This document shows positions 1 through 64,000 of a stretch of 64,000 nucleotides of DNA, one piece after another. Location: NCBI GenBank assembly GCA_963697875.1, contig OY969099.1, positions 2,793,234-2,857,233 of the forward strand, read 5' to 3'. Origin of the DNA: an uncultured Actinomycetes bacterium (GTDB lineage: Bacteria > Actinomycetota > UBA4738 > HRBIN12). Positions within the stretch are counted from its first letter, which is position 1. Each line of letters begins with the position of its first letter. The notes beneath the pieces are model-generated. The model saw only the letters and a list, made by a program, of their open reading frames with translations, was not told the DNA's origin and did not search any database. The translations under genes were made by a program, and so were the position numbers.

Positions 1-782
1 ACACGCGCGCCGCGCATGGCCTTGATCTCGACCACGGCCGAGTGCAACGAGTCGCTCGTGTAGATCGGCGCCGAGCATCCCTCGACGTAGTGCACGTACG
101 AGCCCTCGTCGGCGATGATCAGCGTGCGCTCGAACTGCCCCATGTTCTCGGCGTTGATCCGGAAGTACGCCTGCAGCGGGATGTCGACGTGCACGCCCGG
201 CGGCACGTAGATGAACGACCCGCCCGACCAGACGGCGGTGTTCAGCGCCGCGAACTTGTTGTCGTTCGACGGGATCAGCGTGCCGAAGTGCTCCTTGACC
301 AGGTCGGGGTAGAGCCGCACCGCCGAGTCCATGTCGGTGAACAGGACGCCCATCGACTCGAGCTCGTCCTTGATCTTGTGGTAGACGACCTCGCTCTCGT
401 ACTGCGCGCTGACGCCACCGAGGTACTTCTTCTCGGCCTCGGGGATCCCGAGCTTGTCCCACGTGCCTCGGATGTCCTCCGGCAGGTCTTCCCAGCTCTG
501 GGCCTGTTTCTCGGTGGACCGGATGAAGTAGTAGATGTTGTCGAAGTCGATGCCGGACAGGTCGGCACCCCACCACGGCATCGGGCGTGCCTCGAAGTGC
601 TTCAACGCCTTCAGGCGGTACTTCCGCATCCAGTCCGGCTCGTCCTTGAGCGCCGAGATCTCCTCGACGACGGCGGGCGACAGCCCGCGTTTGGGCGTGA
701 AGACCGAATGCTCCGGATCCTTCCAGTCGAACCGGTAGCCCTTGCTGAGCTCCCTCAGGTGTTCTTCCTGGCTGACGGCCAC
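1..782 (-). CDS. sufB: Fe-S cluster assembly protein SufB, N-terminal about 260 aa; the gene runs off the left edge of the window
   Basis: The reverse-strand translation reads ...[116 protein letters not shown]...[61 protein letters not shown]. This matches actinobacterial SufB nearly residue for residue. There is no stop before position 1, so the ORF is absent from the supplied track. The likely start is GTG at 782. Confidence 0.85.
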
Positions 783-912
783 GACCTCATCCCTTTCGGA
801 TCCACGACGTCGGAACGCGAGCCGCGCTCGCGACCTGCTGAAAGTCTACCCGCCCGGTCGGATTCCGAACAGTCGGCCGCGCCTGGAAGCGCCCAGGGCG
901 TTGCGCCCTAGG

Positions 913-1794
913 CTATGCACCGAGCTCGACGGGCGCGCCGACGAGTGAGCCGTACTCGGTCCAGCTGCCGTCGTAGTTCTTGACCTCCGGATACCCGAGC
1001 AGCTCTTGCAGTGCGAACCAGGTGTGTGAGCTGCGCTCCCCGATCCGGCAGTAGGCGATGACCTCCTTGTCGGGGGTGATCCCCTCGCCCTCGTAGAGGG
1101 AGCGGAGCTCGTCCGCGGACTTGAAGGTACCGTCGTCGTTGGCGGCTTTCGCCCACGGGATGTTGGCCGCGCCGGCGATGTGACCCGGAACCTGCGACTG
1201 CTCCTGGGGGAGGTGGTCGGGAGCGAGCTTCTCCCCGCGGAACTCCTCGGGCGAGCGAACGTCGATGAAGCCCGTCCCCGATCCGACCTTGGCGAGCACG
1301 TCGTCGCGAAGCGCACGGATCTCCGAACGCTCGCCGCCCTCGAGCGTGAAGCCCGTGGGCTGGTGAGACTGGACGTCCTGCGTCAGCTCGCGGCTCTCGA
1401 GCTCCCACTTCTTGCGTCCACCGTTCAGCAACTTCACAGCGCCGAAGCCGCGGAGCTTCAACAGCCAATACGCGTAGGCCGCGAACCAGTTGTTGTTGCC
1501 GCCGTAGAGCACCACGGTGGTGCCCGGCCCGACCCCCGCATCGGACAGGAGCTTCGAGAACCCGGCCCGGTCGATGTAGTCGCGGCCCACCGGCGAGTGC
1601 AGATCGGTCGTCCAGTTCCACGCGGCAGCGCCGCTGATGTGGCCCTTCTCGTAGGCAGTCGTGTCCTCGTCGACCTCGATCACGCGGACCGAGGGATCGT
1701 CGAGGTGCTGCTCGAGCCACTCGGTCGACACGAGCACGTCAGGATTCGCGTAGTCACTCACGCTGTTGCCCTCCTCGCTGTAGCTCCAAGACAT
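913..1794 (-). CDS. thiosulfate/3-mercaptopyruvate sulfurtransferase with two tandem rhodanese domains (CysA/SseA family)
   Basis: The ORF 913..1827 matches mycobacterial CysA2 closely, including YGGNNNWFAAYAYW, HLPQEQSQ.PGHI.GA.N.PW and the active-site CRIGERSSHTW. The start is chosen at the second Met (MSWSY). Met 1827 is possible, and a GGCCGCC-CAA-GGCGGCC hairpin lies between the two. Confidence 0.85.
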   Translation of the reverse strand: MSWSYSEEGNSVSDYANPDVLVSTEWLEQHLDDPSVRVIEVDEDTTAYEKGHISGAAAWNWTTDLHSPVGRDYIDRAGFSKLLSDAGVGPGTTVVLYGGNNNWFAAYAYWLLKLRGFGAVKLLNGGRKKWELESRELTQDVQSHQPTGFTLEGGERSEIRALRDDVLAKVGSGTGFIDVRSPEEFRGEKLAPDHLPQEQSQVPGHIAGAANIPWAKAANDDGTFKSADELRSLYEGEGITPDKEVIAYCRIGERSSHTWFALQELLGYPEVKNYDGSWTEYGSLVGAPVELGA

Positions 1795-2024
1795 AAGAAC
1801 GGCCGCCCAAGGCGGCCGCTCGACCATGCATGGCTGGTTCGGATTACGTCGGCCGCTGCATCTGCCCTCGCGCGAGGGCCTGGGGCATCGGACAGCACAG
1901 ACGCGACGGGATCATCGCGCCGACGAGGCCGCGGCACCTGGTGCGGATCACGACTTCCCTACCTCCAGGGTCGGATTTGCAGATGCAATTCAAGCCACCT
2001 GGTCGCGATGCGTCAAGGGAGACC

Positions 2025-2387
2025 TCAGAAGATGCCGAGCGCCGCCTTCGCCTCGTCCGACATCAGCTCGGGGCTCCACGGCGGACGGAGCACCAGCTCG
2101 GGCCGGATCTCTCCGATCCCGTCGATCGGCGCGAGGAAGGCACGGATCTGGTCCTCGATCAGCGGGCCGATCGGGCAGCCCATGGTGGTGAGCGTGTACT
2201 CGATGTCCACGTCGCCGTTGTCCTGGACCGCGATGTCGTAGACGAGCCCGAGATCGACGATGTTGATGCCGAGCTCCGGGTCGTAGACCTGCTTGAGAGC
2301 CTCCTCGACCCGCTCCCTCGTCACGCCTTCGTCCTGGCCGGTGGTCTGGTCCTCGATCGCGACATCCTTCTCGTCCATCTCCACCAT
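2025..2387 (-). CDS. sufT: SufT/DUF59 (MIP18-family) Fe-S assembly protein
   Basis: The C-terminal 110 aa of ORF 2025..2711, [56 protein letters not shown]...[19 protein letters not shown], match Rv1466-like SufT. The upstream part of the ORF is antisense noise. The start is ATG 2387, or 2378 which has a GAGG 8 nt upstream. Confidence 0.8.
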
Positions 2388-2457
2388 CCATCCTCGCGCG
2401 GGCATATCCTTAGGCACCAAGGTTACCTGCCCGAACCTGAACGAGGTGCCGAACCGG

Positions 2458-3102
2458 ATGTCCTCCATCCGCGCCATGATCGTCGACGACCACCCTGTGA
2501 CCCGCGAGGGGCTTCGAACCGCGCTCGAGTTCTCCGACGAGACGGTCGTGGTGGTGGGTGAGGCCGCCAGCGGCGAGGAGGCGGTCGAGCGCGCCCGAGA
2601 GCTTATGCCCGACGTGGTGTTCATGGACGTGCGGATGCCGGGGATGGACGGCATCGAGGCGACCCGACGGATCCGCGAGGCGTCGCCGGAGACGAAGGTC
2701 ATCCTGATCACGATCGACGAGTCGCGAGGAGCGATCTCCGAGGCGATCCAGGCCGGCGTCTCGGGCTACCTCCTGAAGGACGCCTCCCCCGACGCCCTGA
2801 TCGACGCCGCACGGAACGCGGTCGAAGGAAACGCCGTGATCCACCCGCAGCTCGCGAAGACGTTCATCGAGGAGGCCCAAGCGGTCTCCGGCGACGAGCC
2901 CCGGCAGGCGCCCTTGTCCAAGCGCGAGCGCGAGATCCTGCAGAAGGTCGCCGACGGTTCCACGACCCGGCAGGTGGCCAACGAGCTCGGGATCTCGCCG
3001 CACACCGTCAAGACGCACCTCGAGCGGATCTTCGAGAAGCTTGGGGCCAACGACCGGGCGCAGGCGGTCGCGATCGCCATCCGCACCGGGATCGTCCACT
3101 GA
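2458..3102 (+). CDS. two-component response regulator, NarL/FixJ (LuxR HTH) family
   Basis: [19 protein letters not shown]...[20 protein letters not shown]... is a receiver domain. The C-terminal [44 protein letters not shown] is a LuxR-type HTH. GAGGTG lies about 12 nt upstream of ATG 2458. Confidence 0.85.
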
Positions 3103-3168
3103 GTCATTGAGTCGTCCGTTCGGCCTCCCCCGCTCAACCCGGCCGAGCCTCGGCCGATACGCGTAGAG

Positions 3169-4365
3169 ATGGTGTCCAACGTGCTGCTCTGCGACACGAC
3201 CGACGAGATCGCGAGCCTCCAGTACCACCTGCTCCGCGAGGCCCCGGATCTCCTGGTCGAGGTCACCACGGACGCGTTCCGAGCCGTGGAGTCGGCGGCG
3301 CGGGTGCGCCCCGACGTCGTGGTGTGCGATCTCGAGCTCGAAGGGCTCGGGGGCGCGGAGCTCGTCCGGCGGCTCGTCACGGCCTCGCCCGGCTCGCGGG
3401 TGATCGCCCGCTCGGCGAGCCCGGACCCGGGAAGGATCGCCGAGACGCTCGCAGCAGGCGCCTCCGGCTACCTGTTGAAGGACGAGGGGTCCGAACCGGT
3501 GATCGCCGCCGTGCGAGCCGCGCTCGGTGGGAGCGTCGCCCTCAGTCCCGCCGCGGCCGGCCTGCTGGGAGACGAGGTCGCGCGCACCGTCGTTCGGGCC
3601 CGCGAGCTCGAGGACGAGCTCGCGCGGCTGCGCGACGACGTCAGCCAGGGCACCTCGGCCAAGGCCGACTTTCTCGCCAACATCTCGCACGAGCTCCGCA
3701 CCCCCGTCACGGTCGCCAAGGGCATCGCCTACGTGCTGCGCAACCCGAGCGTGCCCGAGGCCGAGCGCATCCAGTTCCTGGAACAGCTCCAGGCCTCCCT
3801 CGACAAGTTGATGGCCATCGTCGACGAGATCATCACGATCGCCGAGCTGGAACGCGGAACCTTCGAACTCGAGGTGACGGAGACCGACCTGGCACCGCTC
3901 GTGCGCCACGCGCTCGACGAGGTGGGGCGTCAGTACCCGTCGATCCCGATCGACGCCGAGGTGCCCGACGAGCTGCTGGCGATCGCCGACGCCTCGCGCG
4001 TGGGCGGAGTCGTCCGTGAGCTGCTCGACAACGCGTGCCGGTACTCTCCCGCAGGGTGCTCGGTGGATCTCGTCGCGCGGAACCTCGAAGAGGGCGTGGT
4101 CGTCGGGATCGCCGACCGGGGCGAGGGTCTCGACCGAGCGGTCGCGATGCAGGCGTTCGAGCAGCCGTTCTCGACCGGCGAGGCAACCCTGCGCAAGGAG
4201 AAGGCGGGGGTCGGCGTCGGGCTGCACCTGGCGCGGCAGATCGTCGTCGAGCACGGCGGGGTCATGTGGGCCGACCCCCTCCCGGGAGGGGGGACCCGCG
4301 TCTCTTTCTGCATCCCTTCCCACGAGGGCGAACGCCTTGCGGCGCCGCCCCTCGGGGCCGCCTGA
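3169..4365 (+). CDS. soluble hybrid sensor histidine kinase (N-terminal receiver-like domain, HisKA, HATPase_c; no TM segment)
   Basis: The N-terminus (VLLCDTTDE...VVVCDLELEGLGGAEL) resembles a REC domain. It is followed by an H-box FLANISHELRTPV and by N/G1/G2 boxes (VRELLDNACRYS, GIADRGEGL, GVGVGLHLARQIVVEHGG). No hydrophobic segments are present. Confidence 0.8.
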   Translation: MVSNVLLCDTTDEIASLQYHLLREAPDLLVEVTTDAFRAVESAARVRPDVVVCDLELEGLGGAELVRRLVTASPGSRVIARSASPDPGRIAETLAAGASGYLLKDEGSEPVIAAVRAALGGSVALSPAAAGLLGDEVARTVVRARELEDELARLRDDVSQGTSAKADFLANISHELRTPVTVAKGIAYVLRNPSVPEAERIQFLEQLQASLDKLMAIVDEIITIAELERGTFELEVTETDLAPLVRHALDEVGRQYPSIPIDAEVPDELLAIADASRVGGVVRELLDNACRYSPAGCSVDLVARNLEEGVVVGIADRGEGLDRAVAMQAFEQPFSTGEATLRKEKAGVGVGLHLARQIVVEHGGVMWADPLPGGGTRVSFCIPSHEGERLAAPPLGAA

Positions 4366-4434
4366 GAGCTCGGAGGCCGATCGCGCGGGCTGGCGTCTCT
4401 GGGGGAGGGGGCGTATCCTCCGCCGGGAAAGCCG

Positions 4435-5142
4435 GTGCGAAGCGTCTTGCTCGGGTTCATCATGATGGTGGCGGCAGCGAGTTGCGCCGCAGCTGATCTA
4501 CAACCCCTGTCGCGACCCGAAGCGGCAGTGCAGATCCGGCCGACGGCGTCACCCTACGTCCATGTGGACGCCGGGGATGTTCACGCTCTCGTGCCGCACG
4601 GATGGCAAGCGGTCCTCGCAACCGGTGACGGGGTCCGAGAGGGGTTCGTGGCCTCACCTAGCCCGACCCGGTGGCGGGCATTCGACGGCGAGACCTACGG
4701 CATGGCCGCCACCTGGATCGACGCGACCCGGGTGGGGGTGCCGAGCGACTTCTACTACCTGGCCGCGACCGGGCCCCTCCTCTCGCGGCTGACATCCACC
4801 CCCGGGTGCACGATGCAGGAGCAGCGGGTCTTCGCGAACCACGTCCCCTCCTACGTCGCATCGGGCTCGGCCGGATCCGCGGGCGACTACGTGGCGCGGG
4901 GCGAAGGCGTCTGCACGAGCGCGAACCATCCGGCGACGCGATGGTCGTACTTCGTGGCCGCGCCGGGCTTCGGGCCGGCGCGGAGCATCGGCATCCCGAG
5001 CTCGGGGCTGTACCTGGTCGTCGCGATGACGCGGGAGTCGCCGAGAGCCCACCGTATCCTCGACCGGTTGCTCGGAAGCATCCGGTTCGGCACGGCCGGG
5101 ATCGTCGACTTCACACACGCCGTCCGTCACCCGACCGTCTGA
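4435..5142 (+). CDS. hypothetical secreted protein with an N-terminal signal peptide
   Basis: MRSVLLGFIMMVAAASCAAADL is a signal-peptide-like N-terminus. No recognisable catalytic motif is present. The composition is ordinary and non-repetitive, and the ORF fills an otherwise empty 0.7 kb gap. Confidence 0.45.
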   Translation: MRSVLLGFIMMVAAASCAAADLQPLSRPEAAVQIRPTASPYVHVDAGDVHALVPHGWQAVLATGDGVREGFVASPSPTRWRAFDGETYGMAATWIDATRVGVPSDFYYLAATGPLLSRLTSTPGCTMQEQRVFANHVPSYVASGSAGSAGDYVARGEGVCTSANHPATRWSYFVAAPGFGPARSIGIPSSGLYLVVAMTRESPRAHRILDRLLGSIRFGTAGIVDFTHAVRHPTV

Positions 5143-5149
5143 GCCGGGT

Positions 5150-6259
5150 TCAGCGCGGGTTGCGATCCACGAACGGCGGACGCACGACCGTCGCCGCCCC
5201 ACGCCTTCCCCGGATGTCCACCTCAACCTCGGCCCCGAGCGCGGCGATGTCGGCCGGCCACAGGTACCCGAGCCCGATCCCCGTCTGCAGCAGCGGGCTG
5301 AAGGTCTCGCTCGTCACCTCGCCGATCAGCTGGTCGGCCACGAGGACCGGGCAGTGGGCGCGAGGGATGTGTCGCCGGTCGTGCATCCGCAGACCGCGGA
5401 GCAGGCTCGGCAGACCCTCGTCGCGCTGGCGCATCAGGGCGTCACGACCGCGGAAGTCGCCCTTCTCGAACGACACGGCCCAGCTCAGGCCGGCTTCCAG
5501 CGCGGTCGAGGATTCGAACAGGTCCTGCCCGTAGAGCGGATAGCCCATCTCGAGCCGGAGGATGTCTCTGGCAGCTAGCGCACAGGGCCGTCCGTCGAAC
5601 GCCGACGCCGCGGTCATCAGGTCGCGCCAGAGGTCGACCGCGACGTCCTGGTACGTGAACAGCTCGTACCCGAGCTCCCCCGTATAGCCCGACCGCGTGA
5701 CGATCACCGGTCGGCGGCGGTACTCCGACTCCTCGCATTGCATGAACCCGAGGTCGGAGGACTCAGGGAACAGCGCGGACACGACATGGGCCGAGTCCGG
5801 CCCCTGGACCGCGAGGAAGCACCAGTCCTGGTGGTACATGAGATGGACGGGCGCGTCGGTGTCAGCGTCGGCGAGGAGCTGAAGCACGCGTTGCGTGTTC
5901 GACGCGTTGGGGACCACGAAGAAGCGCTCGTCGCCGAGGCGGTAGACGATCAGGTCCTCGATCACGCCGCCGCCCTCGTTCAGCACGAGGTTGTACTGCG
6001 CTTCCCCCACCGCGACCGTGCCGACGTCGTTCGTGATCAACCCCTGCAGCAGCCCGAGCGCGCCGGAACCGACGACCTCCACCTTTCCCAGATGGGTCAG
6101 ATCGAACAAGCCGACGCGCTCGCGGACGGCTCGGTGCTCGGCGAGCGCGCCCTCGTACTCGATCGGCATGAGCCAGCCCGCGAACGCGCCCAGCTTCGCG
6201 CCGAGCGAGCGGTGTTCCGCCTCCAGCGGCGTGCGCCTGAGCTCAACCGGCTCGTCCAT
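5150..6259 (-). CDS. gcvT: glycine cleavage system T protein (aminomethyltransferase)
   Basis: RRTPLEAEHRSLGAKLGAFAGWLMPIEYEGALAEHRAVRERVGLFDLTHLGKVEV...YTGELGYELF are GcvT hallmarks. Three in-frame ATGs occur at 6277, 6268 and 6259. The 6259 start (MDEPVEL) has AGGA 8 nt upstream. Confidence 0.85.
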   Translation of the reverse strand: MDEPVELRRTPLEAEHRSLGAKLGAFAGWLMPIEYEGALAEHRAVRERVGLFDLTHLGKVEVVGSGALGLLQGLITNDVGTVAVGEAQYNLVLNEGGGVIEDLIVYRLGDERFFVVPNASNTQRVLQLLADADTDAPVHLMYHQDWCFLAVQGPDSAHVVSALFPESSDLGFMQCEESEYRRRPVIVTRSGYTGELGYELFTYQDVAVDLWRDLMTAASAFDGRPCALAARDILRLEMGYPLYGQDLFESSTALEAGLSWAVSFEKGDFRGRDALMRQRDEGLPSLLRGLRMHDRRHIPRAHCPVLVADQLIGEVTSETFSPLLQTGIGLGYLWPADIAALGAEVEVDIRGRRGAATVVRPPFVDRNPR

Positions 6260-6322
6260 CGACAGCATCCTATGCATCGCCTTCGGGCGTGTCGGACGAG
6301 CGTGGGTAGACTGGCATTCCGT

Positions 6323-7702
6323 ATGGCCGATGCATACGACGTCGTCGTTGTCGGCGCCGGCACGGGGGGCTACTCGACGGCCCTGCGTGCTGCGCAGCTG
6401 GCCAAGCGCGTTGCCATCGTGGAGAAGGACGAGCGGCTCGGTGGCACCTGTCTGCTGCGCGGTTGCATCCCGACGAAGGCGCTCCTGCAGTCCGCCGCCG
6501 TCCTCGACACCGTGAACCGCGCGACCGAGTGGGGCGTGAAGGCGAGCGGCGAGCCCGACTGGGACGCCGTCAAGGCCTTCGAGGACAAGGTCGTCGACAA
6601 GCTCGTCACCGGTCTGACGGGCGTGATCAAGCAGCGACAGATCGACGTGATCGCCGGCACCGCCACCCTCCTCGAGGGTCCCGCGGTGGAGGTCGACGGG
6701 CGCCGCGTCGAGGCGGGCGACGTCGTGATCGCATCCGGCTCGCGTCCCAAGCTGCTCCCGGGCGTGCAGGTCACCGACCGGATCATCACGAGCGACCAGG
6801 CTCTCTGGTACGAGCGGATCCCCGCCTCGGCCGTCGTGATCGGGGCCGGCGCGGTCGGGCTCGAGTTCGCCTCCCTCTACCGGTCGTTCGGGGCCGACGT
6901 GACGCTGCTCGAGGCGTTGCCGCGGCTCGCGCCGCTCGAAGACGACGAGGTGTCGAAAGAGATCGGTCGAGCGTTCCGCAAGCGAGGCATCACCAGCGAT
7001 GCCGGGGCCTCAGTCCAGACGATCGCCGACAACGGCGAGACCGTCGACGTCACCTACGAGGTCGGCGGGAAGACGCAGACGGTCAACGCCGAGGTCTGCC
7101 TGGTGGCGGTCGGACGTGGGCCGGTCACCGACGACCTCGGGCTGGAGGCCGCGGGCGTCACGCTGCACCAGAAGGGCTTCGTCGACGTCGACGGACAGCT
7201 CCGTACCAGCGCCCCACACGTGTGGGCCGTGGGCGACGTCGCCGCGACGCCGCTTCAGCTGGCGCACGTCTCGTTCACCGAAGGCATCGCCGTCGCCGAG
7301 CGCATCGCCGGCATGCCCGTTCCCGACCTCGACTACGTGAACATCCCCCGCGTCACTTACTGCACCCCGGAGATCGCGAGCGTCGGGCTGACCGAGGCGC
7401 AGGCGCGCGAGCAGGGGCGCGAGGTCGTCGTCGAGAAGCTCGACTTCCGCGCGATCGGCAAGGCCAACATCGTCGGCGAGGGCGGGTTCGTGAAGGTGGT
7501 CGCCGAGCCCGACGGTCCGGTCGTCGGCATCCACATGATCGGGCCCCACGTCACCGACCTGATCGCCGAGGGCATGTTGATCACCAGCTGGGAGGCCACC
7601 GCGGCCGACGTCGCGGCGCTGATCCACCCGCATCCGTCCCTGTCCGAAGGTGTCGGTGAGGCGATGCTCGCGCTGGCCGGCAAGGCGCTGCACACCGTCT
7701 AG
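6323..7702 (+). CDS. lpdA: dihydrolipoyl (lipoamide) dehydrogenase, E3 component and L-protein
   Basis: MADAYDVVVVGAGTGGYSTALRAAQLAKRVAIVEKDERLGGTCLLRGCIPTK carries the FAD fold and the redox-active CLLRGC disulfide. The C-terminal HPHPSLSE interface motif is present. The ORF is in frame within the longer track ORF 5738..7702. Confidence 0.9.
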   Translation: MADAYDVVVVGAGTGGYSTALRAAQLAKRVAIVEKDERLGGTCLLRGCIPTKALLQSAAVLDTVNRATEWGVKASGEPDWDAVKAFEDKVVDKLVTGLTGVIKQRQIDVIAGTATLLEGPAVEVDGRRVEAGDVVIASGSRPKLLPGVQVTDRIITSDQALWYERIPASAVVIGAGAVGLEFASLYRSFGADVTLLEALPRLAPLEDDEVSKEIGRAFRKRGITSDAGASVQTIADNGETVDVTYEVGGKTQTVNAEVCLVAVGRGPVTDDLGLEAAGVTLHQKGFVDVDGQLRTSAPHVWAVGDVAATPLQLAHVSFTEGIAVAERIAGMPVPDLDYVNIPRVTYCTPEIASVGLTEAQAREQGREVVVEKLDFRAIGKANIVGEGGFVKVVAEPDGPVVGIHMIGPHVTDLIAEGMLITSWEATAADVAALIHPHPSLSEGVGEAMLALAGKALHTV

Positions 7703-7713
7703 GGGGAAGGAAC

Positions 7714-8772
7714 GTGGCCACGAAGGTGCGACGTGAGGCGGATATGAGCGGTCGGCCGCTGCCGGACGATCGTCTCAAGGAGATCCTGCATCACCTCAAG
7801 CTCGCCCGGTACTTCGACGAGCGCATGGAGGCCCTCTACCGGCAGGGCCGCCTCCCCGGTGCCATCTACTCCGGGCGGGGTCAGGAAGGCACGCACGTCG
7901 GTGTCGCGTTCGCGCTCGAGAAGGACGACTCCCTCTTCCCGACGCATCGAGACCTGACCGCCCAGTTGACGAAGGGCCTCGACCTGAAGCGCGTCATGGC
8001 CCAGTACTGGGGTCGCATCGACGGCTACACGCGTGGCCGCGACGGCAACAGCCACATCGGCGACTGGTTCGGGAACCGCACGTTCACGGTGATCTCGCAC
8101 CTCCCGATCGCCTATCCGGTGGCCGTCGGTGCCGCGCTCGCGTACAAGCGATCGGGCGACCGTCGGGTGGCCATGGCGATCTGCGGCGACGGCTCCACCT
8201 CGAACGGACGCTGGCACGAGGCGATCAACGCGTCGGCGATCCATCGGCTGCCCGTGGTGTGGGTCGTGAACAACAATCAGTGGGCGTATTCGACGCCAAA
8301 CCCCCTCGAGTTCGCCGTGCCGACGATCGCGGAGCGGGCCGTCGCCTACGGCATCCCCGGGGTCCGGGTCGACGGCGGCAACGTGCTCGAGGTCTACGAG
8401 GCCGCACGCGAAGCCGTCGAGCGTGCGCGGGGCGGCGAGGGACCGACCCTGATCGAGTCGGTATCGCTCCGATGGCGCGGGCATGCAGGTCACGACCCCG
8501 CGAAGTACGTGCCCACCGAGATGCTCGAGCACTACATGGCCGAGAAGGACCCGGTCCGGAACTTCGAGGAGTACCTCCTGTCCGAAGGGGTCGTGACGAA
8601 GGAGGAGATCGCCGAGGTGCAGTCGGCCATCGAGAAGGAGTTCGACGAGGGCTACGAGTACGCGCTGGCGAGCCCGTTCCCCGAGCCGGGCGACGTCACG
8701 AAGGGCGTCTGGGTCGAGGACGGCTACTGGACGAGCGAGCCCGGCCGCGGCGGCGGCACGGAGGCCGGCTGA
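7714..8772 (+). CDS. 2-oxo acid (pyruvate or branched-chain) dehydrogenase E1 component, alpha subunit (ThDP-dependent)
   Basis: E1-alpha motifs are present: YRQGRLPGAIYSGRGQEGTHVG, GDGSTSNGRWHEAINASAIHRLPVVWVVNNNQWAYSTP, and RWRGHAGHDP (the phosphorylation loop with its His). A strong GGGGGAAGGAA SD precedes GTG 7714. Confidence 0.85.
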   Translation: MATKVRREADMSGRPLPDDRLKEILHHLKLARYFDERMEALYRQGRLPGAIYSGRGQEGTHVGVAFALEKDDSLFPTHRDLTAQLTKGLDLKRVMAQYWGRIDGYTRGRDGNSHIGDWFGNRTFTVISHLPIAYPVAVGAALAYKRSGDRRVAMAICGDGSTSNGRWHEAINASAIHRLPVVWVVNNNQWAYSTPNPLEFAVPTIAERAVAYGIPGVRVDGGNVLEVYEAAREAVERARGGEGPTLIESVSLRWRGHAGHDPAKYVPTEMLEHYMAEKDPVRNFEEYLLSEGVVTKEEIAEVQSAIEKEFDEGYEYALASPFPEPGDVTKGVWVEDGYWTSEPGRGGGTEAG

Positions 8773-9818
8773 TGGCAACGACCCAGGTGGAGGCGGGGGC
8801 AGCAGGTCATGGCGCGGAACCCCGCGGAAAGCGTACCGAGGACGGCCAGGCAACTTATCTGATCGCGATCGCCGAGGCGCTCTGGGAGGAGATGGAACGC
8901 GACGACCGCGTGTACATGCTGGGCGAGGACATCGGCGTCTACGGGGGGGCGTTCAAGGTCACCGAGGGCTTCATCGAACGCTTCGGCGCCGAGCGCGTGA
9001 TGGACACGCCGATCGCCGAGGAGACCATCGTGGGGATGGCGATCGGCTCGGCGATGGAGGGGTTCCGCCCGGTGGCAGAGTTCCAGTACGCCGACTTCAT
9101 GTCCAGCGGCTTCGACGAGATCACCACGGTACTCGCCCGCTATCACTACCGGAGCGGCGTGCCGCTGCCCGTCGTGCTGCGGGCTCCCTCGGGTGGCGGC
9201 GTCCGTGCTTCGTCCTTCCATTCCACGAACCCGGAGCCCTACTTCTCGCACCCGGGTGGCATCAAGGTCATCTGTCCCGCGTTCCCTGCCGATGCGAAGG
9301 GTCTGCTCAAGTCGGCGATCCGAGACGACAACCCGTGCCTGTTCCTCGAGCACAAGTGGATCTACCGCAGGGTGAAGGAGCAGGTGTCGGAGGAGCCGGA
9401 CTTCCTCGTGCCGATCGGCAGGGCGAACGTCCGCCGGGAGGGGACCGACGTCACGATCGTCAGCTACGGCGCCATGGTGCACAAGGCGCTCGAGGCCGCC
9501 GAGAACCTCGCACACCGCGGAACGTCGGCCGAGGTGGTCGATCTGCGCACGGTCTACCCGCTCGACGAAGAGACCGTGCTGCGCTCGATCGAGAAGACGT
9601 CGCGTGCCGTGGTGGTGTCCGAGTCGTACCGCTTCGGGGGGATCGCGGGTGAGGTCGTCGCTACGATCGCCGAGAAGGCGTTCGAGCACCTCGACGCCCC
9701 GGTCGAGCGGTTGTCTCCGCCGAACATCCCCGTCCCGTTCTCCCCGCCGTTGGAGGACGCGTTCCTGCCGCAGGTGGCCGACATCGAGGCGTCGGTCGAG
9801 CGGCTCTCGGCCTGGTGA
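8772..9818 (+). CDS. 2-oxo acid dehydrogenase E1 component, beta subunit
   Basis: ATG 8772 overlaps the alpha-subunit stop (TGATG). LIAIAEALWEEMERDDRVYMLGEDIGVYGGAFKVTEGF...VMDTPIAEETIVGMAIGSAMEGFRPVAEFQYADFM is a transketolase-like E1-beta. The sequence is in frame within track ORF 8259..9818. Confidence 0.88.
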   Translation: MATTQVEAGAAGHGAEPRGKRTEDGQATYLIAIAEALWEEMERDDRVYMLGEDIGVYGGAFKVTEGFIERFGAERVMDTPIAEETIVGMAIGSAMEGFRPVAEFQYADFMSSGFDEITTVLARYHYRSGVPLPVVLRAPSGGGVRASSFHSTNPEPYFSHPGGIKVICPAFPADAKGLLKSAIRDDNPCLFLEHKWIYRRVKEQVSEEPDFLVPIGRANVRREGTDVTIVSYGAMVHKALEAAENLAHRGTSAEVVDLRTVYPLDEETVLRSIEKTSRAVVVSESYRFGGIAGEVVATIAEKAFEHLDAPVERLSPPNIPVPFSPPLEDAFLPQVADIEASVERLSAW

Positions 9819-9834
9819 GATCGGAGGCTATGCC

Positions 9835-11220
9835 GTGACGCAGGTGCAGATGCCCCAGCTCGGGGAGACGATCGTCGAGGGGACGATCCTCAAGTGGCTC
9901 AAGCACGAGGGCGACAGCGTCGACCGCGACGAGCCGCTGTTCGAGATCTCGACCGACAAGGTTGACACCGAGGTGCCGTCGCCCGTGGCCGGCACCGTGT
10001 CGAAGATCCTCGTCGAAGAAGGCGCTACGGTCGCGGTCGGCACGCCGTTGATGGACATCGACGACGGGAAGAGCGGAGCGGCTGCGCCCGGTGCTCCGAC
10101 TGAGCCTGCTGACGCGGCCCGTGACGCCGGCGGTGTCGCCGCCGGGAAAGAAACGCCCGGCGTCGCCCCCGCCGGCGGTTCCGGGGCTTCGCCCCCATCG
10201 ACCCGCGAGGCACCGGCTGCGGCGTCGGCACCTGCCGCACCCGCCGCCACGGGCGCGATGCCGGATCGGGGACCGAGGTCGCAGATCCTGTCGCCGATCG
10301 TGCGACGGCTGGCCCAGGAACACGGGCTCGACCTGTCGACCGTCGAAGGCACCGGCACCGGGGGTCGCATCACGAAGAAGGACGTCCTCGCCGCTGCCGC
10401 GTCTGGCGGCGCGGCAGCCGCCACGGCGCCGGTGGCGGCGGCGCAGGGCGTTTCTTTCCCTGCGACGACGCCGCCGATAGCTCCGGTCACCCCTACGACA
10501 CCCGCCGGTGTGGGCGAGGACGTCGCGCCGATGACGCACATCCGCAAGGCGATCGCCCAGCACATGCTGGCCTCGGTCCAGCAGACGGCGCGCGCGTGGA
10601 CCATGGTCGAGGTCAACGTCGAGAACCTGGTTCGGCTGCGCACCACGGCGAAGGATCCGTTCGAGGCCGCCCACGGCGCCAAGCTCACCTATCTGCCGTT
10701 CGTGGTCCGCGCGACGATCGAGGCGCTGCAGGCCTTCCCGCTCGTGAACTCGCGGCTGGACGGCGAGAACCTCGTCACGCCGCGGTTCGTGAACATGGGG
10801 ATCGCCGTCAGCTACGACGAGGGATTGATCGTTCCCGTGATCAAGGGGGCGGACGGCATGAACGCCGTCGGCATCGCACGCGCGATCGCGGACCTCGCGT
10901 CGCGGGCCCGCGCACACCAGCTGAGGCCCGACGAGGTGCAGGGCGCCACGTTCACGATCACGAATCCGGGCCCGTACGGGTCACTGATCAGCGTGCCGAT
11001 CATCAGTCAGCCGAACGTGGGCATCCTCTCGCTCGACGCGATCCAGAAACGGCCCGTCGTGGTGGAGGGCGACGCGATCGCGGTGCGGCACATGGTCTAC
11101 GTCTCGATGTCGTGGGACCATCGCGTGATCGACGGCGAGCTCGCCACCCGATTCCTCGCCCGCGTGAAGCAGAACCTCGAGACGTGGGACTTCGCCGAGG
11201 ATCTCGGCCTTCCCCGATGA
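9835..11220 (+). CDS. dihydrolipoamide acyltransferase E2 (single lipoyl domain, peripheral-subunit-binding domain, catalytic domain)
   Basis: The lipoyl domain contains EGDSVDRDEPLFEISTDKVDTEVPSPVAGTV, with the lipoyl-Lys in TDKV. An Ala/Pro linker and the SPIVRRLAQEHGLDL E3-binding domain follow. The catalytic domain ends MVYVSMSWDHRVIDGELATRF (DHR active site). GGAGG lies 7 nt before GTG 9835. Confidence 0.88.
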   Translation: MTQVQMPQLGETIVEGTILKWLKHEGDSVDRDEPLFEISTDKVDTEVPSPVAGTVSKILVEEGATVAVGTPLMDIDDGKSGAAAPGAPTEPADAARDAGGVAAGKETPGVAPAGGSGASPPSTREAPAAASAPAAPAATGAMPDRGPRSQILSPIVRRLAQEHGLDLSTVEGTGTGGRITKKDVLAAAASGGAAAATAPVAAAQGVSFPATTPPIAPVTPTTPAGVGEDVAPMTHIRKAIAQHMLASVQQTARAWTMVEVNVENLVRLRTTAKDPFEAAHGAKLTYLPFVVRATIEALQAFPLVNSRLDGENLVTPRFVNMGIAVSYDEGLIVPVIKGADGMNAVGIARAIADLASRARAHQLRPDEVQGATFTITNPGPYGSLISVPIISQPNVGILSLDAIQKRPVVVEGDAIAVRHMVYVSMSWDHRVIDGELATRFLARVKQNLETWDFAEDLGLPR

Positions 11221-11918
11221 CCCGCCCGGGCTGGCTGGTCCGCCCGGCCGCACCCGTGCCCTACGACGCCGCGAACGACGCCATGCACGCGCTCGCGGAG
11301 CGGCGGCTCGCGGCGGATGTCCCAGACGCCGTGATCCTCCTCGAGCATCCGCCGGTCTTCACGGCGGGCAGACGGGCCAAGCCCGACGAGCTGTTGTGGG
11401 ACGAGGCGCGGGTCGAGGATCGTGGCGGCGCGATCCGGCGGATCGACCGCGGCGGATCGTTCACCTTCCACGGGCCCGGACAGCTGGTCGGCTATCCGAT
11501 CCTCGATCTCGGAACCAGACCCGACGCGAGCCGCTACCTGCGCGCCCTCGAGGAGGTCGTGATCCGTGCCTGCGCAGACCTCGGCGCCGAGGTGCATCGC
11601 CGGGAAGAGGTCCAGACCGGGGTCTGGTCGGGCGACAGGAAGGTATGCGCGATCGGCGTCCGCCTGATGCGGGCGCGCGTCACGCTGCACGGGTTCGCGC
11701 TCAACTGCGACACGGACCTCTCCTGGTTCGGAGGGATCGTCGCGTGCGGGCTGCCCGACCACGGGGTGACGTCGCTCTCCGAGTTGCTCGAGCGCGACGT
11801 GACGATCGGAGAGGTTCGGCCCCTGATCGAGTGGCACCTCGCCGACGTCTTCGATCTCGACCTCCTGCCCGCGCCCGAGGAGGTCGCTACCGCATTCGCC
11901 GAAGCGGCCGCGGTCTGA
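11217..11918 (+). CDS. lipB: lipoyl(octanoyl) transferase LipB
   Basis: ATG 11217 overlaps the E2 stop (ATGA). LEHPPVFTAGRRAKPDELLWDE...IRRIDRGGSFTFHGPGQLVGYPILDL...KVCAIGVRL...GIVACGL are LipB family hallmarks. Confidence 0.88.
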   Translation: MTRPGWLVRPAAPVPYDAANDAMHALAERRLAADVPDAVILLEHPPVFTAGRRAKPDELLWDEARVEDRGGAIRRIDRGGSFTFHGPGQLVGYPILDLGTRPDASRYLRALEEVVIRACADLGAEVHRREEVQTGVWSGDRKVCAIGVRLMRARVTLHGFALNCDTDLSWFGGIVACGLPDHGVTSLSELLERDVTIGEVRPLIEWHLADVFDLDLLPAPEEVATAFAEAAAV

Positions 11919-11931
11919 ACGCGGACCGCGG
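11908..11931. terminator. hairpin (8-bp CCGCGGTC/GACCGCGG stem) between the convergent lipB and methyltransferase genes
   Basis: The inverted repeat is read directly from the sequence. It overlaps the lipB stop codon. There is no U-tract, as is usual in high-GC genomes. Confidence 0.3.
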
Positions 11932-11950
11932 ACGAAGAAGCGGACCCGCG

Positions 11951-12694
11951 CTACGCGTCGGCCGTGAGAGCGACGTGCGGCACCTGTTCGAGCCAGCCCA
12001 GCGGCCACGGCGCCTGCAACCGACGAGCCCACTCGATGTCGCGAAGGCGAGCGATCTGCGCCGATCGCCAGCCGGCCTGATACACAGCGGCGATGACGGG
12101 GGCCGCCGACGTCAACCGAGAGAACGGCAGCGACGCGATGACGTCTTCCGGATACGGCGCATGGTGGCTCTCCGGCACGCTGAGCGCGCGCTTGACCACT
12201 TCGGCGGTGCCGCGCCTGACGCGTGCGGCGACGTCGTCACCTCCGAAGATCGCTTCGAGAAGCACCAGGCGGCCGCCGGGCCGGACGGCCTCACGCCACG
12301 CGCGGAGGGTGGCGAAGGGATCCGGCATCGTCCACAGAACGTGGCGTTCCACGATCGCGTCGAACGGTCCGGCGGGAGGAGCGTCGGCCGGTCCGACGAC
12401 GAACGAGAGCTGCAGACCTCGCTCGGCGGCCTTCTCCTTGGCCCTGGCGAGCATGTCCTCGGCCAGATCGAGCGCCGTCACGTCGTAGCCGAGCTCCGCG
12501 GCGAGCAGGGCGATCGCTCCCGTCCCCGAGCCGACGTCCAGGACGCGCGCCGGAGCAGGCGGCAGGGTTTCGGTCAGGACACGCCGCCACGCCGCCGACT
12601 CGACAGGGTCGGTCATGGCGTGCCCGGGCGCGAGGTCGTACGTCTCGCTGTCGCGGTTCCAGAAGTCCCGGAGACGGTCGTGAACGTCGCCCAT
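11951..12694 (-). CDS. class I SAM-dependent methyltransferase
   Basis: VLDVGSGTGAIALLAAELGYDVTALDLAEDM is SAM motif I. RLVLLE is motif II-like. Confidence 0.75.
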   Translation of the reverse strand: MGDVHDRLRDFWNRDSETYDLAPGHAMTDPVESAAWRRVLTETLPPAPARVLDVGSGTGAIALLAAELGYDVTALDLAEDMLARAKEKAAERGLQLSFVVGPADAPPAGPFDAIVERHVLWTMPDPFATLRAWREAVRPGGRLVLLEAIFGGDDVAARVRRGTAEVVKRALSVPESHHAPYPEDVIASLPFSRLTSAAPVIAAVYQAGWRSAQIARLRDIEWARRLQAPWPLGWLEQVPHVALTADA

Positions 12695-12695
12695 A

Positions 12696-13499
12696 TCAGA
12701 ACAGCGCCGCGGACAGGCGCTTGCGGTACTCGACCACCAGGTCGTCCTCGTCGCCGAGCACGGCGAAGACCGTGACCATCGCCTGGCGTGCCGCGTCGCG
12801 GTCGTCCTGGACGGCGGCGAGCATCCCGTCCAGCGCCTCGCGCCACTTCCCCTGCGCAGCGAGGCGCTTCGCCGAAGCGAGCGTTCCGGGCTGGGGGTCT
12901 TCGACCCACTCCTGCACCTCGATCGCGGCGTGCAACCGCTCCGCCTCGGGGTCGGGCAGATGCTTCATCACAAGGGGACGCGCCTCGTCGATCGCGCCGC
13001 GCGACACGAGGATGCGCGCGAGCCCGAGGGCGGCCTCACGGTTGTCTGGCTCTTTCTGGAGCGCTTCGCGGAAGCCTTCCTCCGCCGCCGCGACGTCGCC
13101 CGACTCGGCGACGGCCTCCGCCTGCATCGCCTCACGGTCGGCCTCGGTCGGCAGGACCGAGTCGACGAACGCGTTGACCTCCGACTCCGGGTAGGCGCCG
13201 ATGAACATACTCACCGGTTGCCCGTCGCGGAACGCGACCACCGTGGGGATGCCCTGGCTGCGGACCGCCTGCAGCAGCGCCTGGCCCACCCCGTTCGCGT
13301 CGACGTCGACCTTCGCGAGCAGGAACTCGCCCTTGCGCTCTCCGGCCACTTTCTCGAGAACCGGGCTCAAGGACTTGCACGGGCCGCACCAGTCCGCCCA
13401 GAGATCCACCACGACCGGTCGGTCCTTCGAACCCTCGATCACCACGCGTTCGAAGTCCTCGTCGGTGACGTCGACGACGTGTTCCGCAGTCATGCTCAT
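12696..13499 (-). CDS. thioredoxin-domain protein with a C-terminal TPR-like domain (YbbN/CnoX-like chaperedoxin)
   Basis: VVVDLWADWCGPCKSLSPVLE is a thioredoxin WCGPC active site. A helical Ala/Glu-rich TPR-like tail follows. The start is MSM at 13499, with GGAGGA upstream. The longer track ORF extends spuriously to 13643. Confidence 0.8.
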   Translation of the reverse strand: MSMTAEHVVDVTDEDFERVVIEGSKDRPVVVDLWADWCGPCKSLSPVLEKVAGERKGEFLLAKVDVDANGVGQALLQAVRSQGIPTVVAFRDGQPVSMFIGAYPESEVNAFVDSVLPTEADREAMQAEAVAESGDVAAAEEGFREALQKEPDNREAALGLARILVSRGAIDEARPLVMKHLPDPEAERLHAAIEVQEWVEDPQPGTLASAKRLAAQGKWREALDGMLAAVQDDRDAARQAMVTVFAVLGDEDDLVVEYRKRLSAALF

Positions 13500-13633
13500 G
13501 GGGTAGGTCCGTCCTCCGTTCGCACGTTCGCTTCCACGCAAGTCTCGGCGAGGACCGCGCGAGTGACAACGTGGGGCGCATCCCCCGTTCGGACCCCGGT
13601 GTAGACTCGCCCCACGGTGCGAGGAACTGCGCA

Positions 13634-14641
13634 GTGGCGACACGGGTGACGCAGACCCCTCACGGGGCGCTCGGTCTGTCGGGGGACGATCTCCTCGCGA
13701 TGCATCGCACGATGCTCGAGGCGCGCCTGATCGACGAGGCCTCCTTGCGGCAGAACCGGATGGGCCGTGCTCCCTTCGTCGTGCCGGTGTCGGGGCACGA
13801 GGGATGTCAGATCGGCACCGCCTGGGCGATGCGGCGCGGTCCCGACGTCTGGGTCCCCTACTACCGGGACCTCGGCGTCGTGCTCGTGGCCGGGATGACC
13901 GCCGAGGAGGTCTTCCTCGGCCTCTTCTCCAAGGCGGCCGACCCGTCCTCAGCGGGACGGCAGATGCCCAACCACTGGGGCTCGGAGGCTCTCAACATCG
14001 TGTCGCACTCCTCGCCGATCGCCACCCAGGTGCCCCACGCGGCGGGCATCGCGTACGCGATGAAGTACCGCGGCGAAGACGGTGTGACGGGCTGCTGGTT
14101 CGGCGAGGGTGCGACCAGCGAAGGCGACTGGCACGAGGGCGTGAACTTCGCCAGCATCCACAGGCTCCCCGTCATCTTCGTCTGCGAGAACAACGAGTAC
14201 GCGATCAGCGTGCATCAGACGAAGCAGATGGCGGTGAAGGACGTCGCGAGCCGCGCTGAGGGATACGGCATGCCCGGTGTCGTCGTCGACGGCAACGACG
14301 TCCTGGCGTGCTACGACGCGATGAAGCAGGCGCACGATCGCGCAAGGGGCGGCGACGGCCCCACCCTGATCGAGTGCAAGACGTACCGGTTCCTGCCCCA
14401 CACGTCCGACGACGACGACAAGACCTACCGCTCACGCGAAGAGGTCGAGGAACACAAGCACCTCGATCCGCTGGTCCGCTTCGGCGCGTACCTGAAGCAG
14501 CACGAGCTGGCCGACGACGCGTCGCTCGACGCGCTGCGCGCCGAGGTCAAGGGGCAGATCGACGAAGCGATCCAGTCGGCCTGGGACGCCCCCGATCCCG
14601 ACCCGGCGAGCGCGACCCGGTACGTGTTCGCGGAAGGATGA
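13634..14641 (+). CDS. second 2-oxo acid dehydrogenase E1 alpha subunit (acetoin/branched-chain type paralog)
   Basis: HRTMLEARLIDEASLRQNRMGRAPFVVPVSGHEGCQIG...GDWHEGVNFASIHRLPVIFVCENNEYAIS...YRFLPHTSDDDD is a paralog of the gene at 7714. GTG 13634 has GAGGAA 7 nt upstream. GTG 13571 is an alternative start. Confidence 0.82.
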   Translation: MATRVTQTPHGALGLSGDDLLAMHRTMLEARLIDEASLRQNRMGRAPFVVPVSGHEGCQIGTAWAMRRGPDVWVPYYRDLGVVLVAGMTAEEVFLGLFSKAADPSSAGRQMPNHWGSEALNIVSHSSPIATQVPHAAGIAYAMKYRGEDGVTGCWFGEGATSEGDWHEGVNFASIHRLPVIFVCENNEYAISVHQTKQMAVKDVASRAEGYGMPGVVVDGNDVLACYDAMKQAHDRARGGDGPTLIECKTYRFLPHTSDDDDKTYRSREEVEEHKHLDPLVRFGAYLKQHELADDASLDALRAEVKGQIDEAIQSAWDAPDPDPASATRYVFAEG

Positions 14642-14642
14642 C

Positions 14643-15632
14643 GTGAGCGAGAAGAACCTCGTCACCGCGATCCGCGACACGCTGCACGACGAGATGGCGG
14701 CCGACGACCGGCTGATCCTTCTCGGCGAGGACGTGGGTGCACGCGGCGGCGTCTTCAAGATCTCCGAGGGATTCCTCGACGAGTTCGGGGGCATGCGCGT
14801 GCTGGACACGCCGCTTGCCGAATCAGGGATCGTGGGGGTCGCGATCGGGATGGCGCTGCACGGCTTGCTTCCGGTAGCCGAGATCGAGTTCGCGGACTTC
14901 ATCCATCCTGCGTTCGATCAGATCGTGTCGGAGGCTGCGCGCATGCGCTATCGGACCAACGGCACGATCGGCGTTCCGATGGTGATCCGCGCACCGTGCG
15001 GGGGCGGCATCCACGGTGCCCTCTACCATTCGCAGTCGATCGAAGCGTTCTACGCGCACGTGCCCGGGATCAAGGTCGTCTTGCCGTCGACGCCCGCCGA
15101 CGCCGCCGGGTTGCTGCGTTCCGCGATCCACGACCCGGACCCCGTGCTGTTCCTCGAGCACAAGAAGTGCTACCGGCTGATCAAGGGTGAGGTGCCCGAC
15201 GATGCGGGGACCACGCCGATCGGGAAGGCCGACGTGAAGCGGGAGGGATCCGACCTGACCGTGGTGACCTACGGCTACGACCTCCACCGGTGCCTCGACG
15301 CAGCGGAGCGCCTGGCGGCCGACGAAGGTGTCGACGCGGAGGTCGTGGACGTGCGAACGCTGGCACCCCTGGACACCGAGACGATCCTGGCGTCGGTGCG
15401 CAAGACCACCAAGGCGATGGTCGTCTACGAGGACAACCGCACGTACGGGGCCGGGGCCGAGATCGCCGCGACGATCGCCGAGGAGACCATGTTCGACCTC
15501 GACGCCCCGATCGTGCGGGTGGGTGGCCCCGACATCCCGGCGATGCCCTTCGCAGCAGGGCTCGAGCACTACTACATGGAGCCCGAGCCGGACCACATCT
15601 ACCGGCGCATGCTCGACCTGGCACGGTTCTGA
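14643..15632 (+). CDS. second 2-oxo acid dehydrogenase E1 beta subunit
   Basis: VSEKNLVTAIRDTLHDEMAADDRLILLGEDVGARGGVFKISEGF...VLDTPLAESGIVGVAIGMALHGLLPVAEIEFADF is an E1-beta. GTG 14643 lies 1 nt after the alpha-subunit stop, with GGAAGGA 4 nt upstream. Confidence 0.85.
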   Translation: MSEKNLVTAIRDTLHDEMAADDRLILLGEDVGARGGVFKISEGFLDEFGGMRVLDTPLAESGIVGVAIGMALHGLLPVAEIEFADFIHPAFDQIVSEAARMRYRTNGTIGVPMVIRAPCGGGIHGALYHSQSIEAFYAHVPGIKVVLPSTPADAAGLLRSAIHDPDPVLFLEHKKCYRLIKGEVPDDAGTTPIGKADVKREGSDLTVVTYGYDLHRCLDAAERLAADEGVDAEVVDVRTLAPLDTETILASVRKTTKAMVVYEDNRTYGAGAEIAATIAEETMFDLDAPIVRVGGPDIPAMPFAAGLEHYYMEPEPDHIYRRMLDLARF

Positions 15633-15671
15633 GTTCAGGCCGCACCGGCCGCACCCGATACTGCGCAAGAG

Positions 15672-18600
15672 ATGCGCGTTCGAGCGGGGCCGCGTGGAAG
15701 GCGGCGGCGATCCGGCACCCGGGACCTCATGGTCCTCCTCGTGGCGGTCGCAGCGTTCTTCGCGCTGGGTGCTGCCCTCGGCGTGTTCGTGGACCTCTGG
15801 CGACGCCTCGCCGATGCACCCGCCCTGGCGAACCTGTTCGGGGCGGCCGTGCTGCTCCTCGTGACCGCCGCGGTGCTGGGGTTGCGTCAGTGGGGGCAGG
15901 TCGAGGGCGAGCGGGCGCTGCGCGTGGACGCCGAGGCGAAGTTCCGTGCGCTCGTCGAGGAGTCACCAGCCGTGTCGTACACGTGGGACCCGGTCCGCCG
16001 CCGCCACCTGTACGTCAGCCCCCAGATCGCGAACGTCCTCGGGTACACGGCGAGCGGATGGGCCGACGACGACGACCTGTGGTTCGAGGTCATCGACGAG
16101 GGGCATCGAGACGCGGTGCTCGCCGCGTCCAGAGAGGCCGACCGCACCGGCCGGCCGTTCCTGCAGGAATACCGGATGCGCGCGAAGGACGGGCGCACGG
16201 TGTGGATCCGCGACGAGTCCAACTACGTCTCGTTCTCGGCGACGGGCAAGCCGCTGCTGGCGCAGGGCGTGATGTACGACATCACACGTCAGAAGGAGGC
16301 CGAGGAGCGGGCCTTCGCGGCCGAGGAGCGGTACCGGCAGCTGATCGAACACCTCCCGGTGGCCGTCTATACCGACGCGGTCGACGAGGTGAGCACGGCG
16401 CTGTACATCAGCCCGCAGTACGAAGACCTCACCGGCTACACCCCGGAGCAGCGCCTCCTCGACCCCACCCTGTGGACGACGATGCTCCACCCCGAGGACA
16501 GGGACCGCGTGCTCGCCGAATCGAAGCGCACGAACGAGAGCGGCGACCCGTTCGACATCGAGTATCGGATCGTTCGCGCCGACCGGCGGATCGCGTGGCT
16601 CCACGACCACGCGATGCTCGTGGGTGGTCCCGGCGGCAAGCCGATCTGGCAGGGCGTGCTGCAGGACGTCACCGAGCGACGCCAGGCACAGGACGCCCTC
16701 GCGCGCCGCGACGCGATCCTGCAGGCGACCGGGTTCGCCGCAGAGCGGTTCCTCCGCTCGCCGTCGTGGCGCTCGGTGATCGCCGACGCGCTCGAACGCA
16801 TGGGACGGGCGAGCGGAGCAGGCCGGACGACGCTCTGGGCGAACCAGCGGGGCGAGGACGAGGACCTGCGTGTCAGTCAGCTCGCCTCGTGGTGCGCACC
16901 CGGCGTCCCGATCGAAGGCGACGAGAAGCGCACCCGCGGCTTCTCGTGGCTCGCCGGGGGGTTCGGGCGCTGGATGGAGCTGTTGGGGGCGGGCGAGATC
17001 GTGCACGGGCACGTCCACGACCTTCCCGGGCCCGAGCGCGAGCTGCTCGAACGGGACCCGTTCGAGATCCACGCGCTCCTCGCCATCCCCGTCTTCGTGG
17101 AGGACGACTGGTGGGGCTACCTGGGGTTCGAGCAGGGCGAGGCCGGACGCACCTGGCACGAGGTGGAGATCGAGGCCCTGATGGTGACGGCGAACACGCT
17201 CGGGGCGGCGATCGCGCGTGAACGCGCGGCCGGCGAGCTCGCCGAGACACAGCGCCGCTACCAGACCCTCGTGGAGCAGATCCCCGCGATGACCTACATC
17301 GAGCGCGCGTTCCAAGGCGGCGCGATCTACACGAGCCCGCAGACCCGTGAGGTGCTCGGCTACGCGGAGGACGAGTGGAACCGCAACGAGCACTGGGTCC
17401 GTGCGCTCCATCCGGACGACCGCGACCGCGTGGTCGCAGAGGACACGCGAACCAACGAGACGGGCGAGCCTTTCCGCGCCGAGTATCGGCTGCTCGCGAA
17501 GGACGGCCACGTGGTGTGGGTCCGCGACGAGGCGGTCCTGGTACGCGCGGACGACGGCTCACCGCTCTACTGGCAGGGCGTGCGATTCGACATCACCGCA
17601 GAGAAGGAGTCGGAGGAACAGCTGCGCGCGGCGGAGGAGCGCTACCGGGGGATCGTGGAGCACGTGCCGGCCGCGATCTACCTCGATCGGCCCGATGCGA
17701 GCATGCAGAGCGTCTACGTGAGTCCGCAGATCGAGGAGATCACGGGTGTAGGCGCCGATCGGTGGATGGAGGAGCCGGAGCTCTGGCTCGAGCTCGCGCA
17801 CCCGGATGATCGCCAGCGCGTCCGCACGTCGTATCTGGCGGCCGCGCGCGAGCACACGCCGTGGAGCGCGGAGTACCGCATGCGCACGCCGGACGGCCGG
17901 ACGATCTGGGTCCACGACGAGACGACCTTCTTGCACGACACGGAAGGCACGCCCGTCTACATGCAGGGCGTCATCTTCGACATCACCGAGCAGAAGCTCG
18001 CGGAGCAGGCGCTGCGTGAGAGCGAGCGGCGCGAGCGCGAGGCAGCCGAGCGCCTGCGTTCTCTCGACGTGATGAAGAACACCTTCCTCGCGGCCGTGTC
18101 GCACGAGTTGCGGAGCCCGCTCACGTCGATCCTCGGGCTCTCGCTGACCCTCGAGCGGGGATCCGAGATCGGCGCCGACGACCGGCAGGACCTGCTGCGG
18201 CGGCTCGCCGGGAACGCCAGGAAGCTCGATCGGTTGCTTCGTGATCTCCTCGACATCGACAGGCTGAACCGAGGGATCGTCGAGCCTCAGTACCGGGTGA
18301 CCGACATCGGCACGCTCGCTCGCAGGACGGTCGAGAGCCTGGACGTCCTCGCCGGGCGGGACGTGATCGTCCAGACCGACGCCGTCGTCCTGGCCGTCGA
18401 CCCACCGAAGGTCGAACGCATCGTGGAGAACCTGCTCGCCAACGCGGTCCGGCATACGGAGCCCGACCGCAGGATCTGGCTCAAGGTGCAGCCGCGCGAT
18501 GCGGGGGCGATCATCACCGTGGAGGACGACGGTCCCGGGGTCGACGAAGGGATGCGCGACGCCATCTTCGAGCCGTTCCGTCAGGGACCCACCGCCTCTC

Positions 18601-18809
18601 CCCACGCGCCGGGCACGGGCATCGGCCTGTCGCTCGTGGCGCGGTTCGCCGAGCTGCACGGCGGCCGTGCCTGGGTCGAGGAGCGGCGCGGCGGCGGCGC
18701 CTCGTTCCGCGTGTTCCTGCCGGGCCGCCAGGCGACCCTTGACCTGCGCCAGCCCGATCCCGTCGAGGGTGCGTCCGTCCACCTGCCGCGCGCGGACGCC
18801 GCGGGCTGA
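15672..18809 (+). CDS. membrane-anchored multi-sensor histidine kinase (N-terminal TM, about four PAS domains, GAF-like domain, HisKA, HATPase_c)
   Basis: An N-terminal hydrophobic segment (LMVLLVAVAAFFALGAALGVFV) is followed by repeated PAS signatures: ...YTWDP...RMRAKDGRTVWIRDE...; ...DIEYRIVRADRRIAWLHDH...; ...RAEYRLLAKDGHVVWVRDE...; ...EYRMRTPDGRTIWVHDE.... The H-box FLAAVSHELRSPLTSI and the N/G boxes (NLLANAVRHT, TVEDDGPGV, GTGIGLSLV) follow. An alternative start is ATG 15729. Confidence 0.85.
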   Translation: MRVRAGPRGRRRRSGTRDLMVLLVAVAAFFALGAALGVFVDLWRRLADAPALANLFGAAVLLLVTAAVLGLRQWGQVEGERALRVDAEAKFRALVEESPAVSYTWDPVRRRHLYVSPQIANVLGYTASGWADDDDLWFEVIDEGHRDAVLAASREADRTGRPFLQEYRMRAKDGRTVWIRDESNYVSFSATGKPLLAQGVMYDITRQKEAEERAFAAEERYRQLIEHLPVAVYTDAVDEVSTALYISPQYEDLTGYTPEQRLLDPTLWTTMLHPEDRDRVLAESKRTNESGDPFDIEYRIVRADRRIAWLHDHAMLVGGPGGKPIWQGVLQDVTERRQAQDALARRDAILQATGFAAERFLRSPSWRSVIADALERMGRASGAGRTTLWANQRGEDEDLRVSQLASWCAPGVPIEGDEKRTRGFSWLAGGFGRWMELLGAGEIVHGHVHDLPGPERELLERDPFEIHALLAIPVFVEDDWWGYLGFEQGEAGRTWHEVEIEALMVTANTLGAAIARERAAGELAETQRRYQTLVEQIPAMTYIERAFQGGAIYTSPQTREVLGYAEDEWNRNEHWVRALHPDDRDRVVAEDTRTNETGEPFRAEYRLLAKDGHVVWVRDEAVLVRADDGSPLYWQGVRFDITAEKESEEQLRAAEERYRGIVEHVPAAIYLDRPDASMQSVYVSPQIEEITGVGADRWMEEPELWLELAHPDDRQRVRTSYLAAAREHTPWSAEYRMRTPDGRTIWVHDETTFLHDTEGTPVYMQGVIFDITEQKLAEQALRESERREREAAERLRSLDVMKNTFLAAVSHELRSPLTSILGLSLTLERGSEIGADDRQDLLRRLAGNARKLDRLLRDLLDIDRLNRGIVEPQYRVTDIGTLARRTVESLDVLAGRDVIVQTDAVVLAVDPPKVERIVENLLANAVRHTEPDRRIWLKVQPRDAGAIITVEDDGPGVDEGMRDAIFEPFRQGPTASPHAPGTGIGLSLVARFAELHGGRAWVEERRGGGASFRVFLPGRQATLDLRQPDPVEGASVHLPRADAAG

Positions 18810-18812
18810 CCC

Positions 18813-20000
18813 TCAGGGTTTGCCGCGGCGTCGCTCGAACCACCGGCGGCGCTGACCGGACTCGACGCTCGGCTCCTCGCCCGTGACCGCCTGTGTCGTG
18901 AGCTCGGAGGTGATGACCTCGTGGCGCTGGACGTAGGTGCTGATCACGGCCTGGACGATGGCGGCGGCGGGCAGGGCGAGGAAGGCGCCCACCACGCCGT
19001 AGAGACTGGCGCCCGCGATCGCGGCGCCGAACGCGAGCGCAGGGTGCAGGTTCATCGTCCGCGCCGCGACGTGAGGGCTGAGGATGTAGTTCTCCAACTG
19101 CTGATAAAGGGTGAAGAAGATCAGCAGGACAAGGGCATCCCACGGATCCTTGGCCACGGCAACGAGCAAGGGCAGCGCCATCGCGATGTACGTCCCGATC
19201 GTGGGGATGAACTGGGACACGAGGCCCATCCAGACCGAGAGCGGGAGGGCGAAGTCGATGCCCAGGATCATCAGGGCCGTGAACGTGGCGATCCCGGAGA
19301 ACATCGCCAGCAGCAGCCGCGAGTAGAGGAACCCACCGGTCTTATCGATCGCCACCTCCCACGTGTCGAGCACGCGTTGCTGCTGCCGCGGAGGCAGCAT
19401 CGAGCAGATCTGTCGCCGGAACCGAGGGCCATCGGCCACGATGTAGAAGGTGAACAGGGCGATCGCCAGCAGCTTGAACACGGTCGCGAGGAGCGCCAGG
19501 CCGATGCCGAACACGTTGCCTGCGATGTTCGAGGCGAAATCGGTCAGCCGAGAGTTCGCGCTCTGGAGCCCGCTCTGGATCTGGTCCGGTGAGAGGTTGA
19601 GGTGGAAGACGCGTTTGCCCCACTGGGTGACGCTGTCGAAGATCCCCGGGGCCGCCTCGACGAGCGCCTGCAGCTGCCGCACGAAGACCGGCACCATGGA
19701 GGCCACCAGGAGCACGCCGAGGACGACGACACCCAACAGGATCACGAACGTGGCGAACCCGCGACGCATGCCGTGACGCGACAGGTACGCGACGGCGGGC
19801 TCCAGCGCAAACGAGAGGAACAGGGAGACGACCACGATCTCGATCAGGTCCTTGAGACCCCGCAGGACGTTGAACACCAACATCCCGAGCAGCACCGCCG
19901 CGACGACCGAGGCGAGGAGCTTCCAGATCCAGATCCATGACGGGAGCGCCGGGGCGCGCTCCGTCATCCGCTCGTCGGTTTCCTTCGGGTTCGACGCCAT
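18813..20000 (-). CDS. AI-2E family transporter (PerM/YhhT, UPF0118)
   Basis: The polytopic membrane protein shows AI-2E patterns such as FALPLSVWMGLVSQFIPTIGTYIAMALPLLVA and LALPAAAIVQ. The gene is convergent with the kinase, and the two stops are 3 bp apart. Confidence 0.75.
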   Translation of the reverse strand: MASNPKETDERMTERAPALPSWIWIWKLLASVVAAVLLGMLVFNVLRGLKDLIEIVVVSLFLSFALEPAVAYLSRHGMRRGFATFVILLGVVVLGVLLVASMVPVFVRQLQALVEAAPGIFDSVTQWGKRVFHLNLSPDQIQSGLQSANSRLTDFASNIAGNVFGIGLALLATVFKLLAIALFTFYIVADGPRFRRQICSMLPPRQQQRVLDTWEVAIDKTGGFLYSRLLLAMFSGIATFTALMILGIDFALPLSVWMGLVSQFIPTIGTYIAMALPLLVAVAKDPWDALVLLIFFTLYQQLENYILSPHVAARTMNLHPALAFGAAIAGASLYGVVGAFLALPAAAIVQAVISTYVQRHEVITSELTTQAVTGEEPSVESGQRRRWFERRRGKP

Positions 20001-20044
20001 CTGCGGCGAAGCCTAGTCGCGATGCGGCCCGGGGCGGCTAAGGC

Positions 20045-20473
20045 TCACGGACCGGTGGGCCGGCCGCACCCGAGGTCCCCCGCGATCGCCTGGTAGGCCG
20101 CGCCGAGGCGCTGGCGGGCATCGGCGATGTCGGCGGCCACCGCTGTGGCCGGGTCGTCGTCGCCCACGTTCGCGATCGCGCCAGAGTACGCCGTCCGTGC
20201 GTCTTCGAGCTCGCCTCGAAGCGCCTCGGGCACCAGCGGGGAGCGGACGATCTCGTCGACCGTCGGATCGAGCTTCTCGAGTGCGGACCGGACCTGCCCG
20301 ACGGTCGCGTCCAGCGGCGGACGAGCCACCAGCTCGACCGTCTGCCGCAGATGAAGGAGGTCCTCGCACAGCGACGCAACCGGGTCCTCCCGCGTGGCCG
20401 ATCCGCATGCGACACACACCACGGCGAGGGCCGCCACGAGCGCGACGAGCTCGGCGCGCCCGGGCCTCCGCAT
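20045..20473 (-). CDS. hypothetical lipoprotein
   Basis: The start is at MRRPGRAELVALVAALAVVCVACGS, a signal peptide with a lipobox-like VAC. The mature protein is helical and Ala/Asp-rich. The longer track ORF adds 25 aa at the N-terminus. Confidence 0.5.
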   Translation of the reverse strand: MRRPGRAELVALVAALAVVCVACGSATREDPVASLCEDLLHLRQTVELVARPPLDATVGQVRSALEKLDPTVDEIVRSPLVPEALRGELEDARTAYSGAIANVGDDDPATAVAADIADARQRLGAAYQAIAGDLGCGRPTGP

Positions 20474-20497
20474 CGCCCGAGCGTACACTCGACGTCG

Positions 20498-21484
20498 ATG
20501 GTCTCCGTGGGAGAACGCGACCACAATCCGTCCAAGCGGCGGCTGCACCTGCCGATCCTCGGCGTCACGAACGGACCCGGCGACGCACGCGGGGTCAACG
20601 TGCCCGGGGAGCGGAAGCCTCCCTGGTTGAAGGTGCGCCTCGCGAGCGGTCCGAACTACTCGGCCCTGAAGGGCCTGATGCGCGGCAAGGCGCTACACAC
20701 CGTGTGTGAAGAGGCGATGTGCCCGAACATCGGCGAGTGCTGGGAGGAGCGTGAGGCCACGTTCCTGCTGCTCGGTTCGAAGTGCACCCGCCGGTGTGGC
20801 TTCTGCGACGTGATGACGGCCAAGCCCGACCCGGTCGACGAGGACGAGCCGCGCCGGATCGCCGAGGCCGTCGCCGAGATGGGGCTGCGGCACGTGGTCC
20901 TGACCGGCGTTGCCCGCGACGACCTGCCCGACGGAGGCGCGCGGATCTGGGCGGCTGCGATCCGCGCATGCAGGGACGCGGTTGCGGGGGTCGCCGTGGA
21001 GGTGCTGCCGTCCGATCTCAAGGGCGGCGAGGACGACGTTGCCACGGTGCTCGACGCCGAGCCCGACGTGTTCGCGCACAACCTCGAGACCGTGCGGCGG
21101 CTTCACGACCGGATCCGGCCCGCGTTCGGCTATGACCGATCTCTTGACGTCCTGCGCTTCGCGAAGCGTCACCGCCCGGGACAGGTTACGAAGTCGAACC
21201 TGATCCTGGGGATGGGCGAGCGCCCCGATGAGGTCGCCGACGCCATGCGCGACGTCGCGGACGCGGACGTCGACATCCTCACGATGGGTCAGTATCTGCA
21301 GCCCACCCCGTACCACCTGCCGGTCGATCGGTGGGTGACGCCCGATGAGTTCGCCGAGCACACGCGTGTGGGCGAAGGCCTCGGCATCGCCCACGTGGAG
21401 GCGGGACCGCTCGTGCGATCGAGCTACCACGCCGGCCGGCAGCTGAGGCGCGCCGTCGAAGCGGGCGCCGTCGCGGCCGGGTAG
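20498..21484 (+). CDS. lipA: lipoyl synthase LipA (radical SAM)
   Basis: CEEAMCPNIGECW is the auxiliary cluster motif. CTRRCGFCDV is the radical-SAM CxxxCxxC. ...RSSYHAG is the C-terminal motif. The ORF is in frame within track ORF 20351..21484, with ATG at 20498. Confidence 0.9.
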   Translation: MVSVGERDHNPSKRRLHLPILGVTNGPGDARGVNVPGERKPPWLKVRLASGPNYSALKGLMRGKALHTVCEEAMCPNIGECWEEREATFLLLGSKCTRRCGFCDVMTAKPDPVDEDEPRRIAEAVAEMGLRHVVLTGVARDDLPDGGARIWAAAIRACRDAVAGVAVEVLPSDLKGGEDDVATVLDAEPDVFAHNLETVRRLHDRIRPAFGYDRSLDVLRFAKRHRPGQVTKSNLILGMGERPDEVADAMRDVADADVDILTMGQYLQPTPYHLPVDRWVTPDEFAEHTRVGEGLGIAHVEAGPLVRSSYHAGRQLRRAVEAGAVAAG

Positions 21485-21495
21485 ACGAGGTCGCG

Positions 21496-22044
21496 TCACC
21501 CCGACGCGCACGCGACGAGCCGCAGCTCCGCGAACCGGATCGCGAGATCGTCGACCTGATGGTGGGCGTTCAACCCGCTCGGGTTGGGCAGCACCCAAAG
21601 GGCGGCAGCCTCGAGCTCCTCGACTTGCCGGCCGAGCAGCGCGGCGCGGCGGTCGAACGCCGAGCGGTACGCGGTGATGCCGAGCACGGCGACCGCGGCC
21701 GGACGAAACCGCCGAACCTTCCGCGCGAGCGAGAACGCACCGGCGCGGAGCTCCTCGGCCGAGAGCTCGCTCGCGACGGGAGTCGGACGCGCCACCAGGT
21801 TCGTGATCCCGACACCGAACGCCGGCAGTGTCGCGTCCTCGGTCGCGTCGAGCACGCGATCGGTGAACCCACCGAGATGTAAGGCCCTCCAGAACCGGTT
21901 CCCGGGCCGGGCGAAGTGATGTCCAACCGCGGCCGAGTACAGCCCGGGATTGATGCCGACGAACAGCACGTCCAGATCCTCGGCGAGGACGTCGGGAACG
22001 CCGCGCGTTCGCGCGGCCTCGAGCTCTTCTCGCGTCGGCCCCAC
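21496..22044 (-). CDS. mug: G/U mismatch-specific DNA glycosylase (Mug/TDG, UDG family 2)
   Basis: VLFVGINPGLYSAAVGHHFARPGNRFW matches the Mug active-site motif. ...WVLPNPSGLN is the C-terminal motif. The track ORF extends to 22152, but that N-terminal extension overlaps the rnpB 3' end. The start is placed at GTG about 22044. Confidence 0.75.
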   Translation of the reverse strand: MGPTREELEAARTRGVPDVLAEDLDVLFVGINPGLYSAAVGHHFARPGNRFWRALHLGGFTDRVLDATEDATLPAFGVGITNLVARPTPVASELSAEELRAGAFSLARKVRRFRPAAVAVLGITAYRSAFDRRAALLGRQVEELEAAALWVLPNPSGLNAHHQVDDLAIRFAELRLVACASG

Positions 22045-22082
22045 CGACGAGAGCGTAGCGGCAGGGGGTGTGGAGGAGCCGG

Positions 22083-22493
22083 CCTGTAAGCCGGATCCTG
22101 TGCGCGGGGCTCGCGCCCCGCCGGCGACCATCTCTCTCGGCTGCGCGCTCACGCGCCCGCCGCGTCGCGGTTCGCCCGCGCCGTGCGGCCTACCCGGGAG
22201 CTCGAACGGGCCGCCCTCCTCGGTGGGGCTACCGCGTCGCTGCGTGAGCCCCGCCGAACGCTCCCTGCTTGGCCTTGCTCCGGGTGGGGGTTGCCGAGCC
22301 GCGCCGGTCGCCCGACGCGCTGGTGAGCTCTTACCTCACCGTTGCACCCTTGCCCGCTCGCGCGGGCGGTCTGTTCTCTGTGGCCCTGTCCGCGAGGTCA
22401 CCCCCGCCTGGCTCTCGCCAGCACCCTGCCCTTCGGAGTCCGGACTTTCCTCGACCGCGCGAACGCGGCCGCGGCCGCCCGGCCGGCTCCTCC
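22083..22493 (-). ncRNA. rnpB: RNase P RNA (bacterial type A), rnpB
   Basis: The reverse complement reads GGAGCCGGCCGGGCGGCC...GGUCGAGGAAAGUCCGGACUCCGAAGGGCAGGGUGCUGGCGAGAGCCAGG...ACAGAGAACAGACCGCCCG...GGUAAGAGCUCACCAGCG...ACAGGAUCCGGCUUACAGGCCGGCUCC. It contains the universal GAAAGUCCGG (P4 region). The 5' GAGCCGGCC pairs with the 3' GGCCGGCUC to form P1. The ends are approximate to within about 10 nt. Confidence 0.85.
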
Positions 22494-22506
22494 GCGCTCC
22501 ACGCTA

Positions 22507-22920
22507 CTACCGATGCTCGTACCAGACGTCGGCGCCGAGGTTCGCGAGCCGGTCCGCCTCGGTGTTCTGCGCCCGAGGCACGTGCTCGTAGCTGACGCGG
22601 TCGAACCCGGCGGCGAGCGAACGGATCCTCCGGTGGAGCGGTTGCAGGTGCGGTGTCTTCACACGATAGACGCCGCTCAGCTGGTTGACGAGCAGCTGGC
22701 TGTCGGTGCGCAGCGTGACCTCGGTGGCGCCCAGCTCCGCGGCCCGCTCCAGCCCGCGGATCGCGGCCGTGTACTCGGCGACGTTGTTCGTGGTCTCGCC
22801 GAGCCCCTCGGCGATCTCGGCCAGCACCTCACCGTCGGGAGCCGTGATCTGGACCCCGATGCCGGCGCGGCCCGGGTTGCCCCGCGCGGCCCCGTCGGTG
22901 TGAACGATCACCCGCGTCAC
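22507..22920 (-). CDS. rnhA: ribonuclease HI
   Basis: VHTDGAARGNPGRAGIG...TNNVAEYTAAIRGLE...VTLRTDSQLLVNQ...NTEADRLAN carries the RNase H DEDD residues and fold. Confidence 0.85.
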   Translation of the reverse strand: MTRVIVHTDGAARGNPGRAGIGVQITAPDGEVLAEIAEGLGETTNNVAEYTAAIRGLERAAELGATEVTLRTDSQLLVNQLSGVYRVKTPHLQPLHRRIRSLAAGFDRVSYEHVPRAQNTEADRLANLGADVWYEHR

Positions 22921-23627
22921 AGCACGAGGATCCGTCGGCAGTGGTCGCAGCGCGGGATCTCACCGGAGTGCTTGACGCGGTCGAGCTCGACCGACGAGAG
23001 CTGCTCGTGGCATCCCTGGCACACGCCGTCCACGAGGGCGGCCGCGCCGACCCCTTTCTTGTGCGCGCGAAGGTCCTCGTAAAGCTCGAGGACCTCTGGC
23101 TCGATCTGCGGAACGAGAACCGAGCGTCGCGTACCCAGGTCCACCAGCTCGGCCCGCACCCGGAGGAGCTCCTCGCTGGCATCCGATGCCACGTTGTCGA
23201 CGTTCGAGCGCAGTTCGGTGGCCACACCCTCGGCCTGCTTCGCGCGGTCCTCGACCTCCTCGCGCTGCTCGAGGAGGGCCAGCAGCTCGTCTTCCCGGTC
23301 GGATCTGCGCCGCTTGAGGTTCTCAACCTCGTGACGGATCGCCTCGAGCTCCTTGGCGTTGGCGACCGATCCGTCGTACATGCGCGCCTCCTCGGCCGCG
23401 GCCTTCTGCGACAGGGTGTCGATCTCGTGTTCGAGCCTCGTACCGTCACGGTCGAAGACGTCGAGCTGCAGGCGAAGCTCCCCCAGCGCCGTCTCGGCCT
23501 CGTCCGCGGTATTCCGTGCGGCGGCCAGCTCGCTCTCCCCCTCGAGTGCACGCTGGCGCGCGGCGAGCCGGTCGATCGCCGAGTCGATCGCCTGGAGGTC
23601 GAGCAGCCGGTGGGTCACCTTCGCCAT
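22917..23627 (-). CDS. zinc-ribbon (C4) coiled-coil protein, Rv2229c-like (DUF164)
   Basis: A long coiled-coil is followed by the C-terminal CQGCHEQL...IPRCDHCRRIL, a C-x2-C...C-x2-C motif. The stop overlaps the rnhA start, matching the conserved actinobacterial gene pairing. Confidence 0.75.
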   Translation of the reverse strand: MAKVTHRLLDLQAIDSAIDRLAARQRALEGESELAAARNTADEAETALGELRLQLDVFDRDGTRLEHEIDTLSQKAAAEEARMYDGSVANAKELEAIRHEVENLKRRRSDREDELLALLEQREEVEDRAKQAEGVATELRSNVDNVASDASEELLRVRAELVDLGTRRSVLVPQIEPEVLELYEDLRAHKKGVGAAALVDGVCQGCHEQLSSVELDRVKHSGEIPRCDHCRRILVL

Positions 23628-23667
23628 GGAACGCGAGGGTAGTCGATGGCCCGATCGGCGCGCGGCG

Positions 23668-24666
23668 CTAGCCGACGAGCGTCAGCTGCTCCGGCGGCTC
23701 GTCGCGCCGCCCTGCCGAGGGTTCGCCGCGCCAGAAGGGCTCCGGTTCGACGGACGGGCGGAGACCGCCCATCGCGCGGATCAGCGACGTCACCCGCGCC
23801 GAGAGCTCGCCCCGAGCACCCCCTGACGCGTAGGAACGCGGGTACATCGCCGCGTATCTCGGCACGAGATCCGGGTACTCGCGCTGGAGCCACGGCAGGA
23901 ACTCTTCGCGGACGCCCGGCCGAAGGTGCAGCAGCACCGGAGACACGTGGGTCGCACCGGCGTCGATCGCTGCGGCGACCACCTCGCGGAGCTGACGCGG
24001 GGCGTCGCTGATGCCGGGCAGCACCGGCGCAAGCAGCACGCCGGTCGGGATACCCGCCTCGACGAGTGCCCGGACCGCTTCCATGCGCGCCTTCGGATGA
24101 GGCGTGCCGGGCTCCGTGCGCTTCCAGACCTGCTCGTCCATCGTTCCGATCGAGAAGGCGGCCGACACCGACGCGTGGCCGGAGGCCTCCCGCAGCAGGT
24201 CGACGTCACGCAGGATCAGCGTGCCCTTCGTGAGGATGGAGAACGGGTTGCGCGCGTCACGGAGCGCCTCGAGGATCTCCCGCATCAACCGGTAACGCCC
24301 CTCCGCGCGCTGGTACGGGTCGGTGTTCGTTCCCATCGCGATGTGGTCGCCCTTCCACGATCGCCTGGCGAGCTCGCGGCGCAGCACCTCGGGCGCGTTG
24401 ACCTTGACCACGATCTTCGACTCGAAGTCACGCCCCGCGTCCATCTCGAGGTAGGTGTGCGTCGGCCGCGCGAAGCAGTAGACGCACGCATGCGAGCATC
24501 CCCGGTAGGGGTTGATCGTGTAGTCGAACGGCATGCGCGATGCGGCCGGCACCTTGTTGATGACGGACTTGGCCTCGACCTCGATGAAGGTCATGCCACG
24601 GAACTCGGGCGTATCGAACGTCCGGCGGCGCAGCTCGAACAGGCGCTCGGGAGCCATCAGGCCCAC
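23668..24666 (-). CDS. radical SAM protein, DNA-repair photolyase-like (SplB/COG1533 family, Rv2578c-like)
   Basis: INPYRGCSHACVYCFARPTH is a CxxxCxxC cluster motif in the SplB-like context. The conserved downstream blocks GTNTDPYQ and FSILTKGTLILRD are present. Confidence 0.8.
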   Translation of the reverse strand: MGLMAPERLFELRRRTFDTPEFRGMTFIEVEAKSVINKVPAASRMPFDYTINPYRGCSHACVYCFARPTHTYLEMDAGRDFESKIVVKVNAPEVLRRELARRSWKGDHIAMGTNTDPYQRAEGRYRLMREILEALRDARNPFSILTKGTLILRDVDLLREASGHASVSAAFSIGTMDEQVWKRTEPGTPHPKARMEAVRALVEAGIPTGVLLAPVLPGISDAPRQLREVVAAAIDAGATHVSPVLLHLRPGVREEFLPWLQREYPDLVPRYAAMYPRSYASGGARGELSARVTSLIRAMGGLRPSVEPEPFWRGEPSAGRRDEPPEQLTLVG

Positions 24667-24744
24667 GAGACTAGAACATATGTTCGACTCCGGTCAACCT
24701 CTTGTCATCCGGCCGTGGCGGGGCCGCCGCTAGGCTGTGCCGTC

Positions 24745-25524
24745 ATGGAGCGGGAGTCCGACGGGCGGGTCGCGCTGGTCACCGGGGCCGGCTCGCCGAC
24801 GGGAATCGGGTTCGCGGCGGCCCGGGCCTTGGGACGCGACGGCGCGGTCCTGGCCATCGCTTCCACGACCGATCGGATCCACGAGCGTGCCGGCGAGCTC
24901 GTCGGGATGGGCTTCGACGCGGCGGGGTTCGTGGCCGACCTCACCGATCGCGAACGCGTGCGGTCGATGGTCGACGCCGTGACGCAGACCTTCGGACGCA
25001 TCGACATCCTGGTGAACAACGCCGGCATGGTCCACGTCGGCATGGGGGCGCAGGTCGGCGCGACGTTCGTCGATCTGGACGACGCCGACTGGGACCTGGA
25101 GATCGCGCTCAACCTCCACACGGCCTACAACGTGACCCGGGCCGTGGTTCCCGGCATGGTCGAGCGCGGATGGGGCCGCGTGGTCATGGTCTCGTCCGTC
25201 ACCGGCACGATCGCCACGAATCCCGCATCGACCGGCTACAGCGCAGCGAAGGCGGCGATGGACGGGCTGATGCGCGGGGTCGCGATCGACGTCGGCCCCG
25301 CGGGCGTGACGGTCAACTCGGTCGCACCCGGGTGGATTGCCACCGGCTCGCAACTGCCGGAGGAGGCCGTCGCCGGGATGCACACCCCGCTGGGACGCTC
25401 CGGCACGCCGGAGGAGGTCGCCGAGGTGATCGCGTTCCTGGCCAGCGACCGTGCCTCCTACGTGACTGGATCGGTGGTCGTCGTCGACGGCGGCAACACC
25501 CTGCAGGAGACCAAGGCCTCCTGA
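24745..25524 (+). CDS. short-chain dehydrogenase/reductase (SDR) family oxidoreductase
   Basis: VALVTGAGSPTGIGFAAARAL is a TGxxxGxG Rossmann motif. NNAG is present. YSAAKAA is the catalytic YxxxK. The ORF is in frame within the track ORF 23926..25524, whose upstream part is an antisense shadow. Confidence 0.85.
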   Translation: MERESDGRVALVTGAGSPTGIGFAAARALGRDGAVLAIASTTDRIHERAGELVGMGFDAAGFVADLTDRERVRSMVDAVTQTFGRIDILVNNAGMVHVGMGAQVGATFVDLDDADWDLEIALNLHTAYNVTRAVVPGMVERGWGRVVMVSSVTGTIATNPASTGYSAAKAAMDGLMRGVAIDVGPAGVTVNSVAPGWIATGSQLPEEAVAGMHTPLGRSGTPEEVAEVIAFLASDRASYVTGSVVVVDGGNTLQETKAS

Positions 25525-25569
25525 GGACGGAGTCCCGGACAGGGCAGCGCGCCCGGATATCCTCGAGCG

Positions 25570-26349
25570 GTGGCGCGATCCCGCACCCGTTCGATCCTTC
25601 TGCTCCTGGTCGCCCTCTCGGTGGCGGGGGTCTGCGTCCGGCTGGGCATCTGGCAGTTGCACCGTCTCGCGACGCGACGGGCGTTCAACGCTGCGGTGCT
25701 GACGGGGACCTCGTCCTCACCCGCGCCGGTCGCCGCCCTCGCGCACGGCACAGACGCCGCGTACCGAAGGGCAGAGGCCACGGGTCGGTACGACCCCGCG
25801 CGCGAGGTCATCTTCTACGGCCGCAGCAACGCCGACGGAGACCCCGGCAACGAGGTGCTCACGCCTCTTCTGCTGGACGACGGCGGCGCGATCCTCGTCG
25901 ACCGGGGCTGGATCCCGTTCGACGCGAACCAGCCGGTACCCGTGGCCGGGGCCGGGGCCGCTCCCGACGGCACGGTCATCGTCACCGGCGTGCTGTTCCC
26001 CCCGGATTCCTCGACGGCCCCGGCCGCCGGGGCCACTTCGGTCACCTACGTCCGGCACGTGGACCTCGTCCAGATCGGCGCACAGCTGCCGTACCGGCTG
26101 CTGCCCTACTACCTGCTGCTTCAGGAGCAGGCGCCCGCTCAGACGGAGGGGTTGCCCTCGCCCGCACCGTTGCCGGAGCTGTCGGAGGGTCCTCACCTCT
26201 CGTACGCGATCCAGTGGTTCACGTTCGCGGGGATCGCGATCCTCGGGTATGGTCTGCTCCTTCACCGCGACCTGCGCGCGAAGCGCGGTCCATCGGCGCG
26301 CTCCGGCGAAGGCGAAAGCAAAGGCGCACGCGCACAGGAGGGTGCCTGA
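25570..26349 (+). CDS. SURF1-family cytochrome oxidase assembly protein
   Basis: An N-terminal TM helix is followed by LGIWQLHRLATRRAFN (SURF1 LGxWQL.R motif). A periplasmic domain and a C-terminal TM helix containing LSYAIQWFTFAGIAILGY follow. Confidence 0.75.
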   Translation: MARSRTRSILLLLVALSVAGVCVRLGIWQLHRLATRRAFNAAVLTGTSSSPAPVAALAHGTDAAYRRAEATGRYDPAREVIFYGRSNADGDPGNEVLTPLLLDDGGAILVDRGWIPFDANQPVPVAGAGAAPDGTVIVTGVLFPPDSSTAPAAGATSVTYVRHVDLVQIGAQLPYRLLPYYLLLQEQAPAQTEGLPSPAPLPELSEGPHLSYAIQWFTFAGIAILGYGLLLHRDLRAKRGPSARSGEGESKGARAQEGA

Positions 26350-26627
26350 TGGGCTGTCTGCTGGTGCTGTTCTCCCTGATCACGCCGCGGTTCGTCCTCG
26401 TCGTCATGTGGTTGTTCACGGACTACCTCTCCCGAGCCTACGGGGGCTGGTTCTGGCCGACGCTCGGCTTCCTCTTCCTGCCGACCACGACGATCGCCTA
26501 CGCGATCGCCCAGAACGCGTTCTCGCCCAGGGGCGCGATCAACGCCGCCGGTGTGGTCATCATCGTGCTGGGCGTGGCGGTCGACCTCGGGCTGGTGGGC
26601 GGGAGCGCGCGCTCGCGCCGGCGGTAA
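26349..26627 (+). CDS. small two-TM membrane protein (hypothetical), translationally coupled to SURF1
   Basis: ATG 26349 overlaps the SURF1 stop (TGATG). Two clear hydrophobic helices are present: MGCLLVLFSLITPRFVLVVMWLF and AAGVVIIVLGVAVDLGLVGG. Confidence 0.55.
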   Translation: MGCLLVLFSLITPRFVLVVMWLFTDYLSRAYGGWFWPTLGFLFLPTTTIAYAIAQNAFSPRGAINAAGVVIIVLGVAVDLGLVGGSARSRRR

Positions 26628-26634
26628 CGCCGCG

Positions 26635-27015
26635 TCAGACGTTGCGCATCGCCTCGGCGGCCATCGCGAAGTACTCGTCGAAGGCCGTGCGGATCGGCTC
26701 GGCGGGCTCCAGCGCGTCGAGCGCCGCCGTCATGTGGGTGAGCCAGCGGTCGCGTTCCTCCGGGCCGATCACGAAGGGCGCGTGGCGCATCCGGAGCCGG
26801 GGGTGACCTCGTTCCTCGCTGTACGTGCCGGGTCCCCCCCAGTATTGGGCCAGGAACAGGGCGAGCTTGCGGCGGGCGCTCGAGAGGTCGCCCGGCTCCG
26901 GGTACAGGCGCAGGAGCGCGCGGTCGGCGGCCACCCCGTCGTAGAAGCGGTCGACGAGTTCCACGAAGAAACCCATGCCGCCGACCGCATCGTAGACGCT
27001 GCTCGTCTCGAGCAC
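26635..27015 (-). CDS. glbO: group II truncated haemoglobin (GlbO/trHbO)
   Basis: SVYDAVGGMGFFVELVDRFYDGVAAD..LRLYPE.DL..A...L.LFLAQYWGGPGTYSEERGHPRLRMRHAPF matches M. tuberculosis GlbO closely. The start is GTG about 27015. Track Met 27090 gives an Arg-rich extension that is unlikely to be translated. Confidence 0.85.
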   Translation of the reverse strand: MLETSSVYDAVGGMGFFVELVDRFYDGVAADRALLRLYPEPGDLSSARRKLALFLAQYWGGPGTYSEERGHPRLRMRHAPFVIGPEERDRWLTHMTAALDALEPAEPIRTAFDEYFAMAAEAMRNV

Positions 27016-27106
27016 GCGACCGAGTCTACGAGCGCGATCGAGCCCCCCTCGTCGCCGCCGCCGTTCGCCGCACGATCCTGTCCTGATCACGCGTACGCTG
27101 GGGTCG

Positions 27107-27751
27107 ATGCAGGAGCCTCAGCGTCCTCGCCTGCGCGGCCGGATCCACCAGTTCGCGTTCTTCGGGTCACTCCCCTGCGGGGCCGCGCTCGCCGCCCTCG
27201 CGGCCACCGGCGTCGCCCGTGTTGCGGCCGTCATCTTCGCGGCCGGGTTGACCGGGGTCTTCGGGGTCAGCGCCGCCTATCACCGTGGGCGATGGACCGT
27301 GCAAGGACGCCGCCGCATGCGGCGCCTCGACCACTCGATGATCTACGTGCTGATCGCGGCCACATACACGCCCTTCTGCCTGTTGGCATTCCCGGGACGG
27401 TGGGGATACGCCCTGCTGGCCGCGGTGTGGGCCGGCTCCATCACCGGCATCGCGATCAAGCTCGTGAGCCTCGAACGGCTGGCCAGGGTGACCGCCGCGC
27501 TGTACGTGGTGCTCGGATGGCTGGCGGTCCTAGCGATCCCGATCATGATCACCCACCTACCGCCGGCGGCGTTCGTGTTGATCGTGTGCGGCGGCCTCCT
27601 CTACACGGTCGGCGCGGTCATCTTCGCCGCCGGACGTCCGAACCCGCGGCCCGGGGTCTTCGGGTACCACGAGATGTTCCACGCGTTCGGCGTGGTCGCC
27701 GGGGCGTGCCACTACGTCGCGGTGCTGCTGGTGGTCGTCGCCGCGCGCTGA
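27107..27751 (+). CDS. hemolysin III / PAQR (YqfA) family membrane protein
   Basis: Seven TM helices are present, with HlyIII motifs: FGVSAAYH, RRLDHSMIYVLIAATYTPF and GYHEMFHAFGVVAGACHYVAV. Confidence 0.8.
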   Translation: MQEPQRPRLRGRIHQFAFFGSLPCGAALAALAATGVARVAAVIFAAGLTGVFGVSAAYHRGRWTVQGRRRMRRLDHSMIYVLIAATYTPFCLLAFPGRWGYALLAAVWAGSITGIAIKLVSLERLARVTAALYVVLGWLAVLAIPIMITHLPPAAFVLIVCGGLLYTVGAVIFAAGRPNPRPGVFGYHEMFHAFGVVAGACHYVAVLLVVVAAR

Positions 27752-27947
27752 CGCGCCTCCGTTGGGGCGACGTCTCAGGCGGCGCCGGGTTCCCCTGTGT
27801 CGGTCAGGTCGACAGCCGCCGGGGTCGGTGGGAAGTACTCGACGATGCCCAGGTCGTTCCCGTCCCCGAGCTCAGGGAAGAGCTCCACGAAGCCGGACTC
27901 GGTCACCGCGAGGCCGGGCGTCTCGAGTTCGCCGGAGCCCTCGTGTT

Positions 27948-28175
27948 TCACGCGACCCTGGGCTCGTCAGCCCGGCGGCGGGGCGCCGGCATCACGACCG
28001 GGACGAGTTCCGTATGCGTCCAGCAGGTCGTTCCGCGGTTGTAGACCGACAACCGGGTGCTGCACCCGGGCTCCGAGCACGAACGGTCCTCGGCGAACCG
28101 CTTGGGCGCCTGACCGTGGGAGGTGACGCCTCGCCCTCGGAACGCCTGTTGACCTGCCCTGATCGCGGATGCCAT
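27948..28175 (-). CDS. small basic Cys/His-containing protein (putative zinc-finger-like), divergent from cspA
   Basis: A strong GGGGAGGAA SD lies 5 nt before ATG. The protein is MASAIRAGQQAFRGRGVTSHGQAPKRFAEDRSCSEPGCSTRLSVYNRGTTCWTHTELVPVVMP..., with a C-x4-C...C-x2-H arrangement. Only the C-terminal 75 aa of track ORF 27948..28313 is supported. Confidence 0.45.
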   Translation of the reverse strand: MASAIRAGQQAFRGRGVTSHGQAPKRFAEDRSCSEPGCSTRLSVYNRGTTCWTHTELVPVVMPAPRRRADEPRVA

Positions 28176-28405
28176 ACGGTTCCTCCCCTTCGTGCAAGGA
28201 CTTCGGTGTCTCGGCGATACCCGAGGGCTCCTAGGCCCAAACGCGATCGTGTGAGGCAAAGGCAGGCGGCGCCTGGTAGCGTTGCGGCCGAGGGTTCCGG
28301 TCGAAAGTTGCACTTGCGAGCAGTTCCCTCACGCCGGCGGTTGTCCAGCCGGCCGCCCAAGGGCAGCACCAAGGCCCGGACGGCGAAAGGAAGGAGGGAT
28401 CGCCA

Positions 28406-28609
28406 GTGGCAACCGGTACCGTGAAGTGGTTCAACCCCGAGAAGGGGTTCGGCTTCATCACCCCCGAGGACGGCAGCGCAGACGTGTTCGTGCACTTCAG
28501 CGCGATCGCGGGGACGGGGTACCGCAACCTGGAGGAGGGTCAGCGCGTCGAGTACGACGTGACCCAGGGCCAAAAGGGCCCCCAGGCTGCGAACGTTCGC
28601 GGCGTCTGA
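28406..28609 (+). CDS. cspA: cold-shock protein (CspA family)
   Basis: [34 protein letters not shown] carries the RNP1 and RNP2 motifs. An AAGGAGGGA SD precedes the start. The gene has a long 5' leader. Confidence 0.95.
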
Positions 28610-28628
28610 GATACGCGGACGACGGGTT

Positions 28629-28660
28629 GGACGGGGCTCGGCGCACGCGCCGGGCCCCGT
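28629..28660 (+). terminator. strong intrinsic-terminator-like hairpin downstream of cspA
   Basis: The GACGGGGCTCGGCG / CGCCGGGCCCCGTC stem is 14 bp with one G-U pair and a 4-nt loop. It lies 20 nt after the cspA stop. Confidence 0.5.
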
Positions 28661-28787
28661 CGCCGTTCACGAGCCCGGCAGCGTGACGTCCGCCGACATG
28701 CCCTCGCCGCCACCCGTCTCGATCCGTAAGGTCCCCCGAGCTCTGAGATCGCCCTCGAACGTCATCACCCGGCCCTAAGCTGTCTCG

Positions 28788-31631
28788 ATGACCTGTGGGG
28801 TCTGTGGACAGCTCTTGCCGGACGGGGCACGTTTCTGCCCGAACTGCGGGACCCCTGTGCCCACCTCGGTGGGCACCGAAGAGCGGAAGCTCGTCACGGT
28901 GATGTTCGCCGATCTCGTCGACTCGACAGGTCTGACGCAACGCCTCGATGCCGAGCGGACCCGGGAGGTTCTCGGCCGCTTCTACGACGAGGCCACCGAG
29001 GAGATCCTCGCGCTGCGCGGTCGGCCCGAGAAGTTCATCGGCGATGCGGTGATGGCGGTCTTCGGTCTGCCACAGGTGCACGAGGACGACGCGGTTCGAG
29101 CGGTGCGGGCCGGGCTCGCCGTGCGCGACCGAGTGCGCCGGATGTGCTCCGTCCTGGGGCTCCCGGACGAGCTCGAGGTGCGAGTGGGGATCGAGACCGG
29201 CGAGGCCGCGACCGGTGAGGGGCCTACCGGTCAGCTCCTGGTCACGGGTCCCGTGGTGAACGCCGCCGCCCGGCTGCAGGACGCCGCGGCGCCGGGCCAG
29301 GTGCTCGCCGGCGCCACCACGCACCAGCTGACGCAGGCGGCCGTCTCGTTCGAGGAACGACGCACGGTGCGAGCCAAAGGATTCTCCGACGGGCTCGCGG
29401 CCCATCCGATCCTCGAGCTCACCACGCGGTCGGCACGGCGCACCATCCCGGTCGTCGGGCGAGCGGGTGAGCTGTCGACCCTGCGCGACGCCTACGCGCG
29501 TGCGGTCGCCGGGGCGCGGCCGGTTCTCGTCACGCTGCTCGGCGAGCCCGGGATCGGCAAGTCGCGGCTCATCGAGGAGTTCGTCGCCGGCCTGGAGCCC
29601 GACGTGCTCGTCCTGACCGGACACGGCCGCACGTACTCGGACAGCGCCACCTTCGCCCCGGTCGCCGCGATGGTGCGTGAGCTCGCAGGCATCGACGACG
29701 GCGAGGTGTCGGAGGGTTCCGTGCAGACGCTCCGCGTGCTCGCCGCACGATGTTGCGATCCGACCGAGGCCAAGCACGTCGCCGAGCGGCTCGCGCTCAC
29801 GCTCGGGATCGGCGAGCCGCGACGCGACGAGTCGGCCTTCGTCCAGGAGGTGCAGGGCGGCTTCTTGGCGCTGGCGGAAGGGCTGGCGGCCGAGGCGCCG
29901 CTCGTCCTCGTGTTCGACGACGCGCATGCGCTGCGACCGCCGATGCTCGACCTGATCGAACGGCTGGCCGGCAGGGCCGGCACACGCCCGGGCGCAGCCT
30001 TGATCGTCGTCGTGGCACGCCCCCACCTCGTCGAGTCCCGCGCGTCGTGGGGCGCGGCGTCGGCCGATCACACCGTGATCCGCATCGACCCGCTGCCGAC
30101 GCCCGACGCCATCGAGTTGGCGCGCGAGTCGAGCGGCGGTCGCGTCGACGCCCCGACCGCGGCGCAGATCGCCGAGCGCACGGGTGGGAACCCGTTCTTC
30201 ATCGTCGAGATCACGGGCATGCTCCTTCGGGCCGGCGACGGGGCGCAGCCGGGCGACGCGATCCCGCCCACCGTGCAATCGGTGGTGGCCGCGCGCCTCG
30301 ACTCCCTCTCTCCCACGCTTCGCGAGCTCGTGCGGCAAGTGTCCGTGTTCCTCTACAACTTCGACCCGGTCGAGCTCGAGTACATCGGCCTCGGCGCCGG
30401 CGTGGTCCCCGCCCTCGACGAGCTGATGGACGAGGAGGTGCTCGTCCGGGTCGACGGCGCCGAGCCGCGTTGGCGCTTCCGGCACGAGATGCTTCGCGAC
30501 GTCGCGTACGCCAGCCTGCCCAAGCGCGAGCGCGTCCGCCTGCACCTGGCGATCGTCGACGGGCTCCGACGAGCCAGGCACGAGCACGAGCACGTCACGT
30601 ACGCCGCCGAACACCTCGAGCGTGCGGCGATCGCCTCGCTCGACCTCGCGCCCGACGACCGCGCGATCCCCGAACGCGCCGTCGATGCACTGGCCGCGGC
30701 CGGCGACCGGTCGCGCCGGCGCATGGAGAGCCGCTCCGCCGTCGACTTCTACCTGCGAGCGCTCGCACTCGCAGGTTCCGAGGACGCGTGGGGCACCCGC
30801 GAGGCACGTATCCTCGCCGGTATCGGCGAGTCTCGGTACTGGCTGAGCGAGTATGCGGCGGCGATCGACGTCCTCGATCGGGCGCTGCAGGTCGATGCCG
30901 ACGACGCGTGGACGGTCGCGCTCGCGCTCCGGTTCCGGGGGGATGTCGCGCTCAACTACGAGGGCGACCTCAACATGGCCGAGGAGATGTTCGACCGGTC
31001 GCTCGAGGCCGCCGAACGCTTGGGTGACCCGTTCGCGGTCGATCGCACCCTGCTGTTCGCCGGGTGGGTGCCGTGGGCGCGCCAGGACTTCGAGGCGGCC
31101 GACCGGGTGTGGAAGCGCGCGCTCGCGTTGTCCGAGGAGCACGCCGACCCGTGGGCTCGCGCGAGGGCTCTGACCGCCCTGTCGATCAACCGGTCCGATC
31201 AGGGCGGCCACCAGGAGGCCGTCCGGCTGATCGAGGAAGCCGCGTCCGTCGCCCAAGACCTCGGCGACCAGTTCAGCTCCGCGGTCGCCGCCGTGCAGCG
31301 CGGGCGCCTTCATCAGGAGGCCAACGAGGGACGTGAGGCGATCGACCGCTTCGACGGCGCGATACGAACCTTCTCCGAGCTCGGGGCGCGATGGGAGCTC
31401 GCCGACGCCACCGCCGAGCGCGGGATCTCCTATCGCGAGCTGGGCCAGCTGGACCGGGCGGAAGCCGACCTCAAGCGGGCGATCCAGATCTCGGAGGAGC
31501 TCGGCGAGCGTCAGCTCGCCAGGTGGAGCTGGCGCGCGCTCGCGCGCGTCTCCGAGCAGCGGGGCGACGGCGCCGAGGCGCAGGCGCGCTTGCGCCGCGC
31601 CGATGAAGAAGAGGCGCGGAAGCCCCAGTAG
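28788..31631 (+). CDS. multidomain signalling protein: N-terminal zinc ribbon, class III adenylate/guanylate cyclase domain, AAA/STAND ATPase, C-terminal TPR
   Basis: The N-terminus is CGVCGQLLPDGARFCPNCG. The cyclase core is KLVTVMFADLVDSTGLTQRL...FIGDAVMAVFGLPQVHEDDAVRAVRAGL. The Walker A is LLGEPGIGKSRL and the Walker B is LVLVFDDAH. A long TPR-like C-terminal region follows. The architecture resembles mycobacterial Rv0386/Rv1358, but there is no LuxR HTH. Confidence 0.8.
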   Translation: MTCGVCGQLLPDGARFCPNCGTPVPTSVGTEERKLVTVMFADLVDSTGLTQRLDAERTREVLGRFYDEATEEILALRGRPEKFIGDAVMAVFGLPQVHEDDAVRAVRAGLAVRDRVRRMCSVLGLPDELEVRVGIETGEAATGEGPTGQLLVTGPVVNAAARLQDAAAPGQVLAGATTHQLTQAAVSFEERRTVRAKGFSDGLAAHPILELTTRSARRTIPVVGRAGELSTLRDAYARAVAGARPVLVTLLGEPGIGKSRLIEEFVAGLEPDVLVLTGHGRTYSDSATFAPVAAMVRELAGIDDGEVSEGSVQTLRVLAARCCDPTEAKHVAERLALTLGIGEPRRDESAFVQEVQGGFLALAEGLAAEAPLVLVFDDAHALRPPMLDLIERLAGRAGTRPGAALIVVVARPHLVESRASWGAASADHTVIRIDPLPTPDAIELARESSGGRVDAPTAAQIAERTGGNPFFIVEITGMLLRAGDGAQPGDAIPPTVQSVVAARLDSLSPTLRELVRQVSVFLYNFDPVELEYIGLGAGVVPALDELMDEEVLVRVDGAEPRWRFRHEMLRDVAYASLPKRERVRLHLAIVDGLRRARHEHEHVTYAAEHLERAAIASLDLAPDDRAIPERAVDALAAAGDRSRRRMESRSAVDFYLRALALAGSEDAWGTREARILAGIGESRYWLSEYAAAIDVLDRALQVDADDAWTVALALRFRGDVALNYEGDLNMAEEMFDRSLEAAERLGDPFAVDRTLLFAGWVPWARQDFEAADRVWKRALALSEEHADPWARARALTALSINRSDQGGHQEAVRLIEEAASVAQDLGDQFSSAVAAVQRGRLHQEANEGREAIDRFDGAIRTFSELGARWELADATAERGISYRELGQLDRAEADLKRAIQISEELGERQLARWSWRALARVSEQRGDGAEAQARLRRADEEEARKPQ

Positions 31632-31812
31632 CCGGGGGTGCTACCCGATCCCCGGTACCAGCCTCTACCCGCGCATCGAGCCTCGGTCATCCGGTCCACT
31701 GCGAACGGGACGTTCGGTGCGTGCGCCTGGCCGTATGGCCGATGAGCAGCCGTCGCGGTGCGCGCATCATCGAACGCAGGGCTCCACGGACGGACTCGGA
31801 TCGAGGGTGACG

Positions 31813-31983
31813 ATGCGAACCTTGTTCACCGGCTGCGTGCAATGCGGGATCCTCACCACCAACGTCGAGGGCTACTGTCGCGACTGCGAAGCGGCGCGGG
31901 CGGCCCGGCGACGCGACGCCGCGACCGCACAGCGTCGCGTGCACGTGCCGAAGACCACGCGCTCGGCCACCGTGCATCGTTGA
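31813..31983 (+). CDS. small zinc-ribbon protein (hypothetical)
   Basis: MRTLFTGCVQCGILTTNVEGYCRDCEAARAARRRD... has C-x2-C-x12-C-x2-C. GAGGG lies 6 to 10 nt upstream of ATG. The ORF is in frame at the end of the implausible Arg-rich track ORF 31333..31983. Confidence 0.35.
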   Translation: MRTLFTGCVQCGILTTNVEGYCRDCEAARAARRRDAATAQRRVHVPKTTRSATVHR

Positions 31984-31992
31984 CCGGGCGGC

Positions 31993-32889
31993 TCAGGGCA
32001 GCACGAGCACGCAGGTGACCGGGGGCAGGGTCGCCGCCGCCTGCTCCCACGAGGAGCCGCGATCGCTCGAGACGAACACGCGCCCGTCCGACGTGCCGAA
32101 GGCAGCGACGTCGCCTCCGGGCGGCGCGTCGAGGCAATGGCTGTCGATGTTGTCGTCGAACCACTCCGGGAGCCCGGCGCGGCATCGCTCGAACGGGCCG
32201 CCGTTGAGACTGCTCCGGTAGACGCCGCTGCGACCGCCTCGCGGTCCGTTCGACGCCGAGACGAGGACGACGTCCCCGCTCACGGCAACCGCACGGCTGT
32301 AGCGAGCCTCGAGCCCGTCGGCGCGGATCGTCCACGTCTCGCCCCGATCCACGCTGCCCGCCAACCCGCGGGCGCATGCGGCGAGCACGACGCCCCCCTC
32401 GGCCGTCGTCACCCGGTGGACGTCGGCGTCGACATCGATCGTCGGCTGCCAGGTCGCGCCTCGATCCACCGTGCGGAGGATCCCCCCGACGTGGACGTTG
32501 ACGTAGACGGACTCGTCCCACTCGGAGATCGAGCGCGTGTCCGGCGGACCTCCCCACGGCGTGTACCAGCCGGCGCGACCATCGGCCCTGTCGAAGCCGT
32601 CGACCGGTTCGGCGGCTCGCTCCACCACCCGGAACAGCCGCGCCTCCGATGAACCGACGAACACGTCGTCGTCCGTGGCGGCGATGCACGTGGCCCATAC
32701 GCCTTCGAGATCCGCGACATGGTCCCAATCGTCGCCGCCCGCCCCATGCCAGATCTCCGAGCGATCCACGATCGCCCACAGCTCGTCGCGATACGGCGCG
32801 AGGGCGGTCACGTGGCGGCCGGCGAACGCGGGCACGCCGCCGTCCAACGCGAGCAATCCGTTGCGCGTCGCGACGAGGATCCGAGGCAT
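31993..32889 (-). CDS. BNR/Asp-box repeat protein (sialidase / Ycf48-like beta-propeller)
   Basis: The protein carries three SxDxGxTW BNR (Asp-box) motifs: TVDRGATWQ, SVDRGETWT and SSDRGSSWEQ. Confidence 0.7.
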   Translation of the reverse strand: MPRILVATRNGLLALDGGVPAFAGRHVTALAPYRDELWAIVDRSEIWHGAGGDDWDHVADLEGVWATCIAATDDDVFVGSSEARLFRVVERAAEPVDGFDRADGRAGWYTPWGGPPDTRSISEWDESVYVNVHVGGILRTVDRGATWQPTIDVDADVHRVTTAEGGVVLAACARGLAGSVDRGETWTIRADGLEARYSRAVAVSGDVVLVSASNGPRGGRSGVYRSSLNGGPFERCRAGLPEWFDDNIDSHCLDAPPGGDVAAFGTSDGRVFVSSDRGSSWEQAAATLPPVTCVLVLP

Positions 32890-32953
32890 ACATCGATCGT
32901 CTCACGTCGACAGTGAAGGTCCTGCGGACAAGCACGTCCGTACACTTGGCATC

Positions 32954-34156
32954 GTGAGTCGCACGGACCACGTCGGGATCCGCGAGGTGCTCCGCATCCC
33001 CGAGATCCGGGCGGCGATGCTCGGCACATTCGTGATCATGCTGGGATTCGGCATCCTGGCGCCGGTCCTCCCCAACTACGCCCGCAGCTTCGGGGTCGGC
33101 TACGACGCGGTTGGCTTGCTGATCTCCGCGTTCTCGTTCATGAGACTGGTGTCCGACCCGTTCGTCGGCCGGTTCATCGACCGCTACGGGGAACGGGCGA
33201 TGTCGACCCTGGGTGCGGCCTGGGTGGGCCTCTCCTCGATCGCAGCCGGCCTCGCGCCGACGTTCCCCTTGCTCGTCCTTTTCCGCGCGCTCGGCGGCGC
33301 CGGAAGTGCGCTGTTCTTCGCCGCCCTCCTCTCGTTCCTGCTGCGCTCGATCCCGGCGGAGCGAACTGGCCGCGTGATGGGCGTGTACTACGCGGCGTTC
33401 AACATCGGGTTCATCGCGGGCGGCCCGCTCGGCGGCGTCACCGCCGGGTGGTTCGGCTTGGCGAGCCCACTGTTCGTGTACGCAGGCGCGTGCCTGGTGG
33501 CCGCCGTCGCGTTCTGGCGGACGCTGCGTGACCCGCCGCGCCACGAGTCGGAGGTGCGCCGCGGCGGGCTCCGGCAGCTGCCCTGGAACCGTCCCTTCAT
33601 CACGGTCCTGATCGTGAACTGCGCCTACCTGTGGATCATCGGGGCGGTCTTCCAGACGCTGGTGCCCGTGTTCGGCACGAGCGCGGACGTCGGGCTCGGC
33701 ATCGAGGGAGTGGGCTTCGCCCTGGGCGTGGCCACCGCGACCGAGCTCGTCGCCCTCTACCCGGCCGGCAGGGCGAGCGACCGCCGCGGCCGGCGCGCCG
33801 TCCTGATCCCGGCCCTGGCCGGGCTCGCGCTGATGACCGCGCTGATCGGGCAGGCGTCCACCCCGCTCACGTTCATCCTCGCGCTCGGTGGGCTCGGGAT
33901 CACGAGCGCCTACTCGGGCGTCCCGCCGGCGCCGATGCTCTCCGACGTCGCACCCGAAGCGCTCAAGGGAACTGCCGTCGGCGTGTTCCGATTCGTCGGC
34001 GACATCGGTTTCGTGCTCGGACCGCTCGTTGCCGGCTGGTCGACGAGCGCGTTCGGGTTCGGGACCGCGTTCGCCGTCACAGCGCTTCCCGCGCTGGTTG
34101 CCGTGGCGTTCGTGGTCTCGATCCGCGAAACGATGATCGGCCAGCGGCAGAGATAG
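32954..34156 (+). CDS. MFS transporter
   Basis: Twelve hydrophobic helices are present. MFS motif A-like sequences are GRFIDRYGER and PAGRASDRRGRR. The likely start is GTG 32954 or ATG 33017. The upstream part of track ORF 32537..34156 is antisense to the BNR gene. Confidence 0.8.
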   Translation: MSRTDHVGIREVLRIPEIRAAMLGTFVIMLGFGILAPVLPNYARSFGVGYDAVGLLISAFSFMRLVSDPFVGRFIDRYGERAMSTLGAAWVGLSSIAAGLAPTFPLLVLFRALGGAGSALFFAALLSFLLRSIPAERTGRVMGVYYAAFNIGFIAGGPLGGVTAGWFGLASPLFVYAGACLVAAVAFWRTLRDPPRHESEVRRGGLRQLPWNRPFITVLIVNCAYLWIIGAVFQTLVPVFGTSADVGLGIEGVGFALGVATATELVALYPAGRASDRRGRRAVLIPALAGLALMTALIGQASTPLTFILALGGLGITSAYSGVPPAPMLSDVAPEALKGTAVGVFRFVGDIGFVLGPLVAGWSTSAFGFGTAFAVTALPALVAVAFVVSIRETMIGQRQR

Positions 34157-34181
34157 GGTCGATCCGGGCTCGCCCTCGCCA

Positions 34182-35612
34182 CTACCAGTGGAAGCCGGGC
34201 GGAGACGGCGAGCATGCCGCCCGCGCCCTCCGCATAAGGCGACGCTTCACACCTGCCAGCGATGGATCGCGCCGGCGATCGGTGAGCTCGTGCGGATCCG
34301 TCCTGTAGTCGTAGAGCTCGGAGCGCCCATTGGCGTAGCGAATGTAGAGGTAGCGAAGCGTCCGCCAGCCGCAGTACGGGGGACGGGCTACGTTCGTCCC
34401 GTTGCCGCCTGGTGGGTTGGCCGCCGCGGCCTCCATGACGAAGCCGTGTCGTCGCCATACGGTCAACAGGTTCTTCCCCTCGACCGGGCTCGTCGGTGCC
34501 CTTGCGGCGGCGGCGATCGTCACCGGCACGTCCACGTTGAGAGCGATCCTGTCGTCCACACGACCCGGCTTCAGGCGACGGCTCCACCGCATCGCGAGCG
34601 GCACGTGCGTCGCCCCCGCGTAGGGAAGGAACTTGCCGATGGCCCGATGCTCGCCCCACATGTCGCCGTTGTCCGACATGAGGATGATCAACGTGTTGCG
34701 CAGCCGGGATCTGGCTCGCTGCACCCTCATGATCGCGTGAACCGCGCGGTCCACGGCCTGCAGCGATCGATACTGTTCGACTCGGCTCACCTCGATCGCC
34801 TGACGTGACACGAGCGGCAACGCGCGGATCCAGGCCGGCTTGTCGCTCACGTTGGCCTCGTTGAAGTCGGGAGGTGAGAACGGGGCGAGGTGCACCGGCA
34901 GGTTGACGTCGCCGGGCGCCGGCGTCGCCGGGCCGTGCGGCGCGAAAGGGGCGAAGTAGAGGAAGAGCGGCCGCGAGGCAGGGCTCGACCGCAGGAACCG
35001 GGTCGCGTAGTCCTTGAGGACGTTCGTCGAGTAGTCCTGCGGCGCGGAACCGTAGGACGTGACGGACCCGTTCGAGTTGAGGATCTGATAGTCGTAGTAG
35101 CTCCCGTTGCCTCCGATGAAGGAGTGCCAGCGCTTCCACCCCCGAGGCGGTAACGAGCCCGTGAACCCGTTCAGGTACTTGCCCACCAGAGCTGTCCGAT
35201 AGCCGGCTCGGGACAGCCACACCGCCACGGTCCTCGCTTGGTTCCCCGCCGCCTTGAACGCCTTCCATCCGTCGGCGTTGGACCAGACCTTCGTGCCGTG
35301 GGCGAACCGGCCGGTCAGCAACGAGGCACGGGACGGACAGCACACCGATGTCGGCACCATGGCCTCGGAGAACCGCTCGCCACGGCGAACGATGCCGTTC
35401 CACACATGCGGCATCCACGGGAGGGTCCCGTAGCGCGCGTCGTCGGTGACGATCAGGATGATGTCGGGCCGGGTCGGACGTCGCACCGCCGCGGTCGCCC
35501 GGTGCACCGTCGCCTCTCGGGAGGCCACCAGCGAGGCCGCGACGAGCGCGACGAGCGCGGCCGCTCGCCGTGCTGCGTCAGAAGGTCGACCAGGGCAGGC
35601 GGGTTTCTGCAC
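34182..35612 (-). CDS. secreted Cys-type sulfatase (arylsulfatase family)
   Basis: A signal peptide is followed by TDDARYGTLPW and the sulfatase signature CCPSRASLLTGR (C-x-P-x-R formylglycine site). GKYLNG and MSDNGDMWGEH are sulfatase motifs. Confidence 0.85.
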   Translation of the reverse strand: MQKPACPGRPSDAARRAAALVALVAASLVASREATVHRATAAVRRPTRPDIILIVTDDARYGTLPWMPHVWNGIVRRGERFSEAMVPTSVCCPSRASLLTGRFAHGTKVWSNADGWKAFKAAGNQARTVAVWLSRAGYRTALVGKYLNGFTGSLPPRGWKRWHSFIGGNGSYYDYQILNSNGSVTSYGSAPQDYSTNVLKDYATRFLRSSPASRPLFLYFAPFAPHGPATPAPGDVNLPVHLAPFSPPDFNEANVSDKPAWIRALPLVSRQAIEVSRVEQYRSLQAVDRAVHAIMRVQRARSRLRNTLIILMSDNGDMWGEHRAIGKFLPYAGATHVPLAMRWSRRLKPGRVDDRIALNVDVPVTIAAAARAPTSPVEGKNLLTVWRRHGFVMEAAAANPPGGNGTNVARPPYCGWRTLRYLYIRYANGRSELYDYRTDPHELTDRRRDPSLAGVKRRLMRRARAACSPSPPGFHW

Positions 35613-35643
35613 GGAGCAACGCTATGCCCTGTTCCACGAGGCG

Positions 35644-36747
35644 TCAACAGCCGAGCCCAGGCGCCTCGCATGTCGAGTCGAGGAGCTCCCGTACGGCCCC
35701 GAAGAACAGGTCGGCAGACCGGCTCCAGGTCGGCAGCGTCTGGCCTCGTCGGCGAGCCCCCGCCGCAAGCCGTTCGCGCGCGATCGGATCCGTGGTGATG
35801 GTCCGGAGGGCGGCCGCAAGCCCCTGATGGTCCCCCGGCTCGGGCATCAGGCCTTCCCGTTCGTGCCCTGCGAGGCGCGGCAGGTTCGCAGCTCGCCATC
35901 CGATCACCGGCAGGCCGGCCGCGAGCGCCTCCGCCCACGCCGTCCCGTACGCATCGACGAGCGAGCACAGAGCGAAGACGTCGGCCGATCGGTAGAGGCG
36001 TCCCACCTCACCGATCGGGGCGGGCCCGCACACGACCACGCGCCCGGACAGATCGGGGGACGAGATCCTCCGGCGCACGCGCTCGGCGTACGCTCGATCC
36101 GGATCGGTGGCTCCCACGAGCCAGAGCGTCGCCGCATCCTCGGGCAGCAAGGCGAACGCGTCCAGCAATTCGACGATGCCCTTGCTCCGTGTCCAGTTCG
36201 CGACGCACAGCACGGCGGTCGCGCGACCTCGACGGAGGTCGAGGGGCGGTCCGAACGTGTCCGGTACATCGCTGCCCGGTGGGACGACGCGGATCCGCTG
36301 CTCCGGTACGCCCGATCCACGCAGGTCGTCCACGAGGCTCTCGCTCGCCGCGATGACGCCCCTCGCACGGCGGTAGGCGAGCCCGTCGAGCGCTCCCTGC
36401 GTCCTCGAGCGCACCCATCCGTGATCCACCCCTCCGGGCACTTGATGCACGATCGCGATGACCGTCACGCCGGTCCGAGCGATCCACGGCGCCGCGAGCG
36501 CGGCCGCGATGCTGTCGAGCAAGACGCAGTCCGCGGACACCGAGGCGCCGCGGACCGCGGATGCCGCCGGCCGGATGCCGGCCGGCCAAGGAAGGGTCGG
36601 GATCGACGTGAACCGGATCTCCGCTGCGTGGGCCGTGGCAGCCCGAGCCATCATCCGGTGATAGCGGTAGCCGCCCGTCAGCCGGCCCGGATCGCCGACC
36701 GTCACGAGTGAGAGCCGGAGTCGCTTGCCGGCCTCACAACCGTTCAC
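35644..36747 (-). CDS. glycosyltransferase family 4 (GT-B)
   Basis: GT4 C-terminal domain signatures are present: ...LVGATDPDRAYAERV..., VFALCSLVDAYGTAWAEALAAGLPVIG and EREGLMPEPGD (EX7E-like). The start overlaps the upstream PTPS-like gene. Confidence 0.75.
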   Translation of the reverse strand: MNGCEAGKRLRLSLVTVGDPGRLTGGYRYHRMMARAATAHAAEIRFTSIPTLPWPAGIRPAASAVRGASVSADCVLLDSIAAALAAPWIARTGVTVIAIVHQVPGGVDHGWVRSRTQGALDGLAYRRARGVIAASESLVDDLRGSGVPEQRIRVVPPGSDVPDTFGPPLDLRRGRATAVLCVANWTRSKGIVELLDAFALLPEDAATLWLVGATDPDRAYAERVRRRISSPDLSGRVVVCGPAPIGEVGRLYRSADVFALCSLVDAYGTAWAEALAAGLPVIGWRAANLPRLAGHEREGLMPEPGDHQGLAAALRTITTDPIARERLAAGARRRGQTLPTWSRSADLFFGAVRELLDSTCEAPGLGC

Positions 36748-37102
36748 GGATGCCTCCGAACGCGTCCTCCGACTCCCACACCCGCACCGCTAGGGATTCG
36801 GCGCCGTCCCTCCTGAGGGGCGCGGCCAACTGTCCGTGCATCCACGCGGCAAGGACCTCCACGGTCACGACCTCCGTCCCGCACACGTCGGCGAGGTCGC
36901 GGTCGCTCGCGCGGGCGACCGCGTCGCCAAGACGTTCGGTGACGACGTCGAGATCGCACACCATCCCCCGCTCGTCGAGACTCGCCCGTTCGGCCACGAC
37001 CTCGACGCGGTAGTCGTGCGGATGTCGCTCGTTCTCGGGCGGGGGCTGCGACGGCATGCTGTGGAACGCACGGAACGAGGCCGTCGCCCCCACCTCGAAC
37101 AT
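36734..37102 (-). CDS. 6-pyruvoyl-tetrahydropterin synthase (PTPS)/QueD-family protein
   Basis: The C-terminal 122 aa of track ORF 36734..37381 is MFEVGATASFRAFHSMPSQPPPENERHPHDYRVEVVAERASLDERGMVCDLDVV..., with the PTPS fold and the zinc-His pattern H..H. ATG 37102 overlaps the upstream gene stop (TGATG). Confidence 0.7.
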   Translation of the reverse strand: MFEVGATASFRAFHSMPSQPPPENERHPHDYRVEVVAERASLDERGMVCDLDVVTERLGDAVARASDRDLADVCGTEVVTVEVLAAWMHGQLAAPLRRDGAESLAVRVWESEDAFGGIRERL

Positions 37103-38094
37103 CAGTACCTCAGCTCGACGTGCATGACTCCGGCCTCGCCCCGGTCCAGGGCGGCGTAGCCGTCCGCGGCCCGGCCGAACGGGACCTCGTCCGACGTCAG
37201 GAGCTTCACGGGAAGATCGCCGAGCAGCTCTGCGGCGACCCGGCGACGCCGAGCGATGTCCCACCGCGCGGCGAGGCGTGCGGGGATCGTCGAGACCTGT
37301 GTGCTCCTGATCTGCAGCCGGCGGCGGTGGAACTCCCTCCCGAGCGGCAGCGACACCTCCTTGGTCCCGTACCAGCTGCACACGAGCACCTCGCCCTCGT
37401 GGCCGAGGAGTTCCAGAGCGCGCGCCAGGGCGGGCGGGTGCCCTGAGGCTTCCACCACGAGCGGCACGCCCGTGCCCGACGTCATCCGATCCACGAGCGA
37501 ATCGATCTCGGCGGCATCGACGGCACGGATCCCGAACCGACCCGCCACCTCACGGCGGTCCCGCCGGACGTCGACGCCGACCACATCGGCCCCCGACCGT
37601 TCCAGCAGCGCGACCGACAGGATCCCCACCGGGCCGAGCCCGAACACCACCACGGGCTGGCCCAATCGAGGACCCGCGTCGAGCGCCACCTGAAGGGCCG
37701 TTTCGACCAACGGGAAGAGCGTCGCCGCGCGCGCGTCGATCTTGTCGACCGGCACGACATCGCCGCCCTCGATGCAGAACAGATCCTGGTGCGGATGGAA
37801 GGCGAAGACCGTCGCGCCCTCGTCCAGACCTTCGGTGTGGGAGACCACGACCTCCCCCACGCAGCTGTAGCCGTAGGCGAACGGGTACGCGAACGTGCCG
37901 CCGAGCGAGCCGATCGTGTCGTCGCGGCTCCAGGCCGGGTCGAGCTCGCCTCGGTACGCCAGCAGTTCGGTGCCTCCGCTGATGCCGGACCACCGCGTCC
38001 TGACGAGGATCTCTCCCTCGGTCGGGGCCGCGACCTCGACGTCCGCGTGCTCCACACGGCGTGGAGCCACGAACCGCAAGACGCGCCCCCTCAT
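37102..38094 (-). CDS. medium-chain dehydrogenase/reductase (zinc-ADH-like, BchC/sorbitol-DH-like)
   Basis: The GroES-like domain is ...VRTRWSGISGGTELLAYRG.... The Rossmann domain is VVVFGLGPVGILSVALLERSGADVVGVDV. The canonical catalytic-zinc Cys are not evident. Confidence 0.75.
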   Translation of the reverse strand: MRGRVLRFVAPRRVEHADVEVAAPTEGEILVRTRWSGISGGTELLAYRGELDPAWSRDDTIGSLGGTFAYPFAYGYSCVGEVVVSHTEGLDEGATVFAFHPHQDLFCIEGGDVVPVDKIDARAATLFPLVETALQVALDAGPRLGQPVVVFGLGPVGILSVALLERSGADVVGVDVRRDRREVAGRFGIRAVDAAEIDSLVDRMTSGTGVPLVVEASGHPPALARALELLGHEGEVLVCSWYGTKEVSLPLGREFHRRRLQIRSTQVSTIPARLAARWDIARRRRVAAELLGDLPVKLLTSDEVPFGRAADGYAALDRGEAGVMHVELRY

Positions 38095-38169
38095 GGGTGG
38101 CTCCTACCCCGAGGCACCGTCGTCCAATCGACGGTTGAAGGGGGTGCCGGGAGGGAAAGCCGCGGATAC

Positions 38170-39510
38170 ATGCCATCCACGACGGTCGCTCCCACCGAGG
38201 TCGCGCGTCTCAGCTTGCCTACCCCGTTCGGAGAATGGCAGATGCGTGCGTTCGACTGGCGGGGCACCGTGCACCTCTGCCTCTCGCGGGGCGAGGTCGG
38301 CGATGGCGAGAACGTCCTCGCGCGCATGCACTCTGAATGTCTGACGGGCGACGTGCTCGGCTCCCTCCGGTGCGACTGCGGGGTTCAACTCCGGCAAGCG
38401 ATGCGGGTGATCGCGGCGGAGGGCCGTGGCGTGCTCGTGTATTCGACCGGCCACGAAGGCCGAGGCATCGGTCTGGCCAACAAGCTGCGTGCGTACATGC
38501 TTCAGGACGACGGACTCGACACCGTGCAGGCGAACCAACACCTCGGATTCCCGGTCGATCGGCGGACGTTCGCCGACGCTGCAGCCTGCCTCCAGACGCT
38601 CGGGGTTCGGTCGGTTCGCCTGTTGTCGAACAACCCGGCGAAGGCGCGAGGCTTGGAAGATGGCGGCATCCGCGTCCTCCGCGTCATGGGCCTGGCGACG
38701 GCGGCCCACACGCGCAACCTGCGATACCTGACGACGAAGCAAGACCTGATGGGCCACGTGGTTCCGATGGGGCTTCCGCTCGACGATCACCTCGGCCCGC
38801 CGGCCGACGTCGGAGCGCTCCTGGGAGCGGTGCGTCCTTCCGGAACGAAGCCCTACGTGGTCCTCAAGTACGCACAGACGCTCGACGGAAGGATCGCCAC
38901 CTCCACCGGGGACTCTCGATGGATCAGTGGCGACGAGGAGCGGCGCATCTCGCATGCGCTCCGTGCGTCGTGCGACGCGGTCCTGGTCGGGGTCGGAACG
39001 GTATTGAGCGACGATCCGCAGCTGACGGTCCGGATGATCCCGGGGGCCTCGCCGATCCGTGTCGTGCTCGATTCGACCCTTCGCGTCCCCGACGGCTCGC
39101 GGCTCCTTGCTGACGACATGGCCACCACGATCGTCATCACCACCGACGCGTCACCGGCCGAGCGTCGTGACGAGCTTCGGCGGAACCGAGTCTCCGTGCT
39201 CGTCGTGCCCGCCGGCCCGTTCGGCGTCGACCCCTCCGCCGCCCTCGAAGCGCTCCACCAAGCTGGGATCCGGTCGTTGCTGGTGGAAGGTGGTGCGCGT
39301 GTGATCACGTCGTTCCTGTCGCTGGGTCTCGCGGACCGGCTGATCGTCGGGATCGCCCCTCGGGTCCTCGGCAACGGAACGGACGCCGTCATGGATCTCG
39401 GGGTCACGGAGGTCTCGAACTCGCTCCGGCTCGAGCGCCGGGCTGTTCACCTGGCGGGCGACGACGTCCTGATCGCCGGCGACGTCGTGCTCTCTAGCCG
39501 GACGGCTTAG
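38170..39510 (+). CDS. GTP cyclohydrolase II (RibA) fused to a RibD C-terminal-type reductase domain; no deaminase domain
   Basis: RMHSECLTGDVLGSLRCDCGVQL is the GCHII zinc motif. VYSTGHEGRGIGLANKLRAY is a GCHII hallmark. The C-terminal half (KPYVVLKYAQTLDGRIATSTGDSRWISGDEERRISHALRASCDAVLVGVGTVLSDDPQL...LLVEGGARV) is a RibD_C/DHFR-like reductase. ATG 38170 is in frame within track ORF 37789..39510. Confidence 0.8.
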   Translation: MPSTTVAPTEVARLSLPTPFGEWQMRAFDWRGTVHLCLSRGEVGDGENVLARMHSECLTGDVLGSLRCDCGVQLRQAMRVIAAEGRGVLVYSTGHEGRGIGLANKLRAYMLQDDGLDTVQANQHLGFPVDRRTFADAAACLQTLGVRSVRLLSNNPAKARGLEDGGIRVLRVMGLATAAHTRNLRYLTTKQDLMGHVVPMGLPLDDHLGPPADVGALLGAVRPSGTKPYVVLKYAQTLDGRIATSTGDSRWISGDEERRISHALRASCDAVLVGVGTVLSDDPQLTVRMIPGASPIRVVLDSTLRVPDGSRLLADDMATTIVITTDASPAERRDELRRNRVSVLVVPAGPFGVDPSAALEALHQAGIRSLLVEGGARVITSFLSLGLADRLIVGIAPRVLGNGTDAVMDLGVTEVSNSLRLERRAVHLAGDDVLIAGDVVLSSRTA

Positions 39511-39959
39511 CCGGGCTTCTCCTCTTGTCCCTTGGAGAATCTGCCGTGGAGCTTGCCTTCCGGGTGGTGCTCGATCTCCTCTTGGCCCTCCGCGAACTCA
39601 CCCTCGTGTACTTCCTCGTGCCCGGGCAGATCCTCGTGCTGTCCCCGAGCGAAGTCGGGCTGCACCAGCCGTTCGGGATCGTCCGGCAGGTCCTCCTGCC
39701 CGCGAGCGAAGTCCGGGCGGGCGGTCGACTGCGGCTCGTCGCCGGGGACCGGCGGGACCACGGGCTCGACGTCGTTCGGATCGACCTCCACGTCCATCGC
39801 TACAACGATCTCTTCCTCCACAACCATCTCTTCGTCGACAGGGGACTCGTCGGTTGGCTCGCGCGGGTCCATCGTCGTGCCTCCTCCCGGGGCGGCCTCG
39901 TTGCCGACCTCTAAGGTGAAGCTTCCCGGGGCGGAGCCGCGGCAAACGACGACCGCCAT
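39507..39959 (-). CDS. acidic, His-rich repeat protein (hypothetical)
   Basis: About 150 aa with pI well below 5. It carries an imperfect tandem motif: PDFARGQEDLPDDPERLVQ / PDFARGQHEDLPGHEEVHEG / EFAEGQEEIEHHPEGKLHGRFSKGQEEKPG. The corresponding approximate DNA repeats are visible. The true start may be Met 29 (about 39875). Confidence 0.5.
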   Translation of the reverse strand: MAVVVCRGSAPGSFTLEVGNEAAPGGGTTMDPREPTDESPVDEEMVVEEEIVVAMDVEVDPNDVEPVVPPVPGDEPQSTARPDFARGQEDLPDDPERLVQPDFARGQHEDLPGHEEVHEGEFAEGQEEIEHHPEGKLHGRFSKGQEEKPG

Positions 39960-39989
39960 CCCGGTGATGGACCCGAGATCTCTGCGACG

Positions 39990-41078
39990 TCAGGAGCCGC
40001 CGAGGCGGAACGCCCGCGGCGCGCGCGTCCGGTCGCCCGACCGATCCGACGACCAGGGCGCAGAGGGCGCGGCCACGATGTTGGCGAGCGCGAGCAAGAC
40101 CGTGTCGTAGTTCACGCGCCAGCCCGCGAAGTCGCGCCACGCCTGATCCCGGTCGGTCCTCAGCCGAACGCCCTCCGCCTCGAGCGCGTCGACGACCGCC
40201 TGCCACTCGTCGCGCGAGACCGAGATCGGGTCGTCGGGCCCCGGATCGGGATCGAACGGCACCTTGAAGAACCGCGCGATCCTGCGCAGGCACAGGTACC
40301 CGGCACGCAGGCAGAACTCCGCCTGCACGTCCCTGGGCCAGTCCACCGTCGAGAGGGTGAACGCGGCGCTGTCGAGCACGGCCCCCGCCGCCGTCACCCA
40401 GTTGTGCTGCGGCTGCGGCGATCGGAAGAACACGAGCGCCGGCAACGAGCTATGGGTCTCCTCCACGTCGACGAACCAGCGCTCCCACTCCATCCACACG
40501 GCGCCGAGCTCGCCCATGCGCTCGAGCGCCCAATGCCGCCAGACCATCTCGCGTGCCGATGGCGGCGATCCCGCGCGCACCTCGAGAGCGGTGACGCCGA
40601 CCTCCCGGCGCGAGTAGGCCGAGTAGATCGCCGGCAGGTACGTGATCAGCAGCGCGAGCAGGAAGAGCCCCATCGCCGCTTCCGTGAACGTGAGGATCGT
40701 GACCGGGAGCCCGGAGGGGTGGGCAAAGCCGAGCGTGAACAGCGAGGAGCCGGAGAGGGTGAAGGCATCGCGCAGCGACAGGCCCTCGACGCCGACGAAT
40801 ACGAGCGTGTACCCGGCGAGCATCAGGATCAGCCACACGGCCAGCGTCACCGTGAGGCTGATCGGAGCGTACGAGGCAAGCCGACGGTCGCGGCGCTCGT
40901 AGTCGAGCCCTCGTGGCGCGATCACCAGGAAGACCCGTCGCATCGTGAGGAAGACCCATCGAGTGATCGAGGACGCCGATGCGCGCGGTAGGACCACCGT
41001 CTTGATCGCCGAGCCCAGGGTCGCCAAGACGATGACAAGGCCCGCCGCCGTGGCGAGCACGCGTAGGAAGGACTCCAT
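39990..41078 (-). CDS. hypothetical membrane protein with a pore-loop-like segment (possible ion-channel family)
   Basis: The start is at MESFLRVLATAAGLVIVLATLG (ATG 41078). Three to four TM helices are present. Between two helices lies LRDAFTLSGSSLFTLGFAHPSGLP, resembling a pore helix and selectivity loop (compare TxGYG). A cytoplasmic roughly 180-aa C-terminal domain follows. The rest of the 683-aa track ORF is antisense to the protease gene. Confidence 0.5.
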   Translation of the reverse strand: MESFLRVLATAAGLVIVLATLGSAIKTVVLPRASASSITRWVFLTMRRVFLVIAPRGLDYERRDRRLASYAPISLTVTLAVWLILMLAGYTLVFVGVEGLSLRDAFTLSGSSLFTLGFAHPSGLPVTILTFTEAAMGLFLLALLITYLPAIYSAYSRREVGVTALEVRAGSPPSAREMVWRHWALERMGELGAVWMEWERWFVDVEETHSSLPALVFFRSPQPQHNWVTAAGAVLDSAAFTLSTVDWPRDVQAEFCLRAGYLCLRRIARFFKVPFDPDPGPDDPISVSRDEWQAVVDALEAEGVRLRTDRDQAWRDFAGWRVNYDTVLLALANIVAAPSAPWSSDRSGDRTRAPRAFRLGGS

Positions 41079-41249
41079 TGGGGCGGATGCTAGTGGGAAC
41101 GCCCGTGTCGAGCGCCTCGCGACCGGCAAGGCCCGCCGCCTCTCGCACCAGGAAGCGATCGAAGGCCACCAAGGCTCGTCCCTTGCGGCCCCGAACAGCC
41201 CGCGGATAGGCTGAACAACCCCACCCAGGAAGACTCCCAAGGAGGATCG

Positions 41250-42023
41250 ATGAGGCGTTTCCTCGTGATCGGCGCAGCCACGTTGTTGTGTGCCCTGGCC
41301 CCCGGATCGGCCGGCGCCATCACGGGCGGACAGAAGGACATACAGAACCGGTATCCGTTCGTCGGCCTGCTCGCCTTCTACGATGCCGGGGGCGATTACC
41401 TGCATCGATGCTCCGGCACCCTCATCTCGCCGACGGTGGTGCTCACCGCGGCTCACTGCACGGAGGGAACCGCCACGGCATACGTCTATTTCTCGGTCGA
41501 CGTGCCCGCTGACTTCAGGGAGAACCCCTCGGGCGTCCTCGGCACGACGTACACCGATCCGAACTTCAACCCCAACACGCTGACCAACGACGTGGGGGTC
41601 GTGGTCCTCGAGCAGGCAGTCAGTCGCAGCGAGTACCCGGTCCTTGCGCCGATGGGGTTCCTCAGCGATCTGAAGGCTCAGGGCGAGATCAAGGACGACA
41701 CCTTCGTGAACGTCGGCTACGGCCTCTTGGCAGGATGGCCCCCCTCGACCCTGGTGGACAACGAGAGCCGCTGGTTCTCCACCTCTCCCTATCGAGGGCT
41801 GACGCACCAGAAGCTGCACCTGCTCCAGAACCCCGAAGCGACGGGCCAGGGCGGGACGTGTTTCGGCGACTCGGGTGGTCCGCACTTCTGGGAGGACACG
41901 TTGGTCATCGTGTCCGTGACGAGCTGGGGCGACGCGATCTGCCGCTCCAACGACATGACCCAGCGGGTCGACATCGGATCGGTGCTGGATTGGCTGGAGC
42001 AGTTCGGGCCCACGCCGGGCTGA
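41250..42023 (+). CDS. secreted trypsin-like serine protease (S1 family)
   Basis: A signal peptide is present. The catalytic triad is TAAHC (His), NDVGVV (Asp) and GDSGGP (Ser). An AAGGAGGA SD lies 6 nt upstream. Confidence 0.85.
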   Translation: MRRFLVIGAATLLCALAPGSAGAITGGQKDIQNRYPFVGLLAFYDAGGDYLHRCSGTLISPTVVLTAAHCTEGTATAYVYFSVDVPADFRENPSGVLGTTYTDPNFNPNTLTNDVGVVVLEQAVSRSEYPVLAPMGFLSDLKAQGEIKDDTFVNVGYGLLAGWPPSTLVDNESRWFSTSPYRGLTHQKLHLLQNPEATGQGGTCFGDSGGPHFWEDTLVIVSVTSWGDAICRSNDMTQRVDIGSVLDWLEQFGPTPG

Positions 42024-42102
42024 GAAGAGCTCGCTTCCCACGCTCGGGACACCCGAACCGAACGCGGCTCATGCGGATGACCGATCGGCTGGTGAAGGCC
42101 CC

Positions 42103-43239
42103 TTGACGGTCTCGTCGTTGATCGACCGCCACCAATACCCAACGCTGCAGAAGTGCGTCTATCTCAACCAGGCTTCCCTGGGCCTGATCGCGAACCCGGC
42201 CGTCGACGCTATCCACGATCTGCTCGAGCGAGTCGTGCGCCACGGCAATCTCTACATGTCCGACGAGGACGAGACGGGCTTCCTCGACAACCTGCGTGAG
42301 CGCGCGGCCCGGTTGTTGTCGGTAGGCGACGGCAGGATCGCGATCCTGAACAGCGCGAGCGAGCTGTTGGGCCAGGCACCCTTCCTGCTGGCGCCTCGAC
42401 AGGGCTCCAAGGTGATCGCCGTGGCTACGGACTTCCCGGCGATCACACGGCCCTGGCTGCGTCTGGAAGAGCGTGGTGAGTGCCGCGTCGAGTTCGTCGA
42501 GGATGGCCTCGAGTCCGACCTGACGGCCGATCTCATCGCCCGGATCGATGATCGCACGTCGGTGGTCGCCGTCGGGTGGGTCCAATACGCGACGGGGACT
42601 GTGGTCGATGTTCCCCGGCTACGAGCGGCCACCGAGGAGGCCGGCGTCAGGCTCGTCCTCGACGCCACGCAGGGGGCCGGCGCGATGAGGTGCGACGGGG
42701 GCACCTGGCGCGCCGACCTCATGGTGTCCAGCGGGTACAAGTGGCTCGGCGGCCCCGGCGGGGTGGCGATCGGGGCGCTCGCTCCCGATCTCATCGACCA
42801 GATACCGCCGCTGCCGGGGTGGATGGGCGCCCCCTCCCCCTTCGCGTTCGACGCCACTCGGATCGCTCAGGCCGAAGGTGCCAGGCGGTTCACGCAGTCG
42901 ACGATGTCCTACCTCTCGGTGGCCGGCTTGACCACGGCGATCGATCAGCTCCTGGCGGTCGGCCTGGACCGCGTCGAGCAGCACGCGACACGACTGCACG
43001 AGCTCTTGCTCCGTTCGGTCGAGGACCGCGGCTGGCTGCCGTTCCGCCGTCCCACCGACCCCGCATCCGCGCCGCACATCGTCTCGCTCGGCCGTCCGGG
43101 CACGGAGTCCGCGGACGTCCAGCTGCGGCTGCGCGAAGCGGGGATCGTATGCAGCCTTCGCGGAGACCGGCTGCGCGTGTCCTTGTCGCCCTACAACGAC
43201 GAGGAGGACATCGCCGCTCTTGCGACGGGACTCGCATAG
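42103..43239 (+). CDS. PLP-dependent aminotransferase class V (cysteine desulfurase / isopenicillin-N-epimerase-like)
   Basis: The protein has a fold-type I pattern. MVSSGYKWLGGPGG is a PLP-Lys region. Confidence 0.7.
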   Translation: MTVSSLIDRHQYPTLQKCVYLNQASLGLIANPAVDAIHDLLERVVRHGNLYMSDEDETGFLDNLRERAARLLSVGDGRIAILNSASELLGQAPFLLAPRQGSKVIAVATDFPAITRPWLRLEERGECRVEFVEDGLESDLTADLIARIDDRTSVVAVGWVQYATGTVVDVPRLRAATEEAGVRLVLDATQGAGAMRCDGGTWRADLMVSSGYKWLGGPGGVAIGALAPDLIDQIPPLPGWMGAPSPFAFDATRIAQAEGARRFTQSTMSYLSVAGLTTAIDQLLAVGLDRVEQHATRLHELLLRSVEDRGWLPFRRPTDPASAPHIVSLGRPGTESADVQLRLREAGIVCSLRGDRLRVSLSPYNDEEDIAALATGLA

Positions 43240-43520
43240 AGCGTCCGGCGACGCCGGATGCGCTCGGGCGATCAGGACACCGGACTCCGGGGGCTCGGAC
43301 GGCAAGCTCTCAGGCCGTCGGTCGATAGGTCGCGAGGATGACTCCGCCATAGCCGGGTCGTCGCCCTTGGCCCACCCACCATGGGCAAAGCCTCCGCGCG
43401 TGTCTTCGTTGGCACGCGCCGGGCTTTGCATGACCCCATCGAGGCTGACGTGGTTGAGGACAACGAGTTCCACGATCGATGGTGCCAGAGCGTTCCTTCT
43501 CGCGCCAAGCGCCACTCAGG

Positions 43521-44060
43521 CTAGGTCCGCAGAATGAGCCGCCCAGGCGGCGCAAGCCTCGCTACTGTCGTGCCCGGGATCAGCGCGAGCGTGCCAACCG
43601 CCGCGGCGAGACGGCCGGGACCGATCCAACCGGGTCGCTCGGACGTGGTGCGACGTACGAAACGCACCAATCGGAGACGCATCACGACATGCGTGAAGAA
43701 GTAGAGCGACAGCCCGCCACACAACGTCACGGCCGGGACGGTCGCCAGCGGGTCGCGGACATCGTGCATCGCGATCTTCAAGCCCAGCGCGAACAGGACG
43801 ATCCCCGCGATCATCGGCATGTGCAGGTAGCTGTAATGGTCCCGAGAGAGGCGCGCACGGGTCACGCCGCTCGTCTCCGATAGCTGGCGTTCGGCCAGCA
43901 CGGCGTAGACGTCGAAGTACGCCCACCAGAGCGCGGCGCTCACGGCGAGACCGAGGACCGCGTAAGGACGATAAAGGAGCTGTGCGAGGCCGACCTTGCG
44001 CCGAAGACGTAGACCGGTCGTCGACGCCCGCACCTGAATCCCCTCTCTCAGCGGAGCCAC
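43521..44060 (-). pseudogene. truncated low-temperature-requirement A (LtrA)-family membrane protein gene; only the C-terminal roughly 180-aa half is present
   Basis: WWAYFDVYAV...RDHYSYLHMPMIAGIVLFALGLK resembles the LtrA C-terminal half. No room for the N-terminal half exists before the tRNA remnant and the epimerase gene. Confidence 0.4.
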
Positions 44061-44074
44061 AGGTCAAACGCAGT

Positions 44075-44113
44075 GAGCGCTGAGGGGCTCGAACCCCCGA
44101 CCCTCTGCGTGAG
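44075..44113 (-). tRNA. tRNA 3'-end remnant (T-arm plus 3' acceptor strand), probably an att-site scar; no intact tRNA
   Basis: The reverse complement reads ...CACGCAGAGGGTC GGGGG TTCGAGC CCCCT CAGCGCT C A. GGTTCGAGCCCC is a canonical T-stem-loop followed by a 7-nt acceptor strand. The 5' half cannot be folded into a cloverleaf. Confidence 0.4.
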
Positions 44114-44141
44114 CGGCCTCCTCGGCGGAGTACTCGCTATG

Positions 44142-45086
44142 TCATTCGCCGCGAAACCAGGTGACCGTGCGGCGGATCCCCTCGCGGATCGGGACGCGGG
44201 GCTCGTAGCCGAGGAGCTCCCCGGCGAGCGAGATGTCGGCCTCCGAGCGCAGGATGTCGCCCTCGCGGGGCGGCGTGAACCTCGGATCCGGGGAGGCCCC
44301 GCACTCGCCCGCGATCAGCTCGAGCAGCGCCTTCACCGAGGTCGGTGTGGCGCCCCCGCCGACGTTGAAGGCCCGTCCGAACGCTTGCTCGTCCGCGCGG
44401 ATCGCGAGCAGGTTCGCGTCGACGACGTCGTCGACGTACGTGAAGTCGCGCGACTGCGACCCGTCGCCGTGGATCACCGGCCGTTCGCTCGTCAGACAGG
44501 CCACGATGAACCGCGGGACCACGGCGGCATACTCGCTCGCCGGGTCCTGCCCCGGCCCGTAGACGTTGAAGTAGCGCAGCGAGATCGTCGGGACGCGGTA
44601 GGCGGTCCACGCGGTCATCGCGTACAGCTCGGCCGACGCCTTGGCCGCCGCGTACGGCGAGCGCGGCAACACCGGCATCGTCTCCCGCAGCGGGAACTCG
44701 TCCTGATCGCCGTAGACCGAGGAGGACGACGCCTCTACCACGACGGCGCCCGCGTCGCGCGCCGCGAGCATCACGTTGAGGCTTCCGCGCAGGTTCACGT
44801 CGGTGACGAGGCCCGGTTCGCGGATCGAGAAGGGGACCGAGCGTATCGCAGCCTGGTGCAGGATCGCGTCGCAGCCGCGCGCGGCGTCGGCGACCGCCGC
44901 CTCGTCGCGCACGTCCGCTTCGACGAACCGGACCTCCGGCACGTCCCGGAGCGCCTCGAGTGATCCGGCGGACAGGTCGTCGAGGCCCACCACCTGCACG
45001 CCGTCGGCGACCAGACGGCGGCACAGGTGGGCGCCGACGAACCCGGCCGCCCCCGTCACCAGCATCCGTCGCACGTCTCGATCCAT
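44142..45086 (-). CDS. NAD-dependent sugar epimerase/dehydratase (UDP-glucose 4-epimerase family)
   Basis: MLVTGAAGFVGAHLCRRL is a Rossmann GxxGxxG. SSSSVYGD is present. YAAAKAS is the catalytic YxxxK. The start is Met 91 of track ORF 44142..45356. Confidence 0.85.
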   Translation of the reverse strand: MDRDVRRMLVTGAAGFVGAHLCRRLVADGVQVVGLDDLSAGSLEALRDVPEVRFVEADVRDEAAVADAARGCDAILHQAAIRSVPFSIREPGLVTDVNLRGSLNVMLAARDAGAVVVEASSSSVYGDQDEFPLRETMPVLPRSPYAAAKASAELYAMTAWTAYRVPTISLRYFNVYGPGQDPASEYAAVVPRFIVACLTSERPVIHGDGSQSRDFTYVDDVVDANLLAIRADEQAFGRAFNVGGGATPTSVKALLELIAGECGASPDPRFTPPREGDILRSEADISLAGELLGYEPRVPIREGIRRTVTWFRGE

Positions 45087-45217
45087 CAGCCGTTGCACCG
45101 TAGCCGCCGCGAACCGGAAGCGTAGAGAGAACACCGCATGCGGCGTATGCCCTCCGACGCCCCCCTCCGTACGATCGGAGGCACCAGGATCCGCATCCGG
45201 GACCAGGAGGTCTTCGC

Positions 45218-45745
45218 GTGCCGACCGAGACCGAGACCGAGACCGAGCATCGAGGCATCGATCGTCGTCAACTCCTGAAGCGGGCTGCCGCCGCGGGCGT
45301 CGTCGTATGGACCGTGCCTGCCGTCCAGACGCTGAACATGCCGGCGGCGCTCGCACAGGTCGGCTCGCCGGGCGAGACCTGTTACACGATCAAGATCCTC
45401 TCGAACTCCAGCTGCAGCTCCCCGAACGCGAACGAGAACGTGGCGTCCACGCTGAAGTGCCTCTACGCCTTCGACCCGGACCTGATCCTCCGCAACACGG
45501 GGATCGGGTGCCAGTTCGCGAAGCTCGTGTCGACCGACGTCGACGAGCTCGGGACCTGGCAGGTCAACCTCGAGCCCGGCTGTCGTCTCATTGCCGGGTT
45601 CGCGCGCTCGGGCACCGGTCAGGGTACGTGCATCCAGGCGTCCGATGCCGGCGGCGACCCGGTCGGAGAGGGCGCGACCGGTTCGATCTTCTTCCGCGGG
45701 CAGCCCGTGAACCATGTCGAGATAACGTTCTGCTGCAAGCCGTGA
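45218..45745 (+). CDS. Tat-signal secreted Cys-containing protein (paralog A)
   Basis: GGAGG lies 7 nt before GTG 45218. The N-terminus is MPTETETETEHRGIDRRQLLKRAAAAGVVVWTVPAVQTLNMPAALAQ, with a twin-arginine RRQLLK, an h-region and AxA. The mature region begins VGSPGETCY... and has about seven Cys. It is homologous to the 46950..47435 product. Confidence 0.6.
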   Translation: MPTETETETEHRGIDRRQLLKRAAAAGVVVWTVPAVQTLNMPAALAQVGSPGETCYTIKILSNSSCSSPNANENVASTLKCLYAFDPDLILRNTGIGCQFAKLVSTDVDELGTWQVNLEPGCRLIAGFARSGTGQGTCIQASDAGGDPVGEGATGSIFFRGQPVNHVEITFCCKP

Positions 45746-45752
45746 GCGCAGG

Positions 45753-46004
45753 TCACCACACGAGCCCTCGCTCGACGTCGTCCAGCATCACGATCGCGGC
45801 CCGGTAGCGCCTCAGCAGGTCGTCGCGGTCCTGGTCGCCGATCGCCCTGAGCTCGTCCTCGGAGCATTCGGACACGATGTCTGCGGCGACGACGAGCTCG
45901 TCCCGGACCCGCCCTGCGATCGCGCGCGCCTGCACCGCAGCGGTCACGGCGCGCGCCACGGTCCTAGGCCCGCGTTCGGTTGCGTTGCCGATCGCAGCGT
46001 TCAC
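45753..46004 (-). CDS. small protein (83 aa), translationally coupled downstream of the HprK-like kinase (possible PqqD/RRE-like partner; unverified)
   Basis: ATG 46004 overlaps the kinase stop (ATGA). GC3 is high. No motif is recognised. Confidence 0.4.
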   Translation of the reverse strand: MNAAIGNATERGPRTVARAVTAAVQARAIAGRVRDELVVAADIVSECSEDELRAIGDQDRDDLLRRYRAAIVMLDDVERGLVW

Positions 46005-46873
46005 GTCGATCCGCCTCCCATCAGGTCCTCGATCAGCCGGACGGCGGCATCGAGGTTACCCACCGTCAGCCGATAGCACGCCGCGCCGCGCAGCACGCCC
46101 GCGAGGCGCTCCACGCCGCGGCCGCCGACGACCTCCAGGTTGAACGTTTGCTCCAGCAGGAGCGACAGCATCTCCGCCCGCGACACCGCGCGGAGCTCCG
46201 TGGGGGACCCCTCCTCGAACCGCGGCGCGATGATGTACCGAAGCTCGCACGGCTCGCCCAGGCACCCTGGGCGAAGCGCGCCCGGTGGGATCAGGAAGTC
46301 GAGGTTCCGCACGCGCTCGGCCCACCCGGGCAAGGACGCCCGGAGATCGGGGAACAATGCCATCGAGTCGGGCGCGAGGAGCAGCGGCCGGGTGAACGGA
46401 TACACGAGACCGTCTTGGAGCCCGATCAGCGCGGACTCGTCCGACAGGAATTCGAACCCCGTGCGGACGAGTCCTATCGTGGTCGTCGTCTTGCCGTGAT
46501 CCGGCGGCGCCGGCAGCGCAACCCCCACGCCACCCTTGCTCACGACGCCGGCGTGCACCGCGACGTGAGTAGCCACGCGCATCAATGAGGCGCGAGCGAC
46601 GTCCGCGATGACCCAGGTGAGCATCGTGCCGGGCGGGTTGCCTCGTTGCACCGACCTCCCGTTCATGAGGAGTTCGGGCTGGCCGTTCTGACCGGTGCCC
46701 AGCACTTCGTAGGTGGTGCGATGGGCAGGCGTCACGCGGGGATCGACCCAATCCGCGAACAGCGACGCCGCGGCCTCCGCTACATCGCGCGAGTCGGTGG
46801 TGACGACGAAACGGAATCCAGCCACGTGGAACGACATCGTCGACGCGACGGAACCTGGCGCCGACACGCTCAC
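46001..46873 (-). CDS. HprK-related serine kinase (HPr kinase/phosphorylase C-terminal-domain-like P-loop protein)
   Basis: THVAVHAGVVSKGGVGVALPAPPDHGKTTTTIGLVRTGFEFLSDE is an HprK-type P-loop (GxxGxGKS/T-like PDHGKTTTT) with downstream conserved blocks. The N-terminal HPr-binding domain is absent. Confidence 0.65.
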   Translation of the reverse strand: MSVSAPGSVASTMSFHVAGFRFVVTTDSRDVAEAAASLFADWVDPRVTPAHRTTYEVLGTGQNGQPELLMNGRSVQRGNPPGTMLTWVIADVARASLMRVATHVAVHAGVVSKGGVGVALPAPPDHGKTTTTIGLVRTGFEFLSDESALIGLQDGLVYPFTRPLLLAPDSMALFPDLRASLPGWAERVRNLDFLIPPGALRPGCLGEPCELRYIIAPRFEEGSPTELRAVSRAEMLSLLLEQTFNLEVVGGRGVERLAGVLRGAACYRLTVGNLDAAVRLIEDLMGGGST

Positions 46874-46949
46874 GACGAGCCTCCTCCGGCGCGCCGATGC
46901 CTGGTCCGGTCCGGACCGGGCATCGCGGAGAACGGCCGCGCGACCGCCC

Positions 46950-47435
46950 CTACGGGCAGTTCGCGCGCGGCGGCGAGGTGTTTACCGGCCGACCGGGCCT
47001 TCCGATCGTCACCTGGCAGTTCTCGGTACCCGAGCAGTAGAGGAAGTTCGTGAAGGGCCCCCGCTGGTAGGCGGGGAGCGCCGGATTGTGGCCTGCCCCG
47101 TTGGAGGAGTTGTACCCGCTCTGCCACTTGCACCAGTTCTCGCAGTCGTCCGCCGTGTTCTGACCGGGGTCGACGAAGGCGTCGGGTTGGCCGTAGTTCT
47201 TGACGATGTTCCCGCTGCCATCCGGCGTGTAGCAGTAGCAGGCGGAGCACTCGCCCGGGCTCGGGCCGTAGGCCGCGGCCGCTTTCATCCCGACGGTCTG
47301 GATCGTCGGGGCCGCCCAGAGCAGAGCTCCGCCCACGATCGCGGAGCGCCGCAGCAGGTCGCGTCGCGACATCCCGATCTCGGACTCCACGTCGATCGAA
47401 CGCTTCTTGGGCTCGAGCTCGTCGTCCACGGTCAC
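46950..47435 (-). CDS. Tat-signal secreted Cys-rich protein (paralog B)
   Basis: ...MSRRDLLRRSAIVGGALLWAAPTIQTVGMKAAAAYGPSPGECSACYCY... is a twin-arginine motif with signal region and an N-terminus homologous to paralog A. The mature part has about nine Cys. The start is GTG 47435 or ATG 47372. Confidence 0.6.
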   Translation of the reverse strand: MTVDDELEPKKRSIDVESEIGMSRRDLLRRSAIVGGALLWAAPTIQTVGMKAAAAYGPSPGECSACYCYTPDGSGNIVKNYGQPDAFVDPGQNTADDCENWCKWQSGYNSSNGAGHNPALPAYQRGPFTNFLYCSGTENCQVTIGRPGRPVNTSPPRANCP

Positions 47436-47549
47436 TCCACCTCGATCCGGGTCGATGGGGACACGCTAGCGACGGCCGGACGGCCGCAGATGCGCCGTCG
47501 ACCGTATCTTTCGCCCACACGGCGTACGTAGGCGGTCTGCGTACCCGGG

Positions 47550-48716
47550 TCACGGCCGCGCCGCCTCGATCGCCCGCCCCACACGGTCGACGTCTTCGAC
47601 CGCCATGCCGTTCCACAACGGCAACGTGAGGGCCTGCCGCGCGGCCCGTTCGGTCTCGGGCAGGTCCGCGACGTGACCGTTCAGGTGCGCGTACGCCTTC
47701 ATCCGGTGCACCGGCGGGTGGTAGTAGCGGCGCGTCTCGATCCCCCAGGCGGCGAGCGCCGCCGCCAGCGCGTCGGCGTCGATCCCGAAGCGGTCCGGGT
47801 CGATCAAGACGGTGAGGTCCTTATAGGTGCTTCGATCGCCGTCGGGCACGACCGGGAACCGGATCCCGCCGATCCCGCCGAGGCGCTCGCGGTACCGGCC
47901 GGCGATCGCGTTGCGCTCGTCCAGCCGCTCGTCCAGGTCCTCGAACGAGGCGAGGGCCACCGCGGCGTGGAGCTCGGAGAGACGCGCGTTCAGCCCCACG
48001 AACAGGCAGTCGTAGTCGCCGGGGTTGCCGTAGTCCCGGGCGATGCGCAGGCGCTCGGCGAGCAGGTCGTCGTCGGTCGAGACCAACCCGCCCTCGGCGG
48101 CCACGAGCACCTTCGTCGGGGACATGCTGAAGACCTCGGCGTCGCCGAGCCCGCCGACCCGGACGCCGCCGGACGAGGACCCGAACGCGTGGGCGGCGTC
48201 GAAGAACAGGCGCAGGCCGTTCACGCCGGCGAGCGCCCGGAGCGCGTCGACGTCGCACGGCGTGCCGTAGACGTGCGTCGCGAGGATCGCCGCGGTGCGG
48301 GCACCGAGGACGCGGTCGACGGCCTCCGGGCTGAGGGTGAGCGTGTCGGGGTCGACGTCGGCGAACACGGGCCGCAGGCCGTTCCACGCCACCGCGTGGG
48401 CCGTGGCCGCGAACGTGAACGACGGCACGATCACGTCGCCGTCGAGCTCGGCGCACCGGAGCACGAGCATCAACCCGGCCGTGCAGGACGAGACCGCGAC
48501 CACGTGCCGGACCCCCAGGTACGCCGCGGCGGCCGCCTCGAGCCGCCGGACCGTGGGGCCGTTCGTCAGGACCCCGCTCCGCAGGATCGTCTCGACCTCG
48601 GCCGCGACGCGCGCGGGGTCGGCGAGGCGGGGGCGCGCGAGCGGCAGCGGTGTGGCCGGACCGAGCGCCGGGATGGACCGACGCGCCTGGGTGGCGTCGA
48701 GCGGGTGGGTACTCAT
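47550..48716 (-). CDS. DegT/DnrJ/EryC1/StrS-family sugar aminotransferase (PLP-dependent)
   Basis: The start is MSTHPLD (ATG 48716). ...GVLTNGPTVRRLEAAAAAYLGVRHVVAVSSCTAGL...VIVPSFTFAATAHAV...FSMSPTKVL carries the PLP-Lys motif. Confidence 0.85.
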   Translation of the reverse strand: MSTHPLDATQARRSIPALGPATPLPLARPRLADPARVAAEVETILRSGVLTNGPTVRRLEAAAAAYLGVRHVVAVSSCTAGLMLVLRCAELDGDVIVPSFTFAATAHAVAWNGLRPVFADVDPDTLTLSPEAVDRVLGARTAAILATHVYGTPCDVDALRALAGVNGLRLFFDAAHAFGSSSGGVRVGGLGDAEVFSMSPTKVLVAAEGGLVSTDDDLLAERLRIARDYGNPGDYDCLFVGLNARLSELHAAVALASFEDLDERLDERNAIAGRYRERLGGIGGIRFPVVPDGDRSTYKDLTVLIDPDRFGIDADALAAALAAWGIETRRYYHPPVHRMKAYAHLNGHVADLPETERAARQALTLPLWNGMAVEDVDRVGRAIEAARP

Positions 48717-49675
48717 CGGGGCTCCTCTCGTGGACGCGGGATCGGGCGGGCGGCCGTCAGCAGCCAACCGGTGCACGCGACGCCCGCGCCGGCCGCCGCG
48801 GCGAGGGCCGACGCCGGCTGGAGCCGGGCGACCGCCTGCGCACCGAGCGCGAGGAGCGCGCCGCAGGCCCAGCAGGCGAGCGTCGAGGCTGTCCGGCTCC
48901 CGAGCGCCTCGGCCAGCCGGTCGTACGCGTGCTCGCGGTCGCCGAGGACGGCCGGAGCCGACGACCACCGCCGCCGGACCACCGTGGACGCCAGCTCGAC
49001 GAGGAAGAAGCCGAGGCACACCGCCGCCGCGAACAGGCCCGGCCAGTCGGTCGCCGCGGTGGCCGAGGCGACCACCAGGAGCACGCCGAGTGCGTAGGCG
49101 CCTCCGTCTCCGAGGAACGCGCGCGCCGGAGGGCGGTTCCACGCCAAGAACCCGAGCGCCGCGCCGGCGGTTGCTGTGGCCACCGCCGTCGACATTCCGG
49201 CCGCGGCCGCGACCCCGGCGAGGCCGGCCGCAGCGAACGCTCCCAGCCCGGTCGCCAACCCGTCCTGACCGTCGACCATGTTCACCGCGTTGCAGGCGGC
49301 GACGGTCGCGATCACGACCGCGACGCCACCGAGCGGGCCGAGCGGCGCGAACGTGAGGCCGCCGGCCGCGAGGCACACCCCCGCGAGCACCTGCGCGGCG
49401 AGCCGGATCCACGGCGAGATCGGACGGATGTCGTCCACCAAGCCGGCGGCGAGCGCCACGACCACGGCGACCACGAACCACATCCGGCGCTCGCCGCCGA
49501 GCCACGGCCACGCGCCGGCCAGCGCGCCGGCCGCGACCGCCGCCCCGGCGAGCGCCACGGGCCTCGCGTGCAGCTTCAGCGCGCCCGGCCGATCCACCAG
49601 ACCGAGCCGCGGCCCGACGCGGACGAGCACCGCCGTCCCGACCAGCGAGACGGCGAGCGCGATCACGAACGGCAC
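48713..49675 (-). CDS. polyprenyl-phosphate N-acetylhexosamine-1-phosphate transferase (WecA/TagO/MraY GT4-PNPT family); initiating transferase
   Basis: Ten TM helices are present. DDIRPISPWIRL is a motif of the family. NAVNMVDGQDGLA is the NxxNxxDGxDGL active site. The stop overlaps the aminotransferase start. Confidence 0.85.
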   Translation of the reverse strand: MPFVIALAVSLVGTAVLVRVGPRLGLVDRPGALKLHARPVALAGAAVAAGALAGAWPWLGGERRMWFVVAVVVALAAGLVDDIRPISPWIRLAAQVLAGVCLAAGGLTFAPLGPLGGVAVVIATVAACNAVNMVDGQDGLATGLGAFAAAGLAGVAAAAGMSTAVATATAGAALGFLAWNRPPARAFLGDGGAYALGVLLVVASATAATDWPGLFAAAVCLGFFLVELASTVVRRRWSSAPAVLGDREHAYDRLAEALGSRTASTLACWACGALLALGAQAVARLQPASALAAAAGAGVACTGWLLTAARPIPRPREEPR

Positions 49676-51423
49676 GACGCCACCCAGACGGTGCTCTCGA
49701 CGCCGTCGTGCACGGCGATCGTGCCGACCCGCTCGAACCCGAGCGCGGCGTAGAAGGCGTTCGCCCCGTCGTTGTCGGCGCCGACGACCGCCTTGCAGCG
49801 ATCGGCCCCGCGACGCGCCAGGCCTGACAGGACCGCCCCCGCGAGGGCGCGGCCGGCCCCGGTCCCCCGGGCCCGCTCGTCGACCGCGATCGCCAGCAGC
49901 TCCGCGTCGGGAAGGTCGGCGCGCCGGCCGGGGTAGCGGGCGGTCTCGCCGGCGCGTGCGCGGACCGACGCATCCCGAAGGCGCGGCGCGGCCGCGAGGG
50001 CCGCCCGGACGCCCCGCCGGAACGCGAACCGACGGTAGAAGGCGCCGAGCGATGGCACGCCGGACGCGAACCCCAGCACCTCACCCCCCCGCTCGGCGAC
50101 GAACACCGTGGCGGCGCGATCGCCGATCAGCCCGGCGTGCAGCTGCGTGAGGAACCGCGCCCCGAGCCAGGGCAGGAACGCCGTGGGCATCGTCGCGATG
50201 TGCAGCCGCGCGATCGCCCGGGCGTCCGATCGCCGCGCCGGCCGTACGACCGTCGCGTCCCGGTTCCCCCGGACGATCCCCCTGGCTCGCAGCAGGCGCT
50301 CGGTGACGCCGACAACCGTGGCGACCACCCGCTCCTGGTCGAACTCGGCCTCGGCCCGGCGCCTCGCGGCCGCGCCCATCCTCCGTCGCAGTGCGCCGTC
50401 CTCCAGGACCCGGACGAGCGCCGAGGCCAGCGCGCCCGCGTCGCGGACCGGCACGAGCAGCCCCTGCACGCCGTCGGTCACGACCTCCCGGCAGCCGCGG
50501 ATGTCGGTGAGCACGAGCGGAAGCCCGCTCGCCGCGGCCTCGATCGCCGAGCGCGGCATCCCCTCGCGCCACGACGGCAGCGCGAACACGTCCATCACGG
50601 CCATCAGCTCGGCCACGTCCTCGCGCCACCCCGTGAACACCACGTCCTTGCTCGCCGCCTCGATCTCGGCGGCCTCGATCGCGTCGGGCTTATCCGGGTC
50701 ACCCTGCCCGACCACGAGGAACCGCGCCGCGGGCACCCGCGCCCGGACCCGACGCGCCGCCTCGAACAGCTCGAGGAAGCCCTTCTCGCGAACCATCCTC
50801 CCGACGGTCCCGACGACCAGCTCGTCCTCGCCGATCCCGAGCTCGGCGCGGAGCTTCCGCGCCGCCTCCGAGCCGGCGCGCTCGGGCGCGAACCGCGCCA
50901 CGTCGATCCCGTTGCCCAGCTGGATCGCCCTGCCGCGGCGGACGACCCGCAGGCGTCGCGCCCACGCGAGGTCCTCTCCCGACTGGTACAGCTCGAGGTC
51001 CGAGCAGCGGGATGCGAGCGCCTCCACCGCCAGGACCGGCCCGCGCTTCCCGAGCCGGTCCTCCGGCGTCGCCCAGAGCCCGTGGACCGTGTTCAGCACG
51101 ACCGGCACGCCGAGCAGGCGGGCGGCCACGCGCCCCATCGCGCCGGGCTTCGGGTTGTGCGTGTGGACGGCGTTGAACCGCTCGCGCCGGAGGATCCGGA
51201 CCAGCTCGCGGAGGGCCCGCACGTCCGCCCGCGGGTTCCACGCCCGCGTCACGGTCGTCCACGCCACGTACCGGATCCCCTCGGCCTCGACGTCGCCGAC
51301 CCACGGGCCCGGCGCGCCGATCGCCGTCACGTCGTGCCCCTTCTCGCGGAGCCCCACGAGCTGCGGCAGCAGCAGGAACCGGTGCGTCAGGTCGACCGTG
51401 GCCACGTGTGCGATCTTCGCCAT
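49663..51423 (-). CDS. bifunctional glycosyltransferase family 4 with a C-terminal GNAT N-acetyltransferase domain
   Basis: The start is MAKIAHVATVD (ATG 51423). The GT4 domain is ...GRMVREKGFLELFEAA...FALPSWREGMPRSAIEAAASGLPLVLTDIRGCREVV.... The reading frame then continues uninterrupted into the GNAT fold ...VFVAERGGEVLGFASGV...LLAIAVDERARGTGAGRALAGAV...GANAFYAALGFERVG. Confidence 0.75.
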   Translation of the reverse strand: MAKIAHVATVDLTHRFLLLPQLVGLREKGHDVTAIGAPGPWVGDVEAEGIRYVAWTTVTRAWNPRADVRALRELVRILRRERFNAVHTHNPKPGAMGRVAARLLGVPVVLNTVHGLWATPEDRLGKRGPVLAVEALASRCSDLELYQSGEDLAWARRLRVVRRGRAIQLGNGIDVARFAPERAGSEAARKLRAELGIGEDELVVGTVGRMVREKGFLELFEAARRVRARVPAARFLVVGQGDPDKPDAIEAAEIEAASKDVVFTGWREDVAELMAVMDVFALPSWREGMPRSAIEAAASGLPLVLTDIRGCREVVTDGVQGLLVPVRDAGALASALVRVLEDGALRRRMGAAARRRAEAEFDQERVVATVVGVTERLLRARGIVRGNRDATVVRPARRSDARAIARLHIATMPTAFLPWLGARFLTQLHAGLIGDRAATVFVAERGGEVLGFASGVPSLGAFYRRFAFRRGVRAALAAAPRLRDASVRARAGETARYPGRRADLPDAELLAIAVDERARGTGAGRALAGAVLSGLARRGADRCKAVVGADNDGANAFYAALGFERVGTIAVHDGVESTVWVASCRS

Positions 51424-52169
51424 CAGCCCTTCCCCCACGGTCCCCGTCCGAGCGCGCGGTAGACCCACGCCTCGGTGTCCAGCTGCCCGGCCGCCTTCCG
51501 CCGGAAGAAGAAGTCCCCGTCGGAGCGCAGCACCGGCACCCGCCCCAGCCGGTACCGGTCGGTTCGGCCGGCGCGGTTCGTCCGCCACGCGTCCCGGGCG
51601 GCCGAGACGAACAGCCGCCGCGCAGCGCGGTCGGCGGCGGCCCCGCCGACGGCCCAGGGGTACGCGAAGTGCCGGCACGCCGCGCCGAGCCGGTCCTCGA
51701 TCAGGTCCCGGGACCGCCGCATCTCCGCGTCCGCCTGTTCCTCGCTCACGTCCGCGAGGTTCGCGTGCGAATGGGTGTGCGACCCGACCTCCACGAGCCC
51801 GCTCGCGACGCACTCCCCCAGCTGCCGCCACGTCAGCCCGTCGCCGCCGACCCCGCCGGTGGCGAGGTACAGCAGCGCCGGTACCCGGTGCCGCTCCAGC
51901 AACGGCAGCGCGCGCTCGGCGAAGTCGGGCGTCCCGTCGTCGAACGTGACCACCACTCCGCCGCGGCCGGCGAGCGCCTCGTCCAGCGTGATCGCGTGTG
52001 GCGCCACGTGCGCGAGCTGCCGGTCGAGCACGTCCTCGGGCAGCTCGATCTCCGAGGTCCCGTCGCCGACCCGGTGGTACAGCAGGATCACGACGTCGTC
52101 CGCCGCGCGCCGACCGGGCAGCCCGAACGGCAGCACCGCCGCCTTCGAGAGGGTCCGGACCGCGCTCAC
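51423..52169 (-). CDS. polysaccharide deacetylase (NodB/CE4 family)
   Basis: GTG 52169 overlaps the upstream stop (GTGA). ...VVILLYHRV..., ...VVVTFDDGTPD... (the DD metal motif) and ...GSHTHSH... are CE4 blocks. Confidence 0.7.
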   Translation of the reverse strand: MSAVRTLSKAAVLPFGLPGRRAADDVVILLYHRVGDGTSEIELPEDVLDRQLAHVAPHAITLDEALAGRGGVVVTFDDGTPDFAERALPLLERHRVPALLYLATGGVGGDGLTWRQLGECVASGLVEVGSHTHSHANLADVSEEQADAEMRRSRDLIEDRLGAACRHFAYPWAVGGAAADRAARRLFVSAARDAWRTNRAGRTDRYRLGRVPVLRSDGDFFFRRKAAGQLDTEAWVYRALGRGPWGKG

Positions 52170-53221
52170 TCCCACCCGTCCTCGCGCCGCGGCACGAGCG
52201 CCGTCCCGAACAGTGCGGCCACGACCAGCACCACGGCCGGCGTGTGCAGCACGTAATCGACGCAGGCGTGCGCCCCGACAACCGCGACCGCCGCCGCGCC
52301 GAGCGCGGTCACCGCGTCGGGGCGAGGCACGGCCAGGAGCCGTACGAAGGCCCACCCGAAGACCGCGACCATCAGGAGCAGGCCCAGGACGCCGAGCTCC
52401 GCGCCGCGCTCGAGGAACTCGTGGTGCGCCTGGAACGCGTCGCGGTCCGAGCGGGCCGTCGGGCTCACCCGGGCGAACGTCCCGAGCCCGTTGCCGCGCG
52501 GCTCGGCCGTCGTCGCGTCCCACGCGTCGTGCCACAGGGCCAGTCGGCGTTCGGTGAGCCCCGCGTCCACCAGGCGTTCGGCGACCCCGGTCGGGCCGGC
52601 CGTGGGGTCGTACGTAGCCGCGAGCCAAACCGTCGCCGAAAGCGAGACCACGAACACGGCGGCCATCGCCGCGATCGCTACGCGCGAGGCCCGCGGACCC
52701 ACGAGCGCGATCGCGAGCGCCACGAACGCCAGCCCGACCACCGCCGCCGCCTCGGCGCTTCGGACCGCGACCGCCGAGGGCGCCAGCGCCACGGCGACCG
52801 TCACCACGATCGCCGGCCACCGCCGGAGCGCGCCGCCCGTCATCAGCCACGCAACCGCGGCCGCCGCCAGGAACGCCCCGCTCGCGTTCCGGTAGCCGAA
52901 CGGTCCGCCGAGCGGCCCGGTCGTCAGGTCGAGCCGCCATCGCCACGCGAACCAGGTCGCGCCCACCGCGACGACGGCCGGCACCAGCGCCCGGTGCGTC
53001 CGCGCGCCGACAACCGCCGAGACGACGACCACCCCGGCGACGGCGCCGAGCAGCGCCACGAACGACCCCGCGTCGGTCCCGGTGCGGAGCCCCACGAGCA
53101 GGGCCACGAGCGCCAGCGCGCCCACCAGCACGAGGCCGGCCACGTCCAGCCCCGGCCGGAGCTCCTCGTGGACCCGCGTCGTGACGACGGCCCGGTCACG
53201 CCAGCGGCTCAGCGCCTGCAT
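52166..53221 (-). CDS. O-antigen ligase/polymerase-like (Wzy_C domain) polytopic membrane protein
   Basis: About ten TM helices are present, with a large loop containing ...RNGLGTFARVSPT...AHHEFLERGAELGVLGLLLMVAVFG, which is Wzy_C-like. Confidence 0.6.
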   Translation of the reverse strand: MQALSRWRDRAVVTTRVHEELRPGLDVAGLVLVGALALVALLVGLRTGTDAGSFVALLGAVAGVVVVSAVVGARTHRALVPAVVAVGATWFAWRWRLDLTTGPLGGPFGYRNASGAFLAAAAVAWLMTGGALRRWPAIVVTVAVALAPSAVAVRSAEAAAVVGLAFVALAIALVGPRASRVAIAAMAAVFVVSLSATVWLAATYDPTAGPTGVAERLVDAGLTERRLALWHDAWDATTAEPRGNGLGTFARVSPTARSDRDAFQAHHEFLERGAELGVLGLLLMVAVFGWAFVRLLAVPRPDAVTALGAAAVAVVGAHACVDYVLHTPAVVLVVAALFGTALVPRREDGWE

Positions 53222-54569
53222 GCTCCACCTCCCGTACCTCGGGGTGCCGCTCCCACCACACGGGCGTGGGAACCGCCAGCAGCACCAGGAAGAACGGCAG
53301 CACCTGCGAGCGCTGCCGCGCGAGGATCCCGAAGTTCGCGATGCTCGAGAACCCGAACACGAACACCGCCACGAACACGATCGCCACGGCCACGTAGGGC
53401 TGCCGGCGGATCGACGTCGCGGCCTCCCAGATCCACCGCCACCGCCAGACCGACCACGCGAGCAGCGCCGTCCCCTCGAGCGCCGCGAGGAACCCCTGGA
53501 CGTTCTTCGCCTCCGGAAGCAGCGGCCGGAAGAGCACCGTCACAGCCGCGAGCGGCGCGCGCGTGGGGCTGTCGAGCACCGACGCCTGGAACGACGAGCC
53601 GCCCTGCTGGGTGCGGAACTCCGTGTTCTGCAGCGTCGCGCTCACGCCGCCCTCGTCGTTCACCCCCGCCTGCGCCAGGAAGTCGTTCGTCATCCGGACG
53701 AGGAAGAGCGTCCCGACCGCGAGCGCCGCGAGCACGGCGACCTTCGCGAGGAGCCCGACCTCGCGGTGCTCGGGCCGCGTCGGCCGCACCACGTACCCGG
53801 CCACCGTCGCGATCGCGACCATCGCCGCGATATGGGGCCGGACGACCGCGAGCGCCGCCACGCCCAGCACCACCGGCAACGCGGCGCCCCTGATCCCGGT
53901 CGTCAACAGCCGCGCGATGCCGAACGCCGCGAGCCCCAGCCCGAAGAGCATCCATGCCTCCTTGCCGACGCTCGACGGCCAGAACAGCAGCGACGGCATG
54001 AAGAAGACGAGCCGCGCGTACGTGCGACGGCGGCCCTCCGGGACCGCGATCGCGAACGCCCGATAGAAGAGGAAGAGGCCCCAGAACGCGATCCACGAGA
54101 AGACGAGGAAGGCCCCGACCTGGGTCGGCCACGTGAACGAGTAGACGACCCCCGTCAGGAGACCGGGGAACCCGGTCCCGGTGACGCTGCCCGTCATCGT
54201 GAAGTCGAGGCGATGGAACCGCGCCGCGAACGACGTGCCTTCCTGCAGGTACCGCGCCGCGTCGGCCACCCCCCCGTAGACGCCGAACGCGACGTAGTAG
54301 CGGGCGAGCGATGCGCCGAGCTTCAGCAGCAGGGCCCAGACCAGGATCGTGAACACGCGCGGCTCGTCCTCGCGTGCCGCCTGGCGCCGGAGCGCCGGCA
54401 GCGACACGAGGATCAGGACCGGCGCCACGAGCACCGCGCCCCACGTGTCGTACGTGGACCGATCCATAAGGAGCAAGAGCCAGGCGCTGAGCCCGGCGAG
54501 GAGCGCGAGCCACAGCAGCCCGAGGGGCTGCGTCCGGATCAGGAGTCTGCGGTCGGCAGTGGTCGCCAC
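53196..54569 (-). CDS. polytopic membrane protein (12 or more TM helices), candidate glycan polymerase or flippase
   Basis: The hydrophobicity pattern shows 12 or more TM helices. No soluble catalytic motif is present. The gene sits inside the glycan cluster and overlaps both neighbours. Confidence 0.5.
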   Translation of the reverse strand: MATTADRRLLIRTQPLGLLWLALLAGLSAWLLLLMDRSTYDTWGAVLVAPVLILVSLPALRRQAAREDEPRVFTILVWALLLKLGASLARYYVAFGVYGGVADAARYLQEGTSFAARFHRLDFTMTGSVTGTGFPGLLTGVVYSFTWPTQVGAFLVFSWIAFWGLFLFYRAFAIAVPEGRRRTYARLVFFMPSLLFWPSSVGKEAWMLFGLGLAAFGIARLLTTGIRGAALPVVLGVAALAVVRPHIAAMVAIATVAGYVVRPTRPEHREVGLLAKVAVLAALAVGTLFLVRMTNDFLAQAGVNDEGGVSATLQNTEFRTQQGGSSFQASVLDSPTRAPLAAVTVLFRPLLPEAKNVQGFLAALEGTALLAWSVWRWRWIWEAATSIRRQPYVAVAIVFVAVFVFGFSSIANFGILARQRSQVLPFFLVLLAVPTPVWWERHPEVREVEHAGAEPLA

Positions 54570-54570
54570 C

Positions 54571-55587
54571 TCAGAACACCTCCAGGTCCCCGAGCGCGAG
54601 CGCCCACGACGACGCGCGCAGCGGATCGACCGGGATCGGGCGGAGCGGGTTTGCCACGAGGGTCAGCCCCTCCGGCGACGGCAGGAACCCGGCCCGGCGC
54701 ACTGCGCGACGAGCCTCGGACCCGGGCGGGAAGCTGCACGTGACGTGGTCGGCCGCCGCCGCCCCGACGGCCGCGCGCAACGCTCCGCGCACCGACCGCA
54801 CGTCGCCCGGCGCCGCGAAGACTTCCGCCACCGTCGTCTCCCAGAGCCGCCCGCGCGGCCGAACGCGGAAGATCGCGATCGCGTCCGGGCGTGACCGGTT
54901 GCCCAGTGCGACCGCCCGGTAGTCCAGGAGCGGTGCCTCCCCGTACCGCCACCGGAGGTACTCGACGGAGCGGTCCGTCACGAGCCGCCCGGCCTCAGCC
55001 GCGGGGAGCAGCGGCGCCACGGCGTCGCCGTCGGCGAGCAGGGAGCCGGCCGGCGGTGCGGACACCGTCGGCGCGGTGCCCGCGTCGGCGTGCAGCTCGT
55101 CACGCGACCGCATCCCTCTCGCGAAGCGGAGCGGCCGGCGGATCCGGACCTCGATCGGCACGTCGGCGATCCGCCGCCATCCCATCTTCAGGTAGCCGGC
55201 GAGGCTCTGGTCGTTCGGCGTGTTGAAGACCAGGTCGGTGTCCGCGCGGAGCTCGTCGACCGCCGAGAGCGTCAACCGCCGAAAGATCCCCTGCCCCTGG
55301 TAATCGGGGTGCGTCGCGGTATCGACGGCCCGCACCGCCGAGACCGGCTTCCCGTCCACGAGGAACCGCCACCGCATGAAGGTCCGGAACCCGACGACGC
55401 GGTCGCCGTGCTCGGCCAGGATCGCGAACGACCGACCGAACGGGTTCGACGCGTGCTTCCACCGGAAGAACGCCGGCGAGCGGCTGCCGGCCGGGCCGCC
55501 GCCGAGCGACGCGTCGAGCAGCCCGAGAACCGCCGCCTCGTCCTCGTCGCGGTAGGGCCGCACGTCCAATGCGATCCGAAGGCTCAT
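54571..55587 (-). CDS. GNAT-family acetyltransferase (FemAB-like double-GNAT possible)
   Basis: ...FAILAEHGDRVVGFRTFMRW..AVDTATHPDYQGQGIFRRLTLSAVDE... is a GNAT core. The protein is about 338 aa, allowing two GNAT-like halves. Confidence 0.6.
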   Translation of the reverse strand: MSLRIALDVRPYRDEDEAAVLGLLDASLGGGPAGSRSPAFFRWKHASNPFGRSFAILAEHGDRVVGFRTFMRWRFLVDGKPVSAVRAVDTATHPDYQGQGIFRRLTLSAVDELRADTDLVFNTPNDQSLAGYLKMGWRRIADVPIEVRIRRPLRFARGMRSRDELHADAGTAPTVSAPPAGSLLADGDAVAPLLPAAEAGRLVTDRSVEYLRWRYGEAPLLDYRAVALGNRSRPDAIAIFRVRPRGRLWETTVAEVFAAPGDVRSVRGALRAAVGAAAADHVTCSFPPGSEARRAVRRAGFLPSPEGLTLVANPLRPIPVDPLRASSWALALGDLEVF

Positions 55588-56690
55588 GCCAGCACCTCTC
55601 CGTACACCTGCTCGATCCGTCGGACGGCGACGCGGATGTCGAACTCGGCGGCACGCGCGCGGCCCGCCTCGCCGAGATGGGCGCGGAGCGCGGGGTCGTC
55701 CAGCAGCCGGACGATCGCGGCCGCGAGCGCCCGATCGTCGGCCGGCGGCACGACCAGTCCCTCACGGTCGTCCCGTACGACCTCGCCGAGCCCGCCGACG
55801 TCGGGCACCACCGCCGGCCGGCCGAGTGCGAGCGCCTCGATCAGCGCGATCGAGAGCCCCTCGTGCTCGGAGGACAACGCGAACACGTCGAACGCCGCGG
55901 CCAGCCGCTGCGCGTCCTGGCGGAACCCCAGGAACAGCACCGTCCCGTCGAGACCCATCCGTGTCGACATGTGCCGCAGCTCGTCCTCGAGCTGCCCAGA
56001 CCCGACGAGGAGGAACCGGACGTCGGGGTACTCGGCGCGGACGATCGTCGCCGCGTGGAGCAGCCGGTCGATGCGCTTGTGCTCCTTCAGGTTCGCGACG
56101 GTCCCGACGATCGGCGCGCCGGCCGGGATCGCGAGCTCCTCGCGGACCCCGTCGGCTTCGCCCTGCCCGCGGACGGCCTCCAGGTCGATCCCGTGGTAGC
56201 GCGTCTCGACCGGCGGCCTCGGCAGGGCCCGCAGCGCACCGGGGAGGACGATCGAGTCCCGGACGTGATCGGAGACGGCGAGCACACGGTCGCTCCGCCA
56301 AAAGGTGAGCGCGTTCGCCCAATACGTGGCCGGGTGGTAGCGCTCCCACACGTTGTGCTCGGTGTAGACGCGTCGCGGCCGGGCACCCCAGCAGGCGAGC
56401 CGCGCCCCGACCGCCGGCACCGGTGACTGCGCGTGGATCAGGTCGATCCGCTGCTCGCGGACGAGCGACCGCAGACGCGGCACCCACCCGATCCCACGCC
56501 CGCCCTGCAGGCAATGCACCGGTACGCCCTGGTCCGCGATCTCCTTCACGAAGGCGTCCTTCCACGGCAGGAGGTAGGCGACCTCGTAGTCGAATCGGGT
56601 CCGGTCGAGGTGCGGGATTGAGCTGGCGAGGATCTGCTCCGCTCCTCCCCGGCCGAGGCCCTTGATGAGGAGGAGGACTCGATGCCTCAT
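55584..56690 (-). CDS. glycosyltransferase family 4
   Basis: The start is MRHRVLLLIKGLGRGGAEQ (ATG 56690, overlapping the upstream stop as ATGA). ...FALSSEHEGLSIALIEALALGRPAVVPDVGGLGEVV... is the EX7E region. Confidence 0.8.
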   Translation of the reverse strand: MRHRVLLLIKGLGRGGAEQILASSIPHLDRTRFDYEVAYLLPWKDAFVKEIADQGVPVHCLQGGRGIGWVPRLRSLVREQRIDLIHAQSPVPAVGARLACWGARPRRVYTEHNVWERYHPATYWANALTFWRSDRVLAVSDHVRDSIVLPGALRALPRPPVETRYHGIDLEAVRGQGEADGVREELAIPAGAPIVGTVANLKEHKRIDRLLHAATIVRAEYPDVRFLLVGSGQLEDELRHMSTRMGLDGTVLFLGFRQDAQRLAAAFDVFALSSEHEGLSIALIEALALGRPAVVPDVGGLGEVVRDDREGLVVPPADDRALAAAIVRLLDDPALRAHLGEAGRARAAEFDIRVAVRRIEQVYGEVLA

Positions 56691-57793
56691 CGTCCCGCGG
56701 CGACCTCCTCGTAGACCGCCAGGTACCGGGCGGCGATCGCCCTGATGTCGAACGCGCTCGCGTGCGCCGGCGCCTCGGCACGGATCCGCGCCACGAGGTC
56801 CCGGTCGTCGAGCAGTCGGCCGGCGGCATCGGTGAGCGCGTCGACGTCGCCGTGCGTCACGAGCAGGCCGCTTCGACACGGGCAGACGACCTCCCCGATC
56901 CCGGCCACGTCGTAGCCGGCAAGGGGGAGTCCGAGCATGGCCGCTTCGATAGCTACGGCCGGCATCCCCTCCATCCCGTCCGGCCGGCTCGCGAACAGCA
57001 GGACGTCGCTCGCCGCGATCAGGTCGCCGACGTCCCGGCGTGATCCGAGGATCCGCGTCACCTGCGGATCGGCCGAGATGAGCACCTCGCCACGCTTCGG
57101 CCCGTCGCCGGCCATCAGATGGACCAGGCCGGGTCGCGTCGCCGCCAACCGCCGCGCGACCTCCACGTGAACCAGCGGATCCTTCTCCCAGCTCAGCGCG
57201 CCGATCGAGAGCACGACCGGGACCTCCGGATCGATCCCGAGCGCCGAACGGACCTCCTCCCGGGAGCGCCGCGGCGCGATCCGAGCGCGATCCACGCCGT
57301 TCGGAATCGTGACGACCTTCTCCGGCTCCAGCCCGAACTCCTCGATCGTCTCCTCGCGGAGCCGGTCGGCGACGGCGACGACCCGTGCGGCGCGTCGCAT
57401 CACCCTCCTGTAGAGGCCGCGGAGAACTCGGCTGCCGAGCTGCGGAGGTGATCCGCCTATCCGCCGATAAACGATCCGCGTTCCTCGTGAAGCTATCGAG
57501 GAGTACTTCAGGGCTTCACCCCCGTGCGCCTGGATCACGTCTGGCTCGAGCTCGGCCACGAGCGACCGAAGCCGAACCCCGGGGGTCTGAAGTGCCGCAC
57601 GCGACACCTTCGCCGGCATCACCTGGTGGGTGGGCGCTTCGAACGAGAGCTCCTGTGGACCCGATCGGAGAATAGCGACCGCCTGCTGTCCTCCGCCCCG
57701 CGCGATCTCGCCGACCAGGTCGGCCGCGAATACCTCGGCGCCGCGACGTCGTCCCGACGCTACGACGTGGAGCACGCGCCCCTGATCATTCAT
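56687..57793 (-). CDS. glycosyltransferase family 4
   Basis: MNDQGRVLHVVASGRRRGAEV... and ...LFASRPDGMEGMPAVAIEAAMLGLPLAGYDVAGIGEVV... are GT4 patterns. Confidence 0.8.
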   Translation of the reverse strand: MNDQGRVLHVVASGRRRGAEVFAADLVGEIARGGGQQAVAILRSGPQELSFEAPTHQVMPAKVSRAALQTPGVRLRSLVAELEPDVIQAHGGEALKYSSIASRGTRIVYRRIGGSPPQLGSRVLRGLYRRVMRRAARVVAVADRLREETIEEFGLEPEKVVTIPNGVDRARIAPRRSREEVRSALGIDPEVPVVLSIGALSWEKDPLVHVEVARRLAATRPGLVHLMAGDGPKRGEVLISADPQVTRILGSRRDVGDLIAASDVLLFASRPDGMEGMPAVAIEAAMLGLPLAGYDVAGIGEVVCPCRSGLLVTHGDVDALTDAAGRLLDDRDLVARIRAEAPAHASAFDIRAIAARYLAVYEEVAAGR

Positions 57794-58937
57794 ATTGCGC
57801 GTGCTCTAGGTGTTCGCTATGCCGCGCGATAGCTTCATCGACCAACGCCTCGAATCGGCGCGTGACGGTCCCGGGGTCCAGCTCGTCGCGTCGGCTGTGC
57901 TCCATCGCGCGTGCCGAAAGTTCTTCATACCTCGACTCGTCATCCCAGACCTCTGCAAGGGCGCGGATCCACCCGTCGAGCGGCGCGCCCGGGTCGACCA
58001 GGACCCCTCCGCCGCCGACCGATTCCGGCAGCCCCCCCAAAGCGCTCGTGATGCTCGGGATCCCGTTGACTTGCGCCTCCGAGACGACCCGACACCAGGC
58101 TTCCTCATCCATGCTCGGGACCAAGACCAACCGGCAGTCCCCGTACAGCTCCCCGGGATCGCTCGTCGCCGGGCGAACCTCCATGTTGCCGAGAGCGCGT
58201 GCCCGCTCGCGCACGTCACGGAGCGCGCCTCGCCTCATCCGCCAGCTCAGCCGGATCACGAACGGGATGTCGCGCCGCGCCGACGCGATACCGAAGGCGA
58301 TCTCGATCCCCTTCCGCGGGGTCGGGTTCACGAACAACACCTTCTCGCGTCGAGTTTGAACCTCGTACGTGGACCTGGGGAAGAGAGATGGGAGGAACGT
58401 CGCCTCACGCCCAGCGAGATGGACACATCGCGCTGTGAAGGAAGAGTTCGCGATCACGACATCGGCGTGGATCGTCGATCCGGCCGCTTCGGCAGATCTA
58501 GCGTCCCTCACGTAAAGGATGCTGGGGCGATCGGTCGTCGCGTTGAGGCAGGCTCGCGCGAATCGAGGATCTCCACAGGTCACGACCACGACGTCGGCCG
58601 CAGTCTCGCTGGCAACGGCCCCGACCGCCGCAACCGGGTCGTGCACACGCCTCGTCGGGTATCCGAGCGACAGGTCGAGGCGAGGAGCAAGACGGCGGCC
58701 GAGGCCGTCAGCCGCCCAGGCCAGCGAACCAGCAAGCGATCTCCTTGGGAGGCGTGTCAAGACGGACACCTCGTCCCCTGCTGCTTGGAGACAAGCCGCG
58801 AGATGGTGGGTACTGACCTCCGACCCGCCCACGTAGGGCAGATGGTTCTTGCCGACGAACAGCACGCGACGCGCAGGTAGCTCAGCGCGCCGACGCGTCT
58901 CGACGTCTGAGATCGCGGAACGACGGGCCGTCATCAT
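57786..58937 (-). CDS. glycosyltransferase family 4
   Basis: VLFVGKNHLPYVGGSEV... and ...LVPSMDEEAWCRVVSEAQVNGIPSITSALGGLPESV... are GT4 patterns. The local GC is lower than in the core. Confidence 0.75.
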   Translation of the reverse strand: MMTARRSAISDVETRRRAELPARRVLFVGKNHLPYVGGSEVSTHHLAACLQAAGDEVSVLTRLPRRSLAGSLAWAADGLGRRLAPRLDLSLGYPTRRVHDPVAAVGAVASETAADVVVVTCGDPRFARACLNATTDRPSILYVRDARSAEAAGSTIHADVVIANSSFTARCVHLAGREATFLPSLFPRSTYEVQTRREKVLFVNPTPRKGIEIAFGIASARRDIPFVIRLSWRMRRGALRDVRERARALGNMEVRPATSDPGELYGDCRLVLVPSMDEEAWCRVVSEAQVNGIPSITSALGGLPESVGGGGVLVDPGAPLDGWIRALAEVWDDESRYEELSARAMEHSRRDELDPGTVTRRFEALVDEAIARHSEHLEHAQYE

Positions 58938-60067
58938 CGCCCCACCTCAGAGGTCGGCCTCTGCGAGAGCGCGTCGACCGCATCCTGCCAGATAACCGAC
59001 CACCTCAGATCTGCCACCGCATCCCGATTGGCGATACCCGCGTCAACGGCACGCGACCTGTCAGCCAGGTATCCGGTGACTGCTTGGGCGAACGGCTCCG
59101 GGTCGTCGCACACGCGGAGGCCCGTCGATCCGGCGATGCCGGCGGCCGCCCACGATGTGGCGACGACAGGACGTGAGGACGCCATCCCCTCGACCACCTT
59201 GATCTTCGTGCCCCCGCCGCCGAACAAAGGAGCCACGACGACCGTTGCTGCCTCGTACTCGGGCACGAGAGAACGAACGAACCCGGAGTACGACACAGAG
59301 TTGTCGCCTCGTCCGTTCCACCCTGGACCGACGACGCGGAGCCGAGCGCCGGGAACGCGCTCCCGAACCGTCGGCCAGACCATGTTCACGAACCAGTCCA
59401 GACCGGACCGGTTCGCCGCGTAGTTCCCGGGACCGACGAAGAGACAGACGGATGCGCCGTTGGACGGCGGGCTGACCGACCACAACTCGTCGGTGGCACC
59501 GTTCGGGATCGTCCGCGCGGTGAGGTTCGGTAGGGACCTGGTGAGCCGCAAGCGCTCTTCCTCCGATACGAACCAGGCCTCGTCACATCGACGGAGGACG
59601 CGCTGCTGCCAACGCGCGTACTTCATGGCCGACAGCCGTGTCGAAACCCGAGCGATCCACGGGGTGCTCAAAGCTGCAAGCGACCCCAACCGTGCGGCGT
59701 CGTCGTCGTGGAGGACCACGATCCGTCGCGAAGTGTCGAGCCTCAGCGCTGCCGGCCAGACCGCGGTGGTCTCCGCCTGGACGACGTCGTACGTTCCCCG
59801 AAGGTCTCCGCGGGCTCGATCGACGTTCCATGCGAGCGGGGGGTCCGCGGATAGGTGGCAGCGCACCGGATGCGGTCGAACCTCGATGTCGACATAGCCA
59901 TCTAGCAGCGATGCCTCTTCCTGGGTCAGGGGGTGCTCGTGCCTCCGTCGGAAGTGGTACACGTCGACCTCGAAACCGGCACCCTTGTAGTAGCGGAGCA
60001 TGGCGGTCACGCGCGTTGCGAACCCCGTCCCCCGAAGCGACCGGGCGACGACAATCGCGACCCTCAC
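58934..60067 (-). CDS. glycosyltransferase family 4
   Basis: ...VVAPLFGGGGTKIKVVEGMASSRPVVATSWAAAGI... is a GT4 C-terminal domain. Confidence 0.7.
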   Translation of the reverse strand: MRVAIVVARSLRGTGFATRVTAMLRYYKGAGFEVDVYHFRRRHEHPLTQEEASLLDGYVDIEVRPHPVRCHLSADPPLAWNVDRARGDLRGTYDVVQAETTAVWPAALRLDTSRRIVVLHDDDAARLGSLAALSTPWIARVSTRLSAMKYARWQQRVLRRCDEAWFVSEEERLRLTRSLPNLTARTIPNGATDELWSVSPPSNGASVCLFVGPGNYAANRSGLDWFVNMVWPTVRERVPGARLRVVGPGWNGRGDNSVSYSGFVRSLVPEYEAATVVVAPLFGGGGTKIKVVEGMASSRPVVATSWAAAGIAGSTGLRVCDDPEPFAQAVTGYLADRSRAVDAGIANRDAVADLRWSVIWQDAVDALSQRPTSEVGR

Positions 60068-61047
60068 GTTGTGACCAACGCTCTCGTCAGGTGCTTCTTC
60101 GCCCGGCTAGCCCGTACGTGGATACCCCGCATGGCCACCCTCGTTGCTCCCCGTACACGGGTAGTTGCAGGAAGCGTCGGAAGACCGCGCTCGTACCCAA
60201 GCTCCGTCAGCAGCGACCCGGCGACCGACTCGAACACCTCCAGGTCGCTTCTGGTCATCTGCTCGCGCCAGTCCCTGGTCGAACGTTGCGGAGGCAACAA
60301 CGCGTTCATGTGGAAGCGCTCGAGGTCACTGGGAACCTCCAGCCGGTCGCGCGCGGTTCGGTGGTACTCAAGCATCGACGGAACGAACTCCAGCCCGAGG
60401 AAGGCGCATACATCGCGCAGCTTCCCCGGCGGGTCATCGACCAGATCCTCGTAACGAAGCTCGAGGTAGCGACTGGACCCGAGTGCCGCTCCCGCACGTA
60501 ATCCTGCGCTCACCCACTCGCGCCACCTCCACGATGCTTCCCAGATCCCTCCCTTGAAGGAGCGCATCTCCAGGTAGGAGAGCGCAACGTTGCGCCCATC
60601 CCTGATCAGGTGGACGAATCGCGCCCTCGGGAAGAGCACGGCCAAGTGACGCATCGACAACACATAGATCGGCGTCTTGTCTCCCCACCGTGGCTTGCCG
60701 TGAAGCGTCGCGTACGCTCTGAACGGCGCTGCGACCACGTCCGCGAACCCGACGTCGGGGCGCGACGGGGCTGCCTCCCGAATTGCCTCAGCCGGCACGC
60801 CCCAGGTCGCGAGGTTCGGGTCCGAAACGACGTCTTCCAGAAGCCGGTCCGGATGGAAGAACCCCTCCGACCAGTACCGGCGGCGCCCATCCCAGAGACT
60901 GCGGATGAAGTTGGACTCCCCAGGGATGGCGAGCTCGGGATGCGAGTCGAGCATCAGGCGAAGGAGGGTCGTGCCAGATCTCCCGCACCCGACCACGAAT
61001 ACTGGATCGTTCTCGACCGGGGGCCGCCCTTCCGTCAACACGCCCAC
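60064..61047 (-). CDS. sulfotransferase-family protein (PAPS-dependent; Stf0-like carbohydrate sulfotransferase)
   Basis: VFVVGCGRSGTTLL is the 5'-PSB P-loop motif. ...HLIRDGRNVALS... is 3'-PB-like (RDxR). Confidence 0.7.
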   Translation of the reverse strand: MGVLTEGRPPVENDPVFVVGCGRSGTTLLRLMLDSHPELAIPGESNFIRSLWDGRRRYWSEGFFHPDRLLEDVVSDPNLATWGVPAEAIREAAPSRPDVGFADVVAAPFRAYATLHGKPRWGDKTPIYVLSMRHLAVLFPRARFVHLIRDGRNVALSYLEMRSFKGGIWEASWRWREWVSAGLRAGAALGSSRYLELRYEDLVDDPPGKLRDVCAFLGLEFVPSMLEYHRTARDRLEVPSDLERFHMNALLPPQRSTRDWREQMTRSDLEVFESVAGSLLTELGYERGLPTLPATTRVRGATRVAMRGIHVRASRAKKHLTRALVTT

Positions 61048-62168
61048 CCCACATCGCTCGGTGCCGACGCCTCGAGCAGTCGCTCGTAGAACCTAAGCAG
61101 CTGCGGCATGACAACTCCGATGTCGAACGCGCGCATCGCCTCTCGACCTGCTGTGCCCAGTGAGCGACGGAGGTCAACGTCATCGACGAGCGCACGAAGA
61201 TGCACCGCCGCGACATCGGGTCGATGGACCGGGAAAGTGAGTGCCCCCGGCACTCGCCCAGTTAGTTCTCGCAACCCAGGAATATCGGCAGACACGACCG
61301 GCAGTGCTAGAGCCATGCCCTCCATGGCGACGCGACACCAACTCTCCTGAAGCGACGGGATGAGCAGGACGTCCATCTCTCGATAGGCCGTTTCGACGTC
61401 GTCGACGACACCGCGCCACTCGATTCGATCACGGAGGCCGGCCGCGACAAGTCGATCAATGCATGAACGGACGTATGCAGAGGACGAGTCTGGTTTCACG
61501 CCGAAGATGACCCATTCGACATTGTCGTCTGCCATCTGCCGCGCCACATCGACCACAATGTGGAGTCCCTTTCGCCTCGAACCTGAACCGACAAAGCCAA
61601 TCCGCATCGGTAGATCATTCCGGGGGAGGACTGAATGCGACGGGACTTCGATGGGGTTCGGCAGGATCTCTTCAGTCATGGGACCAAGGCCGGCATCGAC
61701 AAGAACCGCTTTCGCTCGCGTTGAGACGGGGTGGAGTTCCAAGCGAACGCCGAGTTGCATCCAGAGCTTCGCTAGAACTCGAGCGCGATAGCCAATCTCA
61801 GAGCCGTGGAAGTGAACGAGGACAGGAATCGACCTCCTCAACGCGATTGGTGCGATGAGGTTCAGTGCGGACAGTCCGTTCGCATGGATCACGTCGGGGA
61901 CGCAGCCACGAGCAATGTAGCCTGACAGCGCACGACTCCCTTTGAGCCAAGATCTCACTCGCGACCTCTGCAGAGGCAGTTGAAGCGACCCGACTTGAGG
62001 CAGCTCTTCAACCGATGTAAGGATGACGCCGCCTGCTGCAGCGACGTCAAGTTCGCACACATTCGCTACCTGGGAAGCAAAAGCCGCCATCGTTCGGTCG
62101 GGCCCGCGTAATCCTCCAAGCGGGTGGACCATCAGAACACGCACGGTCAGTCGGAACCCGCAACCCAC
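61035..62168 (-). CDS. glycosyltransferase family 4
   Basis: ...VLVHFHGSEIG... and ...LLIPSLQESWCRVAMEGMALALPVVSADIPGLRELT... are GT4 patterns. GC is markedly lower here. Confidence 0.75.
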   Translation of the reverse strand: MGCGFRLTVRVLMVHPLGGLRGPDRTMAAFASQVANVCELDVAAAGGVILTSVEELPQVGSLQLPLQRSRVRSWLKGSRALSGYIARGCVPDVIHANGLSALNLIAPIALRRSIPVLVHFHGSEIGYRARVLAKLWMQLGVRLELHPVSTRAKAVLVDAGLGPMTEEILPNPIEVPSHSVLPRNDLPMRIGFVGSGSRRKGLHIVVDVARQMADDNVEWVIFGVKPDSSSAYVRSCIDRLVAAGLRDRIEWRGVVDDVETAYREMDVLLIPSLQESWCRVAMEGMALALPVVSADIPGLRELTGRVPGALTFPVHRPDVAAVHLRALVDDVDLRRSLGTAGREAMRAFDIGVVMPQLLRFYERLLEASAPSDVGWAC

Positions 62169-62422
62169 GATGTTGGTGTCTTCTCGTTTGAACGTAGGTC
62201 CGTCCAGGCTCCTTCGAACACGACGGGTCCCAGTTCGGCTCCAATCGCATCCAGGTGGGCAGCCTCGAAAGCGACGGAGCGATCCAATTTCCCGGGGTCG
62301 ACGATCGCGCCCTCGACCGACAATGCGCAGATCACGGGGAAGTACGCACCCGGCCGCAGAGAGAGATTCTCAATCCGCCAACGCACCATTCGAGCATGCA
62401 TTCGGCTTTCGATCGGCTTCAT
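62147..62422 (-). CDS. small hypothetical ORF (91 aa) coupled to the upstream hydrolase gene
   Basis: The start overlaps the hydrolase stop. No motif is recognised. Confidence 0.25.
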   Translation of the reverse strand: MKPIESRMHARMVRWRIENLSLRPGAYFPVICALSVEGAIVDPGKLDRSVAFEAAHLDAIGAELGPVVFEGAWTDLRSNEKTPTSWVAGSD

Positions 62423-63363
62423 GCGCCATCCCAGTTCAGTCGACCGACCCAGTCGCGTACCAGTTCCAAGACCGTGTCCTGGGACTCCATCGTTCCGAAA
62501 CCGTGGATAGATCCACCGACGCGCCTGAGCTCCACTCTGGCTGAAGGAAGCGAGAGAGAGGACTCGAACAGAGGCTGAGCGCGCAGGTAGTCATCAAACA
62601 GATCGTCCTGCTCCCCATACACAATCAGCGTCGGCACGCCGCGCTCCGCGAGCCACTTGAGGGACCCCAGGAACGAATTGCTGACAGGGCCTACACCGTG
62701 AGCTACGGACTCCTGTTTCGAGTGTTGGAGCCGGTCCATCTTCGAGGCAAAGATCTTCCTGTAGGTGGTTCGACGATTGGGTGACAGGAATCCTCGGATT
62801 ACGCGAGGTTTCGCCGCTCGCCACAGAAGCTGGTTCACCGGTAGCTCCGCCATCCTGGTCGAAACGCGCTGGCCCATCTCGAAGTCGCGAACGGGCGGGC
62901 ACAGAAGGACAAGTCCAGCCAGGTGTTCCACCGCTGGAGCTGCTGACAGAGCTGTCCGCGCTCCGAAGCAGCTGCCGATGAGGAGCACCTCGTCCAGGCC
63001 AAGCGTCTCAAGGTGATGTATGGCCCCGAGCAGATCTTTGGTGAACGGCTCTGCGAGGTCGAATCGGTCAAGTTCACCGGTACTCTCCCCGACGCCGTGG
63101 TAATCGAACCGGAAGGCCGCCAGGCCTCTTTCCGCCGATCCCCTGCTAAGCCGAACCCATATGTCGTTGACACTCGTCGATAGCGGAGTGCCGCCGCTTG
63201 ACAAGCTGACGACCACGCCTCGGGGAACGGGTCGATCACCTTTCCCTTCGGAGAGAAGACCAAAGAGCCTCTCCTGACCGGCTTCGAAGTACATCGGGGT
63301 TTCCCGAACGGAGAGCATCCCTATTCCTTGTGAGAGAGGCGTCGGAGGCCGCCCAAGATCCAA
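62419..63363 (-). CDS. alpha/beta-hydrolase fold protein
   Basis: FDYHGVGESTG is an HG-x-G-x-S oxyanion region. LLIGSCFGARTALSAA is the nucleophile elbow. Confidence 0.65.
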   Translation of the reverse strand: MDLGRPPTPLSQGIGMLSVRETPMYFEAGQERLFGLLSEGKGDRPVPRGVVVSLSSGGTPLSTSVNDIWVRLSRGSAERGLAAFRFDYHGVGESTGELDRFDLAEPFTKDLLGAIHHLETLGLDEVLLIGSCFGARTALSAAPAVEHLAGLVLLCPPVRDFEMGQRVSTRMAELPVNQLLWRAAKPRVIRGFLSPNRRTTYRKIFASKMDRLQHSKQESVAHGVGPVSNSFLGSLKWLAERGVPTLIVYGEQDDLFDDYLRAQPLFESSLSLPSARVELRRVGGSIHGFGTMESQDTVLELVRDWVGRLNWDGA

Positions 63364-64000
63364 TCAGCCGTCGCCTTCACGCATCCCGCCGTCAAACGAG
63401 TGTGGGCGTCTCGCTCCTCCTGTATGCCGCGCGACCACCACGAAACCTCTTCACCCAAGACGTCGAACTCGACCTGGAACCCCTTCTCGCCCCAAACCTC
63501 GGCGGCGGAGGCATAGTCCGGTCGGGCCTTGCCGCGGCCGAACTGCACGATCTTCAATGGCCGCGGTGTGTCGCCGAGGACCTCCGGCAGGGAGTGATCG
63601 AGACTCTGGAGGAGGACCCGCCGAACGGGGTATCCATGCACGTCGACGAGACCGCGCCTGTCTAGCTCGGTAGCCGCGTCGGACCCACTCGACCGGTCAC
63701 GCGTGTCGCCAGCGAGACTTGCGAACCGCAGAGCTCGCTTCGCCTCCAGCAAGTAGCTCTCTGACGTCATGACGGGCGACCACAGCACCAAGGGGGCTCG
63801 AGGATGCTCGGAGGCGACGGCGGCAGCCACGTAACCGCCAAGACGGCTTCCGACGAAGCACAGCTGCTTCGCGTTGAACCGCTCCCGCATCAGTTGGATG
63901 ACTGTGCAAGCGTCGTGGGTCATCGTGGCAAACGTCATCTGCTGGGGATCCCCCCAGCTATGTCCTATACCCCGGTAATGGAGGCGTGCGGTCGCGACAC
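63321..64000 (-). CDS. alpha/beta-hydrolase fold protein, paralog of the previous; partial, as the N-terminus lies beyond the window
   Basis: The frame is open to the window edge: ...LHYRGIGHSWGDPQQMTFATM...LCFVGSRLGGYVAAAVA... shows the same block order as the neighbouring hydrolase. Track ORF 63321..63938 begins at an internal Met. Confidence 0.6.
   Translation of the reverse strand, partial: VATARLHYRGIGHSWGDPQQMTFATMTHDACTVIQLMRERFNAKQLCFVGSRLGGYVAAAVASEHPRAPLVLWSPVMTSESYLLEAKRALRFASLAGDTRDRSSGSDAATELDRRGLVDVHGYPVRRVLLQSLDHSLPEVLGDTPRPLKIVQFGRGKARPDYASAAEVWGEKGFQVEFDVLGEEVSWWSRGIQEERDAHTRLTAGCVKATADWILGGLRRLSHKE

Follow-up and report, generated by a model that had tools for sequence, protein, structure and literature searches.

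A compact four-gene cassette with a GTP cyclohydrolase II-RibD reductase fusion and a PTPS-IV-like protein: a candidate route from GTP to a glycosylated pyrimidine or pterin-type molecule

Organization of the locus

Four genes that a first-pass annotation had reported at positions 35644–39510 are present there in the window, the whole 64-kb stretch of DNA that was analyzed (Table 1). A fusion of GTP cyclohydrolase II (GCHII) and the RibD C-terminal reductase domain (RibD_C) is divergent to three overlapping genes that code for an MDR dehydrogenase, a PTPS-like protein, and a GT4 glycosyltransferase. The translational couplings described earlier were also found: the MDR stop and the PTPS-like start form a TGATG with one base common to both (1-nt overlap), and the GTG start of the GT4 gene overlaps the PTPS-like stop by 14 nt. 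Public gene calls agree on these starts, and the PTPS/GT4 overlap in relatives is 8–14 nt. The long open reading frame listed for the fusion (37789–39510) opens upstream of its true start, which we place at the ATG at 38170 because of its fit to the E. coli RibA alignment and to homologues of 440–447 aa. The public call of the fusion (P0001, 422 aa) is 24 codons short.

Table 1. Features of the cassette, with positions in the window.
Feature	Position	Strand	Size and evidence
GT4 (GT-B, group 1) glycosyltransferase	35644-36747	-	367 aa; Pfam Glycos_transf_1 6e-22, Glyco_trans_1_4, Glyco_transf_4
PTPS-fold (T-fold) protein	36734-37102	-	122 aa; Pfam PTPS 8e-17
Zinc-less BchC/threonine-dehydrogenase-like MDR oxidoreductase	37102-38094	-	330 aa; Pfam ADH_zinc_N 3e-16
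Divergent intergenic spacer	38095-38169		75 bp, between fusion and MDR
Bifunctional GCHII and RibD_C fusion	38170-39510	+	446 aa; PF00925 1e-56, PF01872 3e-53
GCHII domain of fusion	38170-38784	+	aa 1-205; alignment to 2bz0, 4i14
RibD_C reductase domain of fusion	38806-39510	+	aa 213-446; alignments to 6p8c, 2azn, 2b3z

Conserved sequence emerged from an alignment of 25 related spacers: a GGGAA block precedes the fusion, and GGTTG(R) and GGGTA blocks precede the MDR gene. No sigma-70 consensus, terminator, or riboswitch was detected in the spacer, and a search for an FMN riboswitch found none. A Pfam scan of ~40 open reading frames of the window yielded no further rib, fol, or que families, in line with the reported absence of ribB, ribH, and ribE nearby. 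No phosphatase gene adjoins the cassette in the window, and all four proteins look soluble.

The fusion protein

Pfam and NCBIfam searches reproduced the domain calls and the missing deaminase domain. The fusion scores 207.4 bits against NCBIfam ribA (cut-off 205.85) and 188.8 bits against ribD_Cterm (cut-off 150.15), and the reported GCHII motif, ECLTGDVLGSLRCDCG, is found in its translation. The GCHII domain retains the Cys triad (ECLTGD..RCDCG), and the NADPH motifs of the reductase domain (GVGT..D and VEGG) are intact. The residue corresponding to E. coli Y105 is Tyr in 65/65 cassette-linked GCHII copies examined, which therefore belong to the RibA type rather than to the FAPy-forming type of SCO6655.

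The substrate-specificity position of the reductase (BsRibG K151, EcRibD K152) is Lys in the window fusion, and Lys occupies it in 49/50 fusions of this branch. A Lys here is tied to a deaminated substrate, whereas fungi have Thr and archaea Asn (PMC3631187). Judged from this residue, the claim that the fusion makes the 2,5-diamino-ribityl intermediate of the archaeal and fungal order is contradicted. That intermediate may fit the sister FGPA branch better than the window, because the partner reductases of that branch carry small residues at the specificity position.

The PTPS-like protein is a Glu-type relative of PTPS-IV

QueD or classical PTPS identity was rejected. The protein scores 40.8 bits against QueD (cut-off 89.25) and 32.8 against 6PTHBS (cut-off 125.5), lacks each of the CxxxHGH, CxxxxxHGH, and ExxHGH motifs, and has no Cys. 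No queC, queE, folE, or folB gene occurs in 166 neighborhoods, and the earlier separation of a dedicated cassette from queuosine and tetrahydrobiopterin genes stands.

Residues H14, H27, H29, E23, E82, and E110 are invariant. Among them are the His triad and the two Glu that alignments place on the pterin-anchoring Glu of QueD/PTPS, and the residue at the Cys position of QueD is Glu. That Glu works as a base in a T-fold is shown by entries for Plasmodium PTPS with the label 'E37 catalytic residue mutant'. The best PDB match of the family profile is SCO6650 (2e-20); an AF2 model (pLDDT 91) has SCO6650 (PDB 3d7j) as its top Foldseek match (TM 0.82), with the T-fold common to both. The protein is thus a Glu-type relative of the PTPS-IV subfamily, of which SCO6650 is the archetype.

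The window protein shares RibD_C, MDR, and GT4 partners with canonical FGPA-type PTPS-IV but differs from it in several respects. The PTPS-IV signature FGPA(Q) is replaced by PPPE(N), with the invariant Glu at the Cys-equivalent position, and the reductase partnered with it has Lys, not a small residue. All three zinc-ligand His are present, whereas the second motif of SCO6650 is H-G-A; the SCO6650 structure is reportedly that of a protein without zinc. The pairing of a PTPS-fold gene with GCHII had been called unusual, but it is not without precedent: a PTPS-IV neighborhood with GCHII (PF00925) is published (PMC5445326), and Chlamydia routes the GCHII product into pterin (PMC4161248).

The MDR dehydrogenase and the glycosyltransferase

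The description of the MDR protein as zinc-ADH-like holds for its only Pfam match, ADH_zinc_N, but not for catalysis, as the catalytic zinc ligands Cys and His are replaced by Ser and Tyr. The best NCBIfam match is BchC (4e-19, below the cut-off). SGxSxGTE, YGY, GxGxxG, and an acidic residue ending beta-2 are kept in 52/52 family members, and use of NAD is predicted from this acidic residue. The protein resembles BchC and the threonine and butanediol dehydrogenases, which oxidize secondary alcohols.

The closest solved relatives of the GT4 protein are sucrose-phosphate synthase (6e-15), MshA (4e-10), and BshA (9e-8), which use phosphorylated or small acceptors. Tetrahydrobiopterin glucosyltransferases match at 1e-4 and 0.08 only, and the relationship to known pteridine glycosyltransferases is remote.

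Conservation across genomes

Relatives of the PTPS-like gene are encoded in 351 GTDB species genomes. The cassette, which occurs in hundreds of species of soil bacteria, is concentrated in Actinomycetota and Chloroflexota. We sampled 80 GTDB loci fetched via the PTPS-like gene and three fetched via the fusion. The arrangement recurs in all three of the latter and in most of the 80, and linkage therefore exceeds chance. In 74/75 loci the MDR gene immediately precedes the PTPS-like gene, and a GT4 orthologue lies ≤2.5 kb downstream in 36/65. Among loci with full flanks, GCHII occurs within ±10 kb in 34/42 and RibD_C in 21/42. Unbiased clustering of neighbors ranked MDR (67 loci), GT4 (64), and GCHII (57) highest, followed by phosphatases (HisPhos 27, HAD 12). 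These results confirm that the conserved gene order is real.

Co-occurrence of the four genes elsewhere, raised by the first-pass annotation, takes several forms in which MDR, GCHII, RibD_C, and GT4 recur. The divergent fusion is found in the window clade, Gaiellaceae, and Geodermatophilaceae. Canonical FGPA-type PTPS-IV genes sit in co-directional GCHII-RibD_C-MDR-PTPS-GT4 operons, and one Chloroflexota-type locus encodes a single 604-aa RibD_C and MDR protein followed by PTPS-IV. In Streptosporangiales, GCHII stands alone as part of a larger cluster, with no RibD_C within 10 kb. Two loci (L088 and L089) have RibD_C without GCHII, and in some relatives a second GT4 and an FkbM methyltransferase are also present.

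Alternative explanations

The fusion could be the housekeeping riboflavin enzyme of the lineage, responsible for steps 1 and 3, and a gene elsewhere would supply the deaminase; the MDR, PTPS-like, and GT4 proteins would then share the GCHII product at most or be unrelated. Its domains do look canonical, passing or approaching the ribA and ribD_Cterm cut-offs, with the catalytic residues of RibA and RibD/RibG, and the bacterial-type Lys suits an order in which deamination precedes reduction (PMC3631187). In relatives, a HAD or His-phosphatase gene next to the cassette could supply the ARPP phosphatase, and the source genome, at 3.13 Mb, is small. We nonetheless consider this explanation unlikely. 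RibD_C is tied to MDR and the T-fold irrespective of GCHII, in the RibD_C and MDR fusion, in L088 and L089, and in the co-directional operons, and GCHII takes varied positions and orientations, such as the stand-alone Streptosporangiales copy. The window fusion joins RibA to RibD_C, unlike the RibB-RibA or deaminase-reductase proteins of riboflavin synthesis, a pathway that does not use an MDR, T-fold, or GT4 protein. No ribB, ribH, ribE, deaminase, or FMN riboswitch was found in the window or among recurrent neighbors.

Somewhat less probable again, the module could provide deazaflavin (FO/F420) or flavin synthesis with 5-amino-6-ribitylaminouracil or a different precursor, and the T-fold protein would be a non-canonical pyrimidine deaminase. 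Actinomycetota and Chloroflexota, where the cassette mostly occurs, include F420 producers. A T-fold Glu by the metal site pairs with a reductase Lys (2-oxo type) in 54 loci, and a T-fold Ala with small reductase residues in 23/24; such co-variation is expected of a deaminase-before-reductase switch but may be plain phylogeny. The metal of PTPS/QueD is located where the pocket takes the side chain, well away from the Glu-held 2-amino group, and both T-fold types, Glu and Ala, keep the Glu anchors, which argues against deamination. The fbiC, cofG, cofH, cofD, and cofE families are not among recurrent neighbors, and neither F420 nor riboflavin synthesis has a use for the near-universal MDR or the frequent GT4. 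The one functional hint in print for PTPS-IV is a remark that ties it to F420 synthesis on the basis of unpublished work (PMC5041015); F420 has no sugar.

More doubtful is a product built into an envelope glycolipid or glycoconjugate as its head group, similar to a phosphatidylinositol mannoside, built on a GTP-derived polyol phosphate. In 27 loci, from Streptosporangiaceae, Actinocrinis, Trebonia, and one Gemmatimonadota MAG, MDR-PTPS-phosphatase genes adjoin a gene for an 820-aa CDP-alcohol phosphatidyltransferase, together with an LPG_synthase_TM protein, GCHII, two methyltransferases, and GT4; one of them (L069) also has GT87. Such membrane enzymes are missing from the window and its closest relatives, the four window proteins look soluble, and the two gene sets could be adjacent yet separate.

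Least credible by far is an ordinary queD or PTPS gene that uses the product of GTP cyclohydrolase I to make queuosine, folate, or biopterin, which the Pfam PTPS match and weak QueD similarity would allow but the scores, the missing motifs, the neighborhoods, and SCO6650, a non-PTPS protein, as closest structure disfavor.

Proposed pathway

With a probability of roughly 0.5, the four genes form one dedicated module that converts GTP to a glycosylated pyrimidine or pterin-type molecule, not to riboflavin, queuosine, or tetrahydrobiopterin. A glycosylated pyrimidine or pteridine, as first suggested, is still the best reading of the product. What the data show is the gene content, its coupling and conservation, and the family placement of the proteins; the chemistry we infer for every step. 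From its intact catalytic residues, GCHII would open GTP to 2,5-diamino-6-ribosylamino-4(3H)-pyrimidinone 5'-phosphate, and RibD_C, with intact motifs, would use NADPH to reduce ribosyl to ribityl. For the MDR, T-fold, and GT4 proteins the proposal draws on chemical reasoning. The NAD-type, zinc-less MDR may re-oxidize a secondary ribityl hydroxyl, most simply at C2', and reduction followed by oxidation would amount to an Amadori isomerization in the style of the polyol pathway. The two conserved Glu of the T-fold protein, presumed to bear zinc, could then bind the 2-amino-4-oxopyrimidine edge, and ring closure or side-chain chemistry would give a dihydropterin-like product. By analogy with sucrose-phosphate synthase and MshA, GT4 might place a sugar on the still phosphorylated polyol side chain. 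A phosphatase, encoded in the cassette of many relatives, would finally take off the phosphate.

Several observations sit uneasily with this scheme. The reductase Lys predicts a deaminated (2-oxo) substrate and the T-fold Glu anchors a 2-amino substrate; at the level of residues these signals conflict, and no neighborhood contains a deaminase. Reduction followed by oxidation is a roundabout path to an Amadori rearrangement. The published hint for PTPS-IV points to F420, a molecule with no sugar, and the GT4 protein is remote from known pteridine glycosyltransferases. Streptosporangiales-type clusters lack RibD_C, and no phosphatase lies beside the window cassette.

Three known systems offer parallels. 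In Chlamydia, RibA and TrpF convert the GCHII product to dihydroneopterin monophosphate (PMC4161248). The window module would likewise divert this product from flavin to pterin by isomerization of the ribosylamine, as proposed here, but where the chlamydial bypass relies on an Amadori isomerase of the TIM-barrel type and leads to folate, the window has a candidate reductase, NAD-dehydrogenase, and T-fold protein, and the product would be glycosylated.

Cyanobacteria and Chlorobium make pterin glycosides with GCHI, PTPS, sepiapterin reductase, and a pteridine glycosyltransferase, and their pathway likewise combines a PTPS-fold enzyme with an oxidoreductase and a GT-B glycosyltransferase of group 1, encoded together. 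It differs in its entry enzyme (GCHI rather than GCHII and a ribosyl reductase), its oxidoreductase (SDR rather than MDR), a PTPS catalytic triad missing from the window T-fold, and a glycosyltransferase unlike the window GT4, which resembles sucrose-phosphate synthase, MshA, and BshA more closely than it does the BH4 enzymes. Cyanopterin carries a disaccharide with an O-methyl sugar, which the second GT4 and FkbM methyltransferase of some relatives recall.

Sucrose-phosphate synthase/phosphatase and MshA/MshA2 resemble the many relatives with GT4 and a HAD or His-phosphatase in one operon. Those synthases have a phosphatase partner, whereas none is adjacent to the window cassette, and a sugar or inositol phosphate acceptor, where the window enzyme would use a GTP-derived ribityl or trihydroxypropyl phosphate. 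As part of the dedicated-module reading, and at the same even odds, the locus would be a compact actinobacterial form of a 'PTPS-IV' cassette.

Gene content and layout of the cassette

The window has a GC content of ~70%. In the cassette, a gene for a GTP cyclohydrolase II (GCHII) fused to a RibD C-terminal reductase (RibD_C) diverges across a 75-bp spacer from a minus-strand trio encoding a medium-chain oxidoreductase (MDR), a PTPS-like T-fold protein, and a GT4 glycosyltransferase. One base is shared between the MDR stop codon and the PTPS start codon (TGATG), and the PTPS stop overlaps the GTG start of the GT4 gene by 14 nt, with comparable overlaps in relatives. The gene content described in the first-pass annotation agrees with Pfam, with the ORF list, and with the raw sequence; its observation was borne out and its interpretation held in part. 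The public call for the fusion is 422 aa long and begins 24 codons too late, omitting window positions 38170–38241. The likely true ATG lies upstream because the alignment to E. coli RibA covers the omitted stretch, which homologues also conserve.

Coordinates of the cassette genes and of other features in the window
Feature	Position	Strand	Details
GT4 glycosyltransferase	35644–36747	-	367 aa
PTPS-fold protein	36734–37102	-	122 aa
MDR oxidoreductase	37102–38094	-	330 aa
GCHII-RibD_C fusion	38170–39510	+	446 aa; PF00925 1e-56, PF01872 3e-53
Sulfatase	34182–35612	-	Cys-type (CxPxR), N-terminal signal/anchor; 32 bp 3' of GT4, same strand
Very acidic ORF	39507–39959	-	150 aa; stop overlaps fusion stop codon region
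Regulator, zinc-ribbon/adenylate-cyclase/AAA_16/TPR	28788–31631	+	947 aa
RNase P RNA, bacterial class A	22071–22490	-	181 bits
2-oxoacid dehydrogenase, two gene sets	5738–15632 and 20351–21484		E3, E1 alpha, E1 beta, E2; then a second E1 alpha and E1 beta
Large polysaccharide-type cluster	44142–63400		epimerase, DegT aminotransferase, several GT4s, GNAT acetyltransferases, polysaccharide deacetylase

Conserved blocks were identified in the spacer across 25 relatives: GGGAA upstream of the fusion gene and, upstream of the MDR gene, GGTTG(R) and GGGTA. A scan found no consensus promoter or terminator, and Rfam found no FMN riboswitch in the window, where its sole match is the RNase P RNA. Pfam scans of ~40 window ORFs gave no member of the rib, fol, or que families, in agreement with the earlier statement that ribB, ribH, and ribE are not near the cassette.

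Several other features surround these genes. The sulfatase was considered as a phosphatase missing from the cassette and rejected: it is secreted and was found again in one related locus only (L008), so it probably does not belong to the cassette. The acidic ORF has no Pfam match and was not seen in related loci. Regulators with the same architecture as the one in the window adjoin the cassette in several relatives (L001, L002, and L011), which may reflect expansion within the lineage or a regulatory connection. A lipoyl synthase gene is located near the 2-oxoacid dehydrogenase genes. The polysaccharide region has an unusually high GC content of 75%–77% and strong AT skew at 48–54 kb, drops to 62% GC at 60–64 kb, and may be of mosaic or foreign origin.

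A Glu-type sister of PTPS-IV

The T-fold protein scores 40.8 against the QueD model (cut-off 89.25) and also falls below the 6PTHBS cut-off. The QueD motif CxxxHGH is absent and reads E-N-E-R-H-P-H. Features of PTPS-II are likewise missing, as there is no Cys for CxxxxxHGH and the equivalents of QueD D70/H71 vary (S/G/D). The PTPS-III motif ExxHGH is absent, with E23 and E25 located four and two residues before the first His, not three, and HPH in place of HGH. At the position aligned to FGPAQ, the PTPS-IV signature (PMC5445326), the protein has PPPEN; intermediate relatives have GPE and distant ones have FGPA. No queC, queE, or folE occurs among the recurrent neighbor families of 84 + 80 loci or in the window ORFs scanned. 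A role in canonical QueD or BH4 synthesis was rejected on motifs, scores, and gene context.

Five residues (H14, H27, H29, E82, and E110) show little or no variation. They correspond to QueD His16, His31, His33, Glu86, and Glu110, a putative metal triad and putative pterin anchors that would hold the 2-amino-4-oxopyrimidine edge. An invariant E23 occupies the QueD Cys position exactly, and PDB entries for Plasmodium E37 make a catalytic Glu plausible. The best solved relative of the family profile is SCO6650 (3d7j; 2e-20), the archetype of PTPS-IV, followed by QueD (2e-16). In Foldseek, a confident AF2 model of the protein (pLDDT 91) also has 3d7j at rank 1 (TM 0.82). Based on the profile and fold matches to SCO6650, the FGPA of distant relatives, and the GCHII neighborhood, the sequence and model identify this protein as a Glu-type sister of PTPS-IV with its predicted zinc site kept. 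SCO6650 has had a crystal structure since 2008, and we know of no published function for it or for PTPS-IV. The one hint found in the literature describes the family as "involved in F420 synthesis (unpublished)" (PMC5041015). Accessible portions of the literature on the archaeal candidate deaminase PyrD/MJ0699 do not link it to the PTPS family.

A RibA-type cyclohydrolase fused to a reductase

The GCHII domain passes the cut-offs of TIGR00505 (207.4 bits vs 205.85) and PRK00393 (218.9 vs 148). Aligned to E. coli RibA (2bz0), it has the zinc Cys triad (CxxGD..CxC) as ECLTGD..RCDCG, and the Tyr of its RAY motif corresponds to Y105. This residue is Tyr in all 65 cassette-linked copies examined, and in work on S. 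coelicolor GCHII paralogues it reportedly separates RibA-type enzymes from FAPy-forming paralogues. Since the triad and the Y105 equivalent are kept and the cut-off is passed, the domain is predicted to be an ordinary, formate-releasing RibA type.

No N-terminal deaminase domain (CMP/dCMP-type) was found in the fusion, for which Pfam gave only PF00925 and PF01872. Its score against eubact_ribD (144.6) is below the cut-off of 156.35, indicating that it is not a bifunctional RibD. The reductase domain passes TIGR00227 (ribD_Cterm; 188.8 vs 150.15) and scores 152.7 against rib_reduct_arch, below 186.45. Alignment to 2b3z and 2azn places the NADPH motif GxGT..D (GVGTVLSDD) and EGG (VEGG), both with known meaning in RibD_C reductases (PMC3631187). 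The residue equivalent to B. subtilis RibG K151 is Lys in the window reductase and in 49 of 50 fusions of its branch, and S, A, H, C, or T in partner reductases of the canonical PTPS-IV members, hereafter the FGPA branch. Lys at this position favors a deaminated substrate, Thr being found in fungi and Asn in archaea, and a T35K swap moves substrate preference ~3-fold (PMC3631187). By residue and by score, the window reductase does not match the archaeal/fungal, DAROPP-specific type. The first-pass annotation had the fusion producing the archaeal-order 2,5-diamino-ribityl intermediate. The Lys, tied as it is to the deaminated substrate, speaks against that assignment, though the residue is no absolute determinant.

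A zinc-less dehydrogenase and a GT4 glycosyltransferase

Pfam recognizes only the Rossmann half of the MDR (PF00107, ADH_zinc_N, 3e-16), with GxGxxG reading GLGPVG, and does not detect an ADH_N domain. Its description as zinc-ADH-like is right as to the MDR superfamily and wrong as to the zinc-dependent type: the catalytic ligands (Cys, His, and Glu) are absent, with Ser39 at the Cys position and Tyr76/Ser77 at the His-Glu position. All 52 of 52 family members have SGxSxGTE, YGY, and GxGxxG, and in each beta-2 ends in an acidic residue. The best family matches, all below threshold, are BchC, threonine dehydrogenase, and butanediol dehydrogenase. BchC membership was rejected at 68.7 bits against an equivalog cut-off of 291, leaving a resemblance only. 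From its sequence, we read the MDR as a zinc-independent dehydrogenase of a secondary alcohol, with NAD preferred because of the acidic beta-2 residue.

Both the Glyco_transf_4 N-domain and the Glycos_transf_1 C-domain are present in the GT4 (Pfam). Its nearest solved relatives are sucrose-phosphate synthase (SPS; 6e-15), MshA (4e-10), and BshA (9e-8), whereas tetrahydrobiopterin glucosyltransferases (BGluT/PGT) are remote (9v0l, 1e-4 over 70 residues; 5zer, 0.08).

Distribution and conservation of the gene set

GTDB species genomes were scanned with the T-fold family alignment, which identified relatives in 351 of them, and 80 loci were kept for neighborhood counts. These are from uncultured Actinomycetota, Gaiellaceae, Geodermatophilaceae (Blastococcus, Geodermatophilus, and Modestobacter), Actinoallomurus, Actinocrinis, Trebonia, Streptosporangiaceae, and one Gemmatimonadota MAG. 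In 74 of 75 loci the MDR gene immediately precedes the T-fold gene, and a GT4 orthologue is ≤2.5 kb downstream in 36 of 65. Within ±10 kb of the T-fold gene, loci with full flanks contain GCHII (34/42) and RibD_C (21/42). Unbiased clustering of neighboring ORFs ranked MDR, GT4, and GCHII at the top, followed by CDP-alcohol phosphatidyltransferases (27 loci), His-phosphatases (27), methyltransferases, LPG_synthase_TM (19), and HAD proteins (12). Metagenomes contain many relatives of the fusion and of the T-fold protein, the top matches being 70%–85% identical, and all top fusion matches share the GCHII plus RibD_C two-domain build. Each of three loci fetched via the fusion reproduces the four-gene layout of the cassette, and in two a HAD hydrolase gene follows the GT4. 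The four genes had been proposed as a set, and the partners do recur across GTDB and metagenome loci.

Architectures differ among lineages. In the window clade the cassette is minimal, apart from a HAD gene in part of the loci, and some loci have a His-phosphatase between the MDR and T-fold genes or 3' of the GT4. A second, convergent GT4 is found in Gaiellaceae and Geodermatophilaceae, accompanied in Geodermatophilaceae loci (e.g., L067) by an FkbM methyltransferase. A metagenome scan with canonical FGPA-type PTPS-IV recovered these partners as well, in many cases arranged co-directionally as a GCHII-RibD_C-MDR-PTPS-GT4 operon, and FGPA-branch proteins carry a Chloroflexota annotation wherever they are named. 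One FGPA-branch metagenome contig of Chloroflexota type (L165, 6194–8008) has a single 604-aa RibD_C+MDR gene call followed directly by PTPS-IV, and another FGPA-branch locus has RibD_C, MDR, PTPS-IV, and a convergent GT4. The L165 call is the sole fusion gene call kept as evidence; apparent ADH-PTPS and PTPS-GT4 fusions in the representative library were mostly frameshifted assemblies and were not counted.

That the set is kept through rearrangement, fusion, and deep divergence (30%–38% T-fold identity) is strong evidence for one pathway to which the reductase belongs, and not merely as a housekeeping riboflavin enzyme. In this genome the fusion may have a purely housekeeping riboflavin role; these comparative data make that unlikely as the whole story. 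Pairing of GCHII with a PTPS, earlier called unusual, is not new; the PTPS-IV neighborhood was already noticed to include PF00925 (PMC5445326). A literature search found no description of the present gene combination. The cassette is a new Glu/Lys-type, GCHII-reductase-fused variant of a known, functionally orphan PTPS-IV neighborhood, and is neither an artifact nor a set of ordinary riboflavin or queuosine genes.

A larger, Streptosporangiales-type arrangement (type 2) has a stand-alone GCHII and no RibD_C. It occurs in 27 loci (L069, 7064–18821, and 26 similar, e.g., L049, L078, and L064) and contains MDR-PTPS-His-phosphatase, an 820-aa CDP-alcohol phosphatidyltransferase, LPG_synthase_TM, two methyltransferases, a GT4, and an SRPBCC-like protein, with an extra GT87 upstream in L069. 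This content suggests a lipid-linked version of the product. An envelope glycolipid is a rival for the product of type-2 clusters, one that does not obviously apply to the window.

Co-variation of the T-fold protein and the reductase

Among the related loci collected from GTDB and metagenomes (L001–L166), 79 have both genes. Their co-variation is near-perfect. A Glu at the Cys-equivalent position of the T-fold protein occurs with a reductase Lys in 54 loci and with Arg in one, and of the 24 loci with an Ala there, 23 have a small reductase residue (S, A, H, C, or T). Both T-fold types retain the His triad and the two Glu anchors. The pattern may be plain phylogeny, with two states tracking two clades, or may mark a real difference in the pathway intermediate. 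It fits a rival account in which the cassette supplies an F420 or flavin precursor and the T-fold protein acts as a deaminase. The published F420 remark (PMC5041015) fits this rival as well, but the T-fold geometry, the MDR, the GT4, and the gene neighborhoods are all at odds with it.

A possible pterin route and its significance

The boldest reading, to which we give roughly one chance in four, is a GTP-cyclohydrolase-I-independent pterin route involving GCHII, RibD_C, an NAD-dependent MDR, ring closure or remodeling by the PTPS-IV T-fold protein, and glycosylation. Three steps can be reasonably inferred. GCHII would open GTP, RibD_C would reduce the ribosyl group with NADPH, and the GT4 would add a sugar, probably to a phosphorylated acceptor, with a phosphatase trimming the phosphate later. 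This last step follows the analogy to SPS/SPP and MshA and fits the recurrent phosphatases in the operons.

The remaining steps are the favored hypothesis. The MDR would oxidize the ribityl C2' hydroxyl with NAD, and reduction followed by oxidation would amount to a net Amadori isomerization in the style of the polyol pathway. Condensation of the 2'-ketone with the 5-amino group could then yield a 7,8-dihydropterin whose trihydroxypropyl chain is phosphorylated, and the T-fold protein would catalyze closure or further side-chain chemistry. This scheme draws on the RibD_C-MDR fusion, the NADPH/NAD split, the resemblance of the MDR to BchC, the T-fold protein's pterin-type anchors, and the precedent of Chlamydia, where the GCHII product is isomerized to dihydroneopterin monophosphate (PMC4161248). 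It is weakened by the reductase Lys, which points to a 2-oxo substrate, by the clusters without RibD_C, and by the roundabout chemistry.

The window and the comparative data define the full partner set of GCHII, RibD_C, a zinc-less NAD-MDR, the T-fold protein, GT4, and a phosphatase. With two co-varying subtypes and with cultured carriers named, among them Geodermatophilus ruber DSM 45317, Blastococcus jejuensis JCM 15614, and Actinoallomurus sp. CA-150999, an orphan family roughly 15 years old is now directly testable. If the proposed route is true, hundreds of soil species of Actinomycetota and Chloroflexota would make a pterin or diaminopyrimidine glycoside not described before, which might serve as a cofactor, redox buffer, or UV screen, and the long-orphan PTPS-IV/SCO6650 family would be assigned. 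A new GTP-derived glycoside as the product would correct the widespread automatic labels "QueD," "RibA," and "alcohol dehydrogenase" and would add an extra branch of flavin/pterin metabolism in two dominant soil phyla.

Follow-up and report, generated by a model that had tools for sequence, protein, structure and literature searches.

The interval 39507-41078 of the 64,000-nucleotide window (that is, the whole stretch of DNA analysed) holds two co-directional minus-strand ORFs (Table 1), and the question it raises is whether the membrane protein encoded by the first and the small acidic protein encoded by the second work together. The earlier note had described an operon in which a possible cation channel is accompanied by a cytosolic partner that buffers cations or gates the pore. 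Our analysis indicates that both genes are real and, as far as the sequence comparisons go, that the acidic protein is the product of a real but independent small gene and is not a conserved partner of the channel. The reading that we regard as probable is that of two independent genes, neighbours by happenstance, one coding for the subunit of a tetrameric NaK-like cation channel and the other for a small acidic protein of a stand-alone family.

The channel gene has a GC3 of 0.915, and a protein identical to its product (P0001) is present in the databases. The acidic gene and the convergent gene for a GTP cyclohydrolase II/RibD_C protein share 4 nt at their ends, and the neighbours of the locus comprise a trypsin-like protease, an aminotransferase (Aminotran_5) and the riboflavin/pterin-type enzymes represented by GTP_cyclohydro2/RibD_C. 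A scan of the whole window with Rfam matched RNase P alone, away from the locus, and no tRNA was found in the window.

Table 1. Positions of the genes and of their structural elements in the window
Feature	Residues or length	Position	Strand	Basis or remark
Channel-family gene, stop codon included	362 aa	39990..41078	(-)	ORF and translation; AF2 model
TM1, extra N-terminal TM helix	2-28	40995..41075	(-)	Hydropathy; AF2 helix 2-28
Outer pore helix (TM2)	70-98	40785..40871	(-)	AF2 helix 70-98; aligns with M1 of NaK, KirBac and Kv in PDB profile matches
Pore helix	102-113 (RDAFTLSGSSL)	40740..40775	(-)	AF2 helix 102-113
Selectivity-filter loop	114-123 (FTLGFAHPSG)	40710..40739	(-)	AF2: non-helical, joining pore helix and inner helix
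Inner helix (TM3) and cytoplasmic extension	124-169	40572..40709	(-)	AF2: single continuous helix
All-helical cytoplasmic C-terminal domain	170-350	40029..40571	(-)	
Inter-gene spacer	117 nt	39873..39989	(-)	GGAGGAGG Shine-Dalgarno at 39880-39887
Acidic four-repeat protein gene	121 aa	39507..39872	(-)	Stop at 39507-39509
Repeat 1	53-71 PDFARGQEDLPDDPERLVQ	39660..39716	(-)	Copy of DNA repeat D1
Repeat 2	72-90 PDFARGQHEDLPGHEEVHE	39603..39659	(-)	D1 copy at a distance of 57 nt from repeat 1
Repeat 3	91-109 GEFAEGQEEIEHHPEGKLH	39546..39602	(-)	Copy of DNA repeat D3
Repeat 4, truncated	110-121 GRFSKGQEEKPG	39510..39545	(-)	Copy of DNA repeat D3

The membrane protein was modelled with AF2 as a monomer, and in the resulting model (pLDDT 93.8, pTM 0.89) the elements follow one another in the order helix, pore helix, loop and helix. 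The chain contains three hydrophobic helices, the second and third of which are separated by the segment DAFTLSGSSLFTLGFAHPSGLP (residues 104-125), previously placed between TM helices and likened to the pore helix and filter of a K+ channel. The first helix is followed by a conserved VLPR motif, whose proline (P31) is conserved at 90% or more, and then by an Arg-rich loop that would lie in the cytoplasm, while residues 351-362 at the other end of the chain are disordered.

As anticipated, neither gene has an obvious characterised homologue, since Pfam, NCBIfam and the PDB sequences are unmatched by both products; for the channel, this was seen with Pfam searches that included PF07885 and extended to E values of up to 1 and with phmmer against the PDB sequences. 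Structure-based comparison with Foldseek retrieved NaK and the NaK2CNG variants with a probability of 0.99-1.00 and a target TM-score of 0.6-0.68, the alignments showing about 30% identity over about 88 columns. Moreover, 40 of the 44 weak profile matches in the PDB, each of them individually non-significant (E of at least 0.36), were K+/NaK pore domains aligned in one register, and the same register was found by hhalign against NaK (E 0.033). The window protein itself does not reach the gathering score of PF07885 (Ion_trans_2), its support being transitive through relatives: the family member P0265, which shares 40% identity with it over 356 residues (E 2e-64), scores 34.3 bits against a cut-off of 22.5 bits, and the Ion_trans_2 profile is matched by 7 of 71 family members. 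The outer TM helix, the re-entrant pore helix, the extended filter loop and the inner TM helix that mark the PF07885 superfamily are all present, and structure prediction, fold search and transitive homology agree on a pore-loop protein.

The same elements can be recognized in the family as a whole. In particular, the pore-helix consensus AlelSGssl aligns with the NaK pore helix ALYFSVVTL, and A105, S109, G110, S111 and S112 are kept in 56 to 62 of the 71 members; the inner helix carries G137 at the hinge position, aligned with a Gly of the NaK inner helix (IFIGIG), together with the invariant P149, Y152 and R158-E159. In the filter loop, T115-L116-G117 correspond to the T-V-G of TVGYG/TVGDG, with Ala119 in place of the second Gly. 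Counted over the 71 diverse family members, T115 and G117 are each kept in 69 and L116 in 65, position 118 is most often Phe (F in 40, I in 6 and Y in 6), position 119 is Ala, Val or Ser, and P121 is the commonest residue at its position (30/71). The K+-selective signature T-[VIL]-G-[YF]-G-[D] is thus absent from the window protein, which reads T-L-G-F-A-H, and is complete in only two of the 71 members, P0176 (TLGFGD) and P0265 (TIGFGD), with P0132 (TLGFGV) retaining the second Gly. Most of the members have Ala, Val or Ser at the fifth position of the signature, and the reading as a canonical K+-selective channel was rejected. The conserved features exceed chance: T115, L116 and G117 are kept in 65 to 69 of the 71 members and the dN/dS of the acidic gene, detailed below, is lower than 1.

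The best structural match is the NaK channel from Bacillus cereus (PDB 2AHY/2Q67), which belongs to the Ion_trans_2/K+-channel superfamily and is non-selective, and the filter pattern of the window protein would likewise be compatible with a channel of this type. The N-terminal helix of NaK is short, whereas the window protein has a true N-terminal TM helix; furthermore, its filter reads TLGFAHP and that of NaK TVGDGNF, and it adds a conserved helical cytoplasmic domain of about 180-200 residues that is missing from NaK. The CNG-type filters (TIGETPPP), as found in the NaK2CNG chimeras (PDB 4RO2, 6FIZ and 3K0D) that are among the best Foldseek matches, share with the window protein the T-[IL]-G core followed by residues other than Gly and, a few positions on, by a proline; different from them, the window protein has Phe118 instead of an acidic residue after the Gly, and neither a cyclic-nucleotide-binding domain nor a voltage-sensor-like domain. 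Two more prokaryotic K+-channel relatives with diverged, non-selective filters are NaKTs of Tsukamurella paurometabola (PDB 5CBF), whose filter reads LPMGNGPLSP and which, at about 123 residues, lacks a large cytoplasmic domain, and NirBac; compared with both, the window protein has an all-alpha domain without a solved relative.

In this C-terminal domain, H209, W227, D236 and R321 are invariant, and R219 and S220 are conserved at 90% or more and invariant among the 41 sequences of alignment A4. A profile of the domain found no match in the PDB, and no solved relative of the all-alpha fold was found. The strictly invariant residues (R158, H209, W227, D236 and R321) lie mostly in or just before the domain, its His/Asp/Arg/Ser cluster could be catalytic, and about 95% of the sampled members no longer have the canonical GYG, all of which could suggest that the pore is a relic, a non-conducting anchor or scaffold for a cytoplasmic domain that acts as an enzyme or a sensor. 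However, T115, L116, G117, the SGSS stretch, G137 and P149 equal the C-terminal residues in their degree of conservation, which would be unexpected for a relic, and non-canonical filters do conduct, with diverged filters being non-selective, in NaK (PMC9822992), NaKTs (PMC5052707) and NirBac (PMC4607889). We therefore regard a relic pore as unlikely.

Returning to a conducting channel, the product of the first gene would assemble as a tetramer into a pore-loop cation channel belonging to the K+-channel (Ion_trans_2) superfamily; the outer, pore and inner helices and the filter T115-L116-G117-F118-A119-H120-P121 build a NaK-like pore. By analogy with NaK (TVGDG) and CNG (TIGETPPP), retention of the T-x-G core and replacement of the outer Gly would leave only the inner ion sites. 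Because the filter resembles those two, it is possible to hypothesize that the channel lets through monovalent cations and perhaps also Ca2+, and that its selectivity for K+ is low. The gate would be located at the inner-helix bundle, with Gly137 at the hinge position and the invariant Pro149, and the continuous inner helix would link it to the C-terminal domain, where the polar cluster of H209, R219, S220, W227, D236 and R321 is a candidate site for an intracellular ligand or signal.

As for the distribution of the channel, more than 7,690 proteins belong to the family at 90% clustering, and they come, largely through metagenome-assembled genomes, from Actinomycetota, Acidimicrobiia and Chloroflexota, including Ktedonobacter. 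The named members are all called "hypothetical protein", save one "Ion channel" in the cluster of P0265, and no description of this family was found in our literature searches. The evidence supports the view that the membrane gene is a member of a very large, essentially unannotated bacterial ion-channel family with a K+-channel-type pore and a degenerate filter. More tentatively, and short of an even level of confidence, we propose that the family is a very large class of non-selective cation channels whose opening is controlled by a ligand or signal, characterized by a NaK-like pore, a TLG[F/Y]-x-x-P filter and a new all-helical sensor domain with a putative His/Arg/Ser/Trp/Asp/Arg pocket for a cellular metabolite.

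An effector channel causing abortive infection in phage defence, like HalA of the Hailong system, was also considered. HalA (PDB 9NYI), following the description of its architecture in a review, is a DNA-gated effector channel encoded in a two-gene operon with the nucleotidyltransferase HalB. The window channel has no HalB-type nucleotidyltransferase or other defence gene nearby, and PADLOC gave no match for either of the two window proteins; we detected no sequence similarity to HalA and no likeness of the cytoplasmic domain to its oligonucleotide-binding crown domain. Moreover, other members of the family stand beside housekeeping-type genes (MFS, ABC and DUF2269), and the family comprises at least 3,262 clusters at 50% identity, compared to a Hailong system reported from 70 genera (PMC13434031). 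A Hailong-like defence effector, lacking a HalB neighbour and a PADLOC match, was thus rejected as highly improbable.

Regarding the second gene, the region is overlapped by several long ORFs in antisense or in other frames, and the exact protein sequence is not in the protein database, as could be expected if the acidic ORF were a spurious frame in the GC-rich spacer between convergent genes. This possibility, which the earlier note had left open, is refuted and has a practically negligible probability, since the protein has at least 424 small homologues (profile matches) with invariant motif residues, its dN/dS ranges from 0.16 to 0.72 and is below 1 in all 28 pairs, indicating purifying selection, a strong Shine-Dalgarno sequence precedes the gene, and the same start is called on the independent contig L089. 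The sequence GGAGGAGG places the ATG at 39872 at a spacing of 7 nt, the gene caller picked the equivalent start on L089, and the acidic homologues begin at the equivalent position; from these three indications, 39872 is most likely the start, giving a predicted product of 121 aa. It follows that the 30-bp gap previously reported between the genes holds only for the longest ORF (ATG 39959), the likely start giving 117 nt.

The description of the product as highly acidic was borne out (pI 4.1 and a net charge of about -28, with 24 Glu and 13 Asp among its 121 residues), whereas its richness in His and Glu applies to Glu, the His content being modest (6/121), though H89 and H103 are conserved at 90% or more. 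Likewise, tandem repeats of the PDFARGQ(E/H)EDLP type do exist, but they are four 19-residue units rather than three, with the cores PDFARGQ, PDFARGQ, GEFAEGQ and GRFSKGQ built on F-x-x-G-Q, of which the F, G and Q hardly vary, if at all, over 42 homologues. The conserved residues include P53, F55, A56, R57, G58, Q59 and E60 of the first repeat, invariant in the 12-sequence alignment A1, F74, G77, Q78 and H89 of the second, G91, F93, A94, G96, Q97, H103, P104 and E105 of the third, and G110, F112, G115 and Q116 of the fourth. Corresponding units are visible in the DNA as 26-nt and 22-nt cores recurring at 57-nt spacing with about 81% identity, but the repeat is weak and Tandem Repeats Finder returned nothing.

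Whether the two genes belong together was examined from both sides, by tblastn of the acidic protein against 80 channel-homologue loci (plus or minus 6 kb) and by inspecting the called genes around acidic homologues. An operon, with a cytosolic His/Glu-rich acidic protein that serves the channel as a cation buffer or as its gating partner, would fit the shared strand, the 117-nt distance, the conserved His and Glu residues of the acidic protein and the lack of a terminator-like site in the spacer; in addition, the beginning of the acidic gene is present on L089, an independent contig whose channel is identical. The scan of the locus found no promoter-like site either, and the spacer folds no better than shuffles (z -0.88). 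However, no acidic homologue lies downstream of the channel in any of the 80 loci, including those of the seven closest orthologues (84-86% identity), and none lies within 6 kb in 79 of them; the only match below E 1e-3, in L068, is weak (29% identity over 111 residues, E 2e-4) and lies upstream of the channel match, at a distance of about 1.3 kb. Conversely, tblastn found no channel gene in eight acidic-family loci, and in a further seven the called genes include no adjoining unannotated gene of channel size. The closest acidic homologue (87% identity) has its upstream gene on the opposite strand, the assembly ERZ25039463 (taken as a single MAG) holds the two families on different contigs, and the families differ more than ten-fold in size. 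The acidic gene stands alone in unrelated contexts, and the linked pair was seen in this genome and the identical contig L089 only.

The adjacency is therefore not conserved across the loci compared, and an operon with a cation-buffering or gating partner, rejected and largely refuted as a conserved system, appears very unlikely. Being co-directional, 117 nt apart and devoid of a detectable terminator between them, the two genes may nevertheless be co-transcribed in this organism.

As an independent gene product, the acidic protein is small, very acidic and probably disordered, with [FY]-[AS]-x-G-Q-E repeats and conserved H-E-G and H-H-P-E elements. Neither it nor its 42 relatives matched Pfam or NCBIfam, the repeat profile had no match in the PDB, and the FARGQ motif was not found in literature searches. 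It resembles hydrophilins and general stress proteins (GsiB/KGG repeats, CsbD, LEA-like) in being small and highly charged with tandem repeats of about 20 residues, and it has a hydrophilin composition (Gly above 6%, very hydrophilic; Gly 10/121, or 8%, and Glu+Asp 37/121), which is a resemblance and not homology. Different from them, it is strongly acidic rather than charge-balanced, and its [FY][AS]xGQE ... HHPE motif matches no Pfam or NCBIfam family. In one lineage, the acidic gene is found beside genes for a SigB-like sigma factor, RsbW-like, STAS and CsbD proteins and a PAS-GAF-SpoIIE protein, and this neighbourhood suggests a link with stress. We consider it most likely that the protein is a stress-associated hydrophilin-like or a cation/metal-binding protein. 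As a separate observation, P0364 of this family forms a fusion with pterin-4a-carbinolamine dehydratase, and pterin/riboflavin-type genes also adjoin the acidic gene of the window; it is one isolated case, and the other contexts are unrelated.

From a methodological point of view, closeness on the same strand in one genome is insufficient to establish an operon. With its four F-x-x-G-Q repeats, conserved His and a possible role in stress or metal binding, the acidic protein stands for another family without annotation. Few membrane proteins are understood as well as the pore-loop channels, yet the thousands of bacterial members of the channel family are labelled only "hypothetical protein". 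In this family, a naturally degenerate filter, in which the second glycine of GYG is replaced, is combined with a cytoplasmic domain without a solved relative. The natural filter variants, which range from TIGFGD to TLGFA and TLGI, share one conserved scaffold and could serve the study of how selectivity is lost or tuned. Moreover, the cytoplasmic domain would represent a new gating module, whose ligand could throw light on the sensing of ionic or metabolic state in Actinomycetota and Chloroflexota.

The window, whose G+C content is about 70%, carries on its minus strand two co-directional ORFs, the upstream one encoding a membrane protein for which an identical entry is present in public data (P0001, on a 3.1-Mb contig). 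The longest reading of the downstream ORF begins with an ATG at 39959, 30 nt past the channel gene, and yields 150 amino acids; this was the gap adopted in the earlier note. However, the acidic gene likely starts at the ATG at 39872, because a GGAGGAGG Shine-Dalgarno sequence lies 7 nt ahead of it, the gene caller placed the start at the equivalent position on an independent contig with an identical channel (L089), and the homologues start at the matching position. It follows that the acidic product would have 121 amino acids and the intergenic spacer 117 nt. The scan of this spacer revealed no terminator-like or promoter-like site and its folding no unusual structure; co-transcription of the two genes in this organism is possible.

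Features of the channel/acidic locus and of other parts of the window
Feature	Position	Strand	Remarks
Two co-directional ORFs	39507-41078	minus	ORF analysis
Upstream ORF, membrane protein (channel)	39990-41078	minus	362 residues
Extra N-terminal TM helix of the channel	residues 2-28		followed by conserved VLPR motif and Arg-rich loop
GTP cyclohydrolase II fused to RibD C-terminal reductase domain	37789-39510	plus
Zn-dependent dehydrogenase	37102-38094	minus
6-Pyruvoyl-tetrahydropterin synthase	36734-37381	minus
GT4-type glycosyltransferase	35644-36747	minus
RNase P RNA, bacterial class A	22071-22490	minus	180.9 bits, full-length model match

The earlier note had proposed that the channel and its acidic partner form one system, a pairing that is not conserved across genomes. 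In tblastn searches with the acidic protein of 80 channel loci, taken with 6 kb of sequence to each side, nothing was found downstream of the channel gene, including in the seven closest channel orthologues (84-86% identity). The sole match below E 1e-3 in these loci (L068, 4334-4660; 29% identity over 111 residues, E 2e-4) sits about 1.3 kb upstream of the channel match, and may represent either acidic sequence with no relation to the acidic family or a remote member of it. Eight loci of acidic homologues screened by tblastn contained no channel homologue, and in seven further ones, inspected through their called genes, no unannotated channel-sized gene adjoins the acidic gene. The contexts of the latter are mutually unrelated, comprising a stress-signaling cluster (described below), the end of a cytochrome oxidase operon, an acetyltransferase with BrkB, an ABC transporter, a trehalase, and RmuC with an arg operon. 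Furthermore, the closest acidic homologue (87% identity) and the gene upstream of it lie on opposite strands, and in assembly ERZ25039463, taken as a single MAG, an acidic homologue is located on contig_51067 and a channel homologue on contig_62858. The neighborhood of the channel varies as well, with a trypsin-like protease in the window and an esterase and a ferredoxin in another locus (L090). We conclude against the proposed two-gene system. In two loci of a homologue clade with 63-68% identity (L098, 2370-5585; L099, 2892-5584), the channel gene lies 54-60 nt after a same-strand MFS transporter gene and is followed by a convergent gene for a DUF2269 membrane protein, an order that may be lineage-specific synteny.

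The acidic ORF had been read as a genuine gene, which its homologues and dN/dS values below 1 (28 of 28 pairs from eight acidic-gene loci, range 0.16-0.72) confirmed. The first search with the protein found 11 homologues, and a repeat-region profile retrieved 424 small proteins, 70-170 amino acids in length (mostly 75-140). The product has a pI of 4.1, carries a net charge near -28, and contains 24 Glu, 13 Asp, 16 Pro, 10 Gly, and 6 His per 121 residues. Instead of the three repeats originally counted, the conserved core of about 72 residues comprises four 19-residue units based on [FY]-[AS]-x-G-Q-E, with a conserved H-E-G ahead of the third motif and a conserved H-H-P-E behind it, while the acidic N-terminal half is variable or missing among homologues. 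The repeats claimed at the DNA level are limited to motif cores of 26 and 22 nt, with 57-nt spacing and about 81% identity; nothing more recurs, and Tandem Repeats Finder reported no repeat. No match to the protein was found in Pfam, NCBIfam, PDB, or the literature searched. Most plausibly, it is disordered and acts alone, as a stress-associated protein of the hydrophilin-like or metal/cation-binding kind, the specific role being assigned with low confidence.

In one lineage (L081-L086), the acidic gene occurs about 680 nt downstream of genes for a SigB-like sigma factor, an RsbW-like kinase, STAS and CsbD proteins, and a PAS-GAF-SpoIIE phosphatase; this stress-signaling cluster offers the sole hint at what the acidic family does. 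Another member (P0364, 152 amino acids) also contains a pterin-4a-carbinolamine dehydratase domain (Pfam PF01329, E 4.9e-20); this fusion, a single case, may be coincidental or an artifact of gene calling. Pterin-type genes also adjoin the acidic gene of the window: the channel/acidic locus borders a pterin/riboflavin-type cluster (35644-39510), whose product may be a modified pterin or flavin-like compound.

Elsewhere in the window, G+C content reaches 73-77% at 48-56 kb, where GC skew is negative and AT skew positive, before dropping to 62-63% at 60-64 kb. The high-GC stretch contains long ORFs overlapping in several frames, of which only 52166-53221 and 53196-54569, both on the minus strand and resembling membrane proteins, have a GC3 of 0.94-0.95. 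The minus-strand ORF at 43521-44060 aligns solely with positions 213-327, the C-terminal third, of the 356-position LtrA (low temperature requirement A) profile and may be a truncated gene or have a mis-set start.

As regards the membrane protein, hydropathy indicated three transmembrane helices (about 5-27, 70-97, and 125-150), and the pore-like segment that had been noticed between helices indeed sits between the last two. Direct searches against Pfam, NCBIfam, PADLOC, and PDB (phmmer) gave no match. A profile built from 71 diverse full-length relatives (alignment A2) matched PDB entries weakly (E 0.36-6); 40 of the 44 matches are K+-channel-type pore domains (NaK, KirBac3.1, Shaker/Kv1.2), in one common register, with the consensus AlelSGssllTLGf aligned to the pore helix and filter ALYFSVVTLTTVG, and hhalign against NaK returned the identical register (E 0.033). 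Moreover, seven of the 71 members match Pfam Ion_trans_2, including P0265, which aligns over 356 residues with the window protein at 40% identity (E 2e-64), has the canonical filter TIGFGD, and scores 34.3 bits (gathering cutoff, 22.5 bits). The AlphaFold2 model, which is confident (pLDDT 93.8, pTM 0.89), places a short helix (102-113) and then a non-helical loop (114-123, FTLGFAHPSG) between a helix spanning 70-98 and a single long helix spanning 124-169; the absence of a re-entrant pore loop, which by the earlier note would refute the reading, was not observed, and the pore-loop reading holds. These independent lines agree that the protein is a pore-loop channel and, by fold and transitive homology, a remote member of the Ion_trans_2 superfamily.

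Among the 71 members, the filter core is near-invariant (T115 in 69, L116 in 65, and G117 in 69), position 118 is Phe in 40, Ile in 6, and Tyr in 6, and at position 119, where GYG has its second Gly, most members have Ala, Val, or Ser; Pro121 occurs more often than any other residue at its site (30/71). Few members have a canonical filter: the full form is confined to P0176 (TLGFGD) and P0265, and P0132 (TLGFGV) retains the second Gly. The window protein fails the K+-selective signature. The pore-helix motif A-x-x-x-S-G-S-S-L is conserved, and the inner helix features G137 (66/71), aligned with the NaK inner-helix Gly at the hinge position, together with an invariant P149, Y152, and an R158-E159 pair. 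We infer an N-out/C-in topology from the N-terminal helix, the VLPR/Arg-rich loop, and the canonical orientation of pore domains.

With the NaK-like fold, Ion_trans_2 homology, conserved T-L-G, hinge-position Gly, and Pro established, it is possible to hypothesize a mechanism by analogy with non-selective pore-loop channels, i.e., NaK, CNG-type channels, and NirBac. In the NaK filter, TVGDGN, only sites S3 and S4 are present (PMC9822992); NaKTs (PMC5052707) and NirBac (PMC4607889) served with NaK as analogies for filter and conduction. The protein would form a homotetramer whose filter would retain the inner ion sites made by Thr115 and Leu116 and lose the outer ones, because Ala119 stands in for the second glycine, so that conduction would be non-selective for monovalent cations and possibly extend to Ca2+. 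The gate would be the inner-helix bundle (G137, P149), continuous with the helix running into the C-terminal domain, whose conserved polar cluster is a candidate sensor site. Hailong HalA was considered and rejected, as the window channel is without a nucleotidyltransferase partner and the cytoplasmic domains are dissimilar. The pore would be of the known non-selective pore-loop type, and the protein has in addition an extra TM helix and a cytoplasmic domain without a solved relative.

The literature searched yielded no description of this family, and the names seen were all "hypothetical protein," except for one "Ion channel" in a canonical-filter cluster. A word-indexed search with the channel protein found more than 7,690 proteins, and an exhaustive one, with E up to 1e-3, retrieved 3,262 clusters (50% identity), 468 of them with E below 1e-30; the full-length architecture is retained. 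Genomes with matches belong to Actinomycetota, Acidimicrobiia, and Chloroflexota, including Ktedonobacter racemifer and Anaerolineae. What is notable is the size of this unannotated channel family and its new putative gating domain, the pore itself being a familiar theme.

Follow-up and report, generated by a model that had tools for sequence, protein, structure and literature searches.

The class-V aminotransferase gene and the NAD-dependent sugar epimerase gene lie convergently in the window (the whole 64-kb stretch of DNA that was analysed, with a base composition of ~70% G+C), and there is no intact gene across the ~900 nt that separate their stop codons. Both flanking genes are conserved. 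The epimerase is the first gene of a polysaccharide (glycan) cluster, with its stop codon at positions 44142-44144, and the aminotransferase is the gene to which the tRNA-Val fragments of relatives are anchored. The slot between them holds a tRNA 3' fragment, an ltrA stump and a dihydrofolate reductase (DHFR)-family stump, which are mutually unrelated and all on the minus strand (Table 1). An independent assembly (Logan ERR11718636, L005) was 100% identical over 39709-44590, and the slot junction is therefore not an assembly artefact. Convincing terminal inverted repeats or target duplications were not found at the slot edges. The first-pass annotation of this DNA had described the site as a recombination scar; that description holds, with three gene stumps now recognised, including the DHFR-family one that had been missed.

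Table 1. Coordinates of features in the window and of related features in other loci (L numbers denote loci)
Feature	Position	Strand	Basis or remark
Bacterial RNase P RNA, class A	22071-22490	-	180.9 bits; in the window, no other Rfam family reaches its gathering threshold
Class-V aminotransferase, conserved left flank	42103..43239	+	Pfam Aminotran_5; orthologs 81-89% identical
Variable slot	43257..44140	.	884 nt without counterpart in the closest relative, L096; contains three remnants
DHFR-family N-terminal stump, ~35 codons	43363..43467	-	phmmer against PDB
ltrA internal fragment	43563..43961	-	Pfam LtrA, 2.9e-24; tblastn limits; alignment A1
TGACCTGTGG motif	44057..44066	-	6 nt past the tRNA fragment
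tRNA-Val-type 3' fragment, 36 nt	44073..44108	-	sequence; profile E 8.7e-11; unique in the window
NAD-dependent sugar epimerase, conserved right flank	44142..45077	-	Pfam Epimerase, 7e-62; 91% identical ortholog P0243 in L096
L009/L093 fragment	~6.8 kb downstream of aminotransferase		
L011 fragments, two	7.4 and 9.6 kb downstream of aminotransferase		
L094/L095 fragment	3.7 kb downstream of aminotransferase		second copy at 7.4 kb in L094
~190-nt unit	L094 14836-15030, 18538-18705; L009 17919-18110; L011 20778-20945		arm plus tRNA-Val from anticodon arm to 3' end
tRNA-Val(UAC) 3' part with tyrosine integrase, IMG/VR	L099 1680-2959; L100 1890-3668; L101 355-1482; L012 5726-7530		

The largest of the three remnants falls within an open reading frame (43521-44060, minus strand) that the source annotation carries as a 170-aa protein. 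Its translation matched the Pfam family LtrA (PF06772) at 86.4 bits against a cut-off of 31.9, and the match covered only profile positions 213-327 of 356. The limits of homology, set by tblastn with five homologs, run from 43961 to 43563 and enclose ~133 codons, corresponding to about residues 219-350 of a ~385-aa protein; ~215 N-terminal and ~40 C-terminal residues are absent, and tblastn found no further piece of LtrA in the window. The GC3 of the open reading frame is 0.80, compared with 0.83-0.95 for those that pass the coding filter (GC3 > 0.80). The annotated 170-aa "LtrA" is a pseudogene stump. It had previously been taken for a half-length gene, and is instead the internal third of one, cut at both ends.

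Loci L006 and L007, which carry the closest LtrA homologs, were considered as syntenic counterparts and rejected: their contexts are non-syntenic and contain no tRNA. The full-length ltrA of L006 (9618-10786) is called there as two overlapping open reading frames (128 and 261 aa). The split is due to a frameshift or to misassembly of the long-read metagenome; artefacts of the same sort may account for many of the short 'LtrA' entries in the protein collection.

The DHFR-family stump is unannotated and sits within a spurious 298-aa open reading frame. Residues 17-51 of its 72-aa translation aligned with residues 4-38 of the 203-residue chain 8jsv_A, a 'Dihydrofolate reductase family protein' (E 1.9e-7); the match falls short of the whole ~200-aa domain of the family (RibD_C-like), and no Pfam or NCBIfam match was obtained for the translation.

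The third remnant is of tRNA origin. Read on the minus strand from 44108 to 44073, it is GAGGGTC GGGGG TTCGAGC CCCTC AGCGCTC A C, i.e., a variable loop, a T arm (GGGGG TTCGAGC CCCTC), the 3' acceptor strand AGCGCTC and a discriminator A followed by C. The block (GCAGRGGGTCGGGGGTTCGAGCCCCTCAGCGCTCAC) would correspond to positions 39-74 of an intact tRNA-Val, and GGGTCGGGGGTTCGAGCCCCTCAGCGCTCA to the 3' end of such a gene. The 5' side, GCAGA GGGTC, is either the 3' strand of an anticodon stem or variable loop, and a possible anticodon-loop trace, CTCAC, could stretch the fragment to about 44113. The first-pass annotation had recognised a tRNA 3' remnant here, and both the reading of its parts and the profile match described below bear this out; the T stem, however, is not the "perfect" GGGGG/CCCCT then reported, but GGGGG/CCCTC with one G-U pair. 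Upstream of the variable loop the bases cannot be paired into an anticodon arm, and the fragment has no 5' acceptor strand with which to complete a minihelix. A CGCTCAC heptamer occurs twice on the minus strand, directly upstream of the tRNA block (44103-44115) and at its 3' end (44069-44080, AGCGCTCAC); the repetition may be the trace of a second, nearly wholly deleted repeat copy, or chance.

That the window lacks an intact tRNA had been reported from reading the sequence, and ARAGORN likewise returned no tRNA gene, and hence no complete cloverleaf, in the 64 kb. Across the window Rfam recognised no tRNA above its gathering threshold, and around the site none even at E<=10. The bare GGTTCGANNCC motif is not significant alone (3 found, 1.3 expected). 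The fragment's 30-mer, in contrast, is unique in the window at <=3 mismatches and was matched by none of 100 shuffled sequences, and a 36-nt nhmmer profile built from related fragments scored the window copy with E 8.7e-11; the fragment is therefore far beyond chance. No partner repeat was found in the window at <=3 mismatches, by direct-repeat finding or with the nhmmer profile. The fragment lies 29-33 nt from the epimerase stop codon, in agreement with the 29 nt to the first glycan gene given earlier, and ~13 nt from the GTG of the open reading frame that contains the ltrA piece. The 14-nt spacing to LtrA that had been noted thus applies to the start codon of that frame, and not to the homology itself, which begins ~110 nt from the fragment.

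The fragment is near-identical to the 3' part of a tRNA, from the anticodon/T-loop region to the 3' end, as expected of a displaced fragment, and the boundary of similarity falls in the anticodon loop or stem. It matched tRNA-Val(UAC)-type att-like fragments at 30-33 of 36 positions and intact tRNA-Lys at 32 of 36. The best match, at 33 of 36, was to a viral att-int module (L101), in which the anticodon stem is CCTGC/GCAGG, compared with GCAGA in the window.

The surroundings of the aminotransferase were compared in five other lineages, four of them reached via aminotransferase orthologs (81-89% identity) taken from long contigs, and the fifth, L096, via an epimerase ortholog. Three of the five carry tRNA-Val 3' fragments downstream of the aminotransferase and on the opposite strand to it (ENA loci L011, ERZ25039492 contig_6204; L094, ERZ25039464 contig_214; and L009, ERZ25039556 contig_7189). 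All the fragments, the window copy included, lie on the same relative strand and 0.8-10 kb downstream of the aminotransferase. None was found in any 10-kb upstream flank, in L006 or L007 (41 kb), or elsewhere in the window, and there is none near the aminotransferase in L096 and none within 10 kb in L098. Searching metagenomes with the aminotransferase recovered 80 loci, of which most were short or distant; they contained no fragments, and the tRNAs in them were all unrelated. None of the relatives' fragments is part of an intact tRNA. Because no relative has an intact tRNA-Val within 10 kb, the hot-spot tRNA itself was never seen. In the 10 kb to each side of the aminotransferase, the first three lineages compared have no other gene in common with the window. 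The stretch that leads from the aminotransferase to the first fragment varies among lineages, and no common downstream flank was found among the fragments.

On the other side of the tRNA block the relatives resemble one another. Four copies (both in L094, the one in L009 and the L011 copy at 20778-20945) have ~150 nt in common directly upstream of the block, containing GCGTAAC twice, (R)GTACTCA three to four times at roughly 10-nt spacing, and CTCTGACCTGCGGGTTCGTC. This stretch has the layout of an att arm with arm-type sites. Arm and tRNA-Val segment together form a unit of ~190 nt. Two repeats stand in the same orientation in each of L094 (3.7 kb apart, around one 1132-aa signalling gene) and L011 (2.2 kb apart, around two cargo genes). 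The content between repeats is strain-specific, and no recombinase was found between the paired copies in either locus.

A 234-aa ammonium-transporter (Amt) open reading frame in L011 (17978-18682) runs into the other tRNA fragment of that locus. The transporter is 405 aa long (372 aa in L093) directly upstream of the aminotransferase in L009, L010 and L093, and the L011 frame is another gene stump abutting an att-like fragment.

These paired units allow a reading in which the arm plus tRNA-Val segments are, in this uncultured Actinomycetota group, recombination sites that bound integrase-less cassettes of one or two genes stacked downstream of the conserved aminotransferase, making up an integron-like array on a tRNA-derived att site, served in trans by a tyrosine integrase from elsewhere, and in which the window scar is a dead cassette boundary. 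This was considered distinctly unlikely.

The arrangement of the fragments relative to genes was also examined. Six of the seven genomic copies follow a stop codon on their own strand at a distance of 30-120 nt, a position that would suit a tRNA-like RNA element with a function, for example as a 3'-UTR structure or as the terminator of the epimerase operon. However, the predicted fold of the fragment region is not better than that of shuffled sequences (z = 0.75), no terminator-like or promoter feature was found at the fragment, no Rfam family was recognised and, as described above, the 5' acceptor strand is missing; the absence of covariation is also consistent with refutation. A fortuitous match is ruled out by the profile E value, and it is extremely improbable that the fragment is either chance or a functional RNA.

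The ~150-nt arm of the relatives is absent from the window. The TGACCTGTGG motif next to the fragment occurs three times in the window against 0.43 expected. The related heptamer TGACCYG/CRGGTCA accompanies 7 of 11 att-like sites at distances of up to 120-160 nt, with a density of ~3 per kb compared with a background of 0.3 per kb, an enrichment of about ten-fold. The orientation of the window motif is unlike that in the relatives, and the idea that it is a relic of a recombinase-binding site is only suggestive. A single GAGTACTCC upstream of the fragment looks like the arm repeat of the relatives; it was given no weight because this motif class is not enriched in the window (12 found, 15 expected).

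The distribution of the sequence beyond these lineages was examined with an exact 22-mer bearing the window's T variant, scanned against one genome per species. Four loci were recovered. Three were alphaproteobacterial (two of them intact tRNA-Lys(UUU) genes, the third a displaced fragment), and the fourth was a fragment in the Actinomycetota MAG L002 (palsa_555), in which the anticodon arm, CTTACAA, identifies tRNA-Val(UAC). The exact 22-mer missed most relatives because the window has a T in the acceptor strand (AGCGCTCA) where they have a C (AGCGCCCA). The L002 fragment (5838-5891) has the window's T variant, and L002 and the window have no sequence in common.

Two of the recovered contigs have further features. 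In L002 an IS30-family element (4528-5753) with 24-nt inverted repeats, flanked by AAGTCCGTGCC repeats, lies 85 nt from the fragment. The Rhizobiaceae contig JBHIWX010000036.1 holds an intact tRNA-Lys(UUU) together with its displaced 3' fragment (L001 4745-4791 and L003 7483-7558), and this pair, recovered only through the shared 22-mer, is a textbook case of an island bounded by a tRNA, in an organism that is unrelated.

Four IMG/VR viral contigs combine the same tRNA-Val(UAC) 3' part, without the tRNA 5' half, with a PF00589 tyrosine integrase 60-870 nt away. Three of them have 65-70% GC (L099, L100 and L101), and the fourth, L012, is low-GC. These are att-int modules of (pro)phages. A scan of viral contigs for the relatives' arm and anticodon-arm variant gave no matches. 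The earlier suggestion that the remnant is of the kind left by site-specific integration thus gains support from the near-identical tRNA-Val(UAC) fragments in three lineages, from their arms and from the viral integrases.

It had further been proposed that the scar marks the point at which the glycan cluster, or something formerly next to it, arrived as an island, and the closest relative bears directly on this. L096 (ERZ25039490 contig_20918), found via the closest epimerase ortholog (91% identity), contains both epimerase and aminotransferase orthologs on one contig. By blastn, L096 7053-8649 corresponds to window 45743-44141 at 89.7% identity and L096 10724-11866 to window 43256-42110 at 85.6%, and further blocks match the next cluster genes and genes at 31-35 kb of the window. 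The synteny takes in the epimerase, three neighbouring small genes, the end of the DegT gene and the aminotransferase at 86-90% nucleotide identity. It stops 1 nt past the epimerase stop codon and 17 nt past the aminotransferase stop codon, and what lies between in L096 is 2074 nt unrelated to the window (a 65-aa open reading frame, a methyltransferase and a TM198-type membrane protein), with no tRNA fragment. The break in synteny is 33 nt from the window fragment; the difference is confined to the 884-nt slot, with conservation on the glycan side. As the L096 flanks are syntenic up to the slot, the adjacency of cluster and aminotransferase predates the split of the two lineages, and the comparison therefore identifies the slot, not the glycan cluster, as the variable unit. 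The more distant lineages have no cluster near the aminotransferase, but they have no conserved flanks either.

Genes in the 20 kb on the right-hand side of the scar encode the epimerase, a DegT aminotransferase, a WecA-type transferase and several GT4 glycosyltransferases, together with acetyltransferases, a deacetylase, a Wzy_C protein, a sulfotransferase and hydrolases. G+C content reaches 73-77% between 47 and 56 kb and drops to 61-66% between 58 and 64 kb, where GT4, sulfotransferase and hydrolase genes are found, compared with 68-72% over most of the remaining window. Given this unevenness, the distal part of the cluster may be a later acquisition, unrelated to the scar. Pfam scans of most open reading frames detected neither PF00589 nor any other recombinase at 44-64 kb or in the slot, and no second repeat or excisionase was found in the window. 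In L096 the glycan cluster is cut inside the DegT gene (4695-5527), leaving a 72-aa stump that adjoins an rve-domain transposase fragment; the cluster itself is therefore being remodelled by IS activity.

The fragment could still be the displaced repeat (attR) of a large polysaccharide-cluster island, with the intact tRNA-Val and the integrase beyond position 64000. Its orientation is suitable, as a tRNA on the minus strand places the island at higher coordinates, on the glycan side, which is also the side of the fragment corresponding to the one on which the relatives carry their arm; the cluster is, as noted, compositionally mosaic, and a cluster of this kind is missing from the 10 kb around the aminotransferase in four other lineages. 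Against this, the proximal cluster genes of L096 have diverged about as far as the aminotransferase has (90% and 86% nucleotide identity, respectively) and are adjacent to it with no tRNA fragment, and synteny breaks at the epimerase stop codon rather than at the att core. The 20 kb to the right contain no arm, integrase or repeat, and glycosyltransferase and sulfatase genes are found to the left of the slot as well. A displaced island end is accordingly unlikely. The proposal that the scar is the arrival point of a glycan island is not supported: the L096 synteny confines the variability to the slot, and those 20 kb are also free of an intact tRNA. Today the scar is inert, and it is not a demonstrable boundary of the glycan cluster.

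A simpler history would need no integration at all: the fragment would be the stump of a resident tRNA-Val whose 5' half was lost in the deletions that trimmed ltrA and the DHFR-family gene. Three adjacent genes are indeed truncated, the region is plastic and prone to deletion, and the window copy has no element-derived arm. As that copy lacks both the arm and the 5' strand of the anticodon stem, nothing in the window itself tells a duplicated att site apart from a resident tRNA that was cut short. In the relatives, every copy at the equivalent locus is a duplicate of the att type, and its 5' side is not tRNA sequence. The similarity boundary at the anticodon loop or stem is the usual crossover region (PMC4383910), and a genome that lost a tRNA-Val unreplaced would have to carry another copy elsewhere. 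That the fragment is a decayed resident tRNA was judged unlikely.

The explanation that we regard as probable is that the fragment is a decayed att-type remnant of tyrosine-integrase elements that target tRNA-Val, and that it lies in a small replaceable slot beside two pseudogene stumps. In this lineage, the DNA downstream of the aminotransferase would be a zone of plasticity into which elements of this kind have inserted repeatedly. An element of this type would have left behind a displaced 3' portion of tRNA-Val, or its own copy of that portion, and would then have been lost from the window; later deletions would have taken the arm sequences and trimmed ltrA and the DHFR-family gene. The end state would be the 884-nt slot of three stumps between conserved convergent genes. 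We infer that the window copy arose by integration and not by the decay of a tRNA resident there, and the order of the deletions and the side that had held the element are inferred in the same way. Several observations weigh against an att remnant: the window has no integrase, excisionase or partner repeat, and L096 and L098 are free of fragments. The variable DNA between aminotransferase and fragment is, in addition, not predicted by a simple one-sided array.

Actinomycete integrative elements and phages, of the pSAM2 and SLP1 types, use tRNA 3' ends as attB. The present loci resemble these in their high-GC host, in an att block that runs from the anticodon loop to the 3' end and, among the relatives, in the arm-type repeats beside the core; unlike them, the genomic loci examined have no replication, transfer or integrase genes.

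The elements that target tRNA genes recombine within the segment from the anticodon loop to the 3' end (PMC4383910, Islander), and because the recombination falls within this segment, each integration leaves a direct repeat of it. Integration splits the tRNA gene and restores it from element sequence, and the displaced fragment comes to lie at the far end (PMC4383910). As in the islands catalogued by Islander, the window has a 3' tRNA segment, from the anticodon region to the discriminator and without a 5' half, at a break in synteny, and the sequence of this segment is paired with PF00589 integrases in viral contigs. Unlike those islands, the window shows no regenerated tRNA, integrase or partner repeat, and the arm has been lost. 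Only 884 nt of pseudogene debris differ from the nearest relative, so there is no island left to delimit.

Arrays of decayed elements offer a second comparison. In Dehalococcoides, tandem islands with ssrA repeats occupy a high-plasticity region downstream of ssrA (PMC3146451), and streptococcal elements decay to integrase-less forms (CIME) and then undergo accretion (PMC5704250). L011 and L094 are similar to both in having two repeats in the same orientation, one or two cargo genes and no integrase. They differ from the Dehalococcoides arrays in their target, tRNA-Val in place of ssrA; in addition, only the viral contigs indicate the class of integrase, and the anchoring intact gene was not reached in the loci compared; the window itself has a single degraded copy.

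The kind of feature described here is well known. The present instance is new but inert, and it does not challenge the understanding of tRNA-targeted integration. The finding is mainly one of annotation, in that the 170-aa "LtrA" is a pseudogene stump and a second, unannotated stump lies beside it, and the tRNA-like piece is no evidence for a recently acquired polysaccharide cluster. The region downstream of the aminotransferase is a recurrent tRNA-Val-linked plasticity zone in this soil and permafrost group of Actinomycetota, and the conserved att unit could be used for mapping integrative elements in such genomes.
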